From Escherichia phage APECc02, in sequence record NC_041869.1: a DNA stretch of 64,000 nt; one strand, 5' to 3'. This document shows, one piece after another, positions 1 to 64,000 of this stretch. How positions within the stretch are numbered: the first letter of the stretch is position 1; each line of letters begins with the position of its first letter. Made by a program: the position numbers and the translations under genes. The notes below the pieces were generated by a model, which was not told where the DNA came from, made no database searches, and saw only the letters and a program-made list of their open reading frames with translations.

Positions 1-79
1 GCATGTGCTGATCAGTATTGTCCTGATGGTCAGTGATCTATTGGAAACGGTTGGCACCTTGTTTTAAAGAGCGGTAAAA

Positions 80-271
80 ATGAATATCGAACAAGTTAGA
101 AAGGTATTAGCGGTACTGCGTTACCATAATCATAGAAAGGTCATAGACGATCCTGATTATGTTGATTCAAGCCTGGAAGGGGATACACTACAAGCCATAA
201 GTAACATGCAAGAATTGCTAAAGCGCATGACAGAGAAAAACCGACCGGACTACATAGGCGAAAAAATATAA
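80..271 (+). CDS. hypothetical protein
   Basis: ORF from track, purine-rich RBS-like motif upstream, followed by hairpin plus T-run. Confidence 0.45.
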   Translation: MNIEQVRKVLAVLRYHNHRKVIDDPDYVDSSLEGDTLQAISNMQELLKRMTEKNRPDYIGEKI

Positions 272-287
272 TCCTTATTGACTAGAA

Positions 288-316
288 AACAGGGCTTGCA
301 ATGGTCCTGTTTTTTG
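288..316 (+). terminator. rho-independent terminator-like hairpin (AACAGG...CCTGTT + TTTTTG)
   Basis: inverted repeat followed by T-run read directly. Confidence 0.55.
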
Positions 317-482
317 TTATACTTATTCCACGGCAGGCACCTGGTGACGGGGGGAGACAACCACCGGGCCTGCCTGTCATATAAGAACTATAAAAACCGT
401 TGACATCTGCCAGGGGGTGGGGTAACATTTATCTTGAAGGGGCAAAAGTGCCCACACAACAACCAGAAGAGAGGAAAACATT

Positions 483-755
483 ATGTCAAGCTGGATTAAT
501 CAAGAAGTCGAATCACGTTTTAATGCTATTTGGGATCTCATCGAAAAAGAAGACGGCACATCAAGCCCCTACCTCAACAATTTGGAATTCCATTTTGTGG
601 AAGCGATGAACGCAGAACATGATCACGAAGGTGGCGCGGATGAGTTCGCTAAAGGTTATGGCTTTAACAATGCCAACGAAATGATCGAGGCGGTAGTACT
701 CCAGGCTGAGGAAGATTATCAATTAAAAACGCTTGAATTCTGCCGCCGCAAGTAA
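483..755 (+). CDS. hypothetical acidic protein
   Basis: ORF with AGAGAGGA RBS. Confidence 0.5.
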   Translation: MSSWINQEVESRFNAIWDLIEKEDGTSSPYLNNLEFHFVEAMNAEHDHEGGADEFAKGYGFNNANEMIEAVVLQAEEDYQLKTLEFCRRK

Positions 756-815
756 TAAGATAATGACACGGGCCAAAAGGCCCACTAATCAGAACCACAC
801 AAAGAGAGAAAGAAA

Positions 816-1034
816 ATGACAACCCGTAAAATTAAAGTTGTTTGCATTGAATCGACTGGGGGCGCTTTTGTAGTTGGTCAGGAATATAATGCGGTTTTAA
901 TGGGTACGGATTGGAAGGTTAAAGGCCTTAATGGTTACGAGTACGGCACTACTTGCGGCTTGCGTGGTCGAATCGGATACGTGAGTTTAGACAATAAAGA
1001 AAAATTTGTTTTCGACACCGTTGTGAGTAAATAG
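816..1034 (+). CDS. hypothetical protein
   Basis: ORF with AAGAGAGA RBS. Confidence 0.5.
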   Translation: MTTRKIKVVCIESTGGAFVVGQEYNAVLMGTDWKVKGLNGYEYGTTCGLRGRIGYVSLDNKEKFVFDTVVSK

Positions 1035-1111
1035 CATGAATTGCTAAAGACTGATCTGCGAACTGCTGTATTATCAACTAATCAAAACGAACCACATAAA
1101 GAGGAAACATC

Positions 1112-1375
1112 ATGAAACGTCTGGATCAGCTTAAATTAGTTCAGTACATGGCCTACAGAATTCTTGAAGTCCAGAAAGGTAGCAAAAAAGAGGTTTGCGA
1201 GAAAGCTTATAAGATCTTCACTCGTAAAAAAGATGATTGGATGTTACGCCAGACCAAAAAGGCTGACATCTTGGGGTACCTGGAAGAAGAGATCCGCCTT
1301 GAAGAGCAAGAAGAGATCCGCCGTAGTGAGGCAGATTATCAGGCAGCTTGGGAAAACTGGATGAGCAACAAATAA
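1112..1375 (+). CDS. hypothetical protein (Lys/Glu-rich)
   Basis: ORF with AAGAGGAAA RBS; overlapping alt-frame ORF 1164-1364 rejected. Confidence 0.5.
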   Translation: MKRLDQLKLVQYMAYRILEVQKGSKKEVCEKAYKIFTRKKDDWMLRQTKKADILGYLEEEIRLEEQEEIRRSEADYQAAWENWMSNK

Positions 1376-1394
1376 TACAACAAGGTGCACGGTC

Positions 1395-1419
1395 AGGGGC
1401 TTAAAGCCCCTTTCTTTTT
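1395..1419 (+). terminator. rho-independent terminator (AGGGGC-TTAAA-GCCCCT + TTCTTTTTG)
   Basis: GC hairpin plus T-run immediately after ORF 1112-1375. Confidence 0.65.
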
Positions 1420-2027
1420 GTCTCCTCTTTTCCTACCACAAATGGCCCCGCCTGGCAAATGGAATAATCAACAAGCCAGCAATTAACCCCACTGTACAAA
1501 CATACATATAAAATAACTATTGCATAATTTTTCATTGTGTGGTAGCAGGGCCATTTTTACACGTTTTTCCTTCCAAAATTGCACGTAATGCAGCATTTGC
1601 ACAAAATTTAACCTGATGCATATCTTCAATAGCTTGTCAACAACTAAAAATCTTTATAAGTCATACACTTACATAACTACAAAAGCGTTTTCTACGTGAA
1701 AAATCGAGTATAACTATAGCCGCCAGATCTCAGAATTTACGTACGCTCGCCATTCTATAGCCTGCTAAGCATTTATTCCAACCATAGAATAACGGAATAG
1801 TCAATACCTGCATAAAATAATTATTCGTGTAAACTGCATAACATAAATCGGCCCAGGTGTCAACATTTTTCGTAAACAGTCTGGAATTGTCACGTTAGGT
1901 TACCATAAGCAGAGAAATCTTTAGTCGTCTAATGTTTACTGTACGTTACTATACTAACTGAAATCATTAGATGACTAATAGAAAGATAAGAAATAATTAA
2001 CAATACAATTATTTTATCTGTAACAAT

Positions 2028-2222
2028 AAGGCAACTATGCAAACGAATGGCATGGCGCGACGGAGTCGCGACATAATATAAAAGCAGTAACCATCACCCC
2101 CGTGATAGTTTGTCTGCAAACTATTAATCAGATCATAGTTGCCTTGTATTTAGTTAATCATGACATAACAAGCAAGGCAACTATAGATCTGCTAATAGTT
2201 GCCCTGCTTTTATATTATGTCA
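2028..2222. repeat. nested inverted repeats: 18-bp perfect arms GACATAATATAAAAGCAG (2070-2087) / CTGCTTTTATATTATGTC (2204-2221); GGCAACTAT motif 4x in alternating orientation; 8-bp stem hairpin 2105-2124
   Basis: read directly from sequence. Confidence 0.7.
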
Positions 2223-2317
2223 TAGAAACACCCGAAGGGGTGACCAAAGGTTACCTGGCATAGCCAGTGAAAGATTATTAACTTGCTAATCTTTATCATG
2301 CAAACGAATGGCATGGC
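2037..2317. repeat. 20-bp perfect direct repeat ATGCAAACGAATGGCATGGC at 2037-2056 and 2298-2317
   Basis: exact match seen in sequence. Confidence 0.8.
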
Positions 2318-2336
2318 TTATCATTTCTGTGTAAAT

Positions 2337-2381
2337 AGTCTATGCGTAAACTGTCAAGGCGTAAACAATCTATGCGTGAAC
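2337..2381. repeat. direct repeats TCTATGCGT(A/G)AAC x2 plus GGCGTAAAC
   Basis: seen in sequence. Confidence 0.6.
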
Positions 2382-2409
2382 AGTGAAACATGAAATAATA
2401 ACAGTTGTT

Positions 2410-2505
2410 ATTGTGTCATATTGTGCTGCAGCGTGTTGAGTATGTTTAAGGTGCCCAGTATGTCACCATTATGTCACTATTGTGTCATAGTGTCATAGTA
2501 TGTCA
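2410..2505. repeat. cluster of short (A/G)TGTCA(C/T) direct repeats, 6-8 copies at ~8-11 bp spacing
   Basis: seen in sequence. Confidence 0.6.
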
Positions 2506-2973
2506 GACAAGTTTTTCCCCTCTTTGTCAAGTGCTGCATGAAAAAATTTACAAGCTGGTATGGTAGCATTTTTGCGGCCTTGTTTACATTCAGTAATGTA
2601 TGTATAACCCTTGATGTGTGGGCGTTTAGACGTCTAGACGGTCAGAAGTCTGCAGGTCAATATCTAATCTATTGGCTGCTAACTATATCCCCCACAAATA
2701 ATAAGAAATATAATTGTTATGTGCGTAAACAGTAACTCATGTTATCAATCCCTGTATGGATCGCCAGTGGTGCGCATAATGGGTATTATGTTAAATTGCC
2801 CGTAATGATAACTATTCTCACAATGATAGGTATTCTCATTCACCCCCACAAGATAGGTTGCAAATGTTGTGCCACTGTGTGAACGGCCTAGCCTATTAAT
2901 TTGCCTCACTGCCTTGATATTTGAGAATTGTTATAAGAATGAGAAGTATTCCCATTTCGTCCGCCTGGCAGCA

Positions 2974-3316
2974 CTCCTGTAGGTCCTGCAAGGACTCTAG
3001 CTGAAAGCTAGACCCTTCGGGCCTCCCTGTAGGTCAGGTCAAAATCGTGGTAGAATTGGGCCTGTTCAGATATTTCTGGCTGACTCTTCAGGTCTGTGTG
3101 GGAAAAGCCAACCTCTCCGGCGGGGCAGGGGGTCATGACGGGAAAATTGCAGGTCAATTAAAAAATTTACGTGGTGTATGAAGCGCTCTTCAGGTAAGGC
3201 ATGTATTATGGGATGAAACCCTCTTCAGGCAATGATATTTGTGGGTGTGATATTTGCTGGAAAGCCAGATATGACGGGACTCCCGGCGGGGCAGGGGTAG
3301 TACAGACAGGGAAAAT
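2974..3316. repeat. GC-rich repeat family: CTCTTCAGG x3 (3085, 3186, 3221), CCGGCGGGGCAGGGG x2 (3117, 3282), ATGACGGGA x2, CCTGTAGGTC x2
   Basis: seen in sequence; no ORF with RBS. Confidence 0.6.
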
Positions 3317-3993
3317 ATGAGAATGTAGTTGGGGAAATTGATCAGACAGGTAGAGTATGGAATATGTTACAAGTATGTTAAATATGGAGGTTGAATATCT
3401 GTAGGATTTGTGTGTAAAATCAAAGACTTAAGGGGTGTTGTGGTATTTTCTATAAATAATTCAAGTTTAATAGGCAATATTTGTCTCTATCCGCTTTGTG
3501 TGGTAAACAGATTCAGATTAGATTGGTTTACAAGTGTATACATAATATACAAATTAAAGATACAAGAAACCCCCCTCCCCCCTTCGGCTACCATTCACCT
3601 TTTCCTCTGACTGGTACTTAAACACTTATTCAGACTCTTCAGGTTATCACCCATATATCATATGGCAGTGACTGGTGTCCTCCGGCCCCTCTTTCGTCAC
3701 CCGTCCGCTTCGCCATGCTAATGCCATAGCTAATGGTTCGGTTGTTCACCCTGTTCACTCAGGTGTATCTCTATACCCCTTCAAACCGAAGAGAACAGAA
3801 AACCCGAATTACTCGGTAAAAGAAAAGAGAAGAACTTAATTTTATCAGGATAGGCAAGAATGTCAAGGCATGACTGCTCACTAAACAAGCAAACAGTCAT
3901 GTGTGGGAGGTAAGTGATTGTGGTGGTAGGAAATTTAGTTGAAAGATGTGTTATAGGTGCTTCCAGCACTTTAGCCGGGCAGCTAATTGTGTG

Positions 3994-4209
3994 TCAGTCC
4001 AGCGGTTCATCCTCTACTTCACTGAAATCAATGTTCATGGTCTCTTCCCAACCATCGATCTCAGCACAAGAGTGGAGTTCTTTAGGGTTTACTCCCAAAG
4101 CCTCAGCAACAGAGTCTATATTTAACACCTCTGGCAGGTATGATTCATCGAATTCAAGGTAAATCAGGCCACGAGTGTTGTCAGCTCCACCAAATATCTC
4201 TATCTTCAT
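3994..4209 (-). CDS. small acidic protein (MKIEI... N-terminus)
   Basis: ORF with GAGGAG RBS; first gene of leftward block. Confidence 0.5.
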   Translation of the reverse strand: MKIEIFGGADNTRGLIYLEFDESYLPEVLNIDSVAEALGVNPKELHSCAEIDGWEETMNIDFSEVEDEPLD

Positions 4210-4330
4210 AAAATCTCCTCTGGGAATGAAAGTGTGAACAGGGTTTTATACGTTCTAATGCACAGGAATTATACACGTTTGCCTCTTCAGGCCATGCTTC
4301 AGCATGAGGAACCTGTGTGGGCTCGGTGCT

Positions 4331-4744
4331 TCATAGTCTACCACCCCTGAACTCTTCGTGCTCAGGCATAATAGAGAACCAGATATCTACGATGTCTTCC
4401 CACGTCAGGTCATCAGCCTCAGGATCTACCTGGAGCGAAGATGAAGAATCTTCAGAATCGAAGTTTTCCTCTTGCACTGGCTCAGTCAAGGGACATATAG
4501 TCACTCCTTTGGATGTCTCTTCAGATGCATGTGTGTTTATCATGTTCCACCCGTGAGTATTCCGGCAACAGCCACTATGGACGTAATGATCATCAGGATC
4601 ACCACCAAAACCTCTGACAATGTTTTCATTGTGTATCCCATATTCTCCAAACGATGTGTGGATACTATCACTGGATCGGTAATGTGTCAACAGAAACGCC
4701 GCGAGGGTTTGGTTAAAATCCGAGCGTATGGTGATTTGGGTCAA
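4331..4744 (-). CDS. hypothetical protein
   Basis: longest ORF co-oriented with block; opposite-strand overlaps rejected. Confidence 0.4.
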   Translation of the reverse strand: MTQITIRSDFNQTLAAFLLTHYRSSDSIHTSFGEYGIHNENIVRGFGGDPDDHYVHSGCCRNTHGWNMINTHASEETSKGVTICPLTEPVQEENFDSEDSSSSLQVDPEADDLTWEDIVDIWFSIMPEHEEFRGGRL

Positions 4745-4903
4745 AACGGACGTGCGTTCTCGCTACGCTCGAAATATGGAGTTGTTTGTAGGGAGCTCTT
4801 AAACGCTCTGTAATGAAATTAACTACCCAAGGTATGCAATCGTGCACCAGACAAAGAAAAGGACGCCACAGAGCGTCCTAGGTGTCTTAAATTTGATATT
4901 TTG

Positions 4904-5215
4904 CTATACCCACGAGGGCTTATCAAGGTTGGAGTAGCTGAAAGGTGTCAAAAGGTGACTGTCAAAATCTCTCAAACTATCCAAATCTTTTTCCTCGTCC
5001 TGACACCATCTGTGCCTACATTTGTTGTTGTAGTGCATGGAATGCATAGCGTTCTGCAACTTAACAGGCACAAGTGATTCAGGAGTAGATAGTATTGTTG
5101 GGTATGCCAGAACCACCTCAAACAGTGGAAACACATCGAAACTAAAGTCTACCTCTGCAGAGGTTGATGGCATATAGGAGTATTTAGCCGCCTTTGTAGA
5201 CATAATCCACCTCAC
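4904..5215 (-). CDS. hypothetical protein
   Basis: ORF, co-oriented, 4-nt overlap with upstream gene. Confidence 0.45.
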   Translation of the reverse strand: MRWIMSTKAAKYSYMPSTSAEVDFSFDVFPLFEVVLAYPTILSTPESLVPVKLQNAMHSMHYNNKCRHRWCQDEEKDLDSLRDFDSHLLTPFSYSNLDKPSWV

Positions 5216-5544
5216 ACAGGTTTGATAATACCTTCACCGAATAGCTCTTCGTATCTAATCTTGTCCGGATCCCACTCCTGTATAATTTCGAAGACAATAT
5301 CCAACCCAGGAACAATCACTTCTCCAGTGTCAAGCTTAGCAAGAACAAAACCGGAAGGTTGAATGGTTTCCCAGTTACGGCGATCAGAATAAAATACTTC
5401 GAAAATATCACCAACCTCAATCCGTTTCTGTTGCTCAAGATGCTGAAGGTTCTCTTTCATACGGATGCAGCGTATTTTTCGTGCAGGCCATAGACCACCT
5501 GCATCACGTTCATTCAATTCTTTTACAGTGATCGGTATACCCAT
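5212..5544 (-). CDS. hypothetical protein
   Basis: ORF co-oriented. Confidence 0.5.
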   Translation of the reverse strand: MGIPITVKELNERDAGGLWPARKIRCIRMKENLQHLEQQKRIEVGDIFEVFYSDRRNWETIQPSGFVLAKLDTGEVIVPGLDIVFEIIQEWDPDKIRYEELFGEGIIKPV

Positions 5545-5564
5545 CTCAAGTCTCCTTCATGGAT

Positions 5565-5593
5565 AGTAAAAAGAGGGGCCTAAGCCCCCCCTC
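5565..5593 (-). terminator. hairpin terminator (AGAGGGG...CCCCTCT, T-run on minus strand)
   Basis: inverted repeat plus T-run downstream of gene 5601-5906. Confidence 0.5.
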
Positions 5594-5600
5594 TTTGTCA

Positions 5601-5906
5601 TTATTCTACAGAGCGTTTGAACAGAATGTCTGCCTCAGACATGTGCTCAACCTCTTCTTCGATTTTAGCTCGACGTTTTTCAGCCTCATATCGAATATCG
5701 AACTCGGTAGCCACCAGAGATTTGATGAATTTAGGAGAATACAGATGATCCTGCTTCTCAACAAGAATGATATCCTTGATGGCATCTTTCAAATCTTTAA
5801 TCTGAAGCTGGAGTTCCACCAGTTCTTCAATTGTTTTGCGAAGGCGATCACGTTCTGCAGTGTCAGAAGGAAGAGAGGTGAACAGTTCAACTTTAGATTT
5901 AGCCAT
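5601..5906 (-). CDS. hypothetical coiled-coil protein
   Basis: ORF, charged/heptad-like composition. Confidence 0.5.
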   Translation of the reverse strand: MAKSKVELFTSLPSDTAERDRLRKTIEELVELQLQIKDLKDAIKDIILVEKQDHLYSPKFIKSLVATEFDIRYEAEKRRAKIEEEVEHMSEADILFKRSVE

Positions 5907-5934
5907 AGTAAGAGTCTCCTTATGTTGTTTTAAA

Positions 5935-6252
5935 TTAACGTTCTACAAAAATACCGTTCAGTTCAATAACCAGGAATTTCTGGTCTTCACTATCGTCTCG
6001 TGCCAGCACCTCACAGACGTATCGGTCATCCCCATCATCATCGCAGTCAAATACAAGACTGAGGACTTTATCATGATAAACCTTCGCCACTACCGCCTCG
6101 TAAGTATTGCCGATTGTGAATCCAAGATAATCTCCAATGCATTTGACAACAACATGATCACCAGCATTCAAGTCAATCTTCGTCATTACTGCGCTCCTTG
6201 GGTAATAATACTGTATGTAAAACTTTAACCAGAGATGTGAATAACGCCCCAA
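5935..6252 (-). CDS. hypothetical protein
   Basis: ORF co-oriented. Confidence 0.5.
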   Translation of the reverse strand: MGRYSHLWLKFYIQYYYPRSAVMTKIDLNAGDHVVVKCIGDYLGFTIGNTYEAVVAKVYHDKVLSLVFDCDDDGDDRYVCEVLARDDSEDQKFLVIELNGIFVER

Positions 6253-6341
6253 AACACACCGATAGCGCTAAAACAGACAAGGCCATCATTAAAGCTTCAG
6301 TAAAATCAGTCACTCCTCACCTCTTGTTAGTCACTATACTG

Positions 6342-6605
6342 TCATTTATCCTTGCCGTCAAGAACTTTTTTAAATCTTTCAGGGATATCGCCTGTTCTTA
6401 GATAGCTCATGACCTCACAAGGTTCCCACTTGAATTTCTTACAAAGCAGGGCGGCTGAGATTGTTTCATTGCGAAAAGAAAGGATATTAATATCCCATTC
6501 TGAGAATCCCAACTTCCGAAGGGTAGCTACAGAAATCCTCACCGCAACCCAGCAGCAAAAACATGCAACAAACGCCACTGCTATAACCCACATCAGGATG
6601 TTCAT
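6342..6605 (-). CDS. small membrane protein (N-terminal TM helix)
   Basis: hydrophobic N-terminus MNILMWVIAVAFVACFCCWVAV. Confidence 0.45.
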   Translation of the reverse strand: MNILMWVIAVAFVACFCCWVAVRISVATLRKLGFSEWDINILSFRNETISAALLCKKFKWEPCEVMSYLRTGDIPERFKKVLDGKDK

Positions 6606-6694
6606 ACAAGCACCTCACTGAAATACAAGACACAGTGTTAAGGTTACAGACCAGCAAATAATTAACAGTGCCGTTGCAACCTTGGCAAGATTTA

Positions 6695-6982
6695 TCATAG
6701 TGCCTCTAAGATTTCATATCCTTCGGGTCGGAATACAAGCCACTCCGTGGCTCCGTTTGGTCGATACGCTTTATACAGAACAACCTGATCTCGGCACATG
6801 CACATAGCTACATAGTTTTCATCCACACCTGCAGCCTGCATTGCAGCTTCTTCTCCGGCAACTGCTTTGCTTACAACCTCCTTAGTAGGCAAGTGTGCGA
6901 TCAGCTCGTCACCATCCTTAATTCCAAAATGGCTGAGTTCTCCATTGGTATCTTTAATCTTAATCTTAACCAAATCTTTCAT
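6695..6982 (-). CDS. hypothetical small protein
   Basis: ORF co-oriented. Confidence 0.5.
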   Translation of the reverse strand: MKDLVKIKIKDTNGELSHFGIKDGDELIAHLPTKEVVSKAVAGEEAAMQAAGVDENYVAMCMCRDQVVLYKAYRPNGATEWLVFRPEGYEILEAL

Positions 6983-7311
6983 TAGTCTTCCTCCAGGTTC
7001 AAAGGTCCTAAGATTTCATATGCCAGATTAGAAGTTACCAGAGGGTCTTCTGCATCTTTAGTATTATACCACCCGTGAATAACCAGAGTCCCACTTTGTT
7101 TCATGTCCAACTGTAACTCTTCTGCCGTTTCCTCATCCAGCTCCAAGATTTCCATAAGGTATTTGATGTTAGGAAGGTATGCAGCTGTTACAGTTCCCTC
7201 CACCAAACCTTCGGGCCAACCTACATCTGGATGACAAGTAGGAACCAGGTTGGTCAGCTTAATGGTGTACGCTTTTTCTGCACGAGCCTTCAGTAACGGG
7301 TCAATCTTCAT
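6982..7311 (-). CDS. hypothetical small acidic protein
   Basis: ORF co-oriented, start/stop overlap. Confidence 0.5.
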   Translation of the reverse strand: MKIDPLLKARAEKAYTIKLTNLVPTCHPDVGWPEGLVEGTVTAAYLPNIKYLMEILELDEETAEELQLDMKQSGTLVIHGWYNTKDAEDPLVTSNLAYEILGPLNLEED

Positions 7312-7661
7312 TATTCGTCCTCCTCTTCGGTGCCTGCTTCCAGTAATAAGTTAAGAATATCTTCTGCACAAGGCTCATAGAACTCTTGGCCTTCATTATC
7401 GATGATTTTGTAGTCATCTCCGCGAATAATCAGAGGATCACTCTCAAAATTATCGAGACCTTTAACAACGACAACACGATCGATTGCCATCATTGTAAGA
7501 ACTTTATCGACATCTTCCTCTGCTACACCATACTGCAGCAGAATGTCTTTGGTAGGAGGAACAGCATCCACCACAACACCGTTACCAAAACCTTCCGGTA
7601 AGTTAGCTAAAATATCTTCCGGAACCACACTAACATCAAAACCAGTAATTTCTACTTTCAT
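7311..7661 (-). CDS. hypothetical small acidic protein (MKVEI...)
   Basis: ORF co-oriented. Confidence 0.5.
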   Translation of the reverse strand: MKVEITGFDVSVVPEDILANLPEGFGNGVVVDAVPPTKDILLQYGVAEEDVDKVLTMMAIDRVVVVKGLDNFESDPLIIRGDDYKIIDNEGQEFYEPCAEDILNLLLEAGTEEEDE

Positions 7662-7922
7662 TTACAGCACCTCTTCGTCAACTACTTCATAAAAATGGCC
7701 TGGGATTGCAATAGCGTTCTCACCTTCACCTACAAACACAGTTCCGTCAAGAATCAACATCATAAGAGTTTCTGGAATATCCTCTTCCTGAACGTTGCCA
7801 AAACCTTTAATCAGCTCGTAGGTTGGAAGATTTACCTCTAAGATGTCACCATCTTTAGAGCGGAAATCAACACCATCCTGAATCTCTGCCATTTCAAGGT
7901 TTTTCAGTTTAATCTTCATCAA
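7662..7922 (-). CDS. hypothetical small acidic protein (MMKIKL...EVVDEEVL)
   Basis: ORF co-oriented. Confidence 0.5.
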   Translation of the reverse strand: MMKIKLKNLEMAEIQDGVDFRSKDGDILEVNLPTYELIKGFGNVQEEDIPETLMMLILDGTVFVGEGENAIAIPGHFYEVVDEEVL

Positions 7923-7998
7923 TCAGTCTCCCGTCTTGTTAAGATGAAGGTATTATTTCACACAGGGTTGGTGTTGTCAACACCTGTGTGCAAGAAAA

Positions 7999-8394
7999 TT
8001 ACTGAAACAGTGCGGATAAATTACCTTCTGGTGGGAACTTATCTGCCAAAAACGGTGTTAGCACAGTAGCCTTCTGAAGATCTGGGGTCCACTCGTTGTT
8101 CAGAACATCCCAGTAGTACGCAATGTTGCTGTGTGGGTGCCGCATTACGAACTTTTTCCCTTCGTAGTCATCTGAAACCTCTACAGAAGAAATAACAACA
8201 GAATCTTCAAGGGTTTCTTCATAGAAAGATCCGCCTTCAAATTTCCAACGAGATGCAAGAGCCCCTGCCTTGAACGCTGCAGATAACGGACTGTCGGCAA
8301 GAACATACATTTCTTGCACTCTGTCGCTGCGATCTTTGCTTCTTACGTTGTATACAGTATCTGAGCTATACTCAACACGGTATAGGCTTACCAT
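7999..8394 (-). CDS. family-B protein (HPxS...YW...WTP motif), paralog of 10202-10612
   Basis: shared motif FVMRHPHSNIAYYWD..WTP vs FVIVHPDSRVKHYWN..WTP. Confidence 0.55.
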   Translation of the reverse strand: MVSLYRVEYSSDTVYNVRSKDRSDRVQEMYVLADSPLSAAFKAGALASRWKFEGGSFYEETLEDSVVISSVEVSDDYEGKKFVMRHPHSNIAYYWDVLNNEWTPDLQKATVLTPFLADKFPPEGNLSALFQ

Positions 8395-8726
8395 TACCGC
8401 ACCTCCTCAATAACTTCCACATCTGAACCCACCACAAATGCAAAAGGACAGGTTTCATGAAAGACATCCGGATCGCCGCCAAGCTTGCTAACAATTTCTC
8501 CACCACTAATAAACACAAGCTCACCGATATTCATCAGATTGCTGAAATAGTATCCATAATGATTAAAGAATGCAGCAGGGTCAGGTAGACTAGTGGCCTC
8601 AAGCACTACATCGGTTGAGGTTACTTTCTTATCATAGCCTCTCGCCTTCTGAGATGCAAGATCTGCAGAATCCTCAGGCGACCGGAGATGCACAGGAATT
8701 GTTTCACCAATAAAGCGTACTTTCAT
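8394..8726 (-). CDS. family-A-like small acidic protein (MKVRF...DVEVIEEVR)
   Basis: ATG at 8726 preferred over upstream non-ATG start in track. Confidence 0.5.
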   Translation of the reverse strand: MKVRFIGETIPVHLRSPEDSADLASQKARGYDKKVTSTDVVLEATSLPDPAAFFNHYGYYFSNLMNIGELVFISGGEIVSKLGGDPDVFHETCPFAFVVGSDVEVIEEVR

Positions 8727-8730
8727 ATTA

Positions 8731-8994
8731 TCACCCAACAACCATAGCTTCAAAAGGGGTCATGAACGAATAAACGGCATCATCATCTGCTTCAGGGAAT
8801 GCTCCCAAAGACTTCATGTCTGAGCCCTTGACAAATACAAGGTTTTGATCAAAGGCTTCTTGGGGGTCAATCCGATACATATCTCGTAGGATATCACTTA
8901 CCTCCTCATCAAGAGGTGAGTATGCTGTGCACGTTTTTCCGATCAAGCTTTGAGAATCAGGGTATCCACCTGAAGTTTTAAAATAAACAATCAT
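8731..8994 (-). CDS. family-A small protein (VFVKGSDMKSLGA motif)
   Basis: motif shared with 10613, 10857, 14516 ORFs. Confidence 0.5.
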   Translation of the reverse strand: MIVYFKTSGGYPDSQSLIGKTCTAYSPLDEEVSDILRDMYRIDPQEAFDQNLVFVKGSDMKSLGAFPEADDDAVYSFMTPFEAMVVG

Positions 8995-9085
8995 ATAGTA
9001 TCACCTCTGGTAAGAGATTGGGATTCCTTTCCCACAAATAATTACAAACCTTCCTTGTCGAGGAAGTATGCTAATCCAAGCAGGA

Positions 9086-9355
9086 TTATTCCTCTACAAT
9101 CTCATACACATCCGGAGTTACAATCAACTCTTCTCCGTTACCCGGTGCAACAAACACCACCATTCCTTCAGGTGTGTGCTTTTTAGCCATCTCGATAACA
9201 TCTTCTCGCAGAGCTGGCTCCATCAGATCAAAACCTTCACCAAGGGCATCACGAACCACCTTCATATAGTCAACTGGTTGTGCTTCGACAATCATGCCTT
9301 CAACCAGTCCACAATTTTTGTCTGCCAGCTCAGTTTGGAATAATTTAATTTTCAT
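9086..9355 (-). CDS. hypothetical small acidic protein (MKIKL...YEIVEE)
   Basis: ORF co-oriented. Confidence 0.5.
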   Translation of the reverse strand: MKIKLFQTELADKNCGLVEGMIVEAQPVDYMKVVRDALGEGFDLMEPALREDVIEMAKKHTPEGMVVFVAPGNGEELIVTPDVYEIVEE

Positions 9356-9381
9356 TTAGAGGTCTCCTCAATTATTTGATA

Positions 9382-9483
9382 TTAATAGCCGTAACCTAAC
9401 ACATTAACTACAACTGCGATTGCAAACATAATTTCAAAGCATGCAATCTCTACATTTGGGACTAATTTCTTAATCACACCCAT
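9382..9483 (-). CDS. possible 33-aa hydrophobic peptide
   Basis: short ORF with GAGGTG RBS in a 150-bp gap; below track size cutoff. Confidence 0.25.
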   Translation of the reverse strand: MGVIKKLVPNVEIACFEIMFAIAVVVNVLGYGY

Positions 9484-9505
9484 TGTAGCACCTCATTCTC
9501 CAAAG

Positions 9506-9811
9506 TCAATCTTTACTTTGCCTCTCCCCCTTACCTTTCTTTCTACCGCACTTAGCCAGTTGACGTGCTGCAACATCTACCATACGGTCAGTTGCCTCGT
9601 AAGCATCACTGCCTTTAGCTTTGGCAATAACTTCTTTTCCAGAATTGTCAAAAATGAACGCCATAACTTCCTGGTGATCATTTTCAACTTTTACACTCAC
9701 ACGTGCATAGTTGGCAGAGGGGTGCAAACGCTCCAGCTTAGACATTTTGTTGGAAATGAAAGACACCATACCTTCAGTGATTTCTACGTTGCCAGTGATT
9801 TCAATTTGCAT
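9506..9811 (-). CDS. hpf: ribosome hibernation promoting factor / RaiA (YfiA) family
   Basis: MQIEITGNVEITEG..KLE..VKVE..ARQLAK aligns along its length with bacterial HPF. Confidence 0.8.
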   Translation of the reverse strand: MQIEITGNVEITEGMVSFISNKMSKLERLHPSANYARVSVKVENDHQEVMAFIFDNSGKEVIAKAKGSDAYEATDRMVDVAARQLAKCGRKKGKGERQSKD

Positions 9812-9830
9812 AACGTGTTCCTTTTAAAGA

Positions 9831-9849
9831 AGAGGGGACCAAACCCTCT
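9831..9849 (-). terminator. hairpin (AGAGGG-GACCAAA-CCCTCT)
   Basis: inverted repeat with T-rich flank on minus strand. Confidence 0.4.
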
Positions 9850-9893
9850 TTGAAAACAATGATACTAAATCTGAAGCGTTGTGTCAACAGTTT

Positions 9894-10184
9894 TTACAGA
9901 TTGTTGTCGATAGTTTTTAAAATATCCACAGCAAGATCTGCCATTTTTCGAACATACTCTGCAAACTCAACAGGATCCTTGATCAAAGAATTCACAGGGT
10001 CGTACCCTAGAGCGTTCAAAATGGTTGCAGCATCTACAACCTTCTCATCATTTGCGAAGATCTCTCCGTCAAACTTGTAGGTCCATTTTGAGTCAACCTT
10101 AGCAGAGCAGGGTTTGTCCATGCTTGTTACACCATCGTCTTTAAACTCTCCTGCGTTATCAATATTCAGAACTAAATCCATCAT
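9894..10184 (-). CDS. hypothetical protein
   Basis: ORF co-oriented. Confidence 0.5.
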   Translation of the reverse strand: MMDLVLNIDNAGEFKDDGVTSMDKPCSAKVDSKWTYKFDGEIFANDEKVVDAATILNALGYDPVNSLIKDPVEFAEYVRKMADLAVDILKTIDNNL

Positions 10185-10201
10185 AGTGGCACCTCACTGT
10201 T

Positions 10202-10612
10202 TCAGTTTAGCTTTTCTTCAACAACCCCATAACTTGGGGCAGAGTCAAGAGCTTTCTGGTTTAAAAGTGGTGTAGCAGAATCTGCAAACGGTGTCCAAGT
10301 TTTTGTTCTGGCATTCCAGTAATGCTTCACTCTAGAATCTGGGTGCACTATAACAAAAACTTTTTCACTTGTCAACACATTAATTTCTTCCACACCTTTG
10401 CTGATAATTTCTCCGTCATATCCCCCGGTCTGGTATCCTTCGTACCAGGTTCTTGCATAGGCATAGCCAGCCTGCCAGCATGCAGCCTCCTCCGAGGTGG
10501 AGACTACGTAGAAGTCTTTCTCAAATTCTGGGATACGCCCTTGCTTTACGCTCCAAGCTCCGCGAATTTTCATTGTAACTTTGAACAGTTTATTTTTCAC
10601 AACGGTTACCAA
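10202..10612 (-). CDS. family-B protein, paralog of 7999-8394
   Basis: shared HPxS..YW..WTP..TP(F/L)L motif. Confidence 0.55.
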   Translation of the reverse strand: MVTVVKNKLFKVTMKIRGAWSVKQGRIPEFEKDFYVVSTSEEAACWQAGYAYARTWYEGYQTGGYDGEIISKGVEEINVLTSEKVFVIVHPDSRVKHYWNARTKTWTPFADSATPLLNQKALDSAPSYGVVEEKLN

Positions 10613-10867
10613 TCACAGCTCTACAATATCTGCATCTGACCCTGCCCCAAAGGCATAATAGGACTCTTCCCCGAAATAATATTCCGGTGCACCAGCAGCG
10701 ATCAGGTCTGATCCCAAGATAAACACCACGTTGTGGCCTACATAACTGTGATGTTGCCGCACAGGATCATCCCACGGCAACCCTTCAAAGTATACCGCAG
10801 GAACGACCTTTCCCTTCAGGAAGGATTGTCCCAAGTAGACGTTAGAATCAAGAATTTTAACCTTCAT
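10613..10867 (-). CDS. family-A small protein (MKVKIL...GSDLIAAGA...DIVEL)
   Basis: paralogous to 10857-11084 and 14516-14749. Confidence 0.55.
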   Translation of the reverse strand: MKVKILDSNVYLGQSFLKGKVVPAVYFEGLPWDDPVRQHHSYVGHNVVFILGSDLIAAGAPEYYFGEESYYAFGAGSDADIVEL

Positions 10868-11084
10868 GATCGTCCTCCACTATCTCTACATCCTCACCAA
10901 GGGCAAAGTTGTAGGTCCACTGACTGTCAAAGCAGTCCTGAGATGCACCAGCGGCAATAAGATCTGCACCTTTTATTTTTAAAAGGTCAGGATAATCTTC
11001 GTTAGGGATAGCGGTAAACACTTTCCCCACTAAGGGCTCCTGACCAATATAGAAGCTTGAATCTAAAACTTTAACTTTCATCAA
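10857..11084 (-). CDS. family-A small protein (MMKVKVL...GADLIAAGA...VEIVED)
   Basis: paralog; tandem with 10613-10867. Confidence 0.55.
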   Translation of the reverse strand: MMKVKVLDSSFYIGQEPLVGKVFTAIPNEDYPDLLKIKGADLIAAGASQDCFDSQWTYNFALGEDVEIVEDDHEG

Positions 11085-11368
11085 CGGTCTCCCTCAGGCG
11101 GTTGTGGGACGTAAACACTGTTACGAATATCGTCAGCAGTGTAGTAATAAGTGGTTCCAACCCTGTCTCGGGCTGCAATGTACTCTGCTATACCAATAAG
11201 TGCCATTGATTTGGTGGCGTATCTTCCCAACTCGTTAGCTCCCCAGTAGAATTTAGACCAGTAGGGAATAAGACCGAACAAATATACCTTTTGACGAACT
11301 TCCCAGTAAGTGCCTTTTCCGACAAGTTTAAACTCTACTTCACTACTGTTAATCTTTTTCATTATCAA
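11081..11368 (-). CDS. hypothetical protein
   Basis: ORF co-oriented, overlapping stops. Confidence 0.5.
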   Translation of the reverse strand: MIMKKINSSEVEFKLVGKGTYWEVRQKVYLFGLIPYWSKFYWGANELGRYATKSMALIGIAEYIAARDRVGTTYYYTADDIRNSVYVPQPPEGDR

Positions 11369-11661
11369 TCTCCCTCTACCGTGGTCGGATTGTCAGTAAG
11401 AAATTGAGCATTGGCTGGAGGCACGCCTGACATTTTCCACACAACCATAAGTTTGTAACCAGGCACTCTATTAAGTGCAGATCGAGTAGAGTTTGTGCAC
11501 GTATACTTTCGCTTTCCAAACCCGTTCTCCATCATAATCCAGTACCCAGTATCTTTGTCACCAGGTATCGGTAGACCACCTTCATCAACCCACTGAATGG
11601 ACCACGGCACGATGGCTACAGCTTTATATTTAAACTTTTTAAACCACTCAAAAAGTTTCAT
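11365..11661 (-). CDS. hypothetical protein
   Basis: ORF co-oriented. Confidence 0.5.
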   Translation of the reverse strand: MKLFEWFKKFKYKAVAIVPWSIQWVDEGGLPIPGDKDTGYWIMMENGFGKRKYTCTNSTRSALNRVPGYKLMVVWKMSGVPPANAQFLTDNPTTVEGD

Positions 11662-11756
11662 AATTCAGCCTCGCATAGACATAATCACTATAAACAGGCA
11701 AACAATGAATCCGAATGCCACGCCACCCATAAACGTTAATATTGATGCAATCATAG

Positions 11757-11942
11757 TCAATCAGCCTCGCTTGGCAACTCTTCTACCTTAACATGCCGAA
11801 AAGTGTTACCGTAATGGTTGATCCATGACATCAGCTCGCTTTCTTGCTCTTCCTCTGGGATGAACTCTCGAATGCTGACAAGTTTTAAGAAAACCCAATC
11901 ACAATCTGCACCCATTCTACCAGACAGGCAATAGTGCTTCAT
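11757..11942 (-). CDS. hypothetical small protein
   Basis: ORF co-oriented. Confidence 0.4.
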   Translation of the reverse strand: MKHYCLSGRMGADCDWVFLKLVSIREFIPEEEQESELMSWINHYGNTFRHVKVEELPSEAD

Positions 11943-11960
11943 AAAACCCTCCCGCCTGGT

Positions 11961-12155
11961 TTAGAATATTGCTTCTTCCATTGCGCCTGAGAGCAACAAA
12001 GAGGTGATCTGGCTAACATTCATCTCAGACTCTACTTCCTCCCCTTTGAAAGGTTCGCGGCAGAATAGGACTGTTTCAGGACTTTTACTTCGAACAATAT
12101 AATACAAATCATTCAATGTGTTGTAGTAATAAGTGTTAAAACGTAAGTTTTTCAT
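11961..12155 (-). CDS. hypothetical small protein
   Basis: ORF co-oriented. Confidence 0.4.
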   Translation of the reverse strand: MKNLRFNTYYYNTLNDLYYIVRSKSPETVLFCREPFKGEEVESEMNVSQITSLLLSGAMEEAIF

Positions 12156-12439
12156 TTTCTAGTCCTCTTCTTAGATTTTTGGGGAGAAACGCTTTCTGCA
12201 ATACGAGACAGACGTTCTTCTGAAGCCTTACCTACTCCAGGTTTTTTGAGTGGATTATCTTTATGACCACAATCCAACTGGATATTGGATACCTCTCCAA
12301 CTTTGTAAGTCAATTCTAGCAAAAGGTTGTCGTCCTTGTCAAATGTTTTTACGATAAATTTTTTATCGTTCTCCTGAACTTCATATCTGGTACCTGCAGT
12401 ATACAGCATGGTGCCATCAGCATAGGATATCCAGATCAT
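12152..12439 (-). CDS. hypothetical protein (basic C-terminus)
   Basis: ORF co-oriented. Confidence 0.45.
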   Translation of the reverse strand: MIWISYADGTMLYTAGTRYEVQENDKKFIVKTFDKDDNLLLELTYKVGEVSNIQLDCGHKDNPLKKPGVGKASEERLSRIAESVSPQKSKKRTRK

Positions 12440-12783
12440 TGAGCCTCCTTTTGCTGCAACAGCATTAACTCTTTGTTAGAGATCTTTACTGCTGTTTTTA
12501 TTGTTCCATCTTCACGAAACCACGACCAGAACTCTACAGTGTCACCACTATCAAGTAAAGCATGCCCATGGTAAAAATCTTTGTCCTTAGACAGTTTCTC
12601 ATCTATATCTGCATCAACACATTCGTGATCCATAGCATTTTGCCTGAACGCATCGGTTATGCCAATGCACGCCTTGCTCTCAAGACTGGTATATCCGATA
12701 TCTTTTAATTCAGTTTCCCAAGTCCAGTACCCTATAAAAGCTAAAACAGCTACCCACAGTAATAACGTTTTAATCTTTGGCAT
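12436..12783 (-). CDS. membrane-anchored or secreted protein (N-terminal signal/TM)
   Basis: N-terminus MPKIKTLLLWVAVLAFIGYW. Confidence 0.45.
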   Translation of the reverse strand: MPKIKTLLLWVAVLAFIGYWTWETELKDIGYTSLESKACIGITDAFRQNAMDHECVDADIDEKLSKDKDFYHGHALLDSGDTVEFWSWFREDGTIKTAVKISNKELMLLQQKEAQ

Positions 12784-12845
12784 TCTCTCTACCTCTTTCT
12801 TAGTTTATTTCACTATGGCACATCCTTTGTGCCATATCTCAACTA

Positions 12846-13316
12846 CTACTTAAATAGTAGTTCAAAATAGTGCAAAATTAACAGAAGTTGAACTACACCT
12901 AGTGCAACGGCAAGTATGTTAATCTTAGAATCGAAAAACTTCTTAACTTTTACTCTAAAAGGTTCCTTAATGTCCTTTACGATCCTATCTATAGATGACC
13001 TCATATCTCTGATTACCATCCTGAACATTAAAGACGGATGCTCCCCCATCTCTGTAACGGAATCGAAAACATACTCTCTTCGGTCATAAGGGCCGCCAGC
13101 TCTGCGTATTAACCTCTCCACAGAGACCTCGAACGTCACACCTGTAACGTAATCATCTATAACAAGTCGTGACGGGTCTTTACCTTTACTATCAAGAGGT
13201 ATCAAAGTTATCTTTCCAGATTTTGTTAAAATTTCCCCTTTTTCAAGCAAGGTGTACCAATGCTCTCTGCCAAGACTGTTGAGGCACGTTTTTACATATT
13301 TAACAAACATCGTCAC
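12846..13316 (-). CDS. tail-anchored membrane protein (C-terminal TM)
   Basis: C-terminal hydrophobic stretch INILAVALGVVQLLLILHYF. Confidence 0.45.
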   Translation of the reverse strand: MTMFVKYVKTCLNSLGREHWYTLLEKGEILTKSGKITLIPLDSKGKDPSRLVIDDYVTGVTFEVSVERLIRRAGGPYDRREYVFDSVTEMGEHPSLMFRMVIRDMRSSIDRIVKDIKEPFRVKVKKFFDSKINILAVALGVVQLLLILHYFELLFK

Positions 13317-13718
13317 CCCTCATCGCACGTCTGATATAACCACTCTATAAAATCTTGATACCATTCGCCCTCTGAGCGCTCCGTAGGCCAATAATCTTCA
13401 CCCTCTCGTGCATTAAAATCTGAGTATTCAACTTTCCACTCCTTTACCAGCTCGTGGAGAAGGTTTTCAGCCTGCTCTAAAGATTTATTTTTTTACCATT
13501 GCTGTCTCCTTTTTCAAGATAGTTATACATCAGAACTGCACCACCTAAGATGGCTACCAGTAACAATACCCCAGATAGCATCTCAATAAACATGGCTTGA
13601 AACACTGGAAGGCCTCCCTAAATTAACGCACCATTTTAAATACATGCTCTTTTCCCATAAAGGTGCCTGGCTAAGATCTGCGTAGAACGCAATCTCTTTA
13701 AGAACAGTATAAACAGTT

Positions 13719-13955
13719 TTAGGTGCGGTCTCCATCCCTACCCTCCTTTTTCTCCTTACGGATATTCTTGTAGTAATCAACCAAGCACATTATCACGATG
13801 AAGATAACAACAGGCCAAAAAGGTGCAGCAGTGATGATGGTGATAAAATCATCAAACTTCACCCTTCGTCTGGACACGATGCATACACCTGTCAAGAATA
13901 CCGCTGTTATAACGGACATTACCAGGTAACCTATTAGCACAACATTTATACTCAT
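13719..13955 (-). CDS. two-TM membrane protein with charged C-terminus (holin-like topology)
   Basis: two hydrophobic helices then KNIRKEKKEGRDGDRT. Confidence 0.35.
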   Translation of the reverse strand: MSINVVLIGYLVMSVITAVFLTGVCIVSRRRVKFDDFITIITAAPFWPVVIFIVIMCLVDYYKNIRKEKKEGRDGDRT

Positions 13956-13985
13956 TGGTCCTCCCTTTGTAGGTTAAATTGTATA

Positions 13986-14519
13986 CTACAAATGGTCGCT
14001 GAGGGTGTCAAGAAAATTATCCCGTTCTTTCTCAGAGTTTTCATGTGTGTAGCTGAAAAACATATCGAGAATAACCTTATTGATATATTCCAGCTCCTCT
14101 GTGTTCAGATGCTTAGCAGGATCTACAATGACATCCCAAATATCATACAGACCGCACTCATGATACCCATAACGCCACTCAATTGTCAAGCTGAGCGGCA
14201 AATCTTTACCTTCACAAACAACCTTCCATCTACATATGTTGGTATCTGGTCGTACCTGTGCACGGTACACCTGCACAAAATCCAATTTGAATTTGAGGTA
14301 CTCGTCATACAATTTAAGCACAAAGCTCTCGATTTGTGGAGACACTTTTGCAGCAAACTGTGCGTATTTGTACTTGCACTGGATGATCTTTCTGCGTTTT
14401 GCAGTTAAATTTTTTGCCGCCAGTTGTTCTTCAGTGTATCTCCACCTACGATCAACAAACGCAACAGGGTCTTTGTCCCCATAGAGGTCTTCCCAGTTAA
14501 TCAGAAGCATACCTGTCAC
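13986..14519 (-). CDS. hypothetical protein
   Basis: ORF co-oriented. Confidence 0.5.
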   Translation of the reverse strand: MTGMLLINWEDLYGDKDPVAFVDRRWRYTEEQLAAKNLTAKRRKIIQCKYKYAQFAAKVSPQIESFVLKLYDEYLKFKLDFVQVYRAQVRPDTNICRWKVVCEGKDLPLSLTIEWRYGYHECGLYDIWDVIVDPAKHLNTEELEYINKVILDMFFSYTHENSEKERDNFLDTLSDHL

Positions 14520-14749
14520 TCCTCCACAACTTCAAGGCCTTTACCGCCTCGCTCTGGCAGATTACTTAAAGATAGGTAATACATATAATCAGGAGAGATC
14601 CTGCCAGACTCTGCACCTGCAGCTAGTAAATCCTTCCCTTTAACCAGGACAACATTCTCGTTTGCAGATAGCCGTTTTGCTTCCACAATTTTACCAACAC
14701 AGTCAACCAAGGAAGGGTACCCTAAATCTGTAAGAAATTTAACTTTCAT
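14516..14749 (-). CDS. family-A small protein (MKVKFL...GKDLLAAGA...LEVVEE)
   Basis: paralog of 10613 and 10857 ORFs. Confidence 0.55.
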   Translation of the reverse strand: MKVKFLTDLGYPSLVDCVGKIVEAKRLSANENVVLVKGKDLLAAGAESGRISPDYMYYLSLSNLPERGGKGLEVVEE

Positions 14750-14786
14750 GCTACCTCCTACCTACCATCCCTGGTAAGATAAATTA

Positions 14787-15185
14787 TTACTGAACAGAGC
14801 GCGGTGCTGGGAAGGATAACTCTTCTAAAGAGAAGATTTCATTTCCTACCACCCAAGTTGCTGGGTCATCTGGATCAACAGGTTGGATAATCATTACCTC
14901 ATCCGCCTCGCACACACGTTTCCCACCCATAGTAGCGTCAGCCACTAACATACGCGGCTCTTCAGAAATGCACAGGTAGCCACCTCGGCCCACTGTTCCT
15001 TCCACGGGATCCTGCCCTTTGACCACAATGAATACCTTCTCTCCTGTGGCGATATTACTTTTCACACTAACAGTTTGACCAACTTTAGATGTACCGATCT
15101 TGGTGGCTTCAAACATTAAATCCCGAATTACTGTTGCATAGTTGCCGGACACTTTCTTACCTTCTTTAGTAATCTCAATCTTCAT
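14787..15185 (-). CDS. hypothetical protein (MKIEI...)
   Basis: ORF co-oriented. Confidence 0.5.
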   Translation of the reverse strand: MKIEITKEGKKVSGNYATVIRDLMFEATKIGTSKVGQTVSVKSNIATGEKVFIVVKGQDPVEGTVGRGGYLCISEEPRMLVADATMGGKRVCEADEVMIIQPVDPDDPATWVVGNEIFSLEELSFPAPRSVQ

Positions 15186-15457
15186 AATCTAGGCTCCTTA
15201 AATGAATCTATGTAATCAATTAAATCCCAAGCATCGCGATGGGCTGTCAGAGGGTATACTTCTCCGAGAGGGATCATAGCAATAAGTCTATCAAAAACCC
15301 AGTCTGGACGCAACATTTTATGGTGATATTCCCACTCACCTTCCACAGATTTTTTCTGAGTTATCAGGATCTCTGTGTAGTGTTTCTCCTGTCTTGAGTA
15401 GATTGAAAATGACTTGTACATAAATGACCCCCTCTTGTTGAAAACAACAATACACAA
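15182..15457 (-). CDS. hypothetical protein
   Basis: ORF co-oriented. Confidence 0.45.
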   Translation of the reverse strand: MCIVVFNKRGSFMYKSFSIYSRQEKHYTEILITQKKSVEGEWEYHHKMLRPDWVFDRLIAMIPLGEVYPLTAHRDAWDLIDYIDSFKEPRL

Positions 15458-15772
15458 CTACCAGGTTACTGTCAAGTAGGCAACCGTATTATTTTTCTCT
15501 GGGGAGATGCCAACAACATCTACCTGCAGACCTCCTGCCCTTAAATCTCCAACAATGTGAGGGAAGTAATCTGAGAGATGCGAGGGTAGATTTATCGAAA
15601 ATCCGCACCCCAGAAAGCCTGCTAACGCTTTATTTTGTATCTCCCCCACAATCGCATCATAAATGGAGTTAAGCTCGTCAGGGAGCGTTACAGGACGTTT
15701 TAGCGCTAACTGGTGTAATTTGTCCTTAGCACTCATTTTCATTTCAGGTCTACCTCTGGAGGTGCCAACCAC
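15458..15772 (-). CDS. hypothetical protein
   Basis: ORF co-oriented. Confidence 0.45.
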   Translation of the reverse strand: MVGTSRGRPEMKMSAKDKLHQLALKRPVTLPDELNSIYDAIVGEIQNKALAGFLGCGFSINLPSHLSDYFPHIVGDLRAGGLQVDVVGISPEKNNTVAYLTVTW

Positions 15773-16272
15773 ATAAACGGCGGCAAGTCTAAACGGTTTT
15801 TCTTATCCCACACAAAATATGCATATGCTTGCCCGTCAGTTCTGCCGTTTGATTGAAATGATGGACGCTTAGATATTGTGATCACAGTAGTAGGTGCATT
15901 ATCAAGCCACCATTCAAATCTGGCTTTGCTTTCCAGAAAATTAAGACGCAAAAGCATAATAACTACGTCAGCATCTTTCAACGCCTTGTCTACAAACTCA
16001 CGAGCCAGGCTGTATGGTGGGTTGGTGATAATACAGTCAACATGGTTGTATTCTGTATTCAGATAGTCAACACCTTCTTGTATTTCTCCCCATGCAGATC
16101 CTAACGGCATACGGGAGTAGAACACACCTGAGGCACTATTCCTGCAAGGCTCTAAGTAGGTCCAGTCTTCTGGGAACGGAATAAGGTCATACAGCCCTTC
16201 TGCACACCACTCCGGTGTCACATACTCATCGTAGGCGTTACGTTGTTCATCAGGTTTTCGAGCACAAGTCAT
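15739..16272 (-). CDS. DNA N6-adenine (amino) methyltransferase, small NPPY-motif type
   Basis: catalytic motif IV CIITNPPYSL. Confidence 0.6.
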   Translation of the reverse strand: MTCARKPDEQRNAYDEYVTPEWCAEGLYDLIPFPEDWTYLEPCRNSASGVFYSRMPLGSAWGEIQEGVDYLNTEYNHVDCIITNPPYSLAREFVDKALKDADVVIMLLRLNFLESKARFEWWLDNAPTTVITISKRPSFQSNGRTDGQAYAYFVWDKKNRLDLPPFMWLAPPEVDLK

Positions 16273-16290
16273 GCAAATCTCCAGATCATA

Positions 16291-16312
16291 AAAGCCCTCC
16301 GAAGAGGGCTTT
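16291..16312 (-). terminator. hairpin AAAGCCCTC-CGAA-GAGGGCTTT
   Basis: perfect 9-bp stem with tetraloop between genes. Confidence 0.4.
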
Positions 16313-16323
16313 AGAATTAATGT

Positions 16324-17373
16324 TTAAGCTTCTTCGACAATTCCTGCACCCAGGATTTTTTCATTGAGCTCTTTTGCTGTTTTAATAATATTGTCCACCA
16401 GACGCTTGCGAGTCTTATCTTTTACCTTAACCTCTTCACCGCCGTTTAGGGTTGTCTTCAATTGGGACAAAATGTCTTGAAGTTCAACGACAGAGAATCG
16501 CTGCAGATCTTCTGAGGTAATCTCACCTAAGGCAATCTTAACGGTCTCACCACTTTCCATCTGCAGGTTCAGGAACACAGTGTGAACATCACCTTTCGAA
16601 CCACCAGCTTTTGCAGATTCAACAGCATGAACTAACTCATCTAAAGAGGTACACTGGTGAATCTCCGGGAGACCTGCTTCACCTAACACACCTTCTTCAT
16701 CACCTTTTGCCAGAAGCTTTTTCGGTTTTTGTCCGTTCTGGATGCGTTGTATGTTACCTTCATCCAGAATGATAGCTCCAGTTCGAGCTGCCAGCTCCTC
16801 TCCGTCCAACCACACTTCACCACCAGCTGTGATGGATGCGATCTCATCTTCTGTCAGCACCCAACCGTAGTATTTTTCGATCAGGCGTTCGAAACGCTTT
16901 TTCCAGTAGCTGACCTGAGTATTCATGTTCACACCGTTACCATAAGTGCCACCTTGATAGTAGTGGAACATAAATTCTGTGTCCGGAGCCACAGTACGTT
17001 CTTTGCAACCCAGCCATAAGATTGTTCCCGCAGAGCAGCACATCCCTTCCGCATGTGCAACAACGCTTGCCTGAGACTCGCGGAATGCCTGCAGATAAGC
17101 CATCGCAATGTGCACGCAACCACCAGGGCTGTTAATGATCACTCGAATGCTTTCTTCAGGCTGAGCCATACGGATCGTCTGCAGGCGAGACATATGATCC
17201 TGCAGGTCTTCCAAATCGTCGATATAAAGAACGTGGTCAACAACAGGTGTTGGGTAGCTGTATGTCTCCATAATACCACCCGGCATACCGAACATTTTAT
17301 TACTCATAGGTTCGAAACCGTTCTGTTTTTCTTTCATGCCGTGTACCATGGTGCTGCGAGGTGTTAAATTCAT
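16324..17373 (-). CDS. ClpP-like serine peptidase (S14 fold) with C-terminal extension
   Basis: INSPGG motif, Ser in CCSAGT, His in MFHYYQGG, matching ClpP catalytic layout. Confidence 0.65.
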   Translation of the reverse strand: MNLTPRSTMVHGMKEKQNGFEPMSNKMFGMPGGIMETYSYPTPVVDHVLYIDDLEDLQDHMSRLQTIRMAQPEESIRVIINSPGGCVHIAMAYLQAFRESQASVVAHAEGMCCSAGTILWLGCKERTVAPDTEFMFHYYQGGTYGNGVNMNTQVSYWKKRFERLIEKYYGWVLTEDEIASITAGGEVWLDGEELAARTGAIILDEGNIQRIQNGQKPKKLLAKGDEEGVLGEAGLPEIHQCTSLDELVHAVESAKAGGSKGDVHTVFLNLQMESGETVKIALGEITSEDLQRFSVVELQDILSQLKTTLNGGEEVKVKDKTRKRLVDNIIKTAKELNEKILGAGIVEEA

Positions 17374-17433
17374 GAGAAATCCTTAATATTGGAAGTTGAA
17401 AGCTATTTATTTAAACCTGATTCACATTTACCT

Positions 17434-17745
17434 TTATTTAGCAATCACTAGTGAATACTTACGATTGTCAGAAGCATCACAGCTCAATGATTGCCAGTCT
17501 ACCACATACCACGTATCATTGTCAACAATTACTTTATCGCCTGTTCTGTAGCAGGTACTGCTTTCAATAATCCGAGACTCGATAAAGAATCTGTGTCGGC
17601 GCTCACGTAGCAACGCTAAGTTGATTATATTACCACCGCTGTCCTTGATCCACACATTCTTGGATCCTTTATTTGCCAAAATTGTCTCGCCGTTGTAGAC
17701 AAACAGGCAGTATATTTTATTCAGTTTCTCTTGTATTGTAGCCAT
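17434..17745 (-). CDS. hypothetical protein
   Basis: ORF with AGAGAGAAGGA RBS downstream of promoter. Confidence 0.5.
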   Translation of the reverse strand: MATIQEKLNKIYCLFVYNGETILANKGSKNVWIKDSGGNIINLALLRERRHRFFIESRIIESSTCYRTGDKVIVDNDTWYVVDWQSLSCDASDNRKYSLVIAK

Positions 17746-17773
17746 ACTGTCCTTCTCTCTGTTTTGTCCGATA

Positions 17774-17802
17774 ATAATATCTAAAGCTTACCTATTTGTC
17801 AA
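17774..17802 (-). promoter_or_regulatory. sigma70-type promoter on minus strand (TTGACA-N17-TATTAT)
   Basis: plus-strand ATAATA 17774-17779 and TGTCAA 17797-17802. Confidence 0.55.
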
Positions 17803-17846
17803 CAACTGTTTTAGATATTTAAGGGTGGAATAACCACCCTTCTGTA

Positions 17847-18635
17847 TTACTCGGAAACAGGGGTCCAAATATGATTTGCACGATCCTCAATAAGATTGAG
17901 TGCGATCTGACGACCCAACCCGGAACGAACGACATCGTCTGGACTATCAAAGCTGATCATTCCAACCTCAGGATCTGGATGACGAGTAAAGAAATCCGTC
18001 ACCCATGCAAGGCCAGATTTACCAGGGATGTCACGTTGGCTATTATCACCCATAATTACAAGGGTGGCCTGATCAGAGATCCTTGTGATAATTGACAACA
18101 TTTCTTCAGGGTTAGTTTGCTGTGCCTCGTCAATCAGGACAAAGCATCGCTCATCGAAACTACGACCACGAATGCTTTCAACTTCACAAATCTCGATACG
18201 ACTGTTCTGACCGTCTCCCAGCATTGCGGCAAAAGCACCTTTGCCAACACGACGACAAATCGTGTCCATCATGCTTCGAAGATAGGGCCACAGTTTCTGC
18301 ATTGCATTTCCGGGTTTAAATCCTGAAGTCTTTCCTGTCTGGACGTAAGGACGTGCAACAATGATCTTATCAATCTCGTTCTTACGCAGAAGATCACCTG
18401 CATATGCAGATGCCATAAATGTCTTACCGGATCCAAACACACCGTTTACAATAATAATCTTACGTGACCCCAGATAATCAAGATACTTTTGCTGCTTCTT
18501 ATTCATTGGTCGGAGAGCTGGAGCGGTGTGCTCTCTTTCGTCAGCAAATTTCTCAGCAGCCTTACGCAGGCGATCAGATTTGCGAGCCTCTCTAGCTTCA
18601 TCACGCATGCGTTTTGTTTCTTTAGCTCGACCCAT
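17847..18635 (-). CDS. phoH: PhoH-like ATPase
   Basis: Walker A GVFGSGKTF plus PhoH-like downstream blocks; AAGGAG RBS. Confidence 0.8.
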   Translation of the reverse strand: MGRAKETKRMRDEAREARKSDRLRKAAEKFADEREHTAPALRPMNKKQQKYLDYLGSRKIIIVNGVFGSGKTFMASAYAGDLLRKNEIDKIIVARPYVQTGKTSGFKPGNAMQKLWPYLRSMMDTICRRVGKGAFAAMLGDGQNSRIEICEVESIRGRSFDERCFVLIDEAQQTNPEEMLSIITRISDQATLVIMGDNSQRDIPGKSGLAWVTDFFTRHPDPEVGMISFDSPDDVVRSGLGRQIALNLIEDRANHIWTPVSE

Positions 18636-18673
18636 GTTGGGACTCCTTTCAGATTGAGATGTGCCAAGTACTT

Positions 18674-19024
18674 TTACTGCAACAGTTTTTCAATAGCCGC
18701 TTCCATGCTGCTTGCAACAGCCTGAACTCGGATATTCATCTCTTCTTGGTGGATCAGCTCCTTAAGCTCTTTAATGGTAAATTCTTTAGAGAAACCTTCC
18801 ACCATAATCTTGTGCAAGGCTTCTTGCGTGTCTACTTGCAAGAACTTTTCCAGTTTGTTGGCAGAGGCTTCTAAATCAGCCCGAATACGAGGGTCATCTG
18901 TGCGATTCAGCATTAGGCGTAAGCCATCAAGATTAGTAGAAATAGCATCTGCATGTTGAGTAACTAACCGTGGCAAAATGAGGTCTACAAACTTATTAGC
19001 CAAATCGATACGTTCTTGTGTCAC
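18674..19024 (-). CDS. hypothetical protein (GTG start)
   Basis: ORF co-oriented; GTGA overlap with upstream small ORF. Confidence 0.45.
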   Translation of the reverse strand: MTQERIDLANKFVDLILPRLVTQHADAISTNLDGLRLMLNRTDDPRIRADLEASANKLEKFLQVDTQEALHKIMVEGFSKEFTIKELKELIHQEEMNIRVQAVASSMEAAIEKLLQ

Positions 19025-19134
19025 TGTTGCACCCCCTCTTCATCTTCATGATGTTTCTTTTCACGCTTGTGTTTTTTCTTAAGCTCAAGCGCAATCTCTT
19101 TCTTGTACGCCTTCTTCAAGGCTTTTTTAGCCAT
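19021..19134 (-). CDS. possible 37-aa Lys-rich peptide
   Basis: GGAGG RBS 7 nt upstream of ATG; stop overlaps next start; below track cutoff. Confidence 0.3.
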   Translation of the reverse strand: MAKKALKKAYKKEIALELKKKHKREKKHHEDEEGVQQ

Positions 19135-19196
19135 TTGGCACCTCCTCTGCTTTCATTACGCTAATTATAACCAACTTAACAAAACTTTGTCAACAA

Positions 19197-19670
19197 TTAG
19201 TCAACCTGAACCCAACCACCTGCTGCCTTTTTAAACATTCTTTGGTTATCACTACCTCTGAAGGGTTTTTTGGTTGGGTTATCTTTTTCGTACTTACCAT
19301 CCATAATGTAATCGACACTATCTTTAATGTAATCGGGAACCTCTTCAAACAAATACCCTGTGTACACCCAGATAGTTTTTGTGTTGCCGAAGTGTTCACG
19401 GATAGCGCTAATGATCGAGTACATACCCTCAATATTGTAAGGCGCTAAAGGTTCGCCACCGCATAATGTAACGCCAGTAATGTGTTTCGGCTCTATAGAG
19501 TGAAGTATACTCTCAATAGTGTCATTTGTTAACGGTTCCCCTTTAGCTGGTGACCAAACACTTTTGTTTTGGCAACCGACGCAGTGATGTGGGCAACCAG
19601 AACAGAACACCGTTGTCCTAATGCCTGGGCCGTCAACCATGCTACACTCTATAATATTAACAACATTCAT
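19197..19670 (-). CDS. nrdG: anaerobic ribonucleotide reductase activating protein (radical SAM)
   Basis: CSGCPHHCVGCQN cysteine motif; adjacent to nrdD. Confidence 0.85.
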   Translation of the reverse strand: MNVVNIIECSMVDGPGIRTTVFCSGCPHHCVGCQNKSVWSPAKGEPLTNDTIESILHSIEPKHITGVTLCGGEPLAPYNIEGMYSIISAIREHFGNTKTIWVYTGYLFEEVPDYIKDSVDYIMDGKYEKDNPTKKPFRGSDNQRMFKKAAGGWVQVD

Positions 19671-19903
19671 TCCTTATCCTCTTTTAGGTAAGGATATTCA
19701 GGCCCACAATAAGCTCTATCCAAGAAAACAGCTTCTTCCCCTCTGGAATCAGTAGATCTATAATACCCATCACCATGGTAACTAACGAACCAGTGGCACC
19801 CATCATCGCTTTCTACTGTTGTGGCTCTGTCCGAATGAAAGATAATTTCGTAATCCTTACCGAATGTAAACCATCTGTTAGCTTTTACACAGACACCTAT
19901 CAT
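19667..19903 (-). CDS. hypothetical protein
   Basis: ORF overlapping nrdG start by 4 nt. Confidence 0.45.
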   Translation of the reverse strand: MIGVCVKANRWFTFGKDYEIIFHSDRATTVESDDGCHWFVSYHGDGYYRSTDSRGEEAVFLDRAYCGPEYPYLKEDKE

Positions 19904-20054
19904 AAGGAACCTCTCTTCTGTGGTGTGCTTCTATTCAAGATAAACCTATAAAAGTCCATTTGATGAAGCCGTATAACTTTTTATACTTACGCTTCAGTGC
20001 TAACAATTTTATCTTGATTTTCTTGATAGATTCCCGCATTTCGACCCCTTATGC

Positions 20055-20171
20055 TTATAAGTACTCCGCATCGCATTCAGGGCAATGCCAAATAAAATCG
20101 TCCAGTGCCTTGCACCAACGAAGATTGCAACGACAACCACACTTGCAAATTTTATAAATACCTTTAGACAT
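20055..20171 (-). CDS. possible 38-aa Cys-rich zinc-ribbon peptide
   Basis: AGGGGGGG RBS; C-x-C-x-C...C-x2-C pattern; below track cutoff. Confidence 0.3.
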   Translation of the reverse strand: MSKGIYKICKCGCRCNLRWCKALDDFIWHCPECDAEYL

Positions 20172-20235
20172 ACTGTACCCCCCTAGCTCACTGTGTGTCA
20201 ATAATATGCCACATCCTTGTGGCTTTTGTCAAGTA

Positions 20236-22359
20236 TCAGCAACTACAACTTCCATAGTGCTTAACTCGCTCGATAACTTCCGCTTGCTTACCTTTATTGT
20301 AAGGACGGGAGTTAGGACTGGAAAGGTATCCAGACACACGTCGAATTACACTGATCGTTCCCTCTTCATGGTTTCCACACTCTGGGCATACAAAGCCTTT
20401 AGCTGTTGCACTGAACTCACCAGAGAAACCACACTTGAGACATTTATCCACAGGTTGGTTAATACCAAAATACATAATATGTTTATACCCGAAGTCAACA
20501 AGAGCCTCTAAAGCATCCAGGTTGTTTTTCAGGTTAGGTGTCTCTACGTATCCAATGTTGCCACCAGAGGAGATCATAGCAAAACCTTCCTCATACTCCC
20601 ACTTATCAAAAGGAGAGCTATTTATCCACACTGGCTGATGGAAACTGTTGGTGAGATATTCATGCTCGTGCTTTAACACTTCTGGATATTCACGATCCAG
20701 ACAGGTTGCAGCTTTATAGCATAGACTCTCAGAAGGAGTGCCGTACAAGCTAAATGCTAGTCTACTTTCCTTCTTGTATCGCTCACAAGCATCTCTCATG
20801 TGCTGAAGGATTCCAAGAGCTAAAGCCTTGTCACCTTCTCTGCCCAAAATCTGACAGGTTTCATACACACCAATATACCCAATACTGATGGAAGCGTACC
20901 CGTCATAGAAGAGTTTATCAATACTTTCTTCGGGATCCAGGCGAGCAAGAGCGCCTTCACACCACATGATGGGGTTCTGCCCTGCCTTTGTTCCTTTTAG
21001 ACGGTTAACCCTTACAAGGTGAGCCTCGTATGCAAGATCCAAGTATTCGTCAAGAACTGCAAAGAAATCAACACCTTCCGTCTTAGCTTTTGCCGCAATC
21101 ATTGGCAGGTTAAGGCTAACAACGCCTAAGTTAAATCTGCCAAGGTATTTCTCCTCGCCTGTTTCCAAGTCATTGTATTTACTAAGAAAACTCCTGCAAC
21201 CCATGCTAGTTACTTTGCCATCTGTCGAGCCTGTCACTTTTCTATTTAGTGGTACAGATACGAAGTCAGGATAGATACGTTCTGCACAGCATTCCAGAGC
21301 TAATCGTTTCAAATCATAGTTAGGATCCCCAGGGTTCATGTTGACACCCTCTTCCAGGAAGAACAGCACTTTAGGGAACACAGGTGTGATACGTTCTTCA
21401 CCAAGACCCATTTTGTGGACTTTCAAGTAGTTTTTGGTAATCATTCTACCAAAGACCGAGGTATCTAGTCCTAAACTTAATGTGATGAATGGAGTTTGCC
21501 CGTTGACAGAGGTTAACGTATTGATTTGATAGAGCAAAGTCTGCATGCTGTCAAATACATCTTTATCTGTCATTTGCATTGCAACAGTTTCAGCATCCGG
21601 CAACCAATGTTCCTGGCAAAATTTAAGGTTCTTCTCATAGGTTGCTTCAGCATACTGTGCCAGATAATGATCAATATGGCTCATAGTCTGACCACCATAT
21701 TGAGCACTAGCTACCGCGCTAGAGATTTGACTAAGGATTGTTGTTGCAACCCCTATTGACTTCGGCTTACTGACATGGGCGTTGCCAATGTTGAATCCGT
21801 TTTCCAACATATCTGGATAATTTACCAAACAACAGTTTGTTAACGGGCTGATCAAGTAGTCAAGATCATGCACATGGATGAAGCCTTTATTGTGCTCTTC
21901 TGAAACACGGTCTGGCAGGATCTGTGTTGATGCAAGGTGTTTGCTAAGGATGCCTGCAAGCAGGTCACGATGAGTGTGTACATGATTAGTGGGCTTATTT
22001 GCGTTTTCTTTTGTAAATTCATCACAAGTTCGATCCAAGAAGCCACTAATATCTGCAAGCAGTTTTCCACCTGCCTCTCTGTTATTATCTCTTGTCTGTC
22101 TATACTGGATGTATTCTCTGGCTGCACATTTTAAACCCATATCCATAAGAGCATCTTCAACAAGGATATGGATATTTTTTACAGAGATCGTGCACTGGTC
22201 GGTTGGCAGATTGTTAGCAACAACTTCATTAACCGCACAAGCGATCCGGTAAGCTTCTTCTTCAGTATGCCCAGACTCAAGTAAGGCGGACTCTGCCGCC
22301 TTGATCACCTTAATTCCGTTATAGAACTCTTCTCTACCGTCCCGTTTTACAACTTTCAC
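20236..22359 (-). CDS. nrdD: anaerobic ribonucleoside-triphosphate reductase
   Basis: 707 aa, C-terminal glycyl-radical-like RVSGY and Cys-rich zinc site. Confidence 0.85.
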   Translation of the reverse strand: MKVVKRDGREEFYNGIKVIKAAESALLESGHTEEEAYRIACAVNEVVANNLPTDQCTISVKNIHILVEDALMDMGLKCAAREYIQYRQTRDNNREAGGKLLADISGFLDRTCDEFTKENANKPTNHVHTHRDLLAGILSKHLASTQILPDRVSEEHNKGFIHVHDLDYLISPLTNCCLVNYPDMLENGFNIGNAHVSKPKSIGVATTILSQISSAVASAQYGGQTMSHIDHYLAQYAEATYEKNLKFCQEHWLPDAETVAMQMTDKDVFDSMQTLLYQINTLTSVNGQTPFITLSLGLDTSVFGRMITKNYLKVHKMGLGEERITPVFPKVLFFLEEGVNMNPGDPNYDLKRLALECCAERIYPDFVSVPLNRKVTGSTDGKVTSMGCRSFLSKYNDLETGEEKYLGRFNLGVVSLNLPMIAAKAKTEGVDFFAVLDEYLDLAYEAHLVRVNRLKGTKAGQNPIMWCEGALARLDPEESIDKLFYDGYASISIGYIGVYETCQILGREGDKALALGILQHMRDACERYKKESRLAFSLYGTPSESLCYKAATCLDREYPEVLKHEHEYLTNSFHQPVWINSSPFDKWEYEEGFAMISSGGNIGYVETPNLKNNLDALEALVDFGYKHIMYFGINQPVDKCLKCGFSGEFSATAKGFVCPECGNHEEGTISVIRRVSGYLSSPNSRPYNKGKQAEVIERVKHYGSCSC

Positions 22360-22634
22360 TTTTTCTCTCCAAAACCATTCTTAACAAAAGAGATGAAATC
22401 GTCGGCACCGCCTATATGGATACTGTCAAGATTGCTTTCTAAGAAGATTTGCGGCAACGTTCTGGGGACAATTGGACTACACTTCTCAATAAGCTCTTCT
22501 TTTGTGTAGCCCTCGCCAAGTGTCTTATATACAAAAGGCAGACCTTTGCTGATTGCAAATTCTTTTGCTCTGACACAATGTGGGCAGTTATCCTTACCGT
22601 AAATGATGATGAAAAAAGATTTTTCGCAGCTCAT
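22356..22634 (-). CDS. glutaredoxin / NrdH-like redoxin
   Basis: CPHC active site in thioredoxin-fold context, between nrdD and nrdB. Confidence 0.75.
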   Translation of the reverse strand: MSCEKSFFIIIYGKDNCPHCVRAKEFAISKGLPFVYKTLGEGYTKEELIEKCSPIVPRTLPQIFLESNLDSIHIGGADDFISFVKNGFGEKK

Positions 22635-22637
22635 ATA

Positions 22638-23726
22638 TTAAAACTCCCAAATTTCTTCTTCAGCGTCGTTAACAGTTGTGTTGACGCGGTAGTCAGTGTT
22701 CGACATTTCTTGGTTCGCCGTCTGTTGCAATGAAGGTTTCATCCACACCTGCATAAACGGTAGCGGGTCCTTTGCTGGCGGCACAAAGTCTTTGTCGATG
22801 TCGTAGTAATCATAAATTGGTGAGCAGTTATAGTCAACCCACTCTTTAAGCAACGGTGAGTTAAGACCTATAATCGCTCTTCCTTCGCTGAAAATATAGT
22901 CACTCCAACCGTACTCTTTGGTTCGTACTTCATCAAGAATCTCTTTTAACTCCCCCTTTATCTCAAGGAAGCTTTTCTCCCATGCGGGATCATTAAGCAG
23001 GATATCAATGATGGCAAAATCACCTTTCGAATGTAGCATTTCGTCAAGCATGATTTTTTGAACAAGCTGCGCCACCTGAACAAAGATACCCTGTTCAGCT
23101 ACTGCGAAAGTGCATGCAAAACTTGCAATAAACTCAATACTTTCCAGAGCTAAAAGTGCAAAAAGCGCTCTAAGAATGCATTTCCGCACAACATCTTCTT
23201 CAACACTAGAAGGATCCAGTCGGTATTTTGCACCAATAACCTCTAGCTCTTGCATGTATTTGACAATAACACCGGATCTGCTCAGAACGTTTTGGTTTTC
23301 CTGAATCTCTTCTATAATCTCACGGGCATTGGGGAGGCATTGTCTAACAATCTCTGAGTAAGTTAGTGCGTGAAGAACTTCAATCTCCGACTGTTTCATC
23401 AATAGAGTGAAAAGCTCACTATTAGTGATGAACGGTGAAAAGAGGCAGATGATCGATCTTGCCGCAACGCTATCAGCCTCCCATTGCCACATCAAGGTCT
23501 GTACCATCACGTCATAAGTTGACTTTGAGCATGTTACAAAATCTGAAATAGATTGCGACAAATCCACTTCATCCTCTGCCCAATCTTGTTCTTTTTGTTT
23601 TTTGTATAGTTCAAACAGTTGTGGATATTTTTTGTTGATAGAGTCGTACATACCCATTTGCTGTCCTAAAAACAGCGGATAGTCACCAGTTTTATGAGCG
23701 GTGTTCTCAGCATTAAATACAGCCAT
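22638..23726 (-). CDS. nrdB: ribonucleotide reductase class Ia beta subunit
   Basis: 362 aa, di-iron ferritin-like composition; operon position next to nrdA. Confidence 0.8.
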   Translation of the reverse strand: MAVFNAENTAHKTGDYPLFLGQQMGMYDSINKKYPQLFELYKKQKEQDWAEDEVDLSQSISDFVTCSKSTYDVMVQTLMWQWEADSVAARSIICLFSPFITNSELFTLLMKQSEIEVLHALTYSEIVRQCLPNAREIIEEIQENQNVLSRSGVIVKYMQELEVIGAKYRLDPSSVEEDVVRKCILRALFALLALESIEFIASFACTFAVAEQGIFVQVAQLVQKIMLDEMLHSKGDFAIIDILLNDPAWEKSFLEIKGELKEILDEVRTKEYGWSDYIFSEGRAIIGLNSPLLKEWVDYNCSPIYDYYDIDKDFVPPAKDPLPFMQVWMKPSLQQTANQEMSNTDYRVNTTVNDAEEEIWEF

Positions 23727-23740
23727 TATTCTAACCTCTA

Positions 23741-23758
23741 AAATGGGGCCGAAGCCCC
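23741..23758 (-). terminator. intercistronic hairpin GGGGC-CGAA-GCCCC
   Basis: stem-loop between nrdA and nrdB. Confidence 0.35.
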
Positions 23759-23765
23759 TTTAAAA

Positions 23766-26081
23766 TTATAGTGCACAACTTTCGCAATACGGATCTTCAA
23801 CTGAACTATCTGCAATCAAAGGATAGTTCTTTCTGGTTTCATCTTCAGCCTGTTTCTTGGCATGAAGTTCCTCTGCCAAGGAGTCACCAGCACCAACCCT
23901 AGAGTTTAAATAATACCATGTCTTCATCCCGAATTTAGTGGCACGGATAAGGTACCCTAGCTGCTCCTTCATTGAAATTTTACCATCTTTCAACTTGGTG
24001 TAGTCTATGTATAAATCCGCGCTGATTGCCTGACCTGTGAATTTTTGAATCACGGCATACATATCGATCATGTCGTTAGTATCAACGTCCCAAGCCGAAG
24101 TGTAATACTCTTTCAACTCATCATAGTCAGGAACGATAAACAGCACCTGCCCTTGTGGCGACTTTTTAAAGATAATGTGCTCACGGACAGGATAAACCCC
24201 GTTAGTGGTGTTTGTTGCCAGCGAAGAGCTTTCATTAGGCATATATGCTTCAAGAACGCTATTACGTAGCCCACCATTCTCAATGATTTCTTTACGTAAC
24301 CCTTCCCAATCCTGTTTAAGAGAAGGATCTTTCACCACGCTATCGACCTCTTTGTTATAGGTGTCGATTGGTAACCAACCTTCTGGATATTTTGTTTTAT
24401 GCATCCACTCGCAGACACCACGCTCTTTTGCCAACCGTAAACTTGCCTTATGCAAGCTGTAGCTGTGAAGTTCTGCAAGATCGTGAACGAGCTGTTTACT
24501 TTCAGGAGACCCGTAAGTAACCTTGTGGCTGGCAATAAAATGTGCAACATTGGTAAGGCCAACCCCGATGGATCTGCGTTTTTTAACTGTGCTTTCCATA
24601 TTTTCATACGGATATGTCATGATTTCCATAACATTGTCAATCATAAGCACCGTATAGTATGCAACATCCTCATACTCCTCTGGAGTAACCCTCCCAGCTA
24701 CAAGAGATGACAGGAAGCACAATGCAACCTCTCCATCATCAGCATCGTACTTGAAGATATTACGCATATCTGAATAGCCTTTTGTCGGGAGGGCTATTTC
24801 TGCACACAGGTTGCTTGAATAGATCACATCTTTAAAAGGTGTATGTCTATTCATCTCATCTGTCCAGTATACGTACAGCCTTCCCACCTCAGTGCGCTGC
24901 GTGATCAGTTCAACAGCAAGATCTCTAGCTCGGATCCATGTTTTAGGAATACTGTCATCTTTAGCAATACGATCAACCTCTGCATCAAACTCCTCCATAG
25001 ACATGGTGAAGATACCCTCATGCAGTTGAGGCGCGTGCTTATAAGAAACAAGCATCCAATCTAAATTCTTAGCCACACGGTTGATAAACGACCTATTAAT
25101 ACCGATGGAGTAGTCCATGGTGTTGATTCTTTTTGAAGCAACAGTCATAGGGTTTCTCAAACGGATTAGCTCATCAATCTGCGGGTCCAGTGCAAGGAAT
25201 GATACTGTTGCAGAACCACCACGTGATTGTTGTCTGTTCTCCTTAACCCCAGCATCAATACCTCGATAATATGGAATCTTACCCATGTGTTTAATAGTGT
25301 TACCACGAACACCATCGCCTGCAGATCTTGAGGATAAGTAGTAGCCGATACCTGCTTGATTAACCGTCATTGTGTACGCAACTTCACGTGCCACACCAAT
25401 AGATTTTGCTGTATCGTCAGCTTTTATTACACAACAAGATGCATACCCTGTCTTACCTGTGCGCAGCCCGTTTAAGTACGGTGTCGGGGCATTGATCTTT
25501 AAGTCGGACAGATACGTGTATAATTTTACAACATCGTTGATACGACGTTCTTTCGGCATATTCTTCATGACAGCCATTGCTATCCCCATAAACATCATCT
25601 GGGGAGATTCAAACAAGGTGTCTTTAAGAGTATCCTTGATCCCATATTTGTCGCGAAACTGTTTAAGGACTGCATAGCCATAACCGAGATCTTTACTGTG
25701 GTCAATAACAGCGTCTAAAGTGTTTAGCTCGGTAAAGCTATAGCCCATATCCTCCCAATACCCTTTCTCAACCATGGTATTGTAAAATGATGGTAAGGAA
25801 GGGATCTTTGTAAACCCTCCAAAAGCCTCTTTATAAATCTGACCAATAAGAACACGACCAGCCATACGGGAATGTGCTTCGTCTTTACGGCTAACACAGG
25901 AGTCTATGATAGCTTGGTTAACTTCTTTGGTTGTACATCCATCATACAGTCGTTTGTATGCATCCAGTGCAATGTGTGACCAATTGCCGTTACCGTCGTC
26001 ACCGAAAATAGCTGCCTTATTTAAACGTTCTGGATCGAATGCCACTTCACATCCGTTGCTTTTAATTACCTTGGTGATCAA
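23766..26081 (-). CDS. nrdA: ribonucleotide reductase class Ia alpha subunit
   Basis: 771 aa, N-terminal ATP-cone-like region, C-terminal CESC-like tail. Confidence 0.85.
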   Translation of the reverse strand: MITKVIKSNGCEVAFDPERLNKAAIFGDDGNGNWSHIALDAYKRLYDGCTTKEVNQAIIDSCVSRKDEAHSRMAGRVLIGQIYKEAFGGFTKIPSLPSFYNTMVEKGYWEDMGYSFTELNTLDAVIDHSKDLGYGYAVLKQFRDKYGIKDTLKDTLFESPQMMFMGIAMAVMKNMPKERRINDVVKLYTYLSDLKINAPTPYLNGLRTGKTGYASCCVIKADDTAKSIGVAREVAYTMTVNQAGIGYYLSSRSAGDGVRGNTIKHMGKIPYYRGIDAGVKENRQQSRGGSATVSFLALDPQIDELIRLRNPMTVASKRINTMDYSIGINRSFINRVAKNLDWMLVSYKHAPQLHEGIFTMSMEEFDAEVDRIAKDDSIPKTWIRARDLAVELITQRTEVGRLYVYWTDEMNRHTPFKDVIYSSNLCAEIALPTKGYSDMRNIFKYDADDGEVALCFLSSLVAGRVTPEEYEDVAYYTVLMIDNVMEIMTYPYENMESTVKKRRSIGVGLTNVAHFIASHKVTYGSPESKQLVHDLAELHSYSLHKASLRLAKERGVCEWMHKTKYPEGWLPIDTYNKEVDSVVKDPSLKQDWEGLRKEIIENGGLRNSVLEAYMPNESSSLATNTTNGVYPVREHIIFKKSPQGQVLFIVPDYDELKEYYTSAWDVDTNDMIDMYAVIQKFTGQAISADLYIDYTKLKDGKISMKEQLGYLIRATKFGMKTWYYLNSRVGAGDSLAEELHAKKQAEDETRKNYPLIADSSVEDPYCESCAL

Positions 26082-26386
26082 TTTGCTTCCTCCACTTCAT
26101 TAACGTATTTATCAAGGCAGGTATCAGTATCTTGCTGGATAAAGGTATCCTCTTCTACAGAGATATTTATAATTTTACCTGTATACTCGTCATAATAAAC
26201 ATCATCATACATTTTAATATCGTTTGTCAGGCCGTTGAACCAAAGCCAACCAACATATTCTGCCCGACTTGCAAAACCAAGATCCTTCCACTTGGAGTTA
26301 TGACTCATCTTCACCACCTTAGCTTTCAATACCGAATAATTTTTCCAGGCGATGCAGATCTTCAAAATTGAAAGGTTCATCAACAA
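26078..26386 (-). CDS. hypothetical protein
   Basis: ORF co-oriented; start may be downstream of track start. Confidence 0.45.
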   Translation of the reverse strand: MLMNLSILKICIAWKNYSVLKAKVVKMSHNSKWKDLGFASRAEYVGWLWFNGLTNDIKMYDDVYYDEYTGKIINISVEEDTFIQQDTDTCLDKYVNEVEEAN

Positions 26387-26819
26387 TATGAATATCTTCA
26401 GCCTTTTCAGATTGTTTTGTATACTTTCTTACATTAACACGATCCTCTACGGGGATATCATACGGGAGATCTTGAACAAGCATTGCCTCACCAGGTGCTT
26501 TATCTACATCTAAAATATCTACACCGTTATACATTTGTGGGTATCTAAAGTCTGCACGCATGACACCAGCAAATACATCTGCCTTTCGATAATGTGTTGG
26601 CTTATTTTTGCATCGAACGTTTTTTCCACGAAGAACATCAATACTTTTTAAATCAAACCCTACGGCAAAGAGTGCAGCTCGGAGACCGTTTCGTGTGCGA
26701 ACGTTAAACCCGGGGACGGTAGATAGAAAATCTAAAGTAACTGAAATAAATGTCTTTTTAGGAATCATAACATTACTCATATCTGTCTCCATTTCTGGCT
26801 CACCAACAAAGTGAGCCAT
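26319..26819 (-). CDS. hypothetical protein
   Basis: ORF; promoter at 26821-26849 suggests a later Met as true start. Confidence 0.45.
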   Translation of the reverse strand: MAHFVGEPEMETDMSNVMIPKKTFISVTLDFLSTVPGFNVRTRNGLRAALFAVGFDLKSIDVLRGKNVRCKNKPTHYRKADVFAGVMRADFRYPQMYNGVDILDVDKAPGEAMLVQDLPYDIPVEDRVNVRKYTKQSEKAEDIHIVDEPFNFEDLHRLEKLFGIES

Positions 26820-26820
26820 T

Positions 26821-26849
26821 ATTATAGATTATCTAATACTATTAGTCAA
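26821..26849 (-). promoter_or_regulatory. sigma70-type promoter on minus strand (TTGACT-N17-TATAAT)
   Basis: plus-strand ATTATA 26821-26826 and AGTCAA 26844-26849. Confidence 0.55.
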
Positions 26850-26878
26850 CACAAAAGTTACCTATCGCTGTGATAGGA

Positions 26879-27862
26879 TTAACCTTTCACGAAGTGGTTA
26901 TTAAGCAGTTGTCTGTGCTGAACCCACCCACAAAAGTTGGCAGACCAGAATTTACCATCACGGTCTTGATGGGTTACACCTTCCTGCCAAGTACTGATGT
27001 CTTGTGTGATTTCACATGAAGACAGGTAGTAGTTTAAACGTTCCATTGCGTTATCGTGATCCATAGGTGTTGCCTGGTGCTCGTAAGGGCTTGCATGAAT
27101 ACGATCCCCACCAATCAATTTTTTAGCCACACTATCTGCCTTTTCAAACGTGCTGTCAATATTTCGATAAGATACTTGTGCACAGCAACTAGCACTGATA
27201 GACAGAGCTTCTTTAGTATCGAGAATGCAGAGCTTTCCTTCTGTGTCACGTACAGCGTAGTTAAACTCTCCGTCCAAATAAACGTGCTCTACATATGGGG
27301 TGTGCCATTGACCCGGTTTAAGGATTTCAGGAGTGCTATTCTCAAGAGCCTCCCACATACAACTAGCTAACATCTGAATCGTAGGATCCGCATCGTGCCA
27401 GCAACGGAGGTGGAAAAAATTATTCCACTCGGTGCTTGTTACAACTGTTTTCATGCGCTGGAACGGCTCCACTAAGCGGTTACATACTTGCTTATGGTAA
27501 CCAGCAAGGGCGAACTTCTCTGCATGCCAAGCGGCGTTTTTTGCAGCTTCTTTCCAAAACTCTTCAGGAGTTAGCTCCATGTCAGTGTACTCTACACGGA
27601 TCTTTTGATCGTGTTCCCCACCATCTTCCATTCCTCGCTTATTTACACCGAAGCGAACTGGCATTGCCGGATTCTCCACAATCTGTTGCAGCATCTTGCC
27701 GACAGGTACTGCACGGGAAGACATGGCGTTTCGGCTGAACACTCGGTGCGTCATAAGCTCTGAGTGAATAATTCGAGGATACTCTAGTTCAAAAGTGGTG
27801 ATACGCTTACCTTTCTCGGAAATGCTGTCAGCAATAATCTTTGCAGTGCACAGTTTTAGCAT
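26879..27862 (-). CDS. thyX: ThyX (Thy1) family flavin-dependent thymidylate synthase-like protein
   Basis: THRVFSRNAMSSR aligns with the ThyX RHR-x7-S signature, first Arg replaced by Thr. Confidence 0.55.
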   Translation of the reverse strand: MLKLCTAKIIADSISEKGKRITTFELEYPRIIHSELMTHRVFSRNAMSSRAVPVGKMLQQIVENPAMPVRFGVNKRGMEDGGEHDQKIRVEYTDMELTPEEFWKEAAKNAAWHAEKFALAGYHKQVCNRLVEPFQRMKTVVTSTEWNNFFHLRCWHDADPTIQMLASCMWEALENSTPEILKPGQWHTPYVEHVYLDGEFNYAVRDTEGKLCILDTKEALSISASCCAQVSYRNIDSTFEKADSVAKKLIGGDRIHASPYEHQATPMDHDNAMERLNYYLSSCEITQDISTWQEGVTHQDRDGKFWSANFCGWVQHRQLLNNHFVKG

Positions 27863-28062
27863 TATTTAGCTCTCCTTGTTTTAATTTTGGAAATTTCGTC
27901 TGGGTTTATGTTGGCCTTAAATGCAAGGTATCTGTTGAACATGTCAGAGCACATATCTTGGGTGATCCTAGAGGCATACACTAGCTTACCTCCTAGATCA
28001 TACACCTCTAGCCAGTCACCGTATCTGACTACAGGATCGCCACCTTTAGAACATCTGCCCAT
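27862..28062 (-). CDS. hypothetical small protein
   Basis: ORF co-oriented. Confidence 0.4.
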   Translation of the reverse strand: MGRCSKGGDPVVRYGDWLEVYDLGGKLVYASRITQDMCSDMFNRYLAFKANINPDEISKIKTRRAK

Positions 28063-28063
28063 T

Positions 28064-28657
28064 TCAAATACCTTCTAAAAATTTTCCTATTTTATACCAG
28101 CTATTAGCGGTATAGTCAACACTGACCTTTAACTCCTCGAATTGCTCATAAGGCGTATCTTTTAGGATTTTAATAACTTCAGGTCGTGAAGCGAATTGGT
28201 TCAGGTATTCATGCCTGTCATCAATTATAACATCTACAGCCACATTTCCTTTGAAATGTGTGGCGTAGAATCCGTGGCCCTGGGTGTGATCGTCCAGATC
28301 CATAAAATCACTGGTCCAACGCTTTAAGAACCTTGATTTAGATGCAAGGTGACCTTTCTTGCATACCGAGATAAATGCAAGCTTGTGACCACGAGCCACC
28401 AAATCTTTCATAACCTCAATAGCCCCCTCTTCAGGCTTAAGGAAGTCGTAGAGGAACGGATCACTCCAGAAATCAAAAGGTCCTATGATGTTTTCTTTGG
28501 GACGATCAGGCCAATACTTTGACAGATCGTAATACATTAGCCCATTAGAAGGTTTAGCTACTGTCTTACTGGCTGGACCATACAAACGCTCCAACCACTC
28601 CCACCATGCTGTTCCTGAATCTACCAGTGTCAGATCTACATCAATTCCGATTAACAT
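28064..28657 (-). CDS. HAD-superfamily hydrolase, deoxyribonucleotidase-like
   Basis: N-terminal DxDxT motif IDVDLT. Confidence 0.55.
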   Translation of the reverse strand: MLIGIDVDLTLVDSGTAWWEWLERLYGPASKTVAKPSNGLMYYDLSKYWPDRPKENIIGPFDFWSDPFLYDFLKPEEGAIEVMKDLVARGHKLAFISVCKKGHLASKSRFLKRWTSDFMDLDDHTQGHGFYATHFKGNVAVDVIIDDRHEYLNQFASRPEVIKILKDTPYEQFEELKVSVDYTANSWYKIGKFLEGI

Positions 28658-29265
28658 TCTTCTTGGGCCTCTTTAGCATCAATATACTTGCACACAATCT
28701 CCGATGCACACTCCCAAGGTGCACCTTCAGGGTTTACAACATCAAACTCAACCCCTTTTATTCCGTTCTTTTCCAGACTTAGATAGGTTCTGGAATCATT
28801 TCCCCAGTCATATCCTACACGGTGAATACGGAACAACAACAGATCTCCACCTGTGCTGTATGCGTACTCGCTAAGGCATGCCAGCTCCTCTTTGAATCCC
28901 CCATCGGAGTAAACAATAACCCCTTTACCTTCAGGGAAATCTTTCTTCAAAGATGCGACTGCGGCTTTACCGAAAGCATCTTCACCAAAGATAGGTTTAA
29001 TCAGATTTTCACTACAATGGATCATCCATTCTCGCGGAGAAACATGCTTGCCGTCTATCATTAAGAAAGGGCAAGGCTCTTCTTTGTAGTGACGGTCATA
29101 AAGTGCATTCCAGAGTTGAGGAGTTACACCAGCTGCCTTAATTGCCACACTGAAGAGCATTTCCTTAACCTCGCGGTGGTGTGAGTTAGGAATAGCTTCC
29201 AACAAGAGATCTGCAATGTGATCCTTACCACTGCTGGGTGGGGCGTTAAGAACAATAATATCCAT
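28651..29265 (-). CDS. deoxynucleoside monophosphate kinase-like (T4 gp1-like)
   Basis: N-terminus IIVLNAPPSSGKDHIADLL resembles T4 dNMP kinase. Confidence 0.55.
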   Translation of the reverse strand: MDIIVLNAPPSSGKDHIADLLLEAIPNSHHREVKEMLFSVAIKAAGVTPQLWNALYDRHYKEEPCPFLMIDGKHVSPREWMIHCSENLIKPIFGEDAFGKAAVASLKKDFPEGKGVIVYSDGGFKEELACLSEYAYSTGGDLLLFRIHRVGYDWGNDSRTYLSLEKNGIKGVEFDVVNPEGAPWECASEIVCKYIDAKEAQEEC

Positions 29266-29468
29266 TAAAAACCTCCGTGGTATTCTTCAACTGCATCAAT
29301 AATACTTTTACACTTATCTACCAGCTCGTTAGCCACTACAGAATCGTCTTCCCAAACAGCCTCCTCAATCTGATCAAGCAATGATCGCATCTTACTCATC
29401 ATTTCTGGGATAAAGTTTTCTGAAAAGCTGTCTGGAATTGTTAACTCTAGTGTCATTTCGGTCTCCAA
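29265..29468 (-). CDS. hypothetical small acidic protein
   Basis: ORF co-oriented. Confidence 0.4.
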   Translation of the reverse strand: METEMTLELTIPDSFSENFIPEMMSKMRSLLDQIEEAVWEDDSVVANELVDKCKSIIDAVEEYHGGF

Positions 29469-29483
29469 TCATACTATGCGTTA

Positions 29484-29942
29484 TTAGAAGTTTGTTTTTA
29501 CACGTCCCTTCTCATCAACCTCGTTGTTAGCTAAAAGCGTTACAAAGTCTGTGAAACGAACATGAAGAACCCTTTTCTTATCAAGGTATCCTAAAGCCAC
29601 CCCTGAGAAATTTAGCATCAAAGGGGCTAAAGAAGCTCTGGCACTGAAATGCTGTTGTTCTACCCTTCCAACACCCTTAGTGTAGGATGGGTTAAGATTG
29701 TAAGTTCTGAATCCCAGTTTTGTTGGAGCTTTAGAATTAAAAACGACTTTATAGCGTTTCTTACTCAACTTATGCTCCAGGATAAGCATTCCCTTATCAC
29801 CTTTGATAAGTTGAAAATCTGTAAAGTGCTCTTTTAAGACGAAAGGTAGTGCCAGTCCCATCGCCTGTCCTCTTTGTACCGCTGTCTCACCAAAAGCTTT
29901 TGCATCAGTAAGTTCTTTGGTCAAGTCTATGCTTTTGATCAT
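29484..29942 (-). CDS. hypothetical protein
   Basis: ORF co-oriented. Confidence 0.45.
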   Translation of the reverse strand: MIKSIDLTKELTDAKAFGETAVQRGQAMGLALPFVLKEHFTDFQLIKGDKGMLILEHKLSKKRYKVVFNSKAPTKLGFRTYNLNPSYTKGVGRVEQQHFSARASLAPLMLNFSGVALGYLDKKRVLHVRFTDFVTLLANNEVDEKGRVKTNF

Positions 29943-30753
29943 ACCTGGTCTCCAAAATGTATTGTAGTTCTTTCTTACCTATACTCTTCATTCCAGCAGT
30001 CTTACCTGCTTCTTCTTGAAAAGAAGAATAGCATTCAGCAAACACTCTGTCAACACCGTTAACTAAAGATTTTATGAAATATGTTGATTCTTCAGATTTT
30101 GGGTCATCATCCCCCAATACTTTTCCAGCATTATACCCAACACGTCTTACACAGAAGTCGTAGTCATCTGGTGTGCTAAAAGAAAATAACTTATTCTCTC
30201 CAATCTCTACAGGATCCCTATTGCACGCCTTTTTCTCCCAAATTTGGAAAACACATGGCACGTCATAAGGTTTGCCATTAAGTAAAAACGAATTCTTAGG
30301 GCACCTTTCGCTGTAGACAAGGTGCATCGACATGTCCAGTTTGTTTGCAAAAAATATTTTTTCAAATGTCCGTGGCAAGATGAAGGCTATAGCCCCTCCA
30401 AGCTCTAGCAATGATGCACAATGGTTAAAGAATTTGCAAGCTAAGGATGAATTCTTGCCAAATGGTGGGTTACCTATGAAGACATCTGCCTTGGGATGCA
30501 CCTCCAAGAAGTTTGCCTGAATGCACGGTGTTGGTCCTTCAAATTCAGGATCTGGTACTAAATCGTACGACAGTATCTCTGAAAATAGTTTTGAAAAAGA
30601 ACCCCTTCCAGCAGAAGGCTCAACGTATGCACAATTCCCATACTTATCTTTTACTTTACCAACAAGATATTCTGCATACTCAGGGTTTGTGTAGTATTTG
30701 TCGTTGGACTCTTTCTTGCTCAAAGTGCCTCCAAAAGGAAAAGGGAGGCGCAA
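29905..30753 (-). CDS. DNA amino-methyltransferase (N6A or N4C)
   Basis: motif I EPSAGRGSF and motif IV FIGNPPFG. Confidence 0.65.
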   Translation of the reverse strand: MRLPFPFGGTLSKKESNDKYYTNPEYAEYLVGKVKDKYGNCAYVEPSAGRGSFSKLFSEILSYDLVPDPEFEGPTPCIQANFLEVHPKADVFIGNPPFGKNSSLACKFFNHCASLLELGGAIAFILPRTFEKIFFANKLDMSMHLVYSERCPKNSFLLNGKPYDVPCVFQIWEKKACNRDPVEIGENKLFSFSTPDDYDFCVRRVGYNAGKVLGDDDPKSEESTYFIKSLVNGVDRVFAECYSSFQEEAGKTAGMKSIGKKELQYILETRYDQKHRLDQRTY

Positions 30754-30760
30754 GCCTCCC
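30725..30760 (-). terminator. hairpin GGGAGGC-GCAA-GCCTCCC with T-rich tail on minus strand
   Basis: inverted repeat plus TTTTCCTTTT. Confidence 0.5.
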
Positions 30761-30768
30761 TATAATTG

Positions 30769-31752
30769 TTAGATTATCTGAATCAGGGTATTTTTCATTT
30801 CTTCTCTGGTTCGGATGTTGTTACGGTCACGAACAACAGATCCACAACCTTCGCAGCGGTATGTTTTAAATGCACTCAGTTGAGTATACGCCAAAGCTTC
30901 TTCCTCGTGAAGGTGTTCTCCACCACAGCGTGGGCAACGAACTTTTGGCTCCTCATCCTGGTAGTACAATGACATGTTGGGGTGCTGCTTAGCAAACGGG
31001 CGAGCCAGCAAATACAGGCCTTCCAGAGATAGGATATCGCCAACATTGTACTCCCGCATCTGTTTAAACGCCTCAAGATCACCGTGAACACACTTGATCC
31101 ACATTTCAAATGTGTGGTCAATCAGTTTCTGTCGGGCAAGTTGGAAGTATTTGCATGCATACTCCAAAGTGTTTGCATTCAAACGGAATGCCTTCTTGAT
31201 CATTTTAAGGGTGTCAACCTCTTTGTAGGGGCTTGTTGGAGGCAATCCGTGAAATGCAAATCGTTGGTTGGCCCACCCACAGTCAAAACCTGAATTGTGG
31301 GCTACTGCGATATCACATTTATCCAGATAATACCACAAATCCTGAATCAATTCGAGATCATTGTGAATATCCTCATCCCACATTTTGTAATCAGGAAGAG
31401 CGCAGTCAACCACACTAGGACTGTCTAACCACTTACCTGCGAAAGTTAGCATGTAGGGCATAATTTCAATACCGCAGGTTTGAATGTTGGTCTTATAGTG
31501 CCCAAAGAACCAGCCGTTTGTTGGAGATGTCTCTGTATCATACACCCAAACTTTAGCACCTTTGTGCTCTTCAAGGAAACGCTCCGTTGCTTCTCCTACA
31601 ATCTCTGACATATTCTCTTGTGCACGTTTAAGCTGTAGTCGGATCCAGCTCTCACGTGACTCACGGCCTAAAAATTCACGAGCAATTTGTCTATTAGTGT
31701 ATCCCTGTTGCTTTAGTGTTAAAATTTGCTCAAGAGTTAACTTTGTCATCAT
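30769..31752 (-). CDS. DnaQ-like 3'-5' exonuclease domain protein with N-terminal HTH-like and C-terminal zinc ribbon
   Basis: VWVYDTETS acidic motif, later H/D residues, CPRCGG...CEGCG. Confidence 0.4.
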   Translation of the reverse strand: MMTKLTLEQILTLKQQGYTNRQIAREFLGRESRESWIRLQLKRAQENMSEIVGEATERFLEEHKGAKVWVYDTETSPTNGWFFGHYKTNIQTCGIEIMPYMLTFAGKWLDSPSVVDCALPDYKMWDEDIHNDLELIQDLWYYLDKCDIAVAHNSGFDCGWANQRFAFHGLPPTSPYKEVDTLKMIKKAFRLNANTLEYACKYFQLARQKLIDHTFEMWIKCVHGDLEAFKQMREYNVGDILSLEGLYLLARPFAKQHPNMSLYYQDEEPKVRCPRCGGEHLHEEEALAYTQLSAFKTYRCEGCGSVVRDRNNIRTREEMKNTLIQII

Positions 31753-31764
31753 CGTTAAGATTCC

Positions 31765-31986
31765 TTAGTAAAACTGAAGAATGTCTTTTAAAGCGAAGTC
31801 ACGATATTCGCCCTTGTCTACATCGAAGGCACGCATCAACCACTGCTCTTCTTTATGATACTCTGTAGAGCCAAACCATAAATTAGGCTCAGTAACGCAG
31901 CGATCTGCAACAACACCTTTCCAGTTACGGTATTTCATCCTGATCAGGACTGAGTCGCAAGGATTGAATACCTTTTTCATCCCCAT
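31765..31986 (-). CDS. hypothetical small protein
   Basis: ORF co-oriented. Confidence 0.4.
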   Translation of the reverse strand: MGMKKVFNPCDSVLIRMKYRNWKGVVADRCVTEPNLWFGSTEYHKEEQWLMRAFDVDKGEYRDFALKDILQFY

Positions 31987-32530
31987 AGAAATCTCTCTCC
32001 TCAGTTTTCTTTATAAACTCCTGCATGTAGGACTCAATAGCCTCATGCTTGGTGCACTCTGGATTAATGACAAGATTGAGATCTGATTCTGCTCGTGCAA
32101 TGATCGTAGCTTTAGAGCATCTCCTCAAGAACTTTGTCATATCATCTCTGTAGTTTTTGTGGAGCGGGAAGTCGCTGTAGTCTTTCTCCAAATAGTCAGC
32201 CATCCGGCGCAACGCCTCTGATAAACTGCAATCTGTATACTCGTTACAGTATTTCATCCAGTATTTAAGCACATACCCCTCAAAGGTATTAGTGCATTGT
32301 GACAAAACACCCCTGCAACGACCAGTCAGATGGTCATGATCCAAACAAGGCTTACGAAGTGGCTCGCACAAGATCGGATCAAGACCATCCTGCTCCTCTG
32401 ACAATTCTTTTCGAAAGTTGGCTATGTCCTTAGAATCTTTTAACCACCCGTTATGAACGGGGGCTTTGACAGCTTTCTTTCTTATTTTACGCTTTGCGAT
32501 AATCCCTCCAGATGCGCCCTGCCTATCCAA
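31925..32530 (-). CDS. recombination endonuclease VII (T4 gp49-like)
   Basis: C-x2-C...LDHDH..G..RG.L..C.N motif and C-terminal similarity to T4 Endo VII. Confidence 0.65.
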   Translation of the reverse strand: MDRQGASGGIIAKRKIRKKAVKAPVHNGWLKDSKDIANFRKELSEEQDGLDPILCEPLRKPCLDHDHLTGRCRGVLSQCTNTFEGYVLKYWMKYCNEYTDCSLSEALRRMADYLEKDYSDFPLHKNYRDDMTKFLRRCSKATIIARAESDLNLVINPECTKHEAIESYMQEFIKKTEERDFYGDEKGIQSLRLSPDQDEIP

Positions 32531-33111
32531 TAAGCATCTGCGAGATCGGCCTTACCTTGTACCAAATTGATCCCATCTAGGAACCCAGGTTCAGATACTT
32601 CGCAGGCCTTAACCATCAACTTTTTATCCATCGTAACAGGTTTCTTCACAGTATGCTCTTTACCTGTCTTTTTGTCAAGCTTTTTCTTCTCCTCGAAAGC
32701 AAGTTCCTCAGGAAGATGACTACGAGCAAACTTTTTGGCAGTTGTTGGTGTCACTGTGTGGACCTTAAACAGGCCGTCATTTTCACAATCGGCTAAGGCA
32801 TCCCAAAGCATAACTTCAAGACCGTAAAACAACCCAGCCAGTTCACGTGTGGCATCCCCGCGTGATCCAAAGGAAAGCCCTTCCATAACTACGGTGTCAA
32901 CGCCGTGCGTGTGGATATAATATCTGACCTGTTTGCAGATCCAGTCAATACGCTCAGCAGCTGTTGCAAAAGAAACCGTCCCTGGTTTCTTCTCTTTTGC
33001 AGATGAGCTTTGAGTTCGTAACACAACCTTATGAACAGGCTTTCCATCGTCCCATACAACGCAAGCTGTGTGCGTCAACGACTGGTCTATGGATAATAGA
33101 CGCTCTCTCAT
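32482..33111 (-). CDS. RuvC-like Holliday junction resolvase
   Basis: LSIDQSL..ACVV, VVMEG, DAYWIGRAH mirror RuvC catalytic D/E/D/H layout. Confidence 0.5.
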   Translation of the reverse strand: MRERLLSIDQSLTHTACVVWDDGKPVHKVVLRTQSSSAKEKKPGTVSFATAAERIDWICKQVRYYIHTHGVDTVVMEGLSFGSRGDATRELAGLFYGLEVMLWDALADCENDGLFKVHTVTPTTAKKFARSHLPEELAFEEKKKLDKKTGKEHTVKKPVTMDKKLMVKACEVSEPGFLDGINLVQGKADLADAYWIGRAHLEGLSQSVK

Positions 33112-33443
33112 GCTTCTTCGTCCTCCTCTCCTTCATCAGGAGCGTAAGCCTTATCTTTGAACAAGACGAGAGAGCAAAGCTTAACATCTGTTTCCACACT
33201 GGTGAACATGCATAACCGCTCGCCCTCAATCAGCTCACAATCCTCTTTTAAAACAGCAGACCATACACGGTCATCTGCGTAATCATCCGTGTACAGGATG
33301 TATGAAATGGTGTCATCTTCATACAACCGCCACATACCTGTGGCAACAACGAATGTATTTTTTGTTTTAAGTGTCCCTGTTGTGTGATCATCCTCAAAAA
33401 CAGCTTCCATAATTGCGTTATCTACAGAATTTTTAGTCATCAA
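33108..33443 (-). CDS. hypothetical protein
   Basis: ORF co-oriented. Confidence 0.45.
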   Translation of the reverse strand: MMTKNSVDNAIMEAVFEDDHTTGTLKTKNTFVVATGMWRLYEDDTISYILYTDDYADDRVWSAVLKEDCELIEGERLCMFTSVETDVKLCSLVLFKDKAYAPDEGEEDEEA

Positions 33444-34579
33444 ATTGCTCCAACATTTCTAAGAACGTTAACAAGTTTTGTTTGATCATTGAATGTTCGC
33501 TTCATATACAAACAGTCAAAAATTATACTCATCCATTGACCTACGGAAATTCTACGATCAATACCATTGAAGTCAGTATACTTAACAACACCTTTCGGGA
33601 ACCACTTCTTGTACTGATCAATAATAGCCATCCACATCTCCTTTGGAGTGCTGCACTGAGACAGTAGGTAGAATGCTGAGGCATCTCCGAACTTACCCTT
33701 ACCGATAAGTCCCTGATACGGCTTGATGTTGTCAGCAGAGTCACCACACAGCATTTGGTATCCGAAGAACAGCATTCCGTAACCACCAACCTCTCCATTA
33801 GGCTTCATGAAGATGTTCCCCATACCGTTATCGATCAGCATAGGGGTTTCCCTTACAAAATCTCCCTTATCGTTTCGCATGGGATCGAACACAAGCCCCG
33901 GTAGTGTTCTTTGGTCCTTATCAATAGAGATAATAAACTTGTTGAACTTACCTGTTTTTTGGTAGTGGTTCCAACCTTCAAATTGCTGGATAGCTAACCA
34001 GTCATCAGCCTCGATACCGTTGATCACTTGAGCATTATACTGCTTTTGGAGATACTGTCTTGCATCTCCAAGCAGCAGTGGTCGAAGAGTATTGTTACGG
34101 TTGGCTTTGTATCTTTCCGGCATTGGAAGATCTAGTCTGAAGTTACCTGTGCCTCCCAACACCCCGACACATCGCTCTTCCGGAATACCAAGATAGTTAA
34201 GAACTGCATTTGCCTTACATTTTATTGTGTGCAAGCAGTTCTCTACAGGGTCAGGTGTTTGGATATCCAAGACATCAAAATCTTCACGTGTCCACGGAAT
34301 AAACTCCTTACCAGACTTTTTACATGCGGCTTCACGGTTGGTATTCTCAGCTTTTAGCCAACCACCAACGGTGTTCTTCTGACGCCCCCAGAACTCTGTT
34401 CGTGTTTTAAACATCTTCTTACGTCCGGAGGCTTTGTGTGTTACCTCAATTGTCCTTTTTTCACAACTTGCTGCAGCTTGATATGCAACCTGATCGAAGT
34501 CATAATAAACTATAGCGTCAGGTTCAAGAAGATCAGCCAGACAATCTATGGACTCAATAAGTGGATATTCTCTACTCAA
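33440..34579 (-). CDS. 5'-3' exonuclease / flap endonuclease (RNase H-like)
   Basis: YKANR and GIEADD motifs typical of FEN/5'-exo family. Confidence 0.6.
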   Translation of the reverse strand: MSREYPLIESIDCLADLLEPDAIVYYDFDQVAYQAAASCEKRTIEVTHKASGRKKMFKTRTEFWGRQKNTVGGWLKAENTNREAACKKSGKEFIPWTREDFDVLDIQTPDPVENCLHTIKCKANAVLNYLGIPEERCVGVLGGTGNFRLDLPMPERYKANRNNTLRPLLLGDARQYLQKQYNAQVINGIEADDWLAIQQFEGWNHYQKTGKFNKFIISIDKDQRTLPGLVFDPMRNDKGDFVRETPMLIDNGMGNIFMKPNGEVGGYGMLFFGYQMLCGDSADNIKPYQGLIGKGKFGDASAFYLLSQCSTPKEMWMAIIDQYKKWFPKGVVKYTDFNGIDRRISVGQWMSIIFDCLYMKRTFNDQTKLVNVLRNVGAI

Positions 34580-34880
34580 AGACCCTCCTGTTAGTTATTC
34601 TGCAAGATGGTTGGATGCTGTAATGGAATGCATCATCACTCTCTGCAATAAGTGACTCAACATCCCAATACTTTTCAAAAAGGAACGGATTAGACCCCCA
34701 GTGGTGGGTTATTTTCATCAAGGAGTCTGGTATCATATAACCACAGATCTTAATTACATCGCCAGGTTGAATTGTGTTTTCATGAAGGTTGCTTGCCTTC
34801 TTCAGAATCATACCTTTATGATTCTCGTTTGCATACAACTGGACAATATCTTTATCTTCAACAATAAAAATTTTAAGCAT
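34572..34880 (-). CDS. hypothetical protein
   Basis: ORF with AGGAGAA RBS downstream of promoter. Confidence 0.5.
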   Translation of the reverse strand: MLKIFIVEDKDIVQLYANENHKGMILKKASNLHENTIQPGDVIKICGYMIPDSLMKITHHWGSNPFLFEKYWDVESLIAESDDAFHYSIQPSCRITNRRVFE

Positions 34881-34914
34881 ACCTAGTTCTCCTAGTTTAT
34901 AGATATCTGACCGA

Positions 34915-34944
34915 TAATATCAGATTAATAACACTTTTGTCAAG
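34915..34944 (-). promoter_or_regulatory. sigma70-type promoter on minus strand (TTGACA-N18-TATTAT)
   Basis: plus-strand ATAATA 34915-34920 and TGTCAA 34939-34944. Confidence 0.5.
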
Positions 34945-35233
34945 ACTTTTTAGTCTTTCTTGGAGAGCTTTTTGTTGATCTTTTCCTTTTGTGGTAGATT
35001 CCAAGTGCAGCGTTTTCTTGGGCGCACGTTTTAACAGTTCTCAGACAAGAGCTTTCAGCTTTAGGCAGGTTTAACTCCCACCAACCAAGCCAGTAAAGTT
35101 CTGATTCAGACAACTGCTCAGATTCAGCCTTCCGATACAAGGCTTGCATACCTCTGATGATATCGTCCAGAGGTGTATCGAATACAAAAGCTGTCTTATC
35201 GAATTTCTCTTTTACAGATCTCTTAGCCATCAA
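34940..35233 (-). CDS. hypothetical protein
   Basis: ORF co-oriented. Confidence 0.45.
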   Translation of the reverse strand: MMAKRSVKEKFDKTAFVFDTPLDDIIRGMQALYRKAESEQLSESELYWLGWWELNLPKAESSCLRTVKTCAQENAALGIYHKRKRSTKSSPRKTKKS

Positions 35234-35687
35234 GGTAACCCTCTATCCACGAAAAGTCAGTCTTCCATTCTGGAACTTTACTAAGCTCGCGCCACTCTGC
35301 AAAGCAGTCTCGGTAATACGCCTCTGCCATACCTCTGGTGATCTTATTCACCTTAGCCAACTGATTAACTGCCTGAGCATACTTTCCACGGATATTTGCT
35401 AATCCAGGATGTACCGATGTGTGACAATCTGGGCACAACGCTATCAGTCCGACAAGCCGGATCACTCCCTCTTCGAAAGTGTAAAGTTCATGACACTCCA
35501 CTGGATGTTTGCTGCCTTTACCGCCGCACACCTCGCAAGTGTAGTTTGCCTCTCTGTAGCACTTCTTACGGATCTTATCCCACTCACTCTTCTTCACAGC
35601 GTTTCGGAGGTTATTATACCAAGCTGTTTCTGGGATCAGTTGCACAATAAGCCTGCGTTCAGACCTCATTAAACGTCCGTCTTCCAC
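35223..35687 (-). CDS. zinc-binding protein, possible HNH-type nuclease
   Basis: CEVCGG..H..ECH...CPDCH cysteine/histidine pattern. Confidence 0.35.
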   Translation of the reverse strand: MEDGRLMRSERRLIVQLIPETAWYNNLRNAVKKSEWDKIRKKCYREANYTCEVCGGKGSKHPVECHELYTFEEGVIRLVGLIALCPDCHTSVHPGLANIRGKYAQAVNQLAKVNKITRGMAEAYYRDCFAEWRELSKVPEWKTDFSWIEGYLDG

Positions 35688-35696
35688 GTATCCCCC

Positions 35697-35918
35697 TTAT
35701 TCAAAGAAATGGGTGCGAGGGCAGGAACCTGCCTCGCCTTGTTTCACAAGCTCGTAGAGCTCACCTTGGCTTGTCTCATAAAGGCAAATACGTTTACCAT
35801 TGTCCCGATACACATCGACAAGATACGCTGTTTCACCTGCAAACACGACACCACAGGCCAGACATGCTGCCATGAACAAAATTGCCAACAGAAAATCTTT
35901 CATGGTTAAACACTCCAT
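35697..35918 (-). CDS. small secreted or membrane protein downstream of endolysin
   Basis: N-terminal hydrophobic MKDFLLAILFMAACLACGVVFAG. Confidence 0.4.
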   Translation of the reverse strand: MECLTMKDFLLAILFMAACLACGVVFAGETAYLVDVYRDNGKRICLYETSQGELYELVKQGEAGSCPRTHFFE

Positions 35919-35966
35919 AACATTTTATGAGGTAACAATACCACGTCCGTGTGGTTATGTCAATGA

Positions 35967-36437
35967 TCAATCCAGGACAATGCCGCCTGCCTTTTTAAAC
36001 ACCTCGATCAACTTCTCGATCTTCTGTTCATGCTGACCATATCCCGCGCCGGGTAACGAAGCCCAGCGGGAACGGCATTTGCGGATAGCTTCGTGGATAC
36101 GCCCTTCGTCAATGTCGGCGAGAGCCTTGCACTCACGGATCAGTTGCAACGCAATCTTGTCCTGACTGGCAGGGCCAAAATCTGGTAATCCTAACTGTTT
36201 CATGTAGTGTTTAGCAAACTTCTCCAAAACCTGGTAACGACCAGCAGCGGAGGAGGTAAGTTTAGCATTTAGCTTAACGTAAACACCTGGATGCTTGCTG
36301 TAATCGCTGAACAGCTTGCCGCCGACTATGACATCGTACCCCCGATCCTTGGTAGGTTGTCTACCATTATCTGTTCCTTCCGAATATGCGATCATATCCA
36401 AGAAAGCTTTTCGTTGAACATTTTTATCAAGTTTCAT
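35967..36437 (-). CDS. endolysin, lambda R-like lytic transglycosylase
   Basis: QRKAFLDMIAYSEGTDNGRQ...GRYQ...WASLPGAGYGQ matches lambda R nearly motif for motif. Confidence 0.9.
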   Translation of the reverse strand: MKLDKNVQRKAFLDMIAYSEGTDNGRQPTKDRGYDVIVGGKLFSDYSKHPGVYVKLNAKLTSSAAGRYQVLEKFAKHYMKQLGLPDFGPASQDKIALQLIRECKALADIDEGRIHEAIRKCRSRWASLPGAGYGQHEQKIEKLIEVFKKAGGIVLD

Positions 36438-36561
36438 TTTTCATACTCTCCAGTTTGCTCATAACTAACCCGATCAACAACACTGCATAGTGTGGTTATG
36501 TAGGTGCCAATTGAAAAACCATCATTCAATTGGCTACCGTTACCTACTAAACCATCCTACA

Positions 36562-37845
36562 TCATTCCAGAACCTCCCAAGTATCTGGGTTAACATTTCG
36601 GACGCAGATACCGACAGGGAATTGGTAGTTGTTGTCTTCTGTCCTTGCTTGATATTTGAAGGTGACAAACTTGCCGATCATTTCCTGCATCCTGTCATAG
36701 CTACGCTCCTCGTGCGTGCCTTTCATCTTCATTTTAACAACAACACCTTCCTTGTCAACACAGATAAGAACACCTTCATCATTCTTATCTTTCTCAACGT
36801 CAATAACTTTCACCTCTGCGTCGTTGAACTTTTTCCATTTCAATGCTTCAGATGTTCGCTGACCATACTCATATTTACCACAGAAGTTACGCATAATGGT
36901 ACCTTCATATCCTTCAGACATAAATATACCAACAGACTCTTCGCACCGATCAACCGTATATGCAAGCTCTGCATCAACAACCTTAATATGATCAAGCATC
37001 AAAGAAGTAATAGCACCGTTTGCCTCCATAAGATCCTTACAGCGACCAGACTCTGTTTCAGGATCCCACCACACCTTATCGCTAGGAATATCGAAAATAT
37101 GATACTCTAAGTCGTAGCTGCAGTACCCTCCGTAACGCAAATCATCACGAACAGGCTCAACATCAACAGGAATGTCCACCTTGTTGAAGTTTTTGTATGT
37201 TGCTAAACCTGCTTTAATCGCAGCCTGACGGCGTTTTTTATCTGCCTTGTAGTCTTTATCGATCTCGGCCTGAATTTCTTCCTGTGTGCGCCACCGTTTA
37301 GCAAGAGACACTATTTTCTGCAGAGGCAGACCATGAATATAGAGCTCTCCGTCGAGCTGTTTAATCCCGGTGGTTAGGTGGAAAGAGCGAAGTTGCTCCA
37401 GAAGCTTTCCTTGAATAGGGTAGGACTTATTACCACGGGAAATAAATTTAGGCTCACCATTCTGGAAAACAACAAGTAGACGAAGGCCATCTAACTTACG
37501 CAAGATCCAGCAAGGTAATTTAAGTGCCTTGCCACGCTTCAGGTAGTCATGCACCAACATGGGTAAAAGATCAACACCTTGCTCACAATCTTCCATACTC
37601 TCCACGTACCCGAGTCGGACCTGTTTTTCCCACTTACTGATCGCTTCCAGCTCGGCCTGTTGCTCAGCTGTAGTTTCATTGGCGCGACCCACGTTCTTAG
37701 GTGTGCAGATCGTCTCTTTGTATTGCAGTTTACCATCAAGCTTGCCAAACTCTACGATAACCTTATCACCATCCGTGAATACTTTCCACTGTTGGTAGCT
37801 GCCATCTTTGTTCAGTGCGTACAGTGTTGTTTTGATTTGATGCAT
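36562..37845 (-). CDS. ATP-dependent DNA ligase
   Basis: adenylation motif I KLDGLR, motif IV-like EGYEGTIM, motif V KWKK. Confidence 0.8.
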   Translation of the reverse strand: MHQIKTTLYALNKDGSYQQWKVFTDGDKVIVEFGKLDGKLQYKETICTPKNVGRANETTAEQQAELEAISKWEKQVRLGYVESMEDCEQGVDLLPMLVHDYLKRGKALKLPCWILRKLDGLRLLVVFQNGEPKFISRGNKSYPIQGKLLEQLRSFHLTTGIKQLDGELYIHGLPLQKIVSLAKRWRTQEEIQAEIDKDYKADKKRRQAAIKAGLATYKNFNKVDIPVDVEPVRDDLRYGGYCSYDLEYHIFDIPSDKVWWDPETESGRCKDLMEANGAITSLMLDHIKVVDAELAYTVDRCEESVGIFMSEGYEGTIMRNFCGKYEYGQRTSEALKWKKFNDAEVKVIDVEKDKNDEGVLICVDKEGVVVKMKMKGTHEERSYDRMQEMIGKFVTFKYQARTEDNNYQFPVGICVRNVNPDTWEVLE

Positions 37846-38114
37846 TACTCGGCCTCTTCCTTAAAAATTTTAAACATCTCTTCTTTACTCATTACCAACC
37901 AGTCCCCCATAAAATCAACAAGCCAATCACCCTGGTACAAGACTAGGTTACCAAACGGCTCTACAAGCTCACACATGCGACGAAGATCTCTGGTCCGAAC
38001 AGGTGACGATGTAAACACACCTGTATCAATCCACCGTTGCAGATCAGATACTGATGAAGAGCTTCCGTCAAACTGGTGTGCTTCTACAGGTTTAGCAAGA
38101 TTAAATAACGGCAT
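37845..38114 (-). CDS. hypothetical protein
   Basis: ORF co-oriented. Confidence 0.45.
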   Translation of the reverse strand: MPLFNLAKPVEAHQFDGSSSSVSDLQRWIDTGVFTSSPVRTRDLRRMCELVEPFGNLVLYQGDWLVDFMGDWLVMSKEEMFKIFKEEAE

Positions 38115-38439
38115 TGCAGTCCTCCTTATCTAATAGATCTTTTATTGGGTAAACAAGCAGGTGTGGATCGTAATAATTTATAGTTTTATTCTGCCACACT
38201 ATGAACTTAATTACAACTAAATTTACCACATCTTTATCTCCATGTAGTCCAACACACAGATTTGTCCATATTTTGTGGTTGAATACTTTGCTGTCGATGT
38301 AGATCTTAGTGTCAAACTTATCCTCTATCCTGCCTATAAGTTTAACCAACTCTTTCATCTGATCCCCAAACACAGCATCGTTTTCAAGATCTCTAGAGTG
38401 CTTGTACATAACTATCTGCCTCACTTGCATACTTTCCAC
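38101..38439 (-). CDS. hypothetical protein
   Basis: ORF co-oriented. Confidence 0.45.
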   Translation of the reverse strand: MESMQVRQIVMYKHSRDLENDAVFGDQMKELVKLIGRIEDKFDTKIYIDSKVFNHKIWTNLCVGLHGDKDVVNLVVIKFIVWQNKTINYYDPHLLVYPIKDLLDKEDCNAVI

Positions 38440-38472
38440 AACAAGTAAAGCCGGGTAATCCCGGCCATGTTG

Positions 38473-39186
38473 TTAAATATACTCTGCTACATCCTTGAAG
38501 CTCGAAGGCTTCATGATCTTACCTTTACTGTCAAGGAATATGATAACTTTATTACCGTTGTAGAATTCTTCCTTAGCAACAAAACCTTCATATCGACCAT
38601 CAAAGCGTCGCTCAAGATCTTTAATCTCCAACTCTATGAGTTGTTCAGCAGGCATATCTGCACTGGCACCGTGTGAATACCGTAGATGGTTGACCCGTGC
38701 AAACTTGCTGTCATTCGATTTGAGAACCTTACGCATCATCCCGCACACATCGCCGCGAAGCTGGAACAGCAAAGCTGTTGACAACTCCGCTAAACGGTAA
38801 GCTGACGCTCTTTGCTTGGATGTGTTTTTCGCAGCGATCAGTGTGTCATAGAACTCACCGATCTTGAACTTAAGACCTTGTGGATTATCAAACAGGTTTG
38901 ACCACTTTTCGTGATTGTCATTAACAAGATAAGCTGCATAACTTGTGACAACGTGAAGATCGCAGGCCTCCTTTAGCAGGTGATCTCCACCATCACCTTT
39001 CTCCAGCTCTTCCAAAACTTCATTGAACTCTTCCTCAATGAAGCTAAGCTGTAATTCGAATGGTGTGTATGATTTTTTCACTTTAGCTGCCACACGGTTC
39101 CAGTTTTCCACCCAGTTGGCAGACCAAAGGTAGTTTTCAGGTTGGGATAGTTTTTCCAGGTTGTCAATTAATTTAGTATTCAGCAT
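38473..39186 (-). CDS. hypothetical protein, possibly MazG-like
   Basis: acidic helix EEEFNEVLEELEKGD; weak. Confidence 0.3.
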   Translation of the reverse strand: MLNTKLIDNLEKLSQPENYLWSANWVENWNRVAAKVKKSYTPFELQLSFIEEEFNEVLEELEKGDGGDHLLKEACDLHVVTSYAAYLVNDNHEKWSNLFDNPQGLKFKIGEFYDTLIAAKNTSKQRASAYRLAELSTALLFQLRGDVCGMMRKVLKSNDSKFARVNHLRYSHGASADMPAEQLIELEIKDLERRFDGRYEGFVAKEEFYNGNKVIIFLDSKGKIMKPSSFKDVAEYI

Positions 39187-39199
39187 TAAAGGTCTCCTT

Positions 39200-39961
39200 T
39201 TAAAGTTCCATAAAGTTTTCTACAGTCTCAATGAATGTTTTATCAGAGAAGGCATCAACCGCACCGTTAAACCAAACTGGGATGCCGCGATCCTCATACT
39301 GGTAAATATCACTACGTGAAATGCCATTCTCCTCTAGATGCTGTGAGTCGTATTTATTAACGATCAGTAGTTTGGTTCCCTTATTGCAGGCAGGGAATAG
39401 CTCCCAGTTAAAATTGATAACTGTGTTGGAGCACCCTACAAGGATAACCATATCATTGCTCGTAAGAGAAGTCAACAGGTCATACATGTCTGTATACTTC
39501 GGAGCTACTTCTCCGAAGAACACCACATTAGGCTTAACCCAGGTATACTTTCCTGCGTCTACCTCAGAGTATCCAATGTCCTTAATGACGTCACTTCCTT
39601 CATCGTCCTCATAGACTATTTCTGGCAAATACCCGTGGACATGTAAAATATCTTCATGTTTTACACCAGCACGCTCCAGCAAATCATCTACATTGGTGGT
39701 AAGGTTGATCACACGACCAGACCAGCGGGAATACCACTCAGCGATCCGAAGATGTGCAAGGTTAGGCTCAACACTGCCTAAAGCTACACGACGTGCATTG
39801 TAAAAGTCATGCACCTTATAGTAGTTCTTGGCAAAGGTGTGGATGTTGCACACCTCATCGATGCTGAAATTCTCCCACATTGCAGTGCTACCAGATCGGA
39901 AAGTGGGAATACCAGATTCAGCGCTCAAACCAGCACCGGAGATAATAATCAGTCGTCGCAT
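39200..39961 (-). CDS. Sir2 (sirtuin) family NAD-binding protein, lacking canonical Zn-binding Cys pairs
   Basis: SGAGLSAESGIPTFR, LHVHG, VVFFGE, ILVGCS motifs. Confidence 0.75.
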   Translation of the reverse strand: MRRLIIISGAGLSAESGIPTFRSGSTAMWENFSIDEVCNIHTFAKNYYKVHDFYNARRVALGSVEPNLAHLRIAEWYSRWSGRVINLTTNVDDLLERAGVKHEDILHVHGYLPEIVYEDDEGSDVIKDIGYSEVDAGKYTWVKPNVVFFGEVAPKYTDMYDLLTSLTSNDMVILVGCSNTVINFNWELFPACNKGTKLLIVNKYDSQHLEENGISRSDIYQYEDRGIPVWFNGAVDAFSDKTFIETVENFMEL

Positions 39962-39969
39962 AAGTGTCC

Positions 39970-40320
39970 TCAGTAGATGTTTTGTTTAATCTCTATTCCA
40001 AACTTTTTAAACGAGTCAGCTGCAAGCATGAATTTACGAGCCGCTGATGGGTTAGAAGTATGCACGAAAATCTTCACGTTGTCAACTACAGGAGGCTTAC
40101 CAAATACAAATTTTTCCTCTAGGATGCAGAAGCAATCGTATCCTTCAAAAATTTCTCCCAAGTCGCTGTCAAAATGCCACTCAGAAACTCGTCTATAAAG
40201 CTTTCTCTTGTCATTGATGAAATCCATAAACTCAGAAGAGTTCTTCAGCCAAAGAGCATCTTGGAGCCCGTAATTTGACGGATCTCTCAAGTCATCCAGC
40301 CACACAATCAACTTCTTCAT
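39970..40320 (-). CDS. hypothetical protein adjacent to Sir2-like gene
   Basis: ORF co-oriented; no motif recognised. Confidence 0.45.
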   Translation of the reverse strand: MKKLIVWLDDLRDPSNYGLQDALWLKNSSEFMDFINDKRKLYRRVSEWHFDSDLGEIFEGYDCFCILEEKFVFGKPPVVDNVKIFVHTSNPSAARKFMLAADSFKKFGIEIKQNIY

Positions 40321-41252
40321 TGCATATAGTCCTCGTTGTGGAAATAGTAGTCAAGTATCTCGCGGCGTTCCTGCTCAAGGAGACAGTTCCACACATCTTC
40401 TGTGTAATTGCTACGAATGAAGTTTACCATGCCGTAAAACTCTTCGTCAACACGTTTAAAGATATCCTCATCCCAAATCTTCCAAGCTTTACCTCTCATT
40501 ACGGCCTTCCGTGCCAAATAGTACGGAGACTTGATCTTCAGCTGCAGATCATAAGGGTAGTAAGGCTTACGAATCATATACCCTTCACCTCTTGTTTCTG
40601 CAGCTAATTCTTTTGCATAACTGAACGGAATTTCACGCACAGTGTGAGGACGTTTTGCACCAAGGTATTTGGCAATCCCATCTAAAGCTGCCTCTGGTAG
40701 CATTATTCCAGAATCATTATATCTGCAACCTATCAAATATGCGCCATGATCTTCCTGAACAATATGCGGATCTGAAGGGTGACAAATTTCAAACATGAAT
40801 GTCATGTTTTCATTGCCCATAACCTTCTTGATAAGATCTAAATTACCACATTGCTCCTGGATGGTTTCCTTTGCGAGGTTACAATATGGAGAATCAAGAG
40901 ATCCGGTTGTTGAGAACAATAGTTCACCTTTATGAGAGGATACCACACCAAGGAATCCGTTCTTTTTCTCTACCGCCGTCACAAGCTTATTGTCAGGCAG
41001 GTTGGTGGAGTTTTCTCCCAAGTTAAACACTTTTGTGAAGGGCCATGCCACAACATTTCCTTCATTACCGACAACAATGCCTCGGCACTCCAGTAAACGA
41101 GGGGACAAATGCCATAAATTGTTGTAAAATACTTTTCTGGCATATTTATAGATCTTTAACCCAAGATCCGGGTAATATCTACTGGTTACAAGACCTTTGT
41201 CAACTAGGTCGTCTGCATTAAAATACTTCATCATACGTTCCTCATTTGTCAT
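40317..41252 (-). CDS. RNA ligase 1 (T4 RnlA-like)
   Basis: LLECRGIVV, FTKVFNLGEN, KKNG adenylation motif, LLFSTTGSLDS match T4 Rnl1 blocks. Confidence 0.8.
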   Translation of the reverse strand: MTNEERMMKYFNADDLVDKGLVTSRYYPDLGLKIYKYARKVFYNNLWHLSPRLLECRGIVVGNEGNVVAWPFTKVFNLGENSTNLPDNKLVTAVEKKNGFLGVVSSHKGELLFSTTGSLDSPYCNLAKETIQEQCGNLDLIKKVMGNENMTFMFEICHPSDPHIVQEDHGAYLIGCRYNDSGIMLPEAALDGIAKYLGAKRPHTVREIPFSYAKELAAETRGEGYMIRKPYYPYDLQLKIKSPYYLARKAVMRGKAWKIWDEDIFKRVDEEFYGMVNFIRSNYTEDVWNCLLEQERREILDYYFHNEDYMQ

Positions 41253-41295
41253 TTTGTCAGTCTATCCTGCCACACAAATAACCTAGTGTCAACAC

Positions 41296-41324
41296 TTGAA
41301 ATTAACAAAACAGTTAGGTATACT
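41296..41324 (+). promoter_or_regulatory. sigma70-type promoter (TTGAAA-N17-TATACT)
   Basis: hexamers read directly; upstream of kinase gene. Confidence 0.5.
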
Positions 41325-41352
41325 ATCGTTGAAATTAAAACGGAGTATTACT

Positions 41353-41763
41353 ATGTCTAAAATGCTATATATCGTGCGTGGTCTACCAGGGTCTGGCAAA
41401 TCAACACTGGCAAATGCGCTATCTTTAGAAGGTCTGTATCCACATTTTGAGAACGACATGTTCTGGTACGACGATGATGGAAATTACAACTGGGATGCAA
41501 GTAAAGTAACACTTGCAGCAAAATGGTGCAAAGATAACGTAGAAGATATGATGCGTATGGGATACGACCGTATCGTGGTAAGTAATACGTTTACAAAAGA
41601 AAAATATGTGCAAGAATATATTGACATGGCGATCAGTCATGGGTATAGTTATACCGTGATCGTGGTTGAAAACCGCCATGGTAATAAAAGCATTCATGAT
41701 GTTCCAGACAGGGTTGTGGATCGTATGGAACGCCAGCTTAAAAATTGCATTAAACTTAAATGA
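41353..41763 (+). CDS. polynucleotide 5'-kinase (T4 Pnk kinase-domain-like)
   Basis: Walker A GLPGSGKST; start taken at MSKMLYIV with GGAG RBS. Confidence 0.65.
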   Translation: MSKMLYIVRGLPGSGKSTLANALSLEGLYPHFENDMFWYDDDGNYNWDASKVTLAAKWCKDNVEDMMRMGYDRIVVSNTFTKEKYVQEYIDMAISHGYSYTVIVVENRHGNKSIHDVPDRVVDRMERQLKNCIKLK

Positions 41764-41770
41764 GGAATGT

Positions 41771-42325
41771 ATGAAATACTTTGTAACAAGCGACACACAC
41801 TTTCTCCACCAGCGGGTCATGGAGTTCGACTCATGTCAAAAACACAGATCTCAGTATGATCACAATCTTGACAGTATGAATGCGGGAATCATCACCGAGT
41901 GGAACTCTGTTGTGTCACCTGCAGACACTGTGTTCCACCTGGGAGATATTGCGTGCACTAATGATAAGAATATCAACAAATTGCTCCCAGATGTTCTAAA
42001 TATGTTGAACGGACATATTATTCTTGTTCGTGGTAACCATGACACAAGGACGACTGTCAGAATTATGAAAGAGTTCGGTCATGAGGTTGTAGATTATTAC
42101 GAGCTTCGCCACAACAAGAATTTGATCTGTATGAGCCATTACCAGTTTGCAAAGTGGAACAGAAAGCCTCACGGATCAGTCCAACTGTTCGGTCATGCTC
42201 ACGGAACCACACAGCAGTTGTTTGGCAGGCAGTTTGATGTCGGTTGGGATGTGTGGGGGAGACTCTTACCATTAGAAGAGGCATACCGTATTGCAATGAG
42301 TCTTGCTATTGACAGCGGGGAGTAA
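41771..42325 (+). CDS. calcineurin-like metallophosphoesterase
   Basis: DTHF, GD, GNHD motifs; start at MKYFV with GAGGA RBS. Confidence 0.65.
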   Translation: MKYFVTSDTHFLHQRVMEFDSCQKHRSQYDHNLDSMNAGIITEWNSVVSPADTVFHLGDIACTNDKNINKLLPDVLNMLNGHIILVRGNHDTRTTVRIMKEFGHEVVDYYELRHNKNLICMSHYQFAKWNRKPHGSVQLFGHAHGTTQQLFGRQFDVGWDVWGRLLPLEEAYRIAMSLAIDSGE

Positions 42326-42372
42326 TCCCTGCTATTTTAAAGAAAATTGCCACACAAGGAGAATCAGGAGAT

Positions 42373-42723
42373 ATGAAAGATGGGGATAAGCTGCTATATC
42401 TTAAAGTCCCCCTTGAAATACTGTCTATGTCAAAAGTTTTGAATGACACAACTGGGGAGGTTGTTGTTCTTGACTTGTATGACAAGATCGTATACTGCTA
42501 CCTGCACAACTGGTATAAGCTTGGAGGAAGTTCACGCTTCACACCCAGCACAAGGAAAATTGCAGCAGATGTTGGGATAAAGAAAACAAAAGCAGCAGCG
42601 TGCGTTAAAACTTTAGAATGTGCAGGAGTGGTTGAAATATCCACACAAGGGAGAGGTAAAAGATGCACATTTTCCAAAGTTTTGCCACCAGAAGAGGTTA
42701 TTCGAATGTCAACAACTGGTTAG
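42373..42723 (+). CDS. hypothetical protein, possible DNA-binding
   Basis: ORF with AAGGAGAA RBS; immediately upstream of iteron array. Confidence 0.45.
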   Translation: MKDGDKLLYLKVPLEILSMSKVLNDTTGEVVVLDLYDKIVYCYLHNWYKLGGSSRFTPSTRKIAADVGIKKTKAAACVKTLECAGVVEISTQGRGKRCTFSKVLPPEEVIRMSTTG

Positions 42724-42796
42724 ACCAGTAAAAACTTAAATATCTGTACTATAAGGATTCGTATGTTTTATGTTCGCTCTGGAACAGAGGTTAGTA

Positions 42797-42880
42797 ACTG
42801 TCCGTGATACGGACACTACTGTCCGTCACGCGGACACATCTGCCCGTAATACGGACACTAACTGTCCGTGATACGGACAC
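42797..42880. repeat. four tandem ~21-bp iterons, each palindromic (CTGTCCGT-N4-ACGGACAC)
   Basis: copies at 42797, 42818, 42839, 42861. Confidence 0.8.
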
Positions 42881-42884
42881 ATAA

Positions 42885-43015
42885 AGAATATAACTAAAAT
42901 AACTAAATAATAAAAAATAAAAGATCTAGTACTTATGGTACTAAGTACATATACTTAACTTATGTAGAATATACTAGATCCTAAGTACCATGTTTTAAAT
43001 TTATTACTTACTATG
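42885..43015. other. AT-rich tract with short direct/inverted repeats (CTAAGTAC, AGTACT)
   Basis: composition and repeats seen directly. Confidence 0.6.
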
Positions 43016-43020
43016 GGTAG

Positions 43021-43270
43021 TGTCGGCCCTTCATTGGCACTCGCCTACGAGGGGCGAGATGCCGGGCCTCCCTGGTGCACACAATAACAGAAGTGCATAC
43101 ATGCAGGTCTGTTAACATGTGTGGGAGCGAAGCGATAGCGCAGGCCAAAGGCCGAGCACTGATGTGGACCACCGACGAAAGCTTGCCAGCGCCGTAAGGA
43201 GTCGGTTGAGAGTCTCCCGCGCGAGCTTGGATGAAGTTTATGTGTGGAAACGGACAAGAAGGCCCCTAAA
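43021..43270. other. GC-rich ORF-free island with multiple hairpins (candidate structured RNA or acquired fragment)
   Basis: marked GC shift versus flanks; no plus-strand ORF; several GC stems. Confidence 0.35.
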
Positions 43271-43383
43271 TCGCTCCACAGCTATATAAACTATACCAGG
43301 TAAGGCAATCGCACCAGTTTGATAGAAAAGCTCGTTACAAAGCGATACAGTGAGTTTTTCTATAACTTGAAGAGGAGGTAGTT

Positions 43384-43962
43384 ATGAGTCCACGCAAAGA
43401 TGACCGTGAAAAGATTGCAAAACGTTATCAGAATGAAGAACAGATGGAGAAAACTTTCAAGTGGAAGCCAGGTTTCCAGCGTAATCATTCTAACGCTCGT
43501 GATCGTAAGCATCCGGATAAGTGGTTAACACCGCCAAATGATGGCATTCAGGTTGGTGATGAGAAGGAGCTGTCACCTGGAAAAGATGGCAACTACATTC
43601 GAACTAAGGAAGCAGGTCCAAAGGATGACAGCTATCTTGTAGATAAGGTTCTTGACGGTGTTGATGTAGGTGTTGACACTGTACGAAACCTTTTTCTTGG
43701 TTGGTATCGCACAGGGTTTTTCGACATCAAGGCTATTCGTCGTGTTTGTGATATTAAAAAGTCTGCCTACGATGATGATTCCCTACATCGCACTCTGAGA
43801 CAATACTCAGAGAGATACGGTCATCCAGTTATCACTCTTGACGATATTAACGAAGTTATGTATCATGTAGAGGTTGTTGCAGGTAGGTTCGGTGATGCAT
43901 ATCTCGGTATTCTCTCTGCAAAGGATGAGGTAATGTTAAATAAGATTTACTATGAACGCTGA
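43384..43962 (+). CDS. hypothetical protein
   Basis: ORF with GAAGAGGAGG RBS. Confidence 0.55.
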   Translation: MSPRKDDREKIAKRYQNEEQMEKTFKWKPGFQRNHSNARDRKHPDKWLTPPNDGIQVGDEKELSPGKDGNYIRTKEAGPKDDSYLVDKVLDGVDVGVDTVRNLFLGWYRTGFFDIKAIRRVCDIKKSAYDDDSLHRTLRQYSERYGHPVITLDDINEVMYHVEVVAGRFGDAYLGILSAKDEVMLNKIYYER

Positions 43963-44161
43963 GGGGCGATTAATGAACAATCCGGTAGCAAAGAACTGTA
44001 ATAAATTCAACAAGTCTGCGATTCACACTGACAGGAAAAAGAGTTGGTTTCCTGACATTGACGAGGAGCTTGAGAGTTACTTTGAAGATTTAGTCACCAA
44101 TGCAGAGGAGGTTGCGATTAAAGAATACGCAGACAGGAGGGATAAGGCCGGAATCTGTTGA
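43952..44161 (+). CDS. hypothetical small protein
   Basis: ORF with GAGGGG RBS. Confidence 0.45.
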   Translation: MNAEGRLMNNPVAKNCNKFNKSAIHTDRKKSWFPDIDEELESYFEDLVTNAEEVAIKEYADRRDKAGIC

Positions 44162-44186
44162 CAAAAATAATGTTACCTGATAAGAT
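44158..44186 (+). promoter_or_regulatory. sigma70-type promoter (TTGACA-N17-TAAGAT)
   Basis: hexamers read directly. Confidence 0.5.
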
Positions 44187-44237
44187 CTGCAATATGATGT
44201 GATACAATTTTAACTTACGAGGTCTACAGGTAATGCT

Positions 44238-44480
44238 ATGTTTAAGGTTAAGCTCGTTTTTCGTTCCATGAATGAGGATTATTTAGAAGATGAAGGTGAA
44301 TTTCGTGCACTGGATGATGCAATAGATTTTGCCAACGACTTAGCTTGTATGAATACGGGTTATGGGCTATGCTGTTGGGATGGTGGTGTTCAGATCGGTG
44401 ATAGCAAGATCTTCTACTTCTACCCTGAGCCCGATAACAAACAAATTAAGTATGTTTTATTTATTTGTGCTTTACAATGA
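44238..44480 (+). CDS. hypothetical small acidic protein
   Basis: ORF downstream of promoter. Confidence 0.45.
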   Translation: MFKVKLVFRSMNEDYLEDEGEFRALDDAIDFANDLACMNTGYGLCCWDGGVQIGDSKIFYFYPEPDNKQIKYVLFICALQ

Positions 44481-44767
44481 GGTTGTTTTCGTGTATCATG
44501 ATGAATATCCAATTTAAAGATGAATTTGATGGCTTTATCTCCGGATGCTTTGAAACAGGGTTCGGAGAAGGCTGAGTTACCCTTAGAGGGCTTGATAGTG
44601 CACCACACTTAAAATGGTAGGGGCAGCCAGCACATGACGATGTGACCCCAGCCAACCTGTAATAAGGTCGAGCCAAAGCGCGGTAATGGGCTCTGGTAAC
44701 CCACTTGTTGGGTCTTGCTGGTCCAGGACGCTGGACAAGTCGCAGGGAATACCACCCTGCGGCGAAC

Positions 44768-44796
44768 TTGACAATCAGTATTTGCTATGATAAAAT
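44768..44796 (+). promoter_or_regulatory. sigma70-type promoter (TTGACA-N17-TAAAAT)
   Basis: hexamers read directly. Confidence 0.55.
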
Positions 44797-44824
44797 CCAC
44801 CTATCACGTGATAATGGAGGAAAC

Positions 44825-45163
44825 ATGGCGGATACAACTAAAAAGCGTCGCCGTAGAGGCAGACCTCTGAAAGAGGAGTCCAACGCCATTCAGCTAGAGA
44901 AGAACATCCTTGATATGAAGGAATCTTTTATAGCGATGGTTCCAGAAGCTCACAAAGTTTTAAGAGAGCTGATGTTGGACCCGAAAACCAAACAAAATAT
45001 TCGTCAAAGCATTGCAGAGTATGTTCTTGATAAGGCAGACCGAATGCAGGAAGAATATGATGAGATGTTTGGTGAAGAGGAAGAGGTGGTAGTAGAAGAG
45101 GCTGAAAAACCAGCACCTTTTATGCCATTTACCACAGAAATACAGCCTGTTGGCAATAGTTAA
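44825..45163 (+). CDS. hypothetical DNA-binding protein (KKRRRRGRP basic N-terminus, acidic C-terminus)
   Basis: ATG with GGAGGAAA RBS just downstream of promoter. Confidence 0.5.
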   Translation: MADTTKKRRRRGRPLKEESNAIQLEKNILDMKESFIAMVPEAHKVLRELMLDPKTKQNIRQSIAEYVLDKADRMQEEYDEMFGEEEEVVVEEAEKPAPFMPFTTEIQPVGNS

Positions 45164-45172
45164 AATATTTTC

Positions 45173-45201
45173 TTGACAAACTTTGCTTAACAGTGTAATA
45201 T
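45173..45201 (+). promoter_or_regulatory. sigma70-type promoter upstream of tRNA cluster (TTGACA-N17-TAATAT)
   Basis: hexamers read directly. Confidence 0.55.
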
Positions 45202-45259
45202 TGTAAACATGGTCTCCCACCTTTTCTGGCGGCTAAGGTGTAAAAGAAAGCCACCCAGT

Positions 45260-45334
45260 GCCCTGTTAGCTTAGTGGATAAAGCAGCGGCCTTCTAAGCC
45301 GTTGACACTGGTTCGAGTCCAGTACGGGGTGCCA
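45260..45334 (+). tRNA. tRNA-Arg (anticodon TCT), CCA encoded
   Basis: cloverleaf folded by hand: 7-bp acceptor, anticodon loop CTTCTAA, GTTCGAGTC T-loop. Confidence 0.75.
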
Positions 45335-45338
45335 AATT

Positions 45339-45425
45339 GGGGAGTTATCCCGTAGAGGTAGCGGTGTAGACTGTAAATCTATTGTCATTGCGACTCGGGT
45401 GGTTCGACTCCACCACTCCCCACCA
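45339..45425 (+). tRNA. tRNA-Tyr (anticodon GTA), long variable arm
   Basis: anticodon arm AGACTGTAAATCT identical to bacterial tRNA-Tyr; acceptor pairs; CCA encoded. Confidence 0.8.
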
Positions 45426-45539
45426 AATTTACATTTTTAAATGCATAAATCATACAGATAATGGCATTGATATTTATCGTCGTTTATACTAGTCACTAAC
45501 TGCTCGAAAATCAGTGTCATTATCAGTATTGTTTATAAA

Positions 45540-45630
45540 TGAGGGTAGGGAGCAATGGTGCTCAAGCGGTCTTGAAAACCGTCCCGTTGAGGATGACTCG
45601 ATGATGGTTCGATTCCATTACCCTCAGCCA
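45540..45630 (+). tRNA. tRNA-Ser (anticodon TGA), long variable arm
   Basis: anticodon loop CTTGAAA, long variable arm, T-loop TTCGATT; 5' boundary uncertain by 1 nt. Confidence 0.65.
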
Positions 45631-45728
45631 TATTGTTGACCTTGTAATTAAGCGAAAGCCGGAAGCAGAACCGGATTATCAAATGTTACAGTCGTCATCG
45701 CCGACTAGCAACATGGTCAACATACTGA

Positions 45729-45825
45729 GCTAGGTAAGCCCTTTGGCAAGGGCGAGGATTTTTAATCCTGAAAATAGACGAGGTAGTCGTTGAATACATA
45801 GGTGGTTCGATTCCATCACCTAGCA
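45729..45825 (+). ncRNA. atypical tRNA-like element (acceptor and T-arm intact; possible TTT anticodon; ~31-nt variable region)
   Basis: GCTAGGT/ACCTAGC acceptor pairing and GGTTCGATTCC T-arm, but non-canonical middle. Confidence 0.3.
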
Positions 45826-45832
45826 CCTTTTT

Positions 45833-45908
45833 GCTGATGTAGCACAATTGGTAGTGCAATTGATTTGTAATCAATAGGTTGCAGGTTCGAGTCCTGCTAT
45901 CAGCACCA
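45833..45908 (+). tRNA. tRNA-Thr (anticodon TGT), CCA encoded
   Basis: acceptor GCTGATG, D-arm GCAC..GTGC, anticodon loop TTTGTAA. Confidence 0.75.
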
Positions 45909-45909
45909 T

Positions 45910-45984
45910 GGCCCTGTAGCTGGAAGGTTCAAGCAAGCGACTCATAATCGCCAGACGGTGGTTCAATTCCACCCAGGGCCACCA
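45910..45984 (+). tRNA. tRNA-Met or Ile2 (anticodon CAT), CCA encoded
   Basis: acceptor GGCCCTG/CAGGGCC, anticodon loop CTCATAA. Confidence 0.75.
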
Positions 45985-45995
45985 AATAATAAATA

Positions 45996-46072
45996 CTCCG
46001 CGTAGCTCAGCTTGGTAGAGCGCCTGATTTGGGATCAGGAGGTCGAGTGTTCGAATCACTCCGTGGAGACCA
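45996..46072 (+). tRNA. tRNA-Pro (anticodon TGG), CCA encoded
   Basis: canonical D-arm TAGCTCAGCTTGGTAGAGC, anticodon loop TTTGGGA. Confidence 0.75.
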
Positions 46073-46118
46073 CTTTCAGTTATACTTTAAACATATACAA
46101 ACAAAAGGAACCTTTAAA

Positions 46119-46388
46119 ATGTATACACTTAAAATTGTAGAGCGTGTAAATCCAACCCATACTGTAGATTTTCGTGACGATTTCAATCCTCTGGCTGTAA
46201 ATCTTCGAGAGTCATATCATGAACTCAGCTGCGATGCAGTGGTGGTCTTTTTTGAAGACAACTCTGAAGGGGCAGTAGCTTGTGTTGTTGATAGTGAGCA
46301 GAAGTTTTATATTTACAGAGATGTAGATGCATACTTGATGAATGAAAATGCAGTTACTGTTAGAATCATCCACCGAGTGCCTCGATAA
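46119..46388 (+). CDS. hypothetical protein
   Basis: start at MYTLKIV (track start overlaps tRNA-Pro); AAAGGA RBS. Confidence 0.5.
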   Translation: MYTLKIVERVNPTHTVDFRDDFNPLAVNLRESYHELSCDAVVVFFEDNSEGAVACVVDSEQKFYIYRDVDAYLMNENAVTVRIIHRVPR

Positions 46389-46440
46389 GTATTAGTCTCC
46401 TTTTAGTTAGTTTCGATCTATTTAGGTTACTCAATTTTAA

Positions 46441-46484
46441 CCCGCCCCGTTAGCTGTATAGCTGTATAGCTGCGGGGTTTTTTC
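46441..46484 (+). terminator. hairpin terminator with three AGCTGTAT repeats in loop, then TTTTTT
   Basis: CCCCG...CGGGG stem plus T-run. Confidence 0.55.
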
Positions 46485-46501
46485 GTTTCTGGAGCCTTAA
46501 A

Positions 46502-46900
46502 ATGATTTCAGTTTTAACATGGCTGAGTAGGTATAGAGGGATCATAAAAGGTTTAGTTTTTGCAGCTGCGCTAGGTACAGCTTATCTTGGGGCCGTATAT
46601 TGGTTTAACTCTAAGCTTAATGAAGCCTACCAAGAGGGTGTGTCAGCAACAGAGTTAAAGTGGGAACGGATCCTTGATCAGCAACAAAAGCAGGCCGACA
46701 AAATTAAAATGGGCCACGCAGAGGAGGTTAAAAACCTTGAAAAATCCCTTTCTGATCTGCAGGATAAATTAAATATGGCTGAGAAGGCAGGTAAAGAAAA
46801 GCAGATTATCTACCTCCAGTCACCTGAAGGCAAGAAGTCAACACTTCCTGATCAGCTTATAGATATTTATAATGAGAGTATCAATCAGGAGGATCAATGA
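46502..46900 (+). CDS. i-spanin-like (N-terminal TM plus coiled coil)
   Basis: TM helix GLVFAAALGTAYLGAVYWF then charged helical region; overlaps o-spanin start. Confidence 0.55.
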   Translation: MISVLTWLSRYRGIIKGLVFAAALGTAYLGAVYWFNSKLNEAYQEGVSATELKWERILDQQQKQADKIKMGHAEEVKNLEKSLSDLQDKLNMAEKAGKEKQIIYLQSPEGKKSTLPDQLIDIYNESINQEDQ

Positions 46901-47184
46901 GAGTTGCTACACTGTTTATTGCGTGCTTGTTATTATGTGGGTGTGCAACCAGCGTTGAGAGAGAATACAAGATTGACCCTCCGGATGTAGGAAGGTTGAT
47001 TGTTAAACCCCCGGAAGGTGCCATGAAACCACCTGCTAAAGCTATGCCTTTGAAGAAAGGTGCTCCAGATGCAGTAAATTCTGGCATTATGAGGGATAAT
47101 AATTTGTCTTGTAGCAATGATAGAGCTAAATTGATCATTTTGCAAGACTATATTAGAACACTGTTTCCAAAGGAGAGAGGTTAA
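46897..47184 (+). CDS. o-spanin-like outer membrane lipoprotein
   Basis: lipobox-like LLLCGC after signal sequence, Pro-rich mature region. Confidence 0.55.
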   Translation: MRVATLFIACLLLCGCATSVEREYKIDPPDVGRLIVKPPEGAMKPPAKAMPLKKGAPDAVNSGIMRDNNLSCSNDRAKLIILQDYIRTLFPKERG

Positions 47185-47618
47185 TGTCTAAGATTTCTAA
47201 GATTTACGGACCGTGTTCTGAAAAGCAGAAGATGATCCTCGAAAACGATGCAGATATTTTGGTAATCGGCGGTGCCGCAGGGTCTGGCAAGTCGTTCCTC
47301 TTGCAGTTGATGCCGCTTAAAATTATTGATGACCCACACAGCTCTGTGGTTATGTTCCGAAGAACAACCCCGCAGTTGGAAGGTGAGGGTGGACTATGGC
47401 CTAAAGCAGTAGCTATTTATAGTGATCTGCCTGAAAACATTAAGCCAAAGTTTAGAGAGAAGGATCATAAGTTCATTTTTCCACGGTTTGATCCGAGCAC
47501 TGGCAAGTGGGATAGAAGCAAAAAGGGAGCTGTTGTAAAATACTGCCACATGGAGTATGTACAAGATAAGCTTAACCATCAGGGGCTTGAGTACACCATG
47601 GTTTGCTTCGATGAGGGT
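47184..47618 (+). CDS. terminase large subunit, exon 1 (ATPase Walker A to Walker B)
   Basis: Walker A VIGGAAGSGKSF; reading frame ends at MVCFDEG then TAA at inferred intron start. Confidence 0.7.
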
Positions 47619-47668
47619 TAATTTGTAGCTCTCGTAAAACCTCCCTAATTGCGGGGAAATCTTTATTA

Positions 47669-47697
47669 TTGACACCACCAACCTGTTATGGTAACAT
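47669..47697 (+). promoter_or_regulatory. sigma70-type promoter inside intron (TTGACA-N17-TAACAT)
   Basis: hexamers read directly, upstream of intron ORF. Confidence 0.45.
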
Positions 47698-47836
47698 AAT
47701 AGAGGCTTCGAAGAGAGATCGAAGGTATGGTAACAGTGTGTTAATTTAGATAATCCGCAGCGAAGCATCCGAGAGGATGAACGTTCAACGACTAGTCGAA
47801 AGACGTAGAATCAAGCGATTCGAAACGGGAGGGTGA

Positions 47837-48427
47837 ATGTGTAATACTAAAAAATGTATGGATTGCCAAAGAGTTCTGCCTATTGATGATTTCTTTTTAT
47901 CATCTAAGAGCAAGGATGGATACTCAGGTACATGCAAGGAATGCTATATGTACTACAGGAAGGGTGGATCTCGTAAAAACAAAAATATGGTTAAGAGAGA
48001 TGACGCAGCATTGTTTATTCAAGACTTGCTGAAGAAAGGTGAACTTTTTGAATGCAAATCTTGTCATGAAAGTATGCTCGCTGATAGTTTTTACACAAAA
48101 CGTGACTATGGTAAAGTATATCTGGTTACGAACAGGTGTAAGATGTGTGAAAAGTTTTATCAGATTGAGAAGAAATTTCACATAACAAAAGATGAATACT
48201 ATCGTCTACTCTCAGATCAAGATCATAAGTGTGCCATTTGTAGAATATCTCTTAATGAGTATAGGACGCAAGGGTACAGAGATTTCTTTTGTGTTGATCA
48301 TGACCATAAAACTGGTGCTGTAAGAGGGTTGCTTTGTGATAAATGCAACAGAGCTTTAGGTTTCTTCCAAGAAGATGAGGAAACTATTCTTAGAGCGGCA
48401 GAGTATTTACACATTCATAAGATATAG
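47837..48427 (+). CDS. Endo VII-like HNH homing endonuclease (intron-encoded)
   Basis: CAICRISL...CVDHDHKTGAVRGLLCDKCNRALGFF matches T4 Endo VII zinc/HNH motif. Confidence 0.7.
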   Translation: MCNTKKCMDCQRVLPIDDFFLSSKSKDGYSGTCKECYMYYRKGGSRKNKNMVKRDDAALFIQDLLKKGELFECKSCHESMLADSFYTKRDYGKVYLVTNRCKMCEKFYQIEKKFHITKDEYYRLLSDQDHKCAICRISLNEYRTQGYRDFFCVDHDHKTGAVRGLLCDKCNRALGFFQEDEETILRAAEYLHIHKI

Positions 48428-48501
48428 TCTGGTCTGCATGGAGACATGCAGCTGCCTGAAAATGGCGGGGCAAGACTAGCGACCTTGCCCGAACATAAAC
48501 G

Positions 48502-49623
48502 ACACAGTTCGAATGGGAGCAGATAGACTATCTGATGTCTCGTCTGCGATCTCAGTCAAAGTATCCATCAAGAATGGTTATCAGCTGTAACCCTGATTCA
48601 GAACACATGCTTGCCAAACTGGTTAGGTGGTGGTTGGACGATGAAGGGTATCCAGATCCGGAGAAATGTGGTAAGAAAAGGTATTTTATCAGGCGTGACG
48701 GTGAATTTATCTGGGGAGACTCTAAAGAGGAGTTGATAGAGAAATACACCACGGTTAACGGACTGGGTGTGGAGATCAAGCCAAGACCGTTGTCATTCTC
48801 GTTTATAGGCGCAACAATATTCGATAATCCTGTCTGCTTGAGAGACAACCCAGAATACCTTGCTTTCCTTGAAGGTCTGCCTGAGCTTGAAAAAGCCCAG
48901 CTTCTTCATGGTAACTGGTTTGCAAAGCCTGAGGGTGCAAACTATTTTCAAAGATCTTTCCTTCGTGATGCCGATAGAGTACCTCTTGGATCAGTGTCTT
49001 GCAGGGCATGGGATAAAGCAGGAACCGAGAGAACTTCCGGTAATAAATTTCCTGACTTTACCGCCAGTGTCAAGGTAAGTAAAGATAGCGACGGCTTTTA
49101 TTACCTGTCCGGGGATTATTGTCCTGAGAACGTGGATGACGGGAGGTATTCCACAGGTCTGGAAGGCAAGTTCTGTAAAAAGGCTGGTGAACGAGATGTG
49201 ATCATCAGGAAACAGGCGCAGTTTGATGGTGATGATTGTATAATCGTATTCTCTGTGGACCCCGGTCAGGCAGGTAAGAGTGAGTTCTTAACCTCCTCCA
49301 GATCCTTGCTTGCCGAAGGGTTTAGGGTTGAAGAAGACCCAATGCCTTCCAACAAATCTAAACTGACAAGGTTCTCACCTTTTGCCAATCTTGCCCAACA
49401 AGGAATGGTGAGGATTGTAAAATCCAGTTTCCATCCTGATACTCTGGAAGCATTTCTGACTGAACTTGAAAAATTCAACGGGGAAAGATCAACATTTAAC
49501 AGAAAAGACGACTGGGCCGACTGTGTAGCTTCTGCGATTAATTTCCTGGAGAAAGAGGAGGTAGCACTTCCTTGTGTGATTCCATCAATCTCATCACCTT
49601 CTATGTTCAAGCGTTTTATCTAA
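48502..49623 (+). CDS. terminase large subunit, exon 2 (nuclease domain)
   Basis: frame open from 48499; contiguous with exon 1 if intron removed; exact 5' boundary inferred. Confidence 0.6.
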   Translation, partial: TQFEWEQIDYLMSRLRSQSKYPSRMVISCNPDSEHMLAKLVRWWLDDEGYPDPEKCGKKRYFIRRDGEFIWGDSKEELIEKYTTVNGLGVEIKPRPLSFSFIGATIFDNPVCLRDNPEYLAFLEGLPELEKAQLLHGNWFAKPEGANYFQRSFLRDADRVPLGSVSCRAWDKAGTERTSGNKFPDFTASVKVSKDSDGFYYLSGDYCPENVDDGRYSTGLEGKFCKKAGERDVIIRKQAQFDGDDCIIVFSVDPGQAGKSEFLTSSRSLLAEGFRVEEDPMPSNKSKLTRFSPFANLAQQGMVRIVKSSFHPDTLEAFLTELEKFNGERSTFNRKDDWADCVASAINFLEKEEVALPCVIPSISSPSMFKRFI

Positions 49624-49626
49624 GTG

Positions 49627-49655
49627 TTGCCAATCTTAATTAGATGTGGTAGAAT
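49627..49655 (+). promoter_or_regulatory. sigma70-type promoter (TTGCCA-N17-TAGAAT, TGn-extended)
   Basis: hexamers read directly. Confidence 0.5.
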
Positions 49656-49673
49656 AGAGTAATCGGAGATACT

Positions 49674-49701
49674 AGCCCTCTAACACGAGGGCTATTTTGT
49701 T
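49674..49701 (+). promoter_or_regulatory. leader hairpin plus T-run between promoter and portal start (attenuator-like)
   Basis: AGCCCTC-TAACAC-GAGGGCT then ATTTTGTT. Confidence 0.35.
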
Positions 49702-49725
49702 ATACTGTTTTGAGGGGTAAAGCTT

Positions 49726-51282
49726 GTGTCCAAAAAGAACCGCAGGAAACACAACGCCACAGCCAAAACTGTGAATAAATCTGGGAACGCAGGCGCACCA
49801 ACTCATAATGTTCGTATGAGTGAGATCGGTTCTGGCGCACTTTCCCAAATTATGGCAGAATCGCAATCTATGATGGTTGAGGAATTGCGTTGGCCTCAGC
49901 TGATTGCCACCGTGGAGACTATGAAATGTGATTCCACAGTTGCTACTGCCTTAGATACAAAATATGTTTTCATCACGAAAGCATTCAATGATTTTAAGAT
50001 CCTCTATAATGTTAAAAGTGAAGACTCTAAGAAAGCTGCCGAGCTTATAGAGTATTCTTTGCGTAATTTGGCAAACCAACAAACTCTTCGAGATATTGCA
50101 AGAAGCGCAGCTACCTTTAACGAGTATGGTTTTTCACTGTTTGAGAAAGTATACCGCAGAGAGAAAGAAGGTAAATATGCCGGGATGCTTCTTATTGATA
50201 AAATTGCATTCCGACCTCAGGCCAGTTTGTCCAGATCAGAGCCGTTTGTCTTTGACAAGAATAGTAGAACACTGACAGGTATTTATCAATCACCTAATGC
50301 ATTTCTAAACACTCAGAATGCACGCTGGGCTGGACCTCTTGCTGCAATGCCTTCAAAAGGCTTTAATGAGCCTGAAATTTTCATCCCTGCTAAAAAGCTT
50401 ATGCTCATGACCCTGTCAGGAACAGAATCTAACCCTGCAGGTGTGTCACCGATGATAGGTTGCTACAGATCTTTCCGTGAGAAAGTTCTGATTGAAAACC
50501 TTGAGGTTGTTGGCTGTTCCAAAGACCTTGGTGGTGTGCTTGAGCTGAAAATTCCTTCCAATATTTTGAACAAGGCCAGCATTGACCCGAATTCAATGGA
50601 AGGGAGAATGGTTGCAGACCTTATGCTTGACGCAGCAAACGCCCATAGTGGTGAGCAAAGTTTCTTTATACTTCCGTCTGATAGAGATAAGTCTGGTAAA
50701 GAGCTTTACTCCATGACCCTGAAGGGGGTTGACGGTATGGGTAAGCAGTATTCCACTAAAGATTTGATTGATGCCCGTAAGAAGGCGATTCTTGACCGTT
50801 TCGGTGCTGGCTTTATTAACCTCGGTAACGATAACGTTGGATCCTTCTCTCTGTCTGAGTCAAAACAGTCTATCCATGGTCATTTTGTTCAGCGTGATAT
50901 AGATATTATCACTGAGGCCTTCAATAAAGATCTTATTCCACAGCTTCTGGCATTGAATGGTATCATCCTTGAAGATGATGATATGCCTAAACTGAAACCT
51001 GGTCTGATTGAAGAAGTGGATATGGAGAGCTTCTCCAAGTTTGTCCAGAGGATCGGTGCTGTAGGTTACTTGCCAAAAACTCCTGCAGTAATTAATAAGA
51101 TTCTTGAAGTTGGCGGGTTTGATGAAAGATTTGACGAGGACATGGATCAGGAAGAGCTGATGAAGCTCTTGGGCCAGGACATTAGTAGGGCTGGTGATGG
51201 AATGGCTGCAGGATCCACTGGCAACGGCACTTCTAAGATGTCATCAACCAGAGATAATTCCATATCCAACATGGAAAATTAA
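49726..51282 (+). CDS. portal protein (GTG start)
   Basis: 518 aa immediately after terminase; GAGGGG RBS; call by position and size. Confidence 0.55.
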   Translation: MSKKNRRKHNATAKTVNKSGNAGAPTHNVRMSEIGSGALSQIMAESQSMMVEELRWPQLIATVETMKCDSTVATALDTKYVFITKAFNDFKILYNVKSEDSKKAAELIEYSLRNLANQQTLRDIARSAATFNEYGFSLFEKVYRREKEGKYAGMLLIDKIAFRPQASLSRSEPFVFDKNSRTLTGIYQSPNAFLNTQNARWAGPLAAMPSKGFNEPEIFIPAKKLMLMTLSGTESNPAGVSPMIGCYRSFREKVLIENLEVVGCSKDLGGVLELKIPSNILNKASIDPNSMEGRMVADLMLDAANAHSGEQSFFILPSDRDKSGKELYSMTLKGVDGMGKQYSTKDLIDARKKAILDRFGAGFINLGNDNVGSFSLSESKQSIHGHFVQRDIDIITEAFNKDLIPQLLALNGIILEDDDMPKLKPGLIEEVDMESFSKFVQRIGAVGYLPKTPAVINKILEVGGFDERFDEDMDQEELMKLLGQDISRAGDGMAAGSTGNGTSKMSSTRDNSISNMEN

Positions 51283-51301
51283 AAATTATCAACACAGGGG
51301 G

Positions 51302-51330
51302 TTGCAAAACCTCCTTTGGCGTGATAAAAT
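51302..51330 (+). promoter_or_regulatory. sigma70-type promoter (TTGCAA-N17-TAAAAT)
   Basis: hexamers read directly. Confidence 0.5.
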
Positions 51331-51349
51331 AATCCACATGGGGAATAAG

Positions 51350-51769
51350 ATGCCACAGGAAGAAATGATTTCCTACGAAATCATCTACGAACCTGACACT
51401 AAAGATGCTCACGGTGAGTGGATGAGTAAAGACACCATCAAAAAGGCTAAAGATAACTGGGACGCAGCATACGCCGCAGGCCTAGTTTCTGAAAACCTTT
51501 TTCACTTGACCTCTACAGATGCTTTCACTATTGAAAAGACGTGGATTCAAGAAGAGTTTGATGTTGTAGTAATTGGCACTGAGCAGGTCATCAAGGCTGG
51601 CTCTTGGGTTGCTAAAGTTAAATACAATAATCCTGAATTATGGGAAGCTAAGAAGGCTGGCATTGTTGGTGGCCTAAGCATTCAGGCAACAGGTAATGTT
51701 GATGAAGAAACTGGTGAAATTACCAACGTAAACTTCGGGATCAGTGTTGTAGAAGAGGGCAATGAATAA
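51350..51769 (+). CDS. head morphogenesis protein, function unknown
   Basis: start at MPQEEM downstream of promoter. Confidence 0.45.
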   Translation: MPQEEMISYEIIYEPDTKDAHGEWMSKDTIKKAKDNWDAAYAAGLVSENLFHLTSTDAFTIEKTWIQEEFDVVVIGTEQVIKAGSWVAKVKYNNPELWEAKKAGIVGGLSIQATGNVDEETGEITNVNFGISVVEEGNE

Positions 51770-52746
51770 TGTCTGAAAAAACGATTACTATTAAAGAGAA
51801 GGGGATTGCCCTGTGCCATAAGGCGCAAGGCTATAGCGCTAACAACAGACCTGTATCTCTTTTGATGAAGAGTGATCTTAAGCCTGAGCAGTTAACAGAC
51901 GATATTGTTAAGGCACTTCGCCAAGTTACTGTGGAGCTTAGTTTTGAAGAATACCTGCGTCGTTTCTTCGATATGTGGTATGATGATGCTAAAGCACTTG
52001 CACACATGCTCGGTTTTGAGATTGAAGAGGAGGCTTGGGCTAAAGAGCATCCTGATTGGGAATGGGCGCAAGCTGACGCAGAGTCTTGTATTGCATGGCT
52101 GGAAGAGCGTTGTGATAACGTGACCATTCATAAAGCTGCAAAAGAAGGTAAGCAGCTTAGCGTGGTAGATCAGTACAGCCTGTTAAAAACACAACAGATT
52201 TTTGAACAAGTAACCGCTGATCTCTTCGATAAAGAAGGGAACCTGATCAAGGCGGTACAGGAACCCGCTGAGGTGGATAAAACTGCCGAGGTGGATGATG
52301 TTGCAAAATCCGCAAATACCGAGGAGAATCCGGTGGACGTAACCAAAACTAAAGAGTATCTGGATCTGCTGAAGCAAGTAGAAGAGCTGAAAGCAACCCA
52401 GAGTAAAGCTGAAGAAATCATCAAGGCCCAGGTTGAAGTTGAAAAAGCTAAAATGCTGACTAAGGCTCAAGCTTTAAGCTTTGTTGGTGAAGAAGATCAT
52501 GCAACCCTGGTTGACTTCATGCTGGAAAAAGCTAACGAACCTATCGTAGCTATGCTGGAGAAAGCTCAAGCAAAAATTGAAGAGCTGGAAGCAGAGGTGC
52601 ATAAAACCAAAGAAGAGTTTGCCACCACTGAACATGGTAATGATGGCGAACCTGTTGTGGATGATATTGCGAAATCCGCAGAAGAAATTCTTGCTGAAAA
52701 CGTTGCAAAAGCACTTGCTCGTGCACGTGCAGAATCTACCAAATAA
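51769..52746 (+). CDS. scaffolding protein-like (acidic, coiled-coil)
   Basis: Glu/Lys/Ala-rich helical composition; position before capsid gene. Confidence 0.5.
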   Translation: MSEKTITIKEKGIALCHKAQGYSANNRPVSLLMKSDLKPEQLTDDIVKALRQVTVELSFEEYLRRFFDMWYDDAKALAHMLGFEIEEEAWAKEHPDWEWAQADAESCIAWLEERCDNVTIHKAAKEGKQLSVVDQYSLLKTQQIFEQVTADLFDKEGNLIKAVQEPAEVDKTAEVDDVAKSANTEENPVDVTKTKEYLDLLKQVEELKATQSKAEEIIKAQVEVEKAKMLTKAQALSFVGEEDHATLVDFMLEKANEPIVAMLEKAQAKIEELEAEVHKTKEEFATTEHGNDGEPVVDDIAKSAEEILAENVAKALARARAESTK

Positions 52747-52765
52747 GACATTAACGGGGAAATAA

Positions 52766-53155
52766 ATGATTACCGCTCAATATTCTGATATCGTGCTCGG
52801 CAAAGTTGATTCTAGCGATGCTGGCTACAATTTTAAAGAGATGGAAATTACACTGACAGAGCACCATCATGCTGGTACTGTTGTAACAGAAACTGGCACT
52901 ATCGCTAACGATGATGGCTCAGACGTTTATGGTGTTCTTGTAGACCGAGCTCTGGTAAAAGATGCAGGAAAAGTTCATCTCGCTGAGCCTCTGCAAACAG
53001 GTCAGAAATATAAACTGGTTGTTGCAGTTCACGGTGTTACCTTTGCAAAAGATAAGCTGCTAGGGTCTAACGGTGAAGCAGCTAAGCAGGCTGTTCTTGA
53101 AAAGCTGGAAGCTCTGGGTAACAAAGTTCACGTCCAGACTCTTGGTGAAGAGTAA
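52766..53155 (+). CDS. head decoration-like protein
   Basis: 129 aa immediately before major capsid gene. Confidence 0.4.
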   Translation: MITAQYSDIVLGKVDSSDAGYNFKEMEITLTEHHHAGTVVTETGTIANDDGSDVYGVLVDRALVKDAGKVHLAEPLQTGQKYKLVVAVHGVTFAKDKLLGSNGEAAKQAVLEKLEALGNKVHVQTLGEE

Positions 53156-53203
53156 GCCCTAAATTGTTCGGGAAAATATTTAAGTTTTACTTTGGAGAAA
53201 TAA

Positions 53204-54211
53204 ATGATTACTCGTAAAGATGAATTTGGCATTGTTGATTTAGGTGCTACTCTGGACCTTGTTCCGCGTCAATTCCGACTGATTACTGGTATGGATCTGT
53301 TCGAAACCCGTCTCGGCACCTCAACAATTGCTCAGATTGAGCGTGTTGATGAAGTTGTAACCGACATTCCGGCACGCCGTCGTGGTGGTGAGCGTAACTA
53401 CGTTGGTAGTGAACGTGCTCAGGTTAAAAACCTGAACATCCCGTTCTTCCCTCTGGACAAAGGCATCACCGCAGCAGATGTTCAGAACTTCCGTCGTTAC
53501 TTCACCCCTGATGCTCCGAAAACTGTTCAGGACGTAGTAACCCGCGTTGTTCGCCGTATCCGTGTTTCTCATGAAGCACTGCGTGAGAAAGCGCTGTTCC
53601 AGGCTATTCTGGGTAAATCCTATGCACCTGGTGACACAACCTGTCAGTATGACTACTACACTCTGTGGGGTGTGTCTCAGAAGTCTGTTGAGATTGACCC
53701 TGCAAAAGCAGATCAGGATCCGATGGAGGTTCTGGAAGAAGCTCGTCTGCACATCGCGCTGCAAGCTGGCGATAACGCAGCTGGCTATCGTATTGTAGCC
53801 CTGTGCTCACCAGAGTTCTTCAGTGCTATTACCCATCACCCTCTGGTAGAACTGGCATACACCTATTACGGCTCTGCTCAGGAACCTCTGCGTCGCCGTC
53901 TGGGTGCTGGCGGTCAAGACAGCGTATACCGTGTGTTTGAGCATAAAGGTATCACCTTTATCGAAGATATCTCTGGCAATATTCCTAAGAAAGAAGCTCG
54001 CATTCTGCCGATGGGTATTGATCAGATGTTCCAGCTGCACTTTGCTCCGGCAGACGATGTTAACGAAGCAAACACTCCAGCACAGGAACTGTACATGTGG
54101 TATAAACACTCTGCATACCTGCGTGAAGAGAAGATTGAATCTGAAACTTCCATGCTGGCAGTTAACACCCGCCCAGAGCTGGTTGTTAAAGTAACTCTGA
54201 AAAGTGAATAA
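53204..54211 (+). CDS. major capsid protein
   Basis: 335 aa, codon usage biased to CGT/CTG/GGT, strong terminator downstream; position. Confidence 0.6.
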   Translation: MITRKDEFGIVDLGATLDLVPRQFRLITGMDLFETRLGTSTIAQIERVDEVVTDIPARRRGGERNYVGSERAQVKNLNIPFFPLDKGITAADVQNFRRYFTPDAPKTVQDVVTRVVRRIRVSHEALREKALFQAILGKSYAPGDTTCQYDYYTLWGVSQKSVEIDPAKADQDPMEVLEEARLHIALQAGDNAAGYRIVALCSPEFFSAITHHPLVELAYTYYGSAQEPLRRRLGAGGQDSVYRVFEHKGITFIEDISGNIPKKEARILPMGIDQMFQLHFAPADDVNEANTPAQELYMWYKHSAYLREEKIESETSMLAVNTRPELVVKVTLKSE

Positions 54212-54234
54212 TCACTAAGGTGATTCATCCCATA

Positions 54235-54266
54235 TGGGGAGGGGGTTCTCCCCTCCCCTTTTTATT
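54235..54266 (+). terminator. rho-independent terminator (GGGGAGGGG-GTTC-TCCCCTCCCC + TTTTTATTT)
   Basis: perfect 9-bp GC stem plus T-run. Confidence 0.75.
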
Positions 54267-54291
54267 TATTAGGGTTTACCAGGAGTGTCCC

Positions 54292-55137
54292 GTGAAGAGA
54301 GCTGTATATCCAGTTGAGTATGATCCTCTATTAAGAGTTTTCAACAATCAGTTAAGTTTTTATCAATTTTTAGCACAATATAATCCAGAAATCAATGTTG
54401 GTTTATCAGCCCTGCTGCCACCAACAGAATTCGTTATCGGCAGTGTTCACTATCCATGTAGAACGATTGTAGACTTCTTCGAGAAGATTGCAAAACATAC
54501 AGGCCTGCCAATTGATACTGGTATTTCAACTATCCGTATGGGTGTTATTCTTCTGTTCTTCACAGAGAACCTTGATGAAAGCACTTTAACACTGCAAAGC
54601 GGGGATGTCAATATCACACTCACCCCGTCAGTGTTTAAAGAGGTAGATGCGGCTTTCCAAGTTTCCGTGGCAGAGGGCCATCTATGGGACCCTGTAGGGA
54701 TGCCTAAAAAAGTGACCATAAACGATGAGCAATGCAACATTGTTTATGAAGAAGATACCCAAACTTTCACCATTGAGTGGCCTAAGAAACGTTCTCAGGT
54801 TGTAAATCTTGGGCTGGTTTCTACGATAGCTCCACCGCCTGAACCAGAGCCTGAGCCGCCTGTAGGCCCTACTGAACCCAGTGGTGACGGTGAAGAATCT
54901 CCAGATCCGGCTGCACCGGAAGGCACTGAGCAGGATCCTGAACAGGCACAAGAATCAAGATCTTCTCGCAGTGATGTTGATGCCCTACTACAGCAGGCCG
55001 CAGCTCTTAACAACGAAGATGACAAAAGTGGTTCAAAAGATGCACTCCAAACCTTCGCCAAAGAGTACGGTGTTACCTTAAGTAAGGCAAAAACTTTCCA
55101 AAATATGATGAAAGATTTTGAGGCTGCACTGGCATAA
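54292..55137 (+). CDS. structural protein with Pro/Glu-rich linker (GTG start)
   Basis: AGGAG RBS before GTG; track ATG start overlaps terminator. Confidence 0.45.
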   Translation: MKRAVYPVEYDPLLRVFNNQLSFYQFLAQYNPEINVGLSALLPPTEFVIGSVHYPCRTIVDFFEKIAKHTGLPIDTGISTIRMGVILLFFTENLDESTLTLQSGDVNITLTPSVFKEVDAAFQVSVAEGHLWDPVGMPKKVTINDEQCNIVYEEDTQTFTIEWPKKRSQVVNLGLVSTIAPPPEPEPEPPVGPTEPSGDGEESPDPAAPEGTEQDPEQAQESRSSRSDVDALLQQAAALNNEDDKSGSKDALQTFAKEYGVTLSKAKTFQNMMKDFEAALA

Positions 55138-55147
55138 TTTTGTTAAG

Positions 55148-55180
55148 GCCCCTTCCAAATCAGGAATGGGGCTTTATTTT
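55148..55180 (+). terminator. hairpin terminator plus TTTATTTT
   Basis: GCCCCTTCC...GGAATGGGGC stem plus T-run. Confidence 0.55.
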
Positions 55181-55196
55181 TACGAGGTATTTTCAA

Positions 55197-55817
55197 ATGG
55201 CATGGTATGAAGATGAAGAGATTATCACGTCCCCGCCTAACCATGATGGTGTAGTTGATACCCCAGAAGAACCACCAAAAGAAGATCCTGTACCTCCGGA
55301 ACCTGATCCAGACCAACCTCTTATTAATATTATGAGGTTGTTGCTTGGCAATGTTGATGAGGAAACCCTCCCTGACGAGGTAATTAAAACATTCCTTGAC
55401 ATGGAGAAGCTGAAACTAAATTATCCGGCAGACCCTGATAAGCTACCTCTGCTTAAGTACAATGTGCTTGTGCAGCTTGTGCGGTGGCTGATGATGCAGG
55501 AAGTGTCCAGCGGTAATGCAAGTATAACTTCCCGTCTGGAAAAAATAGGTGATGAGACCATAGAGATTCGTGGTGGATCTTCCTACGCCCAATGGAAAGA
55601 CTTTCTTGATTGGCTGCTGGCACACCCTGACTATGTAGATTCTGAGCTGGATGCTTACAGCAGAATGATTATCATTGGTGGTGTTCGTGTAGACGAAGGA
55701 ATTCGGGTTAAATTTAATGAAAACAGCAACGGACCGTTCGATGTCCAGGGGATTACACCTATCAGTGGTCTAAATAACCAACCTCCTCGCCACCCAAGAC
55801 GCAAACGCAGTTTTTAA
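55197..55817 (+). CDS. hypothetical structural protein
   Basis: start at MAWYEDEE. Confidence 0.45.
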   Translation: MAWYEDEEIITSPPNHDGVVDTPEEPPKEDPVPPEPDPDQPLINIMRLLLGNVDEETLPDEVIKTFLDMEKLKLNYPADPDKLPLLKYNVLVQLVRWLMMQEVSSGNASITSRLEKIGDETIEIRGGSSYAQWKDFLDWLLAHPDYVDSELDAYSRMIIIGGVRVDEGIRVKFNENSNGPFDVQGITPISGLNNQPPRHPRRKRSF

Positions 55818-55823
55818 AAATTG

Positions 55824-55852
55824 TTGCTTTTGATGTATCTTTGTGGTAAAAT
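55824..55852 (+). promoter_or_regulatory. sigma70-type promoter (TTGCTT-N17-TAAAAT, TGn-extended)
   Basis: hexamers read directly. Confidence 0.5.
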
Positions 55853-55870
55853 ACATTAGTGAGGGATATA

Positions 55871-56329
55871 ATGCTAAAGGTTAAATGTCAAACAAGGTTC
55901 AACCTAAAGCGCTTAGATCGCTTCTACAAAGACCTTGTGAGACTTGAAAGTAAAACAATAACCTACGGCTTTTATGACGAACCTCACCCGTCAGGCTTAA
56001 ATATGGCAACATTGGCAGCCATTCACAACTTCGGTTGGAACGGGCTGCCTGTTCGCAATTTCATGGAGACAGCCTTTGCATTTCATAGTGCTCAACTGCA
56101 GACTTTGACAGAAAAATTGTTGAGAGCTATGGCTAGAGGATCAAGTGCAGAGGCTATTCTTAAGCAGATGGGGGACACAGGGGCCAAAGCTATCCAGTTT
56201 GTTATTGAGGCTGGGCAGTTTAGTAATCCTACTGTTAGTGAGCAGTGGGCACAAGAAAAGGGCTTCAACGAGGCTATGCGGCATTACGATGTGCTGCTTG
56301 AATCTGCAACCTTTAAAATCGGACAGTAA
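55871..56329 (+). CDS. head-tail joining / virion morphogenesis protein (tentative)
   Basis: start MLKVK with GAGGGA RBS; call by position. Confidence 0.4.
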   Translation: MLKVKCQTRFNLKRLDRFYKDLVRLESKTITYGFYDEPHPSGLNMATLAAIHNFGWNGLPVRNFMETAFAFHSAQLQTLTEKLLRAMARGSSAEAILKQMGDTGAKAIQFVIEAGQFSNPTVSEQWAQEKGFNEAMRHYDVLLESATFKIGQ

Positions 56330-56344
56330 AAATAAGGGGGTTGA

Positions 56345-56770
56345 GTGGCAGCAGGTTATAAGCTGATAGGAAAGAACAGACTAATACCTCGTAAAACATT
56401 CAAAGGTCGCCACAGAGTGTATAACAAAACAGTTGGTGGCCCTTTTGCCAACGAGGGGTTAGAACTTGAGTATGAAGAGTTCGATGTCTTAGAGTGCGTT
56501 GTGCAGCCGTTGACAGGAAGGGCAGCTAAAGATTACTCCTCTCAAATAAACCCTGAAGGTGACAGACAGTACGAGGCTTTTACAGTTTACTCCTCAACCA
56601 AGTTGTATAGTCCGGATGAAGGAACATATGCAATGGCTGACCAAATTCAGCTGCCCGACATCCGTGGTGACTTGAAATGGTTTACTGTTTTAAAATGCGA
56701 TGCATATGTTACCTCTGGTGGTGGGAGATATAGATTTTTTGTGGTAGAAGAGCCTGAAGGAGAAAACTGA
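56345..56770 (+). CDS. hypothetical structural protein (GTG start)
   Basis: AGGGGG RBS. Confidence 0.45.
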   Translation: MAAGYKLIGKNRLIPRKTFKGRHRVYNKTVGGPFANEGLELEYEEFDVLECVVQPLTGRAAKDYSSQINPEGDRQYEAFTVYSSTKLYSPDEGTYAMADQIQLPDIRGDLKWFTVLKCDAYVTSGGGRYRFFVVEEPEGEN

Positions 56771-57321
56771 TGGAAGCTTTCGAAAAAGTTTTTTCTGATC
56801 TTGAAACAACCATTGCTAAGCTCGTCAAGGTTGCCACAGGAAGAACTGTAGTTCTGGCAGAAAGCTTTACCATACCTAAGCCGGAAGGTGAGTTTGTACT
56901 TTTACAAACCTTGGCGATCAATCCAACCACTTGGGAAGATAATGAGTTTCAAGACGCGGAGGGTAATGCCTACGTCACCCACAGTTACACTGTTACTTAT
57001 CTGTTAACAGCTTATCGTGGCAGGGCATATGCTGCACTTAGCAGAGTATTGCAAGCAATAAACCTTCCGATGTTTTATGACAAGTATTTCCCTCTGGGAT
57101 CGTGCTTTGCCTACTCTAACAATTCAACAATCTCACCTCAAAGAGTGCCGTTGAATAAGCAGACGTATGAAAATAGAGCCACTGTGATGCTGACATTTAA
57201 CGTAAGGTTTGTTGAAACAGACATTGGGGCTTTTGAGGATCTTCAGGGAATTAAGGCTGAAATAACCACACACTTCCCTTCACCCAATTCTGGTAAAGCG
57301 GTTACAGACAGTGGTCAGTAA
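56770..57321 (+). CDS. hypothetical structural protein
   Basis: TGATG stop-start overlap with upstream gene. Confidence 0.5.
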   Translation: MEAFEKVFSDLETTIAKLVKVATGRTVVLAESFTIPKPEGEFVLLQTLAINPTTWEDNEFQDAEGNAYVTHSYTVTYLLTAYRGRAYAALSRVLQAINLPMFYDKYFPLGSCFAYSNNSTISPQRVPLNKQTYENRATVMLTFNVRFVETDIGAFEDLQGIKAEITTHFPSPNSGKAVTDSGQ

Positions 57322-57393
57322 TCGTTATAATTGTGTAGTGTAATGATTACACTGCGTGTTTGATATCCGTGCACAGATATTAAGAGGAAACAA

Positions 57394-58770
57394 ATGCCAT
57401 ATTTAGATAAAGTGGTAGATGTTACAGTTAACCTCGGAACCCAGCCTATTGACACTGTAGGTTTCGAAACTCCCCTGTTCATCGCTATCCACAACAACTT
57501 TACTGAGCGAGCTCGCGTATACGCTGAGCTGGATCAGATGGTGGAAGATGGTTTCGCACAAGGCTCTGCAGCGTATGAGTTTGCAGCAAAAGCTTTTGGT
57601 GGTGTATTCCCTCCACAATACGTTATGATCGGCAGACAGGCCAAAGAAAAGACCACTGTAGATTTTAAAGGTATTGCTGCCGCAGCTGATACCGATGTCG
57701 TAATGACTATTGCAAAAGGTAGCTACAATACTTCTTTGATAGTGCCTATCTCTGGTGGAACAGGTGCAACTCAGATTGCAGAGTCAATGAAGACTAAAAT
57801 TGAAGCAGATGATAGCTTGAACGATATCACTGTAGAGGCTGCTGAAGGTGTTCTCACCATCACGGGTGATTGTACTGTTGGTTATCATACTGGCAACTAT
57901 ACAATCAAAAATATCGCCAATGCTGAAAAACCTTCTACAGTAGTTGATAAGATCAATGCTGAGCGTGACAATTGGTACTTCCTGTGCCATGAAGACCACA
58001 CCGACATTGAAGCATGTGCTAAGTGGGCTCAGGCTAACTACAAGCTGCATGTCTACTCTACTGCAGAAGATGTGACTGGTAAAGATAATAACATCGCCAC
58101 CAAACTGATGGCTGCACAATATGACAGTGTTGGCATGTACGATCCTCGTGCTGATAAAGATTTTCCAGAGGGTGGTATCGTAGGCGCTATGGCATCCAAC
58201 GATCCGTCTTACGGTGACAGCTTGCACTTAAAACAGATGCCGGGTGTGATTGCACCATCTCTGACTTTAACTCAGCGTATGGCGATTTGGGAAAACCACG
58301 TTAACTTCTACAGGATGATTAACGGTGTCGGTGCTTTCTGGGAAGGCAAGTGTGCTTCAGGTCAGTATGCAGACGCTATTCGTTTTGCACACTGGATCAA
58401 GTTCAGATCTGAAGAATCCATGTTTGGGTACATGCATCGTCGCTCCAATATGGGTTTAAGCATGAAGATGTCTGATGATGATCTTCCGGTTATCAAGTCT
58501 GTCCTGATGAACAACCCAATCAACACTGGCATTAAGAATGGTGCGATCCTGACAGGTTTCGACGAAGACAATAATGTATTCTACGACCCGATCATCACAG
58601 TTCCTAAACGTGCAGAAATCCCAACCAATCAGTTGGCTGCTCGTGTTCTGGAAGGTGTGAAAGTAGAACTGGTGTATAACAACGCCCTGCACTTCGTTCG
58701 TATCCGGATCAATGTCCTTCTGGACAAAGTTGGTTCTAAATCCACCAATGCTGTTGCAATGACTGAATAA
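57394..58770 (+). CDS. tail sheath protein
   Basis: 458 aa directly upstream of 157-aa tube-sized gene, chaperone and tape measure. Confidence 0.55.
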   Translation: MPYLDKVVDVTVNLGTQPIDTVGFETPLFIAIHNNFTERARVYAELDQMVEDGFAQGSAAYEFAAKAFGGVFPPQYVMIGRQAKEKTTVDFKGIAAAADTDVVMTIAKGSYNTSLIVPISGGTGATQIAESMKTKIEADDSLNDITVEAAEGVLTITGDCTVGYHTGNYTIKNIANAEKPSTVVDKINAERDNWYFLCHEDHTDIEACAKWAQANYKLHVYSTAEDVTGKDNNIATKLMAAQYDSVGMYDPRADKDFPEGGIVGAMASNDPSYGDSLHLKQMPGVIAPSLTLTQRMAIWENHVNFYRMINGVGAFWEGKCASGQYADAIRFAHWIKFRSEESMFGYMHRRSNMGLSMKMSDDDLPVIKSVLMNNPINTGIKNGAILTGFDEDNNVFYDPIITVPKRAEIPTNQLAARVLEGVKVELVYNNALHFVRIRINVLLDKVGSKSTNAVAMTE

Positions 58771-58780
58771 GGAAGCCTAG

Positions 58781-59254
58781 ATGGAAACTCAAATTTTAAC
58801 TCCTTATGCGTATGACCCTAAAAAGGTCAAACTGTATCTGATGCAGCAGCGTGTCACTGGCTTCGCTGCTGACACCAAGATTGTTGTTTCAAGAAACGAA
58901 GACAACATTTACCCTCACGTCGGTGTGGATGGTGAAATGTCTGCGGCTCTGTCTCGTAACCAATCTGGTGTTATGACCGTGTCTTTGCAGAACACTTCTG
59001 TATGGAACGCTTACCTTTCTGACTGGCAGAAACAGGCATCGATTACTGGTCTGGTATTCTTCCCAGTTCTGCTGGAAGGTAGCCAGGGTCCTGGTATTTC
59101 CACAATTGGTTGGATCCAGAAACAGCCTGACCTGACTTACGGAACCGAAGTAGGTCAACTGGACTGGGATATCGGTATTCTGGATGCATGGCTCAACCGT
59201 GATAACATCACTGGTGCTCTTACTGGCCTCGCAGGTCTTGCAGGTATTATCTAA
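58781..59254 (+). CDS. tail tube protein
   Basis: 157 aa after sheath, followed by strong terminator. Confidence 0.55.
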   Translation: METQILTPYAYDPKKVKLYLMQQRVTGFAADTKIVVSRNEDNIYPHVGVDGEMSAALSRNQSGVMTVSLQNTSVWNAYLSDWQKQASITGLVFFPVLLEGSQGPGISTIGWIQKQPDLTYGTEVGQLDWDIGILDAWLNRDNITGALTGLAGLAGII

Positions 59255-59271
59255 GGGCACACTTTAGCATA

Positions 59272-59303
59272 AGCCTCACCTTCGGGTGGGGCTTTTTGCT
59301 TTT
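59272..59303 (+). terminator. rho-independent terminator (AGCCTCACC-TTCG-GGTGGGGCT + TTTTGCTTTT)
   Basis: GC stem, UUCG loop, T-run. Confidence 0.7.
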
Positions 59304-59344
59304 ATGGTTTTGACACACGTTCTTGAATTGCTTGGAAGGTTAAA

Positions 59345-59373
59345 TTGACAATGCACCATAATCATGGTAAAAT
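59345..59373 (+). promoter_or_regulatory. sigma70-type promoter (TTGACA-N17-TAAAAT, TGn-extended)
   Basis: consensus hexamers read directly. Confidence 0.6.
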
Positions 59374-59416
59374 ACACAAATATGGTGCACAACATGACTA
59401 ATAAGGATGCTATAAA

Positions 59417-59890
59417 ATGGCTATAAACTTTAGACCTACAACAGAGATTGATTTAGCAGGGCACAACTTTGTGATCACCCACTGGGGACCGATGAAAGCA
59501 ATGAAAAACATGCCTAAAATCGGTAAGATTGTGGCTGTCCCGCTAGGTGCTATCGGTGGATCTATTATCTCAGGCGGTCAGAACATGGCAGAGGTCCTTC
59601 CTACAGCTCTGGCTTACCTGTTCCAAGAACTTGATGATAACTCTATCGAAGAGTTATTTAAAATTTTGTTCGAAGATATTACCGTAGATGGTGTGGATAA
59701 GCTTAACCCGGATGTTGTGTTTGCAGGGCATCTGCTGGAGATGATTAAGCTGGCAGGTAAGGTTCTGGAGGTTAACTACGGCTGTTTTTTCACACAAGAC
59801 GGTTTAGGAAGCCTTCTGGAGATGTTACAGCAGATGGGTATGATTCAGCAGGTGAACAACCTGGATCAGACTCCGGAAGAGCAGGAATAA
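59417..59890 (+). CDS. tail assembly chaperone (G-like)
   Basis: 157 aa upstream of tape measure; contains slippery heptamer. Confidence 0.6.
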   Translation: MAINFRPTTEIDLAGHNFVITHWGPMKAMKNMPKIGKIVAVPLGAIGGSIISGGQNMAEVLPTALAYLFQELDDNSIEELFKILFEDITVDGVDKLNPDVVFAGHLLEMIKLAGKVLEVNYGCFFTQDGLGSLLEMLQQMGMIQQVNNLDQTPEEQE

Positions 59891-60150
59891 GCAAGGTTGT
59901 TGTGAGGGCCAGTGAGTGGGCAGCCAAGAACAGTTCACTCAACTGGTTCGACTTTCTTTGGTGTAGGGTGCTCAAGAATTTCAAAGGGGAAAATTTTGAA
60001 TCGCTAAATCTTGCAGATATGGCGTATTTCCTGAAGCTCTGTGAGTATCTTGATATCGAAGAATTCCTAGATACCGTCCAAAACAGGGAAATGGAGCGGG
60101 AGCAGAAGGCTGCCGCAGCTGCTGCGAAAGCTAAGCGCAGGAGAGGATAA
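59417..60150 (+). CDS. frameshift-extended tail assembly chaperone isoform (GT-like), about 243 aa
   Basis: joining zero frame to -1 frame at 59791. Confidence 0.5.
59785..59791 (+). other. programmed -1 ribosomal frameshift site T_TTT_TTC
   Basis: X_XXY_YYZ heptamer in zero frame; -1 frame open from 59776 to 60150. Confidence 0.55.
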
Positions 60151-60154
60151 TCTA

Positions 60155-60190
60155 AGGGCCGGATTCCTTTTCTGGGATCTGGCCCTTTTT
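60155..60190 (+). terminator. hairpin plus TTTTTATT
   Basis: GGGCCGGAT...ATCTGGCCC stem. Confidence 0.5.
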
Positions 60191-60204
60191 ATTATGAGGA
60201 AACC

Positions 60205-62541
60205 ATGGCTACAAACAAAATAGTTGCCACAACAGTCAACAAGATTGGCTTTGAGATAGAGAACTCCTCCTACAAAAAAGCTGTAGAGAAAATTCGCAGT
60301 ATTGGGAGGGAGTTCAGGAAACTGGGCGAGGATTTTAACTCAGCCAACCCCATGAGTAGATGGCAGGCGGTAGCTGTTAAAACCCAGCAGACAATGCAGC
60401 GGGTTGCCAGACAGCAATCTCAGGCAAATGCTAAACTGCACAGAGAGAGCGTAGCACAGGCCAAGAAAGAGGCTGCAGTAAGGGCTGCAATAGAACGTAG
60501 GGAGAATGCGAGACGTAAACAAGCTGTAGGTAATCTTACCGCTAAAAATCCAGAAATGGCTAGGATGCGTAAGTTCTACCAGCAGCAAGCTAAAGAGGCC
60601 AAAAAGGCTGCCAAATCTGCACCAGTGTCTTACGGTGGTTATAAGGCACCTAAGGCAAGAGTTTTGGCTAATGCCAAATCTTTCAAATATATCCCAGGTA
60701 ACCCTAATATGGGTGGTGTGGCTTCCGACCCTAACCTTGTGAAAGCTCAGACAGCCGCTATGAATCGTTATCATAGACAGCTAAGAAGAGACAGTAAAGC
60801 TGGTATGGATAATAGGCTTATGTCGGATCGTGAGGCAAGGAGAACCCACCTCTACAACTCCGCGATAAGACTTTCTGCCAAGTATGGGGCCGGATTCCGT
60901 GGAAGCTTGCCAGGATACTCAGAGTTAGAGTCCAGGTTTGCTCGCGGGGAGATGAAGAAGTCAACCTTTAACGCCCACCTGTCAGCGCTGCAGTCTGGGT
61001 TTAAAAGCGCCACCAGCCAAACGCTTACACTAGGCGATGCCATGAGAGACTTACGTAGATCTGTTATTAATGCAACAGCTGCGTATACAGCTTTTTCTGG
61101 ATTTGCTGCGGTTAACAGATCCGGTCACATGATGGAGGGGGCAAGTGCTGCTCTTACTGCTGTCACTGGAGATCCAAACAAAGCCAACAGTGAGGTTGCG
61201 TTTGTCCAGCAAGAGGCTATGCGTCTTGGTTTTGATCTCAAATCTGGTCTTCAAGGTTACGCCCAGATGTCGGTAAACGCCAAAAACCAGATGACAAATC
61301 AGGAAGTGCATGAGCTGTTTTCTGCATACTCCCAGTATGCTGCTGCTTATGGTGCCGATGAGGTAAAATACCAGCGCGGTATTATGGCTATCCAACAGAT
61401 GCTTGGCAAGGGACAAGTAATGTCCGAAGAACTGAAGCAACAACTTGCTGAAGCATTGCCTGGTGCATACGAACCTTTTATCAAGGCCACCAAAGAGGCT
61501 TTTGGTCTTTCTGAACTCTCCATGGATCAGTTCATGGACATGATGAAGAAAGGTGAGGTTAAAACAGCCAAGATCATGAAGTATGTGGCTAAGTACATGA
61601 ACGAGGCATCTGCAGCTGGTTATGAAAGAATGCAGAAGTCTAACGTGCTGGCAGAAAACAGACTGAAAACCTTCATCGAACTGACTCGTCAGAAACTGTT
61701 CACCCGTTGGTCTGACGAACTAACAGAGTTCTATTATACACTAATCCGCACTGGTGAGACTCTGCAATTTGTGTGGGATGCCTCTGGTGATTTTGTTAGC
61801 GGGTTTGTGAGAGGCCTTAACTGGGTAGTTGGTGAACTAAACAACACTATAGTCAAGATCCGCATGTTTTTCCTTGAATGGGGGATTAAATGGGGATTCA
61901 TAACAGCTAAGACGAAGGAATATTCTGAAGAGCTTCATGACACCTTTAGCTATGCTAAATGGGCAGGGTTTGCTGCTGCCATCATGCTGGTAGTCAACGC
62001 CCTAACAAAAGGTTTTGTCATGGCATCCATGCTTGTAAAAACCTTTAAATTCCTTAACTCTCTAAGGGGTGCAGCTGGAGCAGCGGGTGCCGCTACTACA
62101 GAAGGATCTGGTGGTGGAGCTCCGGCAGGAAAAGGTGGGGGTGGCCTCAAGACACCTGGTGGCAAAGTTGGTCTGCTCGGTAAGCTGGGCATTATCGGTA
62201 CAATACTAAGCGCCGGGGAATTATTTAATGACCGTTACAACCCACTAAGTGAAAGAAATCAGCAGCTAGATACTATCAGCGATATGATTCGCAAAGATAT
62301 CATATCGGGAGGTAACGGGTTTGTTAATCCTTTGGACACCTTACCTGGCGGGACTCTTCCGTTGCCGGGTGGCCCTGGTTTTGCTTCTCAATTAAGAACT
62401 ATGGAAATGCTACCTTTAGAGATCAGTGATGGGAAAATCACGATTTCAATAGATGAGGGTGAGTTTAACAAAATATTTGATGCAAAACTTGAGTGGGAGA
62501 ACAATAAAGATATCAACTTCATGTCTACCGACCTTTGGTAA
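60205..62541 (+). CDS. tail tape measure protein
   Basis: 778 aa, Ala/Gln-rich helical N-part, hydrophobic segments, Gly-rich tract. Confidence 0.7.
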   Translation: MATNKIVATTVNKIGFEIENSSYKKAVEKIRSIGREFRKLGEDFNSANPMSRWQAVAVKTQQTMQRVARQQSQANAKLHRESVAQAKKEAAVRAAIERRENARRKQAVGNLTAKNPEMARMRKFYQQQAKEAKKAAKSAPVSYGGYKAPKARVLANAKSFKYIPGNPNMGGVASDPNLVKAQTAAMNRYHRQLRRDSKAGMDNRLMSDREARRTHLYNSAIRLSAKYGAGFRGSLPGYSELESRFARGEMKKSTFNAHLSALQSGFKSATSQTLTLGDAMRDLRRSVINATAAYTAFSGFAAVNRSGHMMEGASAALTAVTGDPNKANSEVAFVQQEAMRLGFDLKSGLQGYAQMSVNAKNQMTNQEVHELFSAYSQYAAAYGADEVKYQRGIMAIQQMLGKGQVMSEELKQQLAEALPGAYEPFIKATKEAFGLSELSMDQFMDMMKKGEVKTAKIMKYVAKYMNEASAAGYERMQKSNVLAENRLKTFIELTRQKLFTRWSDELTEFYYTLIRTGETLQFVWDASGDFVSGFVRGLNWVVGELNNTIVKIRMFFLEWGIKWGFITAKTKEYSEELHDTFSYAKWAGFAAAIMLVVNALTKGFVMASMLVKTFKFLNSLRGAAGAAGAATTEGSGGGAPAGKGGGGLKTPGGKVGLLGKLGIIGTILSAGELFNDRYNPLSERNQQLDTISDMIRKDIISGGNGFVNPLDTLPGGTLPLPGGPGFASQLRTMEMLPLEISDGKITISIDEGEFNKIFDAKLEWENNKDINFMSTDLW

Positions 62542-62552
62542 TAAACTGTGCA

Positions 62553-62578
62553 AGGGGGCTCCGGCCCCCTTTATTTTA
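62553..62578 (+). terminator. hairpin GGGGGC-TCCG-GCCCCC plus TTTATTTT
   Basis: GC stem plus T-run after tape measure gene. Confidence 0.6.
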
Positions 62579-62584
62579 TCGGTG

Positions 62585-62613
62585 TTGTAAAAACGGCTAT
62601 TTTATGATACAAT
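62585..62613 (+). promoter_or_regulatory. sigma70-type promoter (TTGTAA-N17-TACAAT)
   Basis: hexamers read directly. Confidence 0.45.
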
Positions 62614-62646
62614 ATCTAGATGGTATCGGAGTGTCCTGGAGAGGTT

Positions 62647-63531
62647 ATGCCAAGCAATATAGTTGATGAAAAAGACCTGTACAAGCCTCAAGAGGTTAAA
62701 TCTCCAAAGGCTGAAAAGGCAGAGCAGCAAACTGAAAGCGATGTAAAGTACACTATGTTTGTCAGCGGTCTTAACTATGGCGGTCGCAATACGGGGATGA
62801 AGGGTAAAAACTTTACTAACGATCTTGCCATTATCTTCGATCAGGTTGAGAATTACTCTTTCAAACATTCTGTTGATAAGACTGGGTTTGCGGTGGAAGA
62901 TAAATCTACCCTGTCAGACCACGCCGTAATTAAAGATGGTGTATTTTCTTTTACTGGTAGGGTAAATACATCCCCACACATAATCTATGAGCAAAACTAC
63001 ATTGATAGGAATACTGACTCTAAAAACCCTGCAGCATCTATGCGACCAGGCGCTGCATTGGAGGCTTTGACTGAGATTATCAATAAGCGACAGTTGGTTT
63101 CTTTGGTTACCGAGGAGAGACTTCTTGAGAACTACATCATAACCAGTCTTTCTGCCAACAAGTCTGTTGGTGAAGGCGCTGCAATGGTGTTTGATGTAGA
63201 ACTTACAGAGTTCCGCACATTCTACTTGAATAAGGTTGTTAATGCAACTGTATACAGCAATCCTAAGAAAGTAGGCAAGACCCAACAAAAAGGCGCTGTC
63301 AACGACTGTAAGAATGGTAGTAACGTAGGTAACAAGAGGGACACAGGAGCATTCGCAGACACTGCATCCACAAACGCTGCAGAGGAGTGGCAGCCATACA
63401 AATCTATGATGTGGACAGATGAAAACGGTGTTACCCAATCGGCTGCGGATTGGTATTATCAGGAATATGGAAGACCTTCTACCATAGTCCCATCTGAGCA
63501 GGGAAACTACAACAAAGTTAACGGGAAATAA
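62647..63531 (+). CDS. tail protein downstream of tape measure
   Basis: start at MPSNIVDE with GGAGAGG RBS. Confidence 0.45.
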   Translation: MPSNIVDEKDLYKPQEVKSPKAEKAEQQTESDVKYTMFVSGLNYGGRNTGMKGKNFTNDLAIIFDQVENYSFKHSVDKTGFAVEDKSTLSDHAVIKDGVFSFTGRVNTSPHIIYEQNYIDRNTDSKNPAASMRPGAALEALTEIINKRQLVSLVTEERLLENYIITSLSANKSVGEGAAMVFDVELTEFRTFYLNKVVNATVYSNPKKVGKTQQKGAVNDCKNGSNVGNKRDTGAFADTASTNAAEEWQPYKSMMWTDENGVTQSAADWYYQEYGRPSTIVPSEQGNYNKVNGK

Positions 63532-63543
63532 GGGGAGCGTATA

Positions 63544-63924
63544 ATGGAGCTTAAAGATTGGTGCATAATCACCTTTGTGTGGGACATTGACGGCTTTCCT
63601 GACCAAACCATGCGTGTTGTTTTAGACAATGAAACGTATGAAATGCGTATGCAATGGAATGAGAGGGATGAGTCCTGGTGGTTATCTCTTGGTCCAGTAG
63701 GTGATAGCCCTTTAGTAACCAGAAAAGTAACAGCTTGTCAAGATATTTTAGACGGGCTGCATTACAGAGATGATTTACCGAAAGGAAGACTGATGGTGCT
63801 GTCGTTTAAAGACGATCAATATTGGGGTAGAGTTGGAAGATATAACCTTGGGGCGAGATCTGAGCTACAACTTGTATACGGCACCCCGGTTGATCTTTAC
63901 AAGGAACAGCAAGGGTTAGAATAA
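63544..63924 (+). CDS. hypothetical tail protein
   Basis: AAGGGGAG RBS. Confidence 0.45.
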   Translation: MELKDWCIITFVWDIDGFPDQTMRVVLDNETYEMRMQWNERDESWWLSLGPVGDSPLVTRKVTACQDILDGLHYRDDLPKGRLMVLSFKDDQYWGRVGRYNLGARSELQLVYGTPVDLYKEQQGLE

Positions 63925-64000
63925 TGGCAGAGTACAGACGTAGAACATGGCGATTATTGTTTGGTCGTCCTGTAGAACATGGCGGCAAATCAAAAACCAA
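63924..64000 (+). CDS. hypothetical protein, 5' fragment (runs off window)
   Basis: ATG overlapping upstream stop (TAATG). Confidence 0.35.
   Translation, partial: MAEYRRRTWRLLFGRPVEHGGKSKT

What the first reader, a model, noticed from the sequence alone, without database searches (positions are those of the whole stretch)
35697..47184. Dispersed lysis genes: endolysin separated from spanins, holin not obvious
The lambda R-like endolysin (35967-36437, minus strand) is followed by a small signal-peptide protein, whereas an overlapping i-spanin/o-spanin-like pair lies 10 kb away on the other strand (46502-47184). No clear holin neighbours the endolysin; candidates are the two-TM ORF 13719-13955 or the small protein 35697-35918.
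Basis: partly seen in the sequence, partly recalled or inferred. Interest (0 to 1): 0.35.

Follow-up and report, generated by a model that had tools for sequence, protein, structure and literature searches.

The report
Scattered lysis genes of an rV5-like phage
This is the usual, already published lysis gene layout of rV5-like E. coli phages (endolysin in one place, spanin pair next to the terminase, holin still unidentified); the small gene after the endolysin encodes a secreted periplasmic protein, not a holin.

Summary
The window is a Vequintavirus (rV5-like myophage), 98.5% identical to phages slur16 and slur12. All coordinates in the finding hold.

- **Endolysin, 35967-36437(-):** a full-length soluble homologue of the lambda R transglycosylase (PDB 1am7, E 1.5e-56).
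- **Spanins, 46502-46900(+) and 46897-47184(+):** the known rV5-family i-spanin/o-spanin pair. They sit at the head of the late operon, and the o-spanin stop shares one base with the terL start.
- **No holin nearby:** no other membrane-protein ORF lies near the endolysin or the spanins.

This layout is published. Kropinski 2013 named rV5 gp89 the lysin and the 78-aa, two-TMD gp129 the "putative holin". Kongari 2018 lists the rV5 spanins. The LL12 and Gotham genome notes say the holin could not be identified. The BASEL annotation calls a different gene, outside this window, "putative holin".

No candidate matches any holin family, so the holin stays unresolved.

**What is added here:**
- The small ORF 35697-35903(-) has a variable, cleavable-looking signal peptide and a nearly invariant 45-aa domain with two invariant Cys. 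It also has its own conserved sigma70-type promoter. It is a secreted periplasmic protein, not a holin.
- It always sits directly downstream of the endolysin, even where the endolysin allele has been swapped or the pair has moved.

Verdict: ordinary, low interest.

The parts
35967..36437 (-). Soluble endolysin, homologue of the lambda R lytic transglycosylase (GH104). It has no signal or SAR sequence.
   Evidence: PDB 1am7/3d3d, E about 1e-56 over residues 4-154, with the lambda SEGTDNG motif conserved as AYSEGTDNG. phrog_90 endolysin. Annotated lysin/endolysin/GH104 in relatives. No hydrophobic segment.
35697..35903 (-). Small secreted periplasmic protein ('B', rV5 gp90 homologue, 68 aa; the ORF could also start at 35918). 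It has a signal peptide and a 45-aa beta-rich domain with two invariant Cys. Function unknown. It is always immediately downstream of the endolysin.
   Evidence: phrog_4641, unknown function. Alignment A2: variable N-terminus, invariant mature domain. AF2 model, pLDDT 82: helix 2-16 then 4 strands. Adjacent to the endolysin in 4 further lineages and in 2 genomic contexts.
35935..35963 (-). Sigma70-type promoter (TTGACA-17-TATTGT, with TG) between the endolysin stop and the B start. It is also the recombination junction of the endolysin allele swap.
   Evidence: Listed as P090 in rV5 Table S4. TTGACA and the spacing are kept in all lineages although the rest of the spacer diverges. Identity to V18 jumps from about 65-70% to about 99% exactly here.
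46502..46900 (+). i-spanin (N-terminal TMD plus a charged periplasmic helical domain), rV5 gp67 homologue.
   Evidence: phrog_4297 Rz-like spanin, 7.5e-50. TMD at residues 14-32. Annotated i-spanin. rV5 spanin family in Kongari 2018.
46897..47184 (+). o-spanin (outer-membrane lipoprotein): lipobox LLCG|C with Cys16, 9 Pro in the 80 residues that follow Cys16, and one further Cys in the mature part. rV5 gp66 homologue. Its stop shares one base with the terL start.
   Evidence: phrog_1267 Rz-like spanin, 1.8e-22. Lipobox, Pro and Cys counts. Annotated o-spanin.
13719..13955 (-). 78-aa protein with two TMDs ('A', rV5 gp129 homologue). It is the published but untested 'putative holin' and the only two-TMD small protein in the window.
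   Evidence: 91% identical to rV5 94058-94291. Named putative holin in PMC3606486. Homologues only in Vequintavirus. TMD2 and the KFDDF motif are invariant, TMD1 is variable. No holin family hit.
13986..14519 (-). gp128-like ORF (174-177 aa), tightly coupled upstream of A. It is labelled 'putative glycosidase' in the Bas57 annotation, but that label found no support here.

Best explanation
The region holds parts of an ordinary three-step lysis system of Gram-negative hosts, in an rV5-like (Vequintavirus) myophage. Its genes are scattered, as in T4, instead of forming a lambda-style cassette.

(1) A soluble R-type lytic transglycosylase (35967-36437) is made from the replication-gene transcription unit. 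It accumulates harmlessly in the cytoplasm because it has no export signal.

(2) A holin that has not been identified opens large holes in the inner membrane at a set time and releases the enzyme. The single best candidate inside the window is the 78-aa two-TMD protein at 13719-13955 (about 0.3). It is at least as likely that the holin lies outside the window or is another membrane protein.

(3) The i-spanin/o-spanin pair (46502-47184) is translated at the head of the late operon together with terminase. It then disrupts the outer membrane.

The small gene after the endolysin is not the holin. It encodes a Sec-exported, disulfide-containing periplasmic protein of about 45 aa, made from its own sigma70 promoter. 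Its fixed position next to the endolysin suggests an accessory envelope or lysis-related role.

Shown here: the identities of the endolysin and the spanins, the lack of an adjacent holin, and the conservation pattern of B. Inferred: the expression timing, the holin identity and the role of B.
For: - Identity of the phage: 98.5% over 11.9 kb to slur16/slur12, and 110 records cover at least 80% of the query.
- Endolysin.
- Spanins. Literature: the rV5 spanin family is classed 'separated' (PMC6139136), and the spanins sit next to the terminase with no lysis cassette in rV5, PVP-SE1 and CB7 (PMC7344957).
- No adjacent TMD ORF.
- Holin unresolved in the literature: gp129 'putative holin' (PMC3606486); 'could not be positively identified' (LL12, PMC6658697); not identified in Gotham (PMC7471380); bas57_0112 'putative holin' in the BASEL phages.
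- B is secreted and not a holin: A2; signal-like N-termini in the divergent homologues; the Cys of the tentative lipobox is not conserved.
- B promoter is conserved.
Against: - No experiment and no expression data were available, so timing is inferred from gene position and promoter type only.
- Candidate A has a basic inter-TMD loop (4 K/R in SRRRVKFDD) as well as a basic tail. The holin-like N-in/C-in topology is therefore not clearly favoured.
- A, the BASEL candidate and B are all restricted to Vequintavirus-like genomes, so comparative genomics cannot choose between them.
- A holin-independent route cannot be formally excluded.
Confidence: 0.8

Rival explanations
1. The 78-aa two-TMD protein at 13719-13955 (gp129 homologue) is the holin. 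It would be a class II-like holin encoded 22 kb downstream of the endolysin on the same strand.
For: - Two strong TMDs, small size, and a C-terminal tail with 7 K/R and 5 D/E.
- The only two-TMD protein that TMHMM and Phobius found in the rV5 proteome (PMC3606486).
- Present in all 114 Vequintavirus records hit.
- It lies in a cluster that also encodes MS-detected virion proteins (rV5 gp133 and gp137; phrog_7821), so part of this region is probably expressed late.
Against: - No similarity to any holin family in Pfam, PHROGs or NCBIfam.
- The inter-TMD loop is strongly basic, which is unusual for a periplasmic loop.
- It is not next to any lysis gene. Its partner gp128 shows no muralytic fold.
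- BASEL curators left it 'hypothetical' and chose another gene.
- A size of about 80 aa with two TMDs also fits early superinfection-immunity proteins such as T4 Imm (own knowledge).
Confidence: 0.3
2. The holin is encoded outside this window. One option is the 123-aa two-TMD protein that BASEL calls 'putative holin' (bas57_0112, rV5 gp183), about 4 kb beyond window position 1. The other is the 104-aa single-TMD, coiled-coil protein just downstream of the tail-fibre chaperone gene in the late operon (bas57_0036, rV5 gp31). That position recalls T4 gene t after gene 38.
For: - The whole-genome hydropathy scan of Bas57 and the rV5 table list these proteins.
- bas57_0112 is annotated putative holin in several BASEL phages.
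- bas57_0036 is the only non-spanin annotated TMD protein inside the late structural block.
- T4 t follows gene 38 (own knowledge).
Against: - Neither hits a holin family.
- bas57_0112 sits among early-region small ORFs with sigma70 promoters.
- bas57_0036 gives only weak coiled-coil matches and could be a fibre-assembly factor.
Confidence: 0.35
3. The small protein after the endolysin (35697-35903) is the holin (single-TMD type) or an RI-like antiholin anchored by a SAR-type N-terminus.
For: - Immediate, conserved adjacency to the endolysin.
- In this window the hydrophobic stretch is long (about 20 residues) and rich in Ala, Gly and Cys.
- rIIA and rIIB homologues exist in the genome.
Against: - The hydrophobic segment is the least conserved part. 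In the divergent homologues it is a textbook Sec signal with A/S at -1 and A/V/T/S at -3.
- There is no cytoplasmic domain at all.
- The protein is acidic (rV5 gp90 pI 4.8).
- It has its own sigma70 promoter and is not in a late unit.
- The same B allele serves two endolysin alleles.
- The antiholin variant is not excluded, only unsupported.
Confidence: 0.1

Closest known systems
Escherichia phage rV5 (Vequintavirus) lysis genes: gp89 lysin, gp90, gp66/gp67 spanins, gp129 'putative holin' (Kropinski et al. 2013; Kongari et al. 2018)
   Same: Same genes, order and strands. DNA identity to the closest Vequintavirus records (slur16/slur12) is 98.5%. B is 100% and A is 91% identical to their rV5 counterparts. 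The holin is unresolved in the same way.
   Different: Nothing material. This genome carries the 'TDNGRQPT' endolysin allele with a 125-bp upstream spacer. Some genus members (V18, YP-6, JEP1) carry a second allele.
Phage lambda S-R-Rz/Rz1 lysis cassette
   Same: The endolysin is a clear full-length homologue of lambda R (E about 1e-56). There is a two-component spanin with a TMD i-spanin and a lipoprotein o-spanin.
   Different: - There is no cassette: the endolysin, the spanins and any holin are in separate transcription units.
- The o-spanin gene is not embedded in the i-spanin gene (4-nt overlap only).
- No S homologue.
Phage T4 lysis genes (e, t, pseT.3/pseT.2, rI, sp, imm)
   Same: - Dispersed layout in a large virulent myophage.
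- 'Separated' spanin architecture.
- The endolysin is not in a late cassette.
- rIIA/rIIB are present.
- A small signal-peptide periplasmic protein and a small two-TMD protein recall Sp/RI and Imm in size and topology (own knowledge).
   Different: No sequence or fold similarity to T, RI, Sp or Imm was detected. The endolysin is R-type, not T4 e-type. The resemblance is one of organisation only.

Membership tests
Lambda R-type endolysin (GH104 lytic transglycosylase) | Full-length sequence homology to lambda R | tested here: met
   1am7/3d3d, E 1.5e-56, residues 4-154 aligned to 3-153. phrog_90.
Lambda R-type endolysin (GH104 lytic transglycosylase) | Conserved catalytic Glu in the SEGT motif (lambda Glu19) | tested here: met
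   AYSEGTDNG aligns with lambda AWSEGTDNG. The assignment of Glu19 as the catalytic residue is from own knowledge.
Lambda R-type endolysin (GH104 lytic transglycosylase) | Soluble cytoplasmic form (no signal or SAR domain), hence dependent on a holin | tested here: met
   No hydrophobic window reached KD 1.6. The N-terminus MKLDKNVQRKAF is polar.
Lambda R-type endolysin (GH104 lytic transglycosylase) | Transglycosylase activity on peptidoglycan | not testable with these tools
   Needs an enzyme assay.
Two-component spanin (Rz/Rz1-like, rV5 family) | i-spanin: N-terminal TMD plus a charged, helical periplasmic domain | tested here: met
   TMD at residues 14-32. phrog_4297, 7.5e-50.
Two-component spanin (Rz/Rz1-like, rV5 family) | o-spanin: lipobox with Cys, non-Asp at +2, Pro-rich short mature protein | tested here: met
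   LLCG|C (Cys16) followed by Ala. 9 Pro in the 80 residues after Cys16, and one additional Cys in the mature part. phrog_1267.
Two-component spanin (Rz/Rz1-like, rV5 family) | The two genes are adjacent or overlapping | tested here: met
   4-nt ATGA overlap at 46897-46900. Classed as 'separated' architecture for rV5.
Two-component spanin (Rz/Rz1-like, rV5 family) | Required for outer-membrane disruption | not testable with these tools
   Needs genetics.
Holin (candidate A, 13719-13955) | Small protein with at least one TMD and a charged C-terminal tail | tested here: met
   78 aa, two TMDs (KD 2.4 and 2.5), tail with 7 K/R and 5 D/E.
Holin (candidate A, 13719-13955) | Homology to a described holin family | tested here: not met
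   No holin family in Pfam, PHROGs or NCBIfam. phrog_10061 has unknown function.
Holin (candidate A, 13719-13955) | Genetic linkage to an endolysin or spanin | tested here: not met
   22 kb from the endolysin. The upstream partner gp128 has no muralytic fold.
Holin (candidate A, 13719-13955) | N-in/C-in topology with a periplasmic loop (class II) | tested here: inconclusive
   The loop SRRRVKFDD carries 4 K/R and the tail carries 7 K/R. The positive-inside rule does not decide.
Holin (candidate A, 13719-13955) | Late expression and timed lethal hole formation that releases the endolysin | not testable with these tools
   No transcriptome or genetics was found.
Holin (candidate B, 35697-35903) | Stable TMD retained in the inner membrane, plus a cytoplasmic charged domain | tested here: not met
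   The N-terminal hydrophobic stretch is variable and followed by a conserved -3/-1 signal-peptidase pattern. All conserved residues lie in the exported domain, which has two invariant Cys. There is no cytoplasmic tail.
Periplasmic phage effectors of the T4 Sp (Spackle) / RI type (candidate B) | Sequence or fold similarity to Sp or RI | tested here: not met
Periplasmic phage effectors of the T4 Sp (Spackle) / RI type (candidate B) | Signal-peptide or SAR export of a small periplasmic domain, expressed from an early-type promoter | tested here: met
   (predictions only).

The most novel reading that the evidence does not exclude
The 45-aa disulfide-containing periplasmic protein is encoded immediately after the endolysin in every lineage examined, whichever endolysin allele is present and wherever the pair sits. 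It could be a new kind of periplasmic lysis or envelope regulator. One possibility is an inhibitor of R-type or tail-borne muralytic enzymes that blocks superinfection or lysis from without. Another is a sensor that modulates the unknown holin.
Probability: 0.2. Interest if true: 0.5.

Novelty: already known. Interest (0 to 1): 0.15.

Why it matters
It matters little as it stands. The dispersed layout, the spanins next to the terminase and the missing holin have been recorded for rV5-like phages since 2013-2019.

One question is still open: which gene is the Vequintavirus holin. These phages are widely used in phage-therapy and biocontrol cocktails. The candidates are few: the gp129-, gp183-, gp31- and gp134-like proteins. 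The question could be settled by simple complementation tests.

The strictly endolysin-linked secreted mini-protein is a small, testable lead.

Tried and rejected
- **Holin family searches.** Pfam, PHROGs, NCBIfam and PADLOC scans of A, B, the gp134-like ORF and the out-of-window candidates gave no holin or defence family.
- **Deep homologue searches.** Homologues of A and B occur only in Vequintavirus-like contigs, so there was no informative context outside the group.
- **Sigma70-like site upstream of A (14011-13983).** Its TTGACA lies in the conserved codons F-L-D. In the divergent contig L014 the -10 position overlaps the start codon, and promoter-like sites in that region are not above chance. 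It is not counted as evidence.
- **Late-promoter motif TGGTAAAATA.** It is enriched in the window (20 matches against 6.4 expected). The exact copies lie only in the structural region, and none sits just upstream of the endolysin, A or B, so it does not discriminate.
- **Lipoprotein reading of B (FMAAC).** Rejected, because the Cys is absent in the divergent homologues.
- **Literature.** Searches for a Vequintavirus transcriptome or an identified holin found none.
- **Rfam.** It found only the tRNAs, and no intron family in terL.


Full report
**What the window is.** An 11.9-kb query around the finding is 98.5% identical to Escherichia phages slur16 and slur12. It matches 744 phage records, and 110 of them cover at least 80% of the query. 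The window is part of an rV5-like myophage of the genus Vequintavirus. GC skew and the ORF layout show a minus-strand unit from about 41.2 kb down to about 4 kb, holding replication and nucleotide-metabolism genes and many small ORFs. A plus-strand unit runs from about 41.3 kb onward: small genes, a tRNA cluster, spanins, terminase, portal and head genes.

**Checking the observation.**
- The 156-aa product of 35967-36437(-) aligns over its whole length with lambda lysozyme R (1am7, E 1.5e-56). The SEGTDNG active-site motif is included. It hits phrog_90 'endolysin'. It has no hydrophobic N-terminus, so it is a soluble, holin-dependent enzyme.
- ORFs 46502-46900(+) and 46897-47184(+) hit the PHROG spanin families phrog_4297 and phrog_1267. 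The first has one N-terminal TMD. The second has a lipobox LLCG|C, 9 prolines in the 80 residues after Cys16, and one more Cys. Well-curated relatives annotate them as i- and o-spanin.
- The two spanin genes overlap by ATGA. The o-spanin stop shares a base with the terL start, so the pair heads the late operon.
- A both-strand hydropathy scan around the endolysin and the spanins found no other coding-strand membrane ORF.

**It is already known.**
- Kropinski et al. 2013 described rV5 gp89 as the lysin.
- Kongari et al. 2018 list an rV5 spanin family under the 'separated' architecture.
- The CB7 paper notes that in CB7, rV5 and PVP-SE1 the spanins sit next to the large terminase, outside any cassette.
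[quoted passage not shown] The Gotham note says the same.
- The BASEL annotations label a different protein 'putative holin': bas57_0112, 123 aa, two N-terminal TMDs, the homologue of rV5 gp183. By synteny with Bas57 this gene lies about 4 kb to the left of window position 1.

**Can the holin be named?** Not with sequence tools.
- Candidate A has homologues only in Vequintavirus-type genomes, at 55-100% identity. Its second TMD and the preceding KFDDF motif are invariant, while the first TMD varies.
- The inter-TMD loop of A is strongly basic (SRRRVKFDD) and so is its tail, so the holin-like N-in/C-in topology is not clearly favoured.
- A matches no holin family.
- Other candidates with holin-compatible shapes exist. 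The gp134-like ORF 12436-12783(-) has an N-terminal TMD and a 90-aa acidic C-terminal domain containing Cys, a T4 T-like topology. Outside the window are bas57_0112 and bas57_0036. bas57_0036 has a single TMD and a coiled coil, and it lies directly after the tail-fibre chaperone gene in the late block, as T4 t lies after gene 38. None of these hits a holin family.
- My estimate: A about 0.3, an out-of-window candidate about 0.35, and the remainder something else.

**The small protein after the endolysin (B).**
- In ten cluster representatives (61-87% identical to the window protein), the N-terminal 20-22 residues vary freely. They always form a short basic n-region and a hydrophobic core, with small residues at -3/-1 (VFA|G, AWS|G, TFA|G, VRS|G).
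- Everything after G23 is almost invariant, including two Cys.
- The Cys that could make a lipobox in this window is absent elsewhere, so B is not a lipoprotein.
- AF2 gives a helix followed by a four-stranded sheet (pLDDT 82). It resembles no solved fold in an informative way.
- B is therefore a Sec-exported, cleaved periplasmic mini-protein, probably with one disulfide. It has no membrane-resident part and no cytoplasmic tail, and so is not a holin.
- B has its own promoter in the 48-63-nt spacer: TTGACA-17-TATTGT with an upstream TG. This promoter is already listed as P090 for rV5. Its -35 hexamer and spacing are conserved in all lineages although the spacer otherwise diverges.
- In rV5-like phages such full sigma70 promoters mark the non-late units, while late genes carry a motif without a -35 element, TGGTAAAATA. 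B is therefore probably not a late gene.

**Linkage of B to the endolysin.**
- B lies directly downstream of an R-type endolysin in every context retrieved. This includes a divergent lineage in which the pair sits after the exonuclease block instead of after the ligase.
- Two endolysin allele types exist, about 62-68% identical to each other. Each occurs with an identical B. Window versus V18: B 100%, endolysin 68%. L012 versus L013: B 100%, endolysin 67%.
- The DNA alignment with V18 switches from about 65-70% to about 99% identity exactly at the B promoter.
- So the endolysin gene is repeatedly swapped by recombination while B stays in place. This argues for a positional or functional link. 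It argues against allele-specific co-evolution with the endolysin.
- What B does is unknown. By analogy only, T4 encodes small exported proteins with envelope roles: Sp inhibits the tail lysozyme of superinfecting phage, and RI is an antiholin (own knowledge).

**Most likely mechanism.**
1. The R-type transglycosylase is made with the replication genes and waits in the cytoplasm.
2. An unidentified holin triggers and releases it.
3. The spanin pair, made with the late structural genes, removes the outer membrane.

The first and last steps rest on strong homology. The middle step is inferred from the absence of an export signal on the endolysin.

**Verdict.** The finding restates published knowledge about rV5-like phages, so novelty is 'already known' and interest is low (0.15). 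The one modest new lead is the strictly endolysin-linked secreted mini-protein.

Noticed in passing
window 35935-36561 (compare L009 = phage V18 65300-66500): The endolysin gene is a swapped allele cassette. There are two R-type alleles, about 62-68% identical in protein, and each occurs with an identical downstream gene. The recombination junction lies exactly at the promoter TTGACATAACCACACGGACGTGGTATTGT. The window's allele also brings a 125-bp upstream spacer, which V18 lacks.
   Followed up: yes
window 35949-35960(-) and 36490-36501(-): An exact 12-mer, ACATAACCACAC, flanks the endolysin gene on both sides. These are the only two exact copies in 64 kb. It may be a promoter element or a recombination scar.
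   Followed up: partly
window 47184-49623: The terL gene is interrupted. Compared with the intact terL of phage A51.2, an 884-bp insertion (47618-48501) carries an endonuclease ORF (47837-48427), annotated 'putative recombinase endonuclease' in phage inoa. This is known for rV5 and LL12, where it is called a predicted intron. Rfam detects no intron family.
   Followed up: partly
window 45729-45827(+): An unusually long tRNA-like gene (97-99 nt). ARAGORN gives a 4-base anticodon 'atcc'. The Rfam tRNA score is only 35.5 bits. Bas57 annotates it tRNA-Lys and inoa annotates it 'tRNA-OTHER'.
   Followed up: no
window 12436-13955(-): A cluster of small membrane proteins lies downstream of candidate A: a 42-aa 1-TMD ORF (13477-13605), a 156-aa protein with a C-terminal TMD whose rV5 homologue was detected in virions by MS (12846-13316), and a 115-aa protein with an N-terminal TMD and an acidic, Cys-containing C-terminal domain (12436-12783; T4 T-like topology).
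   Followed up: partly
phage collection, records MG0656xx (for example MG065658, MG065661): About 19 records named 'Campylobacter phage' with host Campylobacter jejuni are about 96% identical to this E. coli Vequintavirus genome. They are probably mislabelled or come from contaminating coliphages.
   Followed up: no
Bas57 (MZ501094) 57768-58268, outside the window: A second 'putative cell wall hydrolase' with an N-terminal signal-like sequence lies just upstream of rIIA/rIIB. A secreted or SAR-type muralytic enzyme might bear on how lysis works in this genus.
   Followed up: no

What the first reader, a model, noticed from the sequence alone, without database searches (positions are those of the whole stretch)
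39200..42325. Sir2-like protein embedded in an RNA-repair island (Rnl1 plus split kinase/phosphoesterase)
A Sir2-fold ORF with the NAD-binding motifs but without the usual zinc-binding cysteine pairs sits next to RNA ligase 1. Divergently transcribed from these are a Pnk-like P-loop kinase and a calcineurin-type phosphoesterase. In T4 the kinase-phosphatase and Rnl1 repair tRNAs cut by host anticodon nucleases; here the 3'-phosphatase role appears to be taken by a separate metallophosphoesterase. The Sir2-like protein and the unannotated 116-aa and 237-aa neighbours could be an NAD-linked counter-defence or RNA/protein-modifying function.
Basis: partly seen in the sequence, partly recalled or inferred. 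Interest (0 to 1): 0.65.

Follow-up and report, generated by a model that had tools for sequence, protein, structure and literature searches.

The report
Phage RNA-repair island with a sirtuin
An rV5-like E. coli phage carries a tight cluster of RNA-break repair genes (ligase, kinase, phosphoesterases) with a zinc-less sirtuin in the middle. The cluster is real but was already described in 2022, and what the sirtuin does has never been tested.

Summary
The window comes from an rV5-like Vequintavirus, and 111 GenBank phage records carry the same 8 kb at 90% identity or more.

One tightly packed minus-strand unit encodes four proteins and ends in a hairpin:
- an Rnl1-family RNA ligase;
- a 116-aa cREC (cyclic-phosphate-processing receiver) domain protein;
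- a 253-aa sirtuin, closest to CobB and SIRT5. It keeps every NAD and catalytic motif, including His109 and the class-III YxxR pair, but has no zinc cysteines and reads TTNVDD instead of TQNxD;
- a 237-aa all-alpha nucleotide pyrophosphohydrolase.

Divergently transcribed are a 136-aa P-loop kinase and a 184-aa metallophosphoesterase.

This exact neighbourhood, with phage V5 as prototype, was published by Iyer et al. 2022 (PMC9503650). They predicted that the sirtuin removes RNA 2'-phosphates like KptA/Tpt1. I found no experimental test.

The evidence here cuts both ways. The sirtuin-cREC-pyrophosphatase link recurs in distant phages. But the ligase-kinase-phosphoesterase core exists without the sirtuin in Pakpunavirus, and T5-like phages carry the sirtuin with no such ligase within 10 kb. 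A plain protein-deacylase role is not excluded.

Verdict: already known, with moderate interest as an open biochemical question.

The parts
40317..41234 (-). Rnl1-family ATP-dependent RNA ligase. The annotated start is 41234; the longest ORF starts at 41252. It has the nucleotidyltransferase domain only and lacks T4 Rnl1's C-terminal tRNA-binding domain.
   Evidence: PF09511 E=6e-15; TIGR02308 E=3e-10 but 39.6 bits against a 242-bit equivalog cut-off. hhalign against T4 RnlA: probability 96%, E=1.7e-9, residues 36-251 against 33-249. K96xNG99, R57, K74/F76, E223-G224 and K239/K241 are invariant in 8 homologues and align with the T4 motifs. Start position from the homologues and from the WalterGehring annotation.
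39970..40320 (-). cREC (cyclic-phosphate-processing receiver-like) domain protein, 116 aa. It is a predicted metal-independent phosphoesterase.
   Evidence: PF20274 E=1.7e-13. The receiver-type residues D9 D10, D51/D53, T88 S89 and K96 are invariant in 13 homologues. Its start overlaps the ligase stop as ATGA. 940 cluster representatives matched at E<=1e-3, mostly stand-alone proteins of about 110 aa.
39200..39961 (-). Zinc-less class-III-like sirtuin (Sir2), 253 aa.
   Evidence: PF02146 E=3e-27. AlphaFold2 model: pLDDT 87, pTM 0.86. Foldseek best matches are E. coli CobB (E~1e-18, TM 0.74-0.83), then SIRT5, Sir2Tm and Sir2Af. Invariant in the clade: GAG..SG..FR, Y54/R57, N90/D92, H109-G110, FFxE, GxS, N202. 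No Cys in residues 107-152. No match to defence-type Sir2 models.
38473..39186 (-). All-alpha NTP pyrophosphohydrolase (MazG / dimeric-dUTPase-like), 237 aa, with a C-terminal beta-hairpin extension. Whether it belongs to the system is uncertain.
38449..38466 (-). G+C-rich hairpin followed by a T-rich tail, directly after the 237-aa gene. It is the likely end of the ligase-cREC-Sir2-pyrophosphohydrolase transcription unit.
   Evidence: Terminator-like site GGCCGGG-ATTA-CCCGGCT plus TTACTTGTTG. This is a consensus match only.
41296..41324 (+). Sigma-70-like promoter candidate in the divergent intergenic region, upstream of the kinase.
   Evidence: TTGAAA, 17-nt spacer, TATACT; 10 of 12 matches. 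This is a consensus match only.
41353..41763 (+). Stand-alone P-loop polynucleotide-kinase-like protein, 136 aa, with no phosphatase domain.
   Evidence: AAA_33 E=2.7e-10; phrog_505 'polynucleotide kinase' E=3e-10. It also matches the N-terminal part (2-109) of phrog_8238, whose positions 440-686 are matched by the ligase, so the two are joined in one profile. GxxGxGKST, ExD and ENRHGN are invariant in 12 homologues.
41771..42325 (+). Calcineurin-type metallophosphoesterase, 184 aa, of the YfcE/PdeM-like branch.
   Evidence: Metallophos_2 E=1.4e-6 and Metallophos E=4.3e-6. phrog_547 E=8e-52. Best PDB match is Aquifex aq_1665 (1xm7), E=6e-11. Weak hits to PdeM and YfcE. The motifs SDTHF, GD, GNHD, SHY and GHAHG can be read directly from the sequence.
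36562..37845 (-). ATP-dependent DNA ligase, linked to the same cluster in other genera.
   Evidence: DNA_ligase_A_M plus OB_2. It lies directly next to Sir2 in Mydovirus-like loci and within 2-7 kb in 16 of 76 related loci. It is also next to the ligase-kinase-phosphoesterase core in PaoP5 and 'outra'.

Best explanation
The cluster is a phage RNA end-healing and sealing system. Its likely job is to repair tRNAs (host or the phage's own) broken by host anticodon nucleases or toxins, which leave 2',3'-cyclic-phosphate and 5'-OH ends.

Core pathway (inferred from family membership, high confidence):
- the 136-aa kinase phosphorylates the 5'-OH;
- the metallophosphoesterase, possibly with cREC, opens or removes the cyclic phosphate;
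- the Rnl1-family ligase seals the break.
This is the T4 Pnkp-Rnl1 logic, with T4's fused HAD phosphatase replaced by a separate metallophosphoesterase.

NAD-consuming side branch (inferred from context only, low confidence):
- the Sir2 is an active NAD+-cleaving enzyme that transfers ADP-ribose onto a phosphate left on the RNA;
- that phosphate would be a 2'-PO4 produced when the cyclic phosphate is opened to 2'-P/3'-OH, either before or after ligation;
[quoted passage not shown] This is what Tpt1/KptA does with an unrelated fold;
- cREC would open that cyclic phosphate, and the pyrophosphohydrolase (Nudix in jumbo phages) would split the ADP-ribose remnant.

This is the mechanism proposed by Iyer et al. 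2022, and I adopt it as the most explanatory one. Roughly 0.8 for the island being RNA repair, and roughly 0.3 for the specific Sir2 step.
For: - Family assignments of all six proteins.
- Operon-like packing: an ATGA stop/start overlap, 8- and 13-bp gaps, then a hairpin.
- The kinase and the ligase match two parts of one PHROG profile, phrog_8238, which points to a fused kinase-ligase relative.
- The same six genes lie within about 4 kb of Sir2, in a different order, in 14 Mydovirus/SSE121-like loci with only 44-58% Sir2 identity.
- The Sir2-cREC link recurs in jumbo phage Kaldavass as 2H - Zn-binding protein - Sir2 - Nudix::cREC fusion - PIN::PhoH.
- In T5-like phages Sir2 sits two genes from a HAD_SAK_2 'Swiss-army-knife RNA repair' phosphatase (E=7e-19).
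- The catalytic His and an invariant anion-binding YxxR pair are kept, so the enzyme is probably active on a negatively charged group.
- Sirtuin and Tpt1 chemistries are parallel: an oxygen nucleophile attacks NAD C1'', then the ribose 2''-OH attacks (established knowledge; Tpt1 mechanism in the abstract of PMC11417386).
- KptA homologues occur in 98 phage records but in none of the lineages that combine this ligase with Sir2.
- A tRNA array lies 3 kb away.
- Published prediction: PMC9503650.
Against: - There is no biochemical or genetic test of any component.
- The core phosphoesterase-ligase-kinase(-DNA ligase) occurs without Sir2 or cREC in Pakpunavirus PaoP5. In the phi92-like phage 'outra' no Sir2 is annotated among the roughly 19 kb around that core. 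So sealing does not depend on Sir2.
- The largest group of Sir2 carriers, T5-like phages (31 loci), has no such ligase or kinase within 10 kb. Records of T5-like size were absent from the sampled ligase hits.
- By sequence and predicted structure the protein is closest to true protein deacylases, CobB and SIRT5.
- It is acidic (pI 4.8; clade median 5.2), with no obvious basic RNA-binding character.
- A Zn-less, TTNVDD-type member sits in an ordinary metabolic context in a Marinobacterium chromosome.
- The 237-aa protein looks most like a dimeric dUTPase, and no dUTPase is annotated in the parts of sister phage WalterGehring's record that I read (all but about 24 kb). It may therefore be plain nucleotide metabolism.
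- In Bas54 all six genes tolerate transposon insertions on E. coli K-12. The supplement's one comparison with another host showed no depletion (log2FC +0.13 to +0.43, q>=0.75).
Confidence: 0.4

Rival explanations
1. The Sir2 is what it most resembles, an NAD-dependent protein lysine deacylase of the CobB/SIRT5 type that prefers acidic acyl groups through YxxR. The phage uses it to strip acetyl or succinyl groups from host or phage proteins, for example to reactivate translation or metabolic enzymes in slow-growing cells. On this reading it sits beside the RNA-repair genes only because both are accessory early genes.
For: - The best sequence and structure matches are CobB and SIRT5, with all catalytic residues and the Y54/R57 pair invariant.
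- The nearest cellular relatives are ordinary CobB proteins.
- A Zn-less member occurs in a plain metabolic context.
- T5-like carriers have no RNA ligase or kinase within 10 kb.
- The RNA-repair core works without Sir2 in other genera.
- Nudix-type enzymes also degrade O-acyl-ADP-ribose (established knowledge).
- The sister phage WalterGehring is annotated with a ribosome hibernation factor, hinting at dealings with dormant hosts.
Against: - Sir2 is repeatedly and tightly linked to cREC, 2H, HAD_SAK and pyrophosphatases in three independent phage lineages. A stand-alone deacylase gives no reason for this.
- The zinc ligands are lost and TQN has become TTN in every phage member, which suggests a changed substrate site.
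- The host already has CobB.
Confidence: 0.3
2. Sir2, cREC and the pyrophosphatase form a small-molecule module that makes or destroys NAD/ADP-ribose-derived or cyclic-nucleotide molecules. It would counter host immune signalling or NAD-targeting defences rather than repair RNA. The ligase-kinase-phosphoesterase set would be a separate system that happens to be nearby.
For: - In jumbo phage Kaldavass the 2H protein two genes upstream of Sir2 (a small Zn-binding ORF lies between) scores best as Acb1, an anti-CBASS phosphodiesterase (E=2e-15). The gene directly downstream of Sir2 is a Nudt16-like Nudix::cREC fusion. NadV and an NMNAT-Nudix lie 2-5 kb upstream.
- NAD-salvage genes (Prs, NadV or a nicotinate phosphoribosyltransferase) flank the ligase cluster in PaoP5, 'outra' and a Klebsiella phage.
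- Iyer et al. argue that phage ADPr-processing domains mainly target soluble ADPr derivatives (abstract of PMC9503650).
Against: - A sirtuin needs the nicotinamide leaving group, so it cannot degrade cyclic ADPR-type signals itself.
- No NAD-salvage gene is annotated in the parts of the sister genome read.
- There is no match to any PADLOC defence model, and no known anti-defence sirtuin was found in the literature searches.
Confidence: 0.15
3. The Sir2 ADP-ribosylates RNA or DNA ends (a 5'- or 3'-phosphate cap) or a protein. It would mark or protect broken nucleic acids, or inactivate a host nuclease, instead of removing a 2'-phosphate.
For: - Some sirtuins are ADP-ribosyltransferases, and Tpt1 enzymes can cap 5'-phosphates with ADP-ribose (established knowledge, reviewed in PMC8883491; listed, not read).
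- The cluster is also linked to an ATP-dependent DNA ligase.
- The phosphoesterase weakly resembles PdeM, a partner of DNA-ligase repair operons.
Against: - No Macro, ARH or NADAR eraser is linked to it, as Iyer et al. also note.
- No direct evidence exists.
- The same distribution objections apply as for the best explanation.
Confidence: 0.1

Closest known systems
Sirtuin-centred phage RNA-repair neighbourhood, type 2 of Iyer, Burroughs, Anantharaman and Aravind 2022 (PMC9503650, section 3.7.3; prototypes Escherichia phage V5 and Proteus phage Mydo)
   Same: The component list is identical: sirtuin, T4-like tRNA ligase, cREC, nucleotide kinase, MazG-superfamily pyrophosphatase and calcineurin-like phosphoesterase. 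The window is an rV5-like phage, 98.6% identical to phage slur16 over 8 kb.
   Different: Nothing structural differs, so this is the same system. It remains a computational prediction with no biochemical test found.
Phage T4 Pnkp + Rnl1 tRNA repair pathway (countering the PrrC anticodon nuclease)
   Same: A 5'-kinase, a 3'-end-healing phosphoesterase and an Rnl1-family ligase. The ligase's catalytic residues align with T4 RnlA.
   Different: The kinase stands alone (136 aa). The phosphatase is a separate metallophosphoesterase, not a fused HAD domain. The ligase lacks T4 Rnl1's C-terminal tRNA-binding domain, is only about 25% identical, and scores far below the equivalog cut-off. T4 has no Sir2, cREC or pyrophosphatase partners.
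Fungal/plant tRNA ligase pathway (Trl1 CPD-kinase-ligase, then Tpt1/KptA, then Appr>p processing)
   Same: The proposed logic matches: the cyclic phosphate is opened to a 2'-PO4, a kinase and an Rnl1-type ligase act, the 2'-PO4 is removed with NAD+, and the ADP-ribose cyclic phosphate is then cleaned up.
   Different: The NAD-dependent step would be carried out by a Rossmann-fold sirtuin rather than the ART-fold Tpt1. The cyclic phosphodiesterase would be cREC or a metallophosphoesterase rather than a 2H enzyme. Whether this ligase needs or leaves a 2'-PO4 is unknown.
Bacterial class III sirtuins (E. coli CobB, human SIRT5)
   Same: Same fold, NAD-binding loop, catalytic His and YxxR acidic-acyl pocket. 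About 32% identity to CobB, Foldseek E~1e-18.
   Different: No zinc-binding cysteines. TTNVDD in place of TQNxD. A clade-specific invariant SNxVINFxW(E/D)LFP segment follows the GxS motif. It is encoded by phages, next to RNA-end-processing genes.
Clostridium thermocellum Pnkp(-Hen1) bacterial RNA repair enzyme
   Same: It combines a P-loop kinase, a calcineurin-type metallophosphoesterase and an adenylyltransferase/ligase for RNA end healing and sealing (established knowledge).
   Different: There the three activities are domains of one polypeptide, and the phosphoesterase is lambda-phosphatase-like. Here they are three separate genes, and the phosphoesterase is closest to the uncharacterised aq_1665/YfcE/PdeM branch. 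No Hen1 methyltransferase was seen.

Membership tests
Sir2/sirtuin family (PF02146) | Rossmann-type NAD-binding core with the GAGxSxxSGIPxFR loop, the (T/S)QNxD motif, catalytic His-Gly, and the FGE and GxS motifs | tested here: met
   PF02146 at 96 bits against a 24-bit cut-off. All motifs are present and invariant in 29 homologues, except that the Gln of TQN is Thr/Ser. The AlphaFold2 model superposes on CobB at TM 0.74-0.83.
Sir2/sirtuin family (PF02146) | Zinc-binding module with two Cys pairs between the HG and FGE motifs | tested here: not met
   No Cys in residues 107-152 and no conserved Cys there across the clade. The model keeps three beta-strands in this segment. CobB and cellular homologues have the cysteines.
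Class III sirtuins (CobB/SIRT5 deacylases) | YxxR pair that binds the distal carboxylate of succinyl- or malonyl-lysine | tested here: met
   FYNARR aligns with SIRT5 FYHYRR and CobB FYNARR. Y54 and R57 are invariant. NCBIfam CobB models match but fall far below their cut-offs (122.7 against 243 bits).
Class III sirtuins (CobB/SIRT5 deacylases) | NAD-dependent lysine deacylase activity | not testable with these tools
   This needs an enzyme assay.
Defence-type Sir2 NADases (ThsA, DSR, Sir2-HerA and similar) | Sequence match to the defence Sir2 models, with fused or adjacent sensor domains (SLOG, HerA and others) | tested here: not met
   No significant PADLOC hit; the best is PDC-S65 at E=0.0076 over 34 residues. 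The protein is a single domain. The best structural matches are deacylases.
Tpt1/KptA RNA 2'-phosphotransferase family | ART-fold PTS_2-RNA domain | tested here: not met
   The protein has the Sir2 fold. It could work like Tpt1 but is not a member. True KptA homologues exist in 98 other phage records.
Tpt1/KptA RNA 2'-phosphotransferase family | [quoted passage not shown] | not testable with these tools
   This rests on context only.
T4 Rnl1 (RnlA) RNA ligase family | Nucleotidyltransferase motifs I (KxxG), III, IV (EG) and V (KxK), plus the upstream Arg and Lys/Phe | tested here: met
   K96-K-N-G99, F154-E155, E223-G224, K239/K241, R57 and K74/F76 are invariant. They align with the corresponding T4 RnlA segments (hhalign probability 96%, E=1.7e-9). 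PF09511 at 56 bits against a 28.3-bit cut-off.
T4 Rnl1 (RnlA) RNA ligase family | C-terminal all-helical tRNA-binding domain (T4 residues about 255-374), and equivalog-level similarity | tested here: not met
   The alignment stops at T4 residue 249. The protein is 305 aa against 374. TIGR02308 gives 39.6 bits against a 242-bit cut-off. No PDB hit by sequence or profile.
T4 polynucleotide kinase-phosphatase (Pnkp) | P-loop 5'-kinase domain with a catalytic Asp and lid Arg | tested here: met
   GLPGSGKST, E-N-D and ENRHGN are invariant in 12 homologues. AAA_33 E=2.7e-10 and phrog_505 'polynucleotide kinase' E=3e-10. The role assigned to each residue is inferred.
T4 polynucleotide kinase-phosphatase (Pnkp) | Fused C-terminal HAD (DxDxT) 3'-phosphatase domain | tested here: not met
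   The protein is 136 aa and is kinase domain only.
Calcineurin-like metallophosphoesterases | Metal-binding motifs DxH, GD, GNH(D/E), H and GH(x)H | tested here: met
   SDTHF, LGDI, RGNHD, SHY and GHAHG are read directly from the translation. Metallophos_2 at 28.9 bits against 27, and Metallophos at 27.7 against 21.5. Matches 1xm7 at E=6e-11.
cREC (PF20274, cyclic-phosphate-processing receiver domain) | Receiver-like fold with an acidic DD pair, the central Asp, Thr/Ser and Lys, and no histidine-kinase partner | tested here: met
   51.4 bits against a 27-bit cut-off. D9 D10, D51/D53, T88 S89 and K96 are invariant. No kinase of the two-component type lies nearby. The phosphoesterase activity itself is only predicted (PMC7824862).
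MazG / all-alpha NTP pyrophosphohydrolase superfamily (including dimeric dUTPases) | Four-helix all-alpha core with EExxE and ExxD metal-binding motifs | tested here: met
   [not shown]
Iyer et al. 2022 sirtuin-centred RNA-repair neighbourhood (type 2) | Co-location of a distinct-clade sirtuin, T4-like ligase, cREC, nucleotide kinase and MazG pyrophosphatase, with or without a calcineurin-like phosphoesterase | tested here: met
   All six lie within 3.9 kb here. They are also all present in 14 related loci of other genera.

The most novel reading that the evidence does not exclude
The zinc-less phage sirtuin is an RNA 2'-phosphotransferase, a Rossmann-fold analogue of Tpt1/KptA. If so, rV5-like and related phages would run a fungal/plant-style 'heal, seal, then remove the 2'-phosphate with NAD+' tRNA repair pathway. 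cREC and a pyrophosphatase would then dispose of the ADP-ribose cyclic phosphate. This would be the first sirtuin shown to act on a nucleic-acid phosphate rather than an acyl-lysine.
Probability: 0.3. Interest if true: 0.8.

Novelty: already known. Interest (0 to 1): 0.4.

Why it matters
Sirtuins are known as protein deacylases, ADP-ribosyltransferases and, in bacterial immunity, NADases. A phage sirtuin that uses NAD+ to clean RNA ends would add a new substrate class. It would also show that phages rebuilt the eukaryote-type 2'-phosphate tRNA-splicing chemistry with unrelated folds.

The practical side is scale. This Sir2 clade is found in about 1000 sequenced phages (rV5-like, T5-like, phi92-like, Mydovirus and jumbo phages). 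These include model and therapy-candidate phages, so knowing whether it counters tRNA-cleaving or NAD-linked defences bears on host range.

As a discovery from this window, though, it is not new. The neighbourhood and the hypothesis are in print, and the genes are routinely annotated. The value lies in a clean, cheap experiment that nobody appears to have done.

Tried and rejected
Searches that gave nothing useful:
- PDB sequence searches found nothing for the ligase, either as a single sequence or as an 8-sequence profile, and nothing useful for the kinase. The ligase relationship had to be shown by hhalign against T4 RnlA fetched from GenBank.
It was redone with homologues from the protein search.
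- The word-indexed protein searches for the 237-aa protein and for cREC returned only close phage relatives, with no informative fusions.
- The exhaustive cREC profile search found 940 relatives. Ten longer cREC-containing proteins showed no second Pfam domain.
- Neighbourhoods of true KptA genes in two jumbo phages were uninformative, with one radical-SAM protein and otherwise no Pfam hits. An 'analogous displacement' of KptA by Sir2 therefore could not be shown directly.
- The 161-aa protein that occupies the cREC slot in three Erwinia-phage-like loci has no Pfam match.
- Literature searches for an experimental study of a phage sirtuin found none. Two searches failed on term syntax.

Ideas considered and rejected:
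- Defence-type NADase Sir2: no PADLOC match, and the structure resembles deacylases.
- Recent capture of host cobB: only 32% identity.
- The kinase as a fused Pnkp: there is no phosphatase domain.

Full report
**What the window is.** An 8-kb query around the finding matches 122 GenBank phage records. In 111 of them a single match covers at least 80% of the query, at 90-99% identity. The best are Escherichia phages slur16 and slur12 at 98.6%. The window is therefore an rV5-like myovirus (Vequintavirinae). In the well-annotated sister phage WalterGehring the same genes are labelled DNA ligase, three hypothetical proteins, 'sirtuin domain NAD-dependent deacetylase', hypothetical protein, RNA ligase, polynucleotide kinase, putative phosphoesterase and transcriptional regulator. 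A tRNA array follows.

**Checking the observation.**
- The 253-aa ORF at 39200-39961 (-) matches Pfam SIR2 at E=3e-27 and PHROG 'Sir2' at E=9e-110.
- Against solved structures it is closest to SIRT5 and E. coli CobB (E about 2e-21). LHVHGYL aligns with the catalytic LEIHGSL, and FYNARR aligns with SIRT5's FYHYRR.
- Twenty-nine phage homologues of 50-62% identity keep all of these invariant: the NAD loop, Y54/R57, N90/D92, H109-G110, the FFxE and GxS motifs, and N202.
- Cysteines occur only at positions 38, 177 and 192, with none in residues 107-152. CobB has four in the equivalent segment, and cellular homologues carry CxxC...CxxC there.
- An AlphaFold2 model (pLDDT 87, pTM 0.86) keeps three beta-strands in that segment. 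It superposes best on CobB (Foldseek E about 1e-18, TM 0.74-0.83), then on SIRT5, Sir2Tm and Sir2Af.
- No anti-phage-defence Sir2 model matches.

So this is a zinc-less sirtuin that otherwise looks complete and of class III type. It has one further clade trait, TTNVDD in place of the canonical TQNxD.

**The neighbours.**
- *116-aa ORF.* It is a cREC domain (PF20274, E=1.7e-13). Its receiver-type DD, D, T/S and K residues are invariant.
- *Ligase.* It belongs to the Rnl1 family through its catalytic domain. PF09511 gives E=6e-15, and hhalign against T4 RnlA gives probability 96% and E=1.7e-9, with the Lys-adenylation motif and the EG and KxK motifs aligned. It lacks T4's C-terminal tRNA-binding domain and scores far below the equivalog threshold.
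- *Kinase.* It is a bare 136-aa P-loop domain.
- *Phosphoesterase.* It has all the calcineurin-type metal motifs and is closest to the uncharacterised Aquifex aq_1665.
- *Kinase-ligase link.* The kinase and the ligase match the N- and C-terminal parts of a single PHROG profile, phrog_8238. This points to a fused relative.
- *Packing.* On the minus strand, the ligase stop overlaps the cREC start (ATGA). Gaps of 8 and 13 bp with Shine-Dalgarno sequences precede Sir2 and the 237-aa gene. A G+C-rich hairpin with a T-rich tail follows. The kinase and the phosphoesterase are 7 bp apart, downstream of a TTGAAA-17-TATACT site.

**Conservation elsewhere.** I fetched 76 IMG/VR loci that encode relatives of the Sir2 and compared their neighbourhoods.
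- *Mydovirus/SSE121-like phages.* Fourteen loci from 140-150-kb phages (Sir2 44-58% identical) keep phosphoesterase, ligase, kinase, Sir2, DNA ligase and the pyrophosphohydrolase within about 4 kb of Sir2. Most also keep cREC. The order is different and all genes run in one direction.
- *T5-like phages.* Thirty-one loci place Sir2 after nrdD. Two genes downstream is a HAD_SAK_2 'Swiss-army-knife RNA repair' phosphatase (E=7e-19), followed by two DUF7415 genes. No ligase or kinase lies within 10 kb.
- *phi92-like phages.* Sir2 sits among DUF7275/7277 genes, with a lambda-phosphatase-like enzyme 4-5 kb away.
- *Jumbo phage Kaldavass.* The order is NMNAT-Nudix, NadV, then several genes, a 2H/Acb1-like phosphodiesterase, a Zn-binding protein, Sir2, a Nudt16-like Nudix::cREC fusion, and PIN::PhoH.
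- *Overall spread.* About 1000 phage records encode a homologue.
- *Cellular genomes.* The nearest relatives are ordinary zinc-binding CobBs at 40% identity or less. One exception is a zinc-less TTNVDD-type gene in a Marinobacterium chromosome, which sits among plain metabolic genes.

[quoted passage not shown] The other configurations are the jumbo-phage one and the T5-like (SP15) one that I recovered independently. The authors propose that the sirtuin acts like KptA to remove 2'-phosphates, with the associated enzymes opening the cyclic phosphate or processing ADPr>P. cREC was defined and predicted to be a cyclic-phosphate phosphoesterase in their 2021 jumbo-phage paper. I found no experimental follow-up.

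The only functional data come from the HIDEN-SEQ preprint. In Bas54, a syntenic Vequintavirus, bas54_0206 to bas54_0211 all carry many transposon insertions (mean counts 88-406). In the host comparison held in the supplement they show no depletion (log2FC +0.13 to +0.43, q>=0.75). They are therefore dispensable under the conditions tested.

**How it most likely works.** The kinase, phosphoesterase and ligase together supply every activity needed to heal and seal RNA broken to 2',3'>P and 5'-OH ends. That is the T4 Pnkp-Rnl1 logic with the phosphatase supplied by another fold. The trio is a conserved unit: it also occurs in Pakpunavirus PaoP5 and in the phi92-like phage 'outra', each time near a DNA ligase and NAD-salvage genes. 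I put about 0.8 on RNA (tRNA) repair for this core, inferred from family membership and synteny.

For the Sir2 I adopt the KptA-like model as the most explanatory. It accounts for the recurrent coupling to cREC, 2H or HAD_SAK and to a pyrophosphatase. The sirtuin and Tpt1 reactions are also chemically parallel. I give it only about 0.3, for these reasons:
- Sealing evidently does not need Sir2. PaoP5 has the core with neither Sir2 nor cREC. In 'outra' no Sir2 is annotated among the roughly 19 kb around the core.
- The T5-like loci, the largest group of carriers sampled, have no such ligase or kinase within 10 kb.
- The protein is most like true deacylases and keeps their acidic-acyl pocket.
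- It is acidic, with pI 4.8.
- One zinc-less relative lives in an ordinary cellular context.
- The 237-aa protein may simply be the phage's dUTPase. No dUTPase is annotated in the parts of WalterGehring's record that I read; I did not read 20,001-44,199.

True KptA genes occur in 98 phage records, none from the lineages that pair this ligase with Sir2. That fits functional substitution but does not prove it. The rivals are a CobB-like protein deacylase (about 0.3), an NAD/ADPr small-molecule or anti-signalling module (about 0.15), and ADP-ribosylation of nucleic-acid ends or proteins (about 0.1).

**Verdict.** The finding is already known, both as routine annotation and as a published in-silico system with this very phage type as prototype. 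It is still a good experimental target, because a Tpt1 substrate assay or a yeast tpt1-delta complementation would settle the main question quickly.

Noticed in passing
window 45729-45827 (+): A tRNA-like gene of 97-99 nt. ARAGORN reports a 4-base anticodon, and Rfam tRNA scores only 35.5 bits. By eye the anticodon loop UUUUUAA gives anticodon UUU (Lys), and about 30 nt of extra sequence follow, forming a hairpin in the variable region (MFE -34.2 kcal/mol, z=-3.7). WalterGehring annotates it as a 97-nt tRNA-Lys. tRNA-Lys(UUU) is the classical target of PrrC and PARIS, so an oddly built copy 3.4 kb from an RNA-repair island may matter.
   Followed up: partly
GenBank MG0656xx records: Eighteen to 25 records named 'Campylobacter phage', with host C. 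jejuni and no annotation, are 93-100% identical to this E. coli rV5-like phage. One (C11) encodes an identical Sir2. The host labels look doubtful.
   Followed up: no
[not shown]
   Followed up: partly
L166 (Pseudomonas phage PaoP5), L167 (Escherichia phage outra), L084 (Klebsiella phage): The phosphoesterase-ligase-kinase core sits beside NAD-salvage genes in other genera: ribose-phosphate pyrophosphokinase and NadV in PaoP5, a nicotinate phosphoribosyltransferase in 'outra', and ribose-phosphate pyrophosphokinase in the Klebsiella phage. In 'outra' it is also beside a 10-tRNA array. In PaoP5 the core occurs with no Sir2 or cREC.
   Followed up: partly
L083 5275-5721 (Erwinia phage Kaldavass): The 2H protein two genes upstream of Sir2 is annotated 'RNA ligase' but scores best as Acb1, an anti-CBASS phosphodiesterase (PF23474, E=2e-15). 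The gene after Sir2 is a Nudt16-like Nudix fused to cREC.
   Followed up: no
L085 7920-8732 (Marinobacterium MAG chromosome): A zinc-less, TTNVDD-type sirtuin 42% identical to the phage protein lies between a sodium symporter and a GGACT-family gene. Nearby are leucine dehydrogenase-like, MetE and LysR genes. There are no phage or RNA-repair genes around it.
   Followed up: partly
L042, L052, L055 (Erwinia-phage-like loci), gene between kinase and Sir2: A conserved 161-aa protein (cluster c115) occupies the slot where cREC sits in related phages. It has no Pfam match and could be an analogous replacement.
   Followed up: partly
window 45540-45630 (+): ARAGORN finds a tRNA-Ser(UGA) here. The corresponding stretch of WalterGehring, between tRNA-Tyr and tRNA-Lys, carries no annotation.
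   Followed up: no
window ~40000-42000: GC skew changes sign, from about -0.12 to +0.13, exactly at the divergent promoter region between the ligase and the kinase. This matches the switch of coding strand.
   Followed up: no
window 37845-38439 (-): Two small conserved ORFs of 89 and 112 aa lie between the pyrophosphohydrolase and the DNA ligase. They travel with the cluster in other genera (clusters c48 and c47) but have no Pfam match.
   Followed up: no

What the first reader, a model, noticed from the sequence alone, without database searches (positions are those of the whole stretch)
43021..43270. GC-rich ORF-free island with multiple hairpins (candidate structured RNA or foreign insert)
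About 250 bp with base composition sharply higher in GC than the surrounding phage DNA, no plus-strand ORF, and several GC stems (CTCGCC/GGCGAG, TGCAC/GTGCA, GGCC/GGCC). It sits between the AT-rich tract and a gene with a strong RBS. It could be a structured non-coding RNA, a ribozyme-like element or a horizontally acquired fragment.
Basis: seen in the sequence. Interest (0 to 1): 0.55.

Follow-up and report, generated by a model that had tools for sequence, protein, structure and literature searches.

The report
Folded non-coding element beside phage origin
The GC-rich island is a real, non-coding, hairpin-forming element next to what looks like a replication origin in rV5-like coliphages, and small E. 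coli plasmids carrying phage capsid and tail genes (probable satellites) hold a copy of its core, so it is probably a signal that a shared replication or packaging machinery recognises.

Summary
Window 43021-43270 is the most GC-rich 250-nt stretch of the 64 kb (0.572 against 0.43, z=4). It encodes no conserved protein and it forms hairpins.

The window is a Vequintavirus (rV5-like) coliphage. The island follows a Rep-like HTH gene, four 21-bp iterons and an AT-rich palindromic tract. It consists of five hairpin modules punctuated by TGTGTGG(G).

Its 62-nt core (43162-43223) is a three-way junction. It has a 6-bp stem, a 3-bp hairpin and a CC-GNNA-GG mini-hairpin. The same core occurs in about 13-kb circular E. 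coli plasmids with capsid and tail genes, and in diverged form in an unrelated phage contig. It always lies beside iterons of a different sequence. On the 12-sequence alignment all 132 pair cells stay paired, and 7 of 11 pairs changed on both sides.

No Rfam family matches, and neither covariance model links the island to G4-type origins.

My best reading (about 0.45) is a single-strand initiation signal, like ssi sites, that folds when the neighbouring AT-rich tract melts. A structured RNA (about 0.3 over two versions) and a packaging signal (about 0.1) are not excluded.

It is new as a sequence family and is a variant of a known kind of element.

The parts
42373..42723 (+). Rep-like winged-helix/HTH gene (116 aa) just upstream of the iterons
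   Evidence: PHROG 12838 'replication initiation protein' at 8.5e-80, and the N-terminal part of phrog_8102 at 5e-6. Pfam HTH_36 at 8e-5, below its cut-off. Found only in Vequintavirus among GenBank phages. A near-consensus sigma-70 promoter lies at 42309-42338.
42797..42880 (.). Four 21-bp direct repeats (iterons), each with an internal dyad GTCCG..CGGAC
   Evidence: Tandem Repeats Finder: period 21, 4.0 copies, consensus ACTGTCCGTGATACGGACACT. Inverted repeats I4-I7. Annotated as repeat_region in phages pangalan and Alma.
42881..43016 (.). AT-rich tract with nested inverted repeats; candidate DNA-unwinding element
   Evidence: GC is about 0.35 for 42771-43020. Inverted repeats I2, I9 and I11, including GATCTAGTA/TACTAGATC. 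In the divergent phages L250 and L273 it is replaced together with the rep gene and iterons, while the island is kept.
43020..43074 (+). Module 1: long bulged hairpin. GGCCC 43025-43029 pairs with GGGCC 43064-43068, GGCA 43036-43039 with TGCC 43060-43063, and CTCGCC 43040-43045 with GGCGAG 43053-43058.
   Evidence: 15 pairs, 100% of 90 cells paired. Two G-C to U-A double changes occur in plasmid CP020521. All slid controls fall below 48% paired.
43075..43117 (+). Module 2: variable hairpin (CACACA..UAACAGA..UGCA loop UGCA..UCUGUUA..UGUGUG)
   Evidence: Inverted repeat I3 at 43078-43121; MFE structure. 18 nt are deleted in V5, MaxTheCat and Pr121LW, so it is dispensable or variable.
43118..43161 (+). 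Module 3: TGTGTGGG motif (43118-43125), mini-hairpin motifs GCGAAGC (43127-43133) and GCGATAGC (43132-43139), and GGCC-AAA-GGCC hairpin (43143-43153)
   Evidence: TGTGTGGG is the most over-represented 8-mer on the + strand of the window: 9 against 0.88 expected, z 8.7.
43162..43223 (+). Conserved core, a three-way junction. 5' tail AUGUGGACC. P1 is 43171-43176 with 43201-43206. Junction GAAA. P2 is 43181-43183 with 43188-43190. P3 is CC 43192-43193 with GG 43198-43199, closing G(U/G)AA. 3' tail UGAGAGUCUCCCGCGCG.
   Evidence: Covariance model R1 finds one copy per genome at 95 bits. It finds the core in 10 of the 15 satellite loci held and a diverged copy in L272 at 32.6 bits, E about 1e-5. 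On alignment A4, 132 of 132 cells are paired, 7 of 11 pairs changed on both sides, and 0 of 500 shuffles reach this.
43224..43290 (+). Module 5 and 3' edge: GCGCGAGC mini-hairpin motif (43219-43226), ATGTGTGG (43240-43247) and the conserved CCCCTAAAT box (43263-43271)
   Evidence: CYCTAAAT(C/G)GC is shared by the phages, L273 and the satellites. This part varies more than the core.
43384..43962 (+). Downstream gene (192 aa, unknown function); not part of the element
   Evidence: PHROG 12226, unknown function. A 51%-identical homologue in contig L272/L282 lies about 5.4 kb from that contig's copy of the core, so gene and element are not tied together.

Best explanation
The island is the third part of an iteron-type replication origin. 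The order is Rep-like gene, iterons, AT-rich unwinding tract, then this hairpin array.

When the initiator melts the AT-rich tract, the + strand of the island becomes single-stranded and folds. It forms a set of stable hairpins and mini-hairpins around a three-way-junction core. The invariant loops and tails of that core are then recognised by a priming or replisome-loading enzyme, which is either the phage's own primase-helicase or a host primosome protein. In other words it works like a single-strand initiation (ssi) signal, as ssiA/ssiB do beside the iterons of RSF1010, or as G4-type signals do in plasmids.

The 13-kb plasmids have their own Rep and their own iterons but keep the same core. 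That would let the same machinery replicate them.

Shown here: the element is non-coding, folded and conserved, it sits beside iterons in every lineage examined, and it is strand-asymmetric. Inferred: that the repeats are an origin, that the folded form is DNA rather than RNA, and that the partner is a primase or loader.
For: 1. Position. The core lies just past iterons plus an AT-rich tract in three phage contexts, each with a different Rep-like gene and different iterons. These are the window type, the L250/L273 type and the L272/L282 type. It also lies there in satellites with at least five iteron types. The Rep-iteron-AT cassette is swapped while the island stays.

2. The Rep-like proteins of the window, L250 and the satellites hit PHROG replication-initiator families and HTH_36.

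3. Structure is under selection. There are 2 double changes in hairpin 1 and 7 of 11 pairs changed on both sides in the core, with 132 of 132 cells paired. I wrote down P2 before L272 was seen, and L272 then confirmed it (GCU/AGC becomes AGC/GCU).

4. DNA mini-hairpin motifs (GCGNAGC, GCGNNAGC, CCGNNAGG) occur 4 times on the + strand of the island. Shuffles give a mean of 0.51 (P=0.0016), and the - strand has none. L272's P2 is A-GCGAAGC-U. Such motifs are reported at the G4, St-1 and alpha3 priming sites, in RSF1010 ssiA and in N4 hairpin promoters (PMC13037366). Two of the tetraloops, GAUA and GUCA, do not fit the RNA GNRA rule. Stems of 2-3 bp are plausible as DNA mini-hairpins.

5. The element has no promoter or terminator of its own. 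In the satellites and in L272 the sigma-70-like promoters of the next genes lie downstream of it, so it is not their leader.

6. RSF1010 oriV sets the precedent: primase RepB' starts on two 40-nt hairpin signals within oriV (PMC8567376).
Against: No experiment shows that the repeats are an origin. Each iteron is also a dyad, so the array could be a set of operators.

A three-way junction with a G(U/G)(A/G)A loop and invariant junction purines is just as typical of a structured RNA. The P1 closing pair is G-U in 3 of 12 sequences.

The element is co-oriented with transcription everywhere, and in the window it is probably read through from the promoter at 42309.

Neither covariance model links it to G4-type origins. 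It is a single copy in one orientation, unlike the ssiA/ssiB pair. Vequintavirus copies have no CTG start triplet downstream of P1.

5 of the 15 satellite loci held carry a different core.

The mini-hairpin test was thought of after seeing the sequence.
Confidence: 0.45

Rival explanations
1. The folded molecule is RNA with a role in replication. The + strand transcript that runs from the rep promoter through the iterons and AT tract folds into the hairpin array. It either forms a persistent G-rich R-loop that primes DNA synthesis, as in ColE1 RNA II or phage T4 origins, or it recruits a factor to the origin.
For: There is no terminator between the promoter at 42309-42338 and the island, so read-through is likely. 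The element is co-oriented with flanking genes in every context. It has a GNRA-like loop, G-U pairs and conserved junction purines. The + strand folds 3-14 kcal/mol better than the - strand in all six phage variants. G-rich TGTGTGGG motifs punctuate the array. This reading explains the link to iterons as well as the best explanation does.
Against: No promoter was found upstream of the element in the satellites. In the satellites the + and - strand energies show no consistent bias. Stems of 2-3 bp with GAA, GAUA or GUCA loops are weak as RNA. No RNase H-type processing site can be recognised. No expression data exist.
Confidence: 0.2
2. It is a structured regulatory or decoy RNA unrelated to replication. 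Examples would be a processing or stability element of the polycistronic transcript, a processive antitermination signal like HK022 put, or a decoy for a host defence. Phage and satellites would share it because both need the same factor.
For: Covarying helices with invariant loops. The hairpin modules of the satellites vary and are shuffled, as expected under an arms race. Related three-hairpin modules follow a promoter-like 25-mer in the large non-coding region of the phage. A relative of rV5 is already known to carry a decoy RNA, pseudo-ToxI of phage phiTE (PMC3475682).
Against: It does not explain why the core sits beside iterons in every lineage. There is no Rfam match, even at permissive thresholds. 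There is no promoter or terminator of its own. In the satellites and L272 the promoters lie downstream of it.
Confidence: 0.12
3. It is the DNA packaging recognition site (pac) of the phage terminase. The satellites copy it because they encode a capsid protein but no terminase or portal.
For: The satellites lack recognisable terminase and portal genes. The core is the longest non-coding stretch they share with the phage at 85% identity or more, while shared proteins are only 25-50% identical. Alternative cores in 5 of 15 satellite loci could match other helpers.
Against: A site recognised on double-stranded DNA should not show compensatory stem changes with invariant loops. This reading does not explain the link to iterons. 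The alternative core matches no sequenced phage. Record start positions give no hint of termini here.
Confidence: 0.1
4. It is a small protein-coding gene (the minus ORF 43045-43257 or the plus ORF 43119-43289), or a chance or host-derived GC-rich insert with no function.
For: Some GenBank records annotate CDSs here. The + ORF is open in 13 of 14 phage variants.
Against: The minus ORF has stops in most relatives. Variable sites are spread evenly over codon positions. Frameshifting indels occur. No ribosome-binding site is present. No chromosome among 5,426 E. coli genomes matches. Conservation with covariation across three lineages rules out junk.
Confidence: 0.03

Closest known systems
ssiA/ssiB of the IncQ plasmid RSF1010 (oriV: iterons, GC-rich and AT-rich segments, then hairpin signals used by primase RepB')
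   Same: Same layout: an initiator binding iterons, an AT-rich tract, then stable hairpins with sequence-specific unpaired parts. ssiA contains a CCGAAGG mini-hairpin, and the island core has CCG(T/G)AAGG (PMC8567376 and PMC13037366).
   Different: RSF1010 has two 40-nt signals on opposite strands. Here there is one 62-nt three-way junction in one orientation, inside a 250-nt array. No sequence similarity and no RepB'-type primase were seen nearby. The phage primase-helicase is described as T7 gp4-like (PMC3606486).
G4-type primase-dependent complementary-strand origins (phages G4, St-1, alpha3) and G4-type ssi signals of plasmids
   Same: GC-rich multi-hairpin element on one strand. The main stem is followed by CGAAAGC (G4: GGACGGC-GAAAGCC-GCCGTCC; L272: GACGGC-GAAA...GCCGTC). 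Short blocks are shared with G4 oric: CCAATGTGG, GAGTCTCC, GACGGCGAAA, GTGCCTACGG and CAAAGGCCG. That is 12 shared 8-mers against 2.3 in dinucleotide shuffles, P=0.001.
   Different: The covariance model of the three oric regions finds nothing in the window, L282, L273 or the satellites. The core model finds nothing in G4. Local alignments are not significant. The k-mer excess is not reproduced with alpha3 or St-1, where unrelated windows score as high. The island is not the best match to G4 oric within the 64 kb. Vequintavirus copies lack a CTG start site.
ori-lambda-type origins (iterons, AT-rich tract, flanking palindrome)
   Same: The same order of elements. The satellite Rep-like protein weakly matches the O-like initiator family phrog_391. 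My recollection is that lambda has a 28-bp palindrome to the right of the AT-rich tract; I did not check this here.
   Different: The lambda origin lies inside gene O, and its palindrome is short and of unclear role. Here the structured part is 250 nt, modular, and conserved independently of the initiator.
ColE1 RNA II and phage T4 R-loop origins (transcript-primed replication)
   Same: A multi-hairpin, G-rich transcript at an origin would fit the co-orientation with transcription.
   Different: No dedicated promoter, no antisense RNA and no recognisable RNase H processing site. ColE1-type replicons have no iterons.

Membership tests
Any Rfam 15 RNA family (4227 models) | Score at or above the family's gathering threshold, or a credible E-value | tested here: not met
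   The only gathering-level hits in the 64 kb are six tRNAs. A permissive scan of 42700-43450 gives rli43 at 23.9 bits against a threshold of 100, placed mostly on the AT tract, plus noise.
G4-type primase-dependent ssi / oric | Sequence and structure similarity to the conserved G4, St-1 and alpha3 origin | tested here: not met
   Model R2, built from the three origins, gives no hit at E<=10 in the window, L282, L006, L273, L259 or L275. R1 gives no hit in G4. The k-mer resemblance holds for G4 only and is not replicated.
G4-type primase-dependent ssi / oric | 5'-CTG-3' primer start a few bases 3' of the main hairpin | tested here: not met
   There is no CTG in 43207-43240 of the window or in the satellite cores. 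It is present only in L272 (GAAGATCTGCG).
G4-type primase-dependent ssi / oric | SSB-dependent priming by DnaG on the single strand | not testable with these tools
   Needs an in vitro priming assay or an M13-delta-ori rescue assay.
RSF1010-type ssiA/ssiB | Location inside oriV next to iterons and an AT-rich segment | tested here: met
   The order iterons, AT-rich tract, element is seen in the window, L250/L273, L272 and the satellites.
RSF1010-type ssiA/ssiB | Two copies as an inverted repeat, one per strand | tested here: not met
   R1 with filters off finds one copy in one orientation per genome.
RSF1010-type ssiA/ssiB | A dedicated RepB'-type primase encoded by the replicon | not tested
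   No such gene is seen near the locus or in the satellites. The phage genome outside the window was not searched.
DNA mini-hairpin motif class (GCGNAGC / GCGNNAGC and C-G analogues) | Presence of the motif on the functional strand | tested here: met
   Four matches on the + strand at 43127, 43132, 43192 and 43219, and none on the - strand; P=0.0016 against shuffles. L272 has GCGAAGC and CCGGGAGG. The test was devised after seeing the sequence.
Iteron-type replication origin | Tandem direct repeats, adjacent AT-rich tract and a cognate Rep gene | tested here: met
   Whether it functions as an origin is not testable here.
Independent small-RNA gene | Own promoter and intrinsic terminator | tested here: not met
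   No sigma-70-like promoter or terminator in 42650-43450 on either strand. Phage-specific promoter types are not covered by the scan.
Protein-coding gene | ORF kept open in relatives, with third-position bias of substitutions | tested here: not met
   Stops and frameshifts occur in relatives. Variable sites by codon position are 16/12/18 for the minus ORF and 14/19/15 for the plus ORF.

The most novel reading that the evidence does not exclude
The core is a previously undescribed class of folded nucleic-acid signal by which a new family of plasmid-borne satellites of lytic Vequintavirus phages plugs into its helper's replication or packaging machinery. The interchangeable cores (the three-way junction against the alternative TCCGGAT hairpin core) and the shuffled hairpin modules would then set helper specificity. 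The same module grammar (TGTGTGGG plus hairpins) would organise the 2.5-kb non-coding region of the phage.
Probability: 0.3. Interest if true: 0.8.

Novelty: new variant of a known kind. Interest (0 to 1): 0.62.

Why it matters
rV5-like phages are widely used against pathogenic E. coli, yet their origin of replication has never been located. The rV5 genome paper tried skew analysis without success (PMC3606486).

This work gives a concrete, testable candidate origin: Rep-like gene, iterons, AT tract and a folded signal. It also gives a covariance model for the signal.

It links the phages to a tight family of 13-14-kb E. coli plasmids that encode a capsid protein, Dit, neck and tape-measure proteins. 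My literature searches found no description of these plasmids as satellites.

If the core is the handle by which such elements exploit a strictly lytic helper, it would be a second case to set beside ICP1 and PLE in Vibrio. It would also be a ready tool for building replicons that depend on phage infection.

Tried and rejected
- **Rfam.** Scans of the whole window and permissive scans of the island, the second GC-rich island and the 2.5-kb non-coding region found nothing.
- **Collection scans with a 15-mer.** The 25-mer scan found one IMG/VR phage. The metagenome scan found 6 true copies and 7 chance hits.
- **Phage-only RNAalifold.** It gave an unconstrained long-range fold that ignores helices proven by the satellites. 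I dropped it because there is too little variation.
- **Proposed pairings.** GGAC/GUCU between the core tails, and GGGAGCG with CGCUCC: variation does not support either.
- **Hammerhead-like reading.** CUGAUG...GAAA is not conserved; it is CUAAUG in most relatives.
- **DnaA-box and Chi readings of TGTGTGGG.** The matches to those consensus sequences are poor (by eye).
- **T7-primase site reading.** GTGTC or GGGTC occurs before hairpin 1, but it is not present in all modules.
- **Satellite capsid protein in IMG/VR.** No hit.
- **Alternative satellite core and the L272 island against GenBank phages.** No meaningful hit.
- **Strand choice from folding energies.** Consistent in the phages but not in the satellites.
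- **G4 homology.** Tested four ways and not established.
- **Literature.** I found nothing on this locus, on Vequintavirus transcriptomes or on such satellites.

Full report
**What the window is.** The region is 99.9% identical to Escherichia phage AlexBoehm and 90-99% identical to 117 GenBank records of the genus Vequintavirus (rV5-like myoviruses). In window orientation the local gene order is RNA ligase on the minus strand, then on the plus strand polynucleotide kinase, a phosphoesterase, a 116-aa HTH protein (42373-42723), the non-coding stretch under study, a 192-aa protein of unknown function (43384-43962), several small genes and a tRNA cluster.

**The observation.** The island 43021-43270 has GC 0.572, against 0.430 for the window. 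It is the single most GC-rich 250-nt stretch of the 64 kb (z=4.0), flanked by 0.352 and 0.412.

Short ORFs exist on both strands, and some records annotate them. The minus-strand ORF 43045-43257 has stop codons in most relatives. One-base indels occur. Variable sites are spread evenly over the three codon positions. The region is therefore non-coding. Folding energy is only mildly below shuffles (z about -2 on either strand), so energy alone proves nothing.

**Surroundings.** The HTH protein is followed by four 21-bp direct repeats at 42797-42880 (consensus ACTGTCCGTGATACGGACACT, each with an internal dyad). Next comes a 135-bp AT-rich tract with nested inverted repeats. The HTH protein belongs to a PHROG family named replication initiation protein and matches the N-terminal DNA-binding part of a longer initiator family. 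Its Pfam HTH_36 match is below threshold.

A near-consensus sigma-70 promoter precedes this gene at 42309-42338. No promoter-like or terminator-like site lies between 42339 and 43838. The island has no transcription signals of its own and is probably read through on the plus strand.

**Relatives outside the genus: plasmids.** Among 5,426 complete E. coli genomes the island matches no chromosome. It matches only four small plasmids. These plasmids, and related metagenome and isolate contigs, are 13.2-14.3 kb circles. One record is 39.6 kb and holds three matching places, so it may be a trimer.

They encode a major capsid protein, a Dit-like protein (50% identical to window 62710-63333), a neck or tail-completion protein (44% identical to window 55877-56299), a tape-measure protein, several small proteins and a roughly 300-aa HTH_36 or O-like Rep-like protein. 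No terminase or portal gene is recognisable. I read them as satellites of Vequintavirus phages kept as plasmids. That is an inference, and my literature searches found no description of them.

In each plasmid the homologue of the island lies between a set of iterons and the operon that contains the Rep-like gene. The iterons differ from plasmid to plasmid. The element has the same orientation as that operon, and the sigma-70-like promoters of the operon lie downstream of it.

**Anatomy.** Comparison shows that the island is modular. The modules are:

- Module 1 (43020-43074): a long bulged hairpin.
- Module 2 (43075-43117): a variable hairpin, partly deleted in V5-type phages.
- Module 3 (43118-43161): starts with TGTGTGGG and holds GCGAAGC, GCGATAGC and GGCC-AAA-GGCC.
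- The core (43162-43223).
- Module 5: starts with ATGTGTGG and ends with a CCCCTAAAT box.

In the satellites the 5' hairpin and the core frame one to four extra modules, each preceded by TGTGTGGG. Many are three abutting perfect hairpins with 3-4-nt loops. Different satellites carry different combinations.

TGTGTGGG is the most over-represented 8-mer on the plus strand of the window (9 against 0.88 expected). It clusters in non-coding DNA.

**The core and its covariation.** The core reads AUGUGGACC-[ACCGAC]-GAAA-[GCU-UGCC-AGC]-G-[CC-GUAA-GG]-A-[GUCGGU]-UGAGAGUCUCCCGCGCG.

- Between phages and satellites the 6-bp stem changes at three pairs on both sides (ACCGAC/GUCGGU becomes GCUGCC/GGCAGC). 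The 24-nt interior is invariant except for the second base of the tetraloop.
- Hairpin 1 shows two further double changes in plasmid CP020521, with 100% pairing.
- A covariance model of the core (R1) finds exactly one copy in the window and one in each satellite that has it.
- R1 also finds a diverged copy (32.6 bits, E about 1e-5) in an otherwise unrelated 24.5-kb phage contig, L272/L282. It reads AUGUGGGAU-[GACGGC]-GAAA-[AGC-GAA-GCU]-G-[CC-GGGA-GG]-A-[GCCGUC]-GAAGAUCUGCGCC.
- All three helices are kept there with different sequences, including the 3-bp helix that I had only inferred from the invariant sequence.
- On the 12-sequence alignment all 132 pair cells are standard pairs, 7 of 11 pairs have changes on both sides, no shuffle out of 500 reaches this, and slid controls collapse. 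The alignment is fitted to the model, which favours the structure. However, L272 was not used to build the model.

**Constant neighbourhood.** In L272 the core again follows three iterons of yet another sequence (CCAAGGGCCAAATAATGGCCC), AT-rich DNA and a TGTGTGGGAG motif. A sigma-70-like promoter for the next gene lies downstream of it.

In two divergent Vequintavirus-like phages (L250 and L273) the rep gene, the iterons and the AT tract are all replaced by unrelated versions, while the island is retained.

The 192-aa gene is not tied to the element. Its 51% homologue in L272 lies about 5.4 kb from that contig's core.

So the one constant partner of the core, in three phage contexts and in satellites with at least five iteron types, is an iteron array with an AT-rich tract.

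**RNA or DNA?** The sequence data do not settle this.

For RNA:

- The three-way junction, the GNRA-like loops (GUAA, GGAA, GGGA) and the invariant junction purines.
- A-U to G-U changes at the P1 closing pair, which would be C-A on the other strand.
- Co-orientation with transcription.
- A consistently better plus-strand fold in the six phage variants.

For folded single-stranded DNA at an origin:

- The position.
- The lack of its own transcription signals, and promoters lying downstream of it in the satellites and L272.
- Very short helices that are stable mainly as DNA mini-hairpins.
- A strand-specific excess of the DNA mini-hairpin motifs: four on the plus strand, none on the minus strand, P=0.0016. 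They include GCGAAGC, which recurs as P2 of L272, and loops (GAUA, GUCA) that break the RNA GNRA rule.

A 2026 review reports such motifs at the G4, St-1 and alpha3 priming sites, in RSF1010 ssiA and in N4 hairpin promoters (PMC13037366). In RSF1010 the primase starts on hairpin signals within oriV (PMC8567376).

**Test of G4 membership.** Because the ssi idea predicts it, I compared the family with G4-type origins.

- The G4 origin shares several short blocks with the family on its template strand. Among 1,116 windows of the G4 genome it has the most shared 8-mers (12 against 1.9; P=0.001 against dinucleotide shuffles).
- This was not reproduced for alpha3 or St-1, where unrelated windows score as high.
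- The island is not the best match to G4 oric within the 64 kb.
- Local alignments are not significant.
- Neither covariance model crosses over.

The element is therefore not a member of the G4 family by sequence. It may still work like one.

**Verdict.** The island is a real, conserved, non-coding, folded element of a kind not in Rfam.

- Most likely (about 0.45), it is the single-strand initiation or loading signal of an iteron-type origin, copied by plasmid-borne satellites.
- About 0.2: an origin-linked RNA (primer or R-loop).
- About 0.12: a regulatory or decoy RNA.
- About 0.1: a packaging site. The satellites' lack of a terminase keeps this reading alive, but covarying stems argue against recognition on double-stranded DNA.
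- A protein-coding reading or junk is very unlikely.

Five of the 15 satellite loci held carry a different core that matches no sequenced phage. This fits a helper-specific recognition module.

Noticed in passing
window 1400-3990: About 2.5 kb with no ORF of 80 aa or more, probably the 'non-coding' box of the rV5 map. It holds several sets of direct repeats, CTCTTCAGG motifs (TCTTCAGG occurs 10 times on the + strand and never on the - strand) and four + strand TGTGTGGG motifs. A three-hairpin module at 2978-3030 matches a satellite module (L005 1537-1581) with compensatory changes. No Rfam hit. It could be a second origin or a control region built from the same module grammar.
   Followed up: partly
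window 2915-2939: The 25-mer TGATATTTGAGAATTGTTATAAGAA is 96% identical in the first seven satellite loci examined. There it points away from the island, about 1.2 kb upstream. It looks like a shared, possibly phage-specific, promoter or control site.
   Followed up: partly
L006 (NZ_CP020521), L005, L007-L009, L259, L264, L274-L281: A tight family of 13.2-14.3-kb circular E. coli plasmids and contigs; the capsid protein cluster has more than 400 member sequences. They encode capsid, Dit, neck and tape-measure proteins related to Vequintavirus, plus their own Rep and iterons, but no terminase or portal. They are probable plasmid-borne satellites of a lytic phage, and I found no description of them in the papers searched.
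   Followed up: partly
L274-L278 (e.g. L275, minus strand, about 350 nt past CCCACAAAT): These five satellites replace the three-way-junction core with another core: ATGTGGAG, a TCCGGAT/ATCCGGA hairpin, then GGGATTCCGCGCG; or ATCCGGACC, 12 nt, then GAGTCTCCCGCGCG. No sequenced phage matches it.
   Followed up: partly
window 44580-44765: A second GC-rich (0.50-0.53), ORF-poor island immediately upstream of a near-consensus extended -10 promoter (44768-44796). Fold z is -2.1. No Rfam hit, and it is not shared with the satellites.
   Followed up: partly
window 45729-45827: A tRNA-like gene of 99 nt. ARAGORN calls it with a four-base anticodon (atcc). Relatives annotate it as tRNA-Lys or 'OTHER'. 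Its Rfam tRNA score is only 35.5 bits.
   Followed up: no
window 42224-42275, 2224-2274 and 4468-4524; L004 915-965: A hairpin-rich motif of about 50 nt (CACC-loop-GGTG, then ...TACCTGGCATAGCCAGTGAAAGATT) recurs in the phage non-coding region, near 4468-4524, and in several places in the satellites, one of them just upstream of the island homologue.
   Followed up: no
GenBank records MG0656xx: Eighteen records labelled 'Campylobacter phage' are 98% identical to E. coli Vequintavirus phages over this locus. The host label is doubtful.
   Followed up: no
I did not open the record.
   Followed up: no
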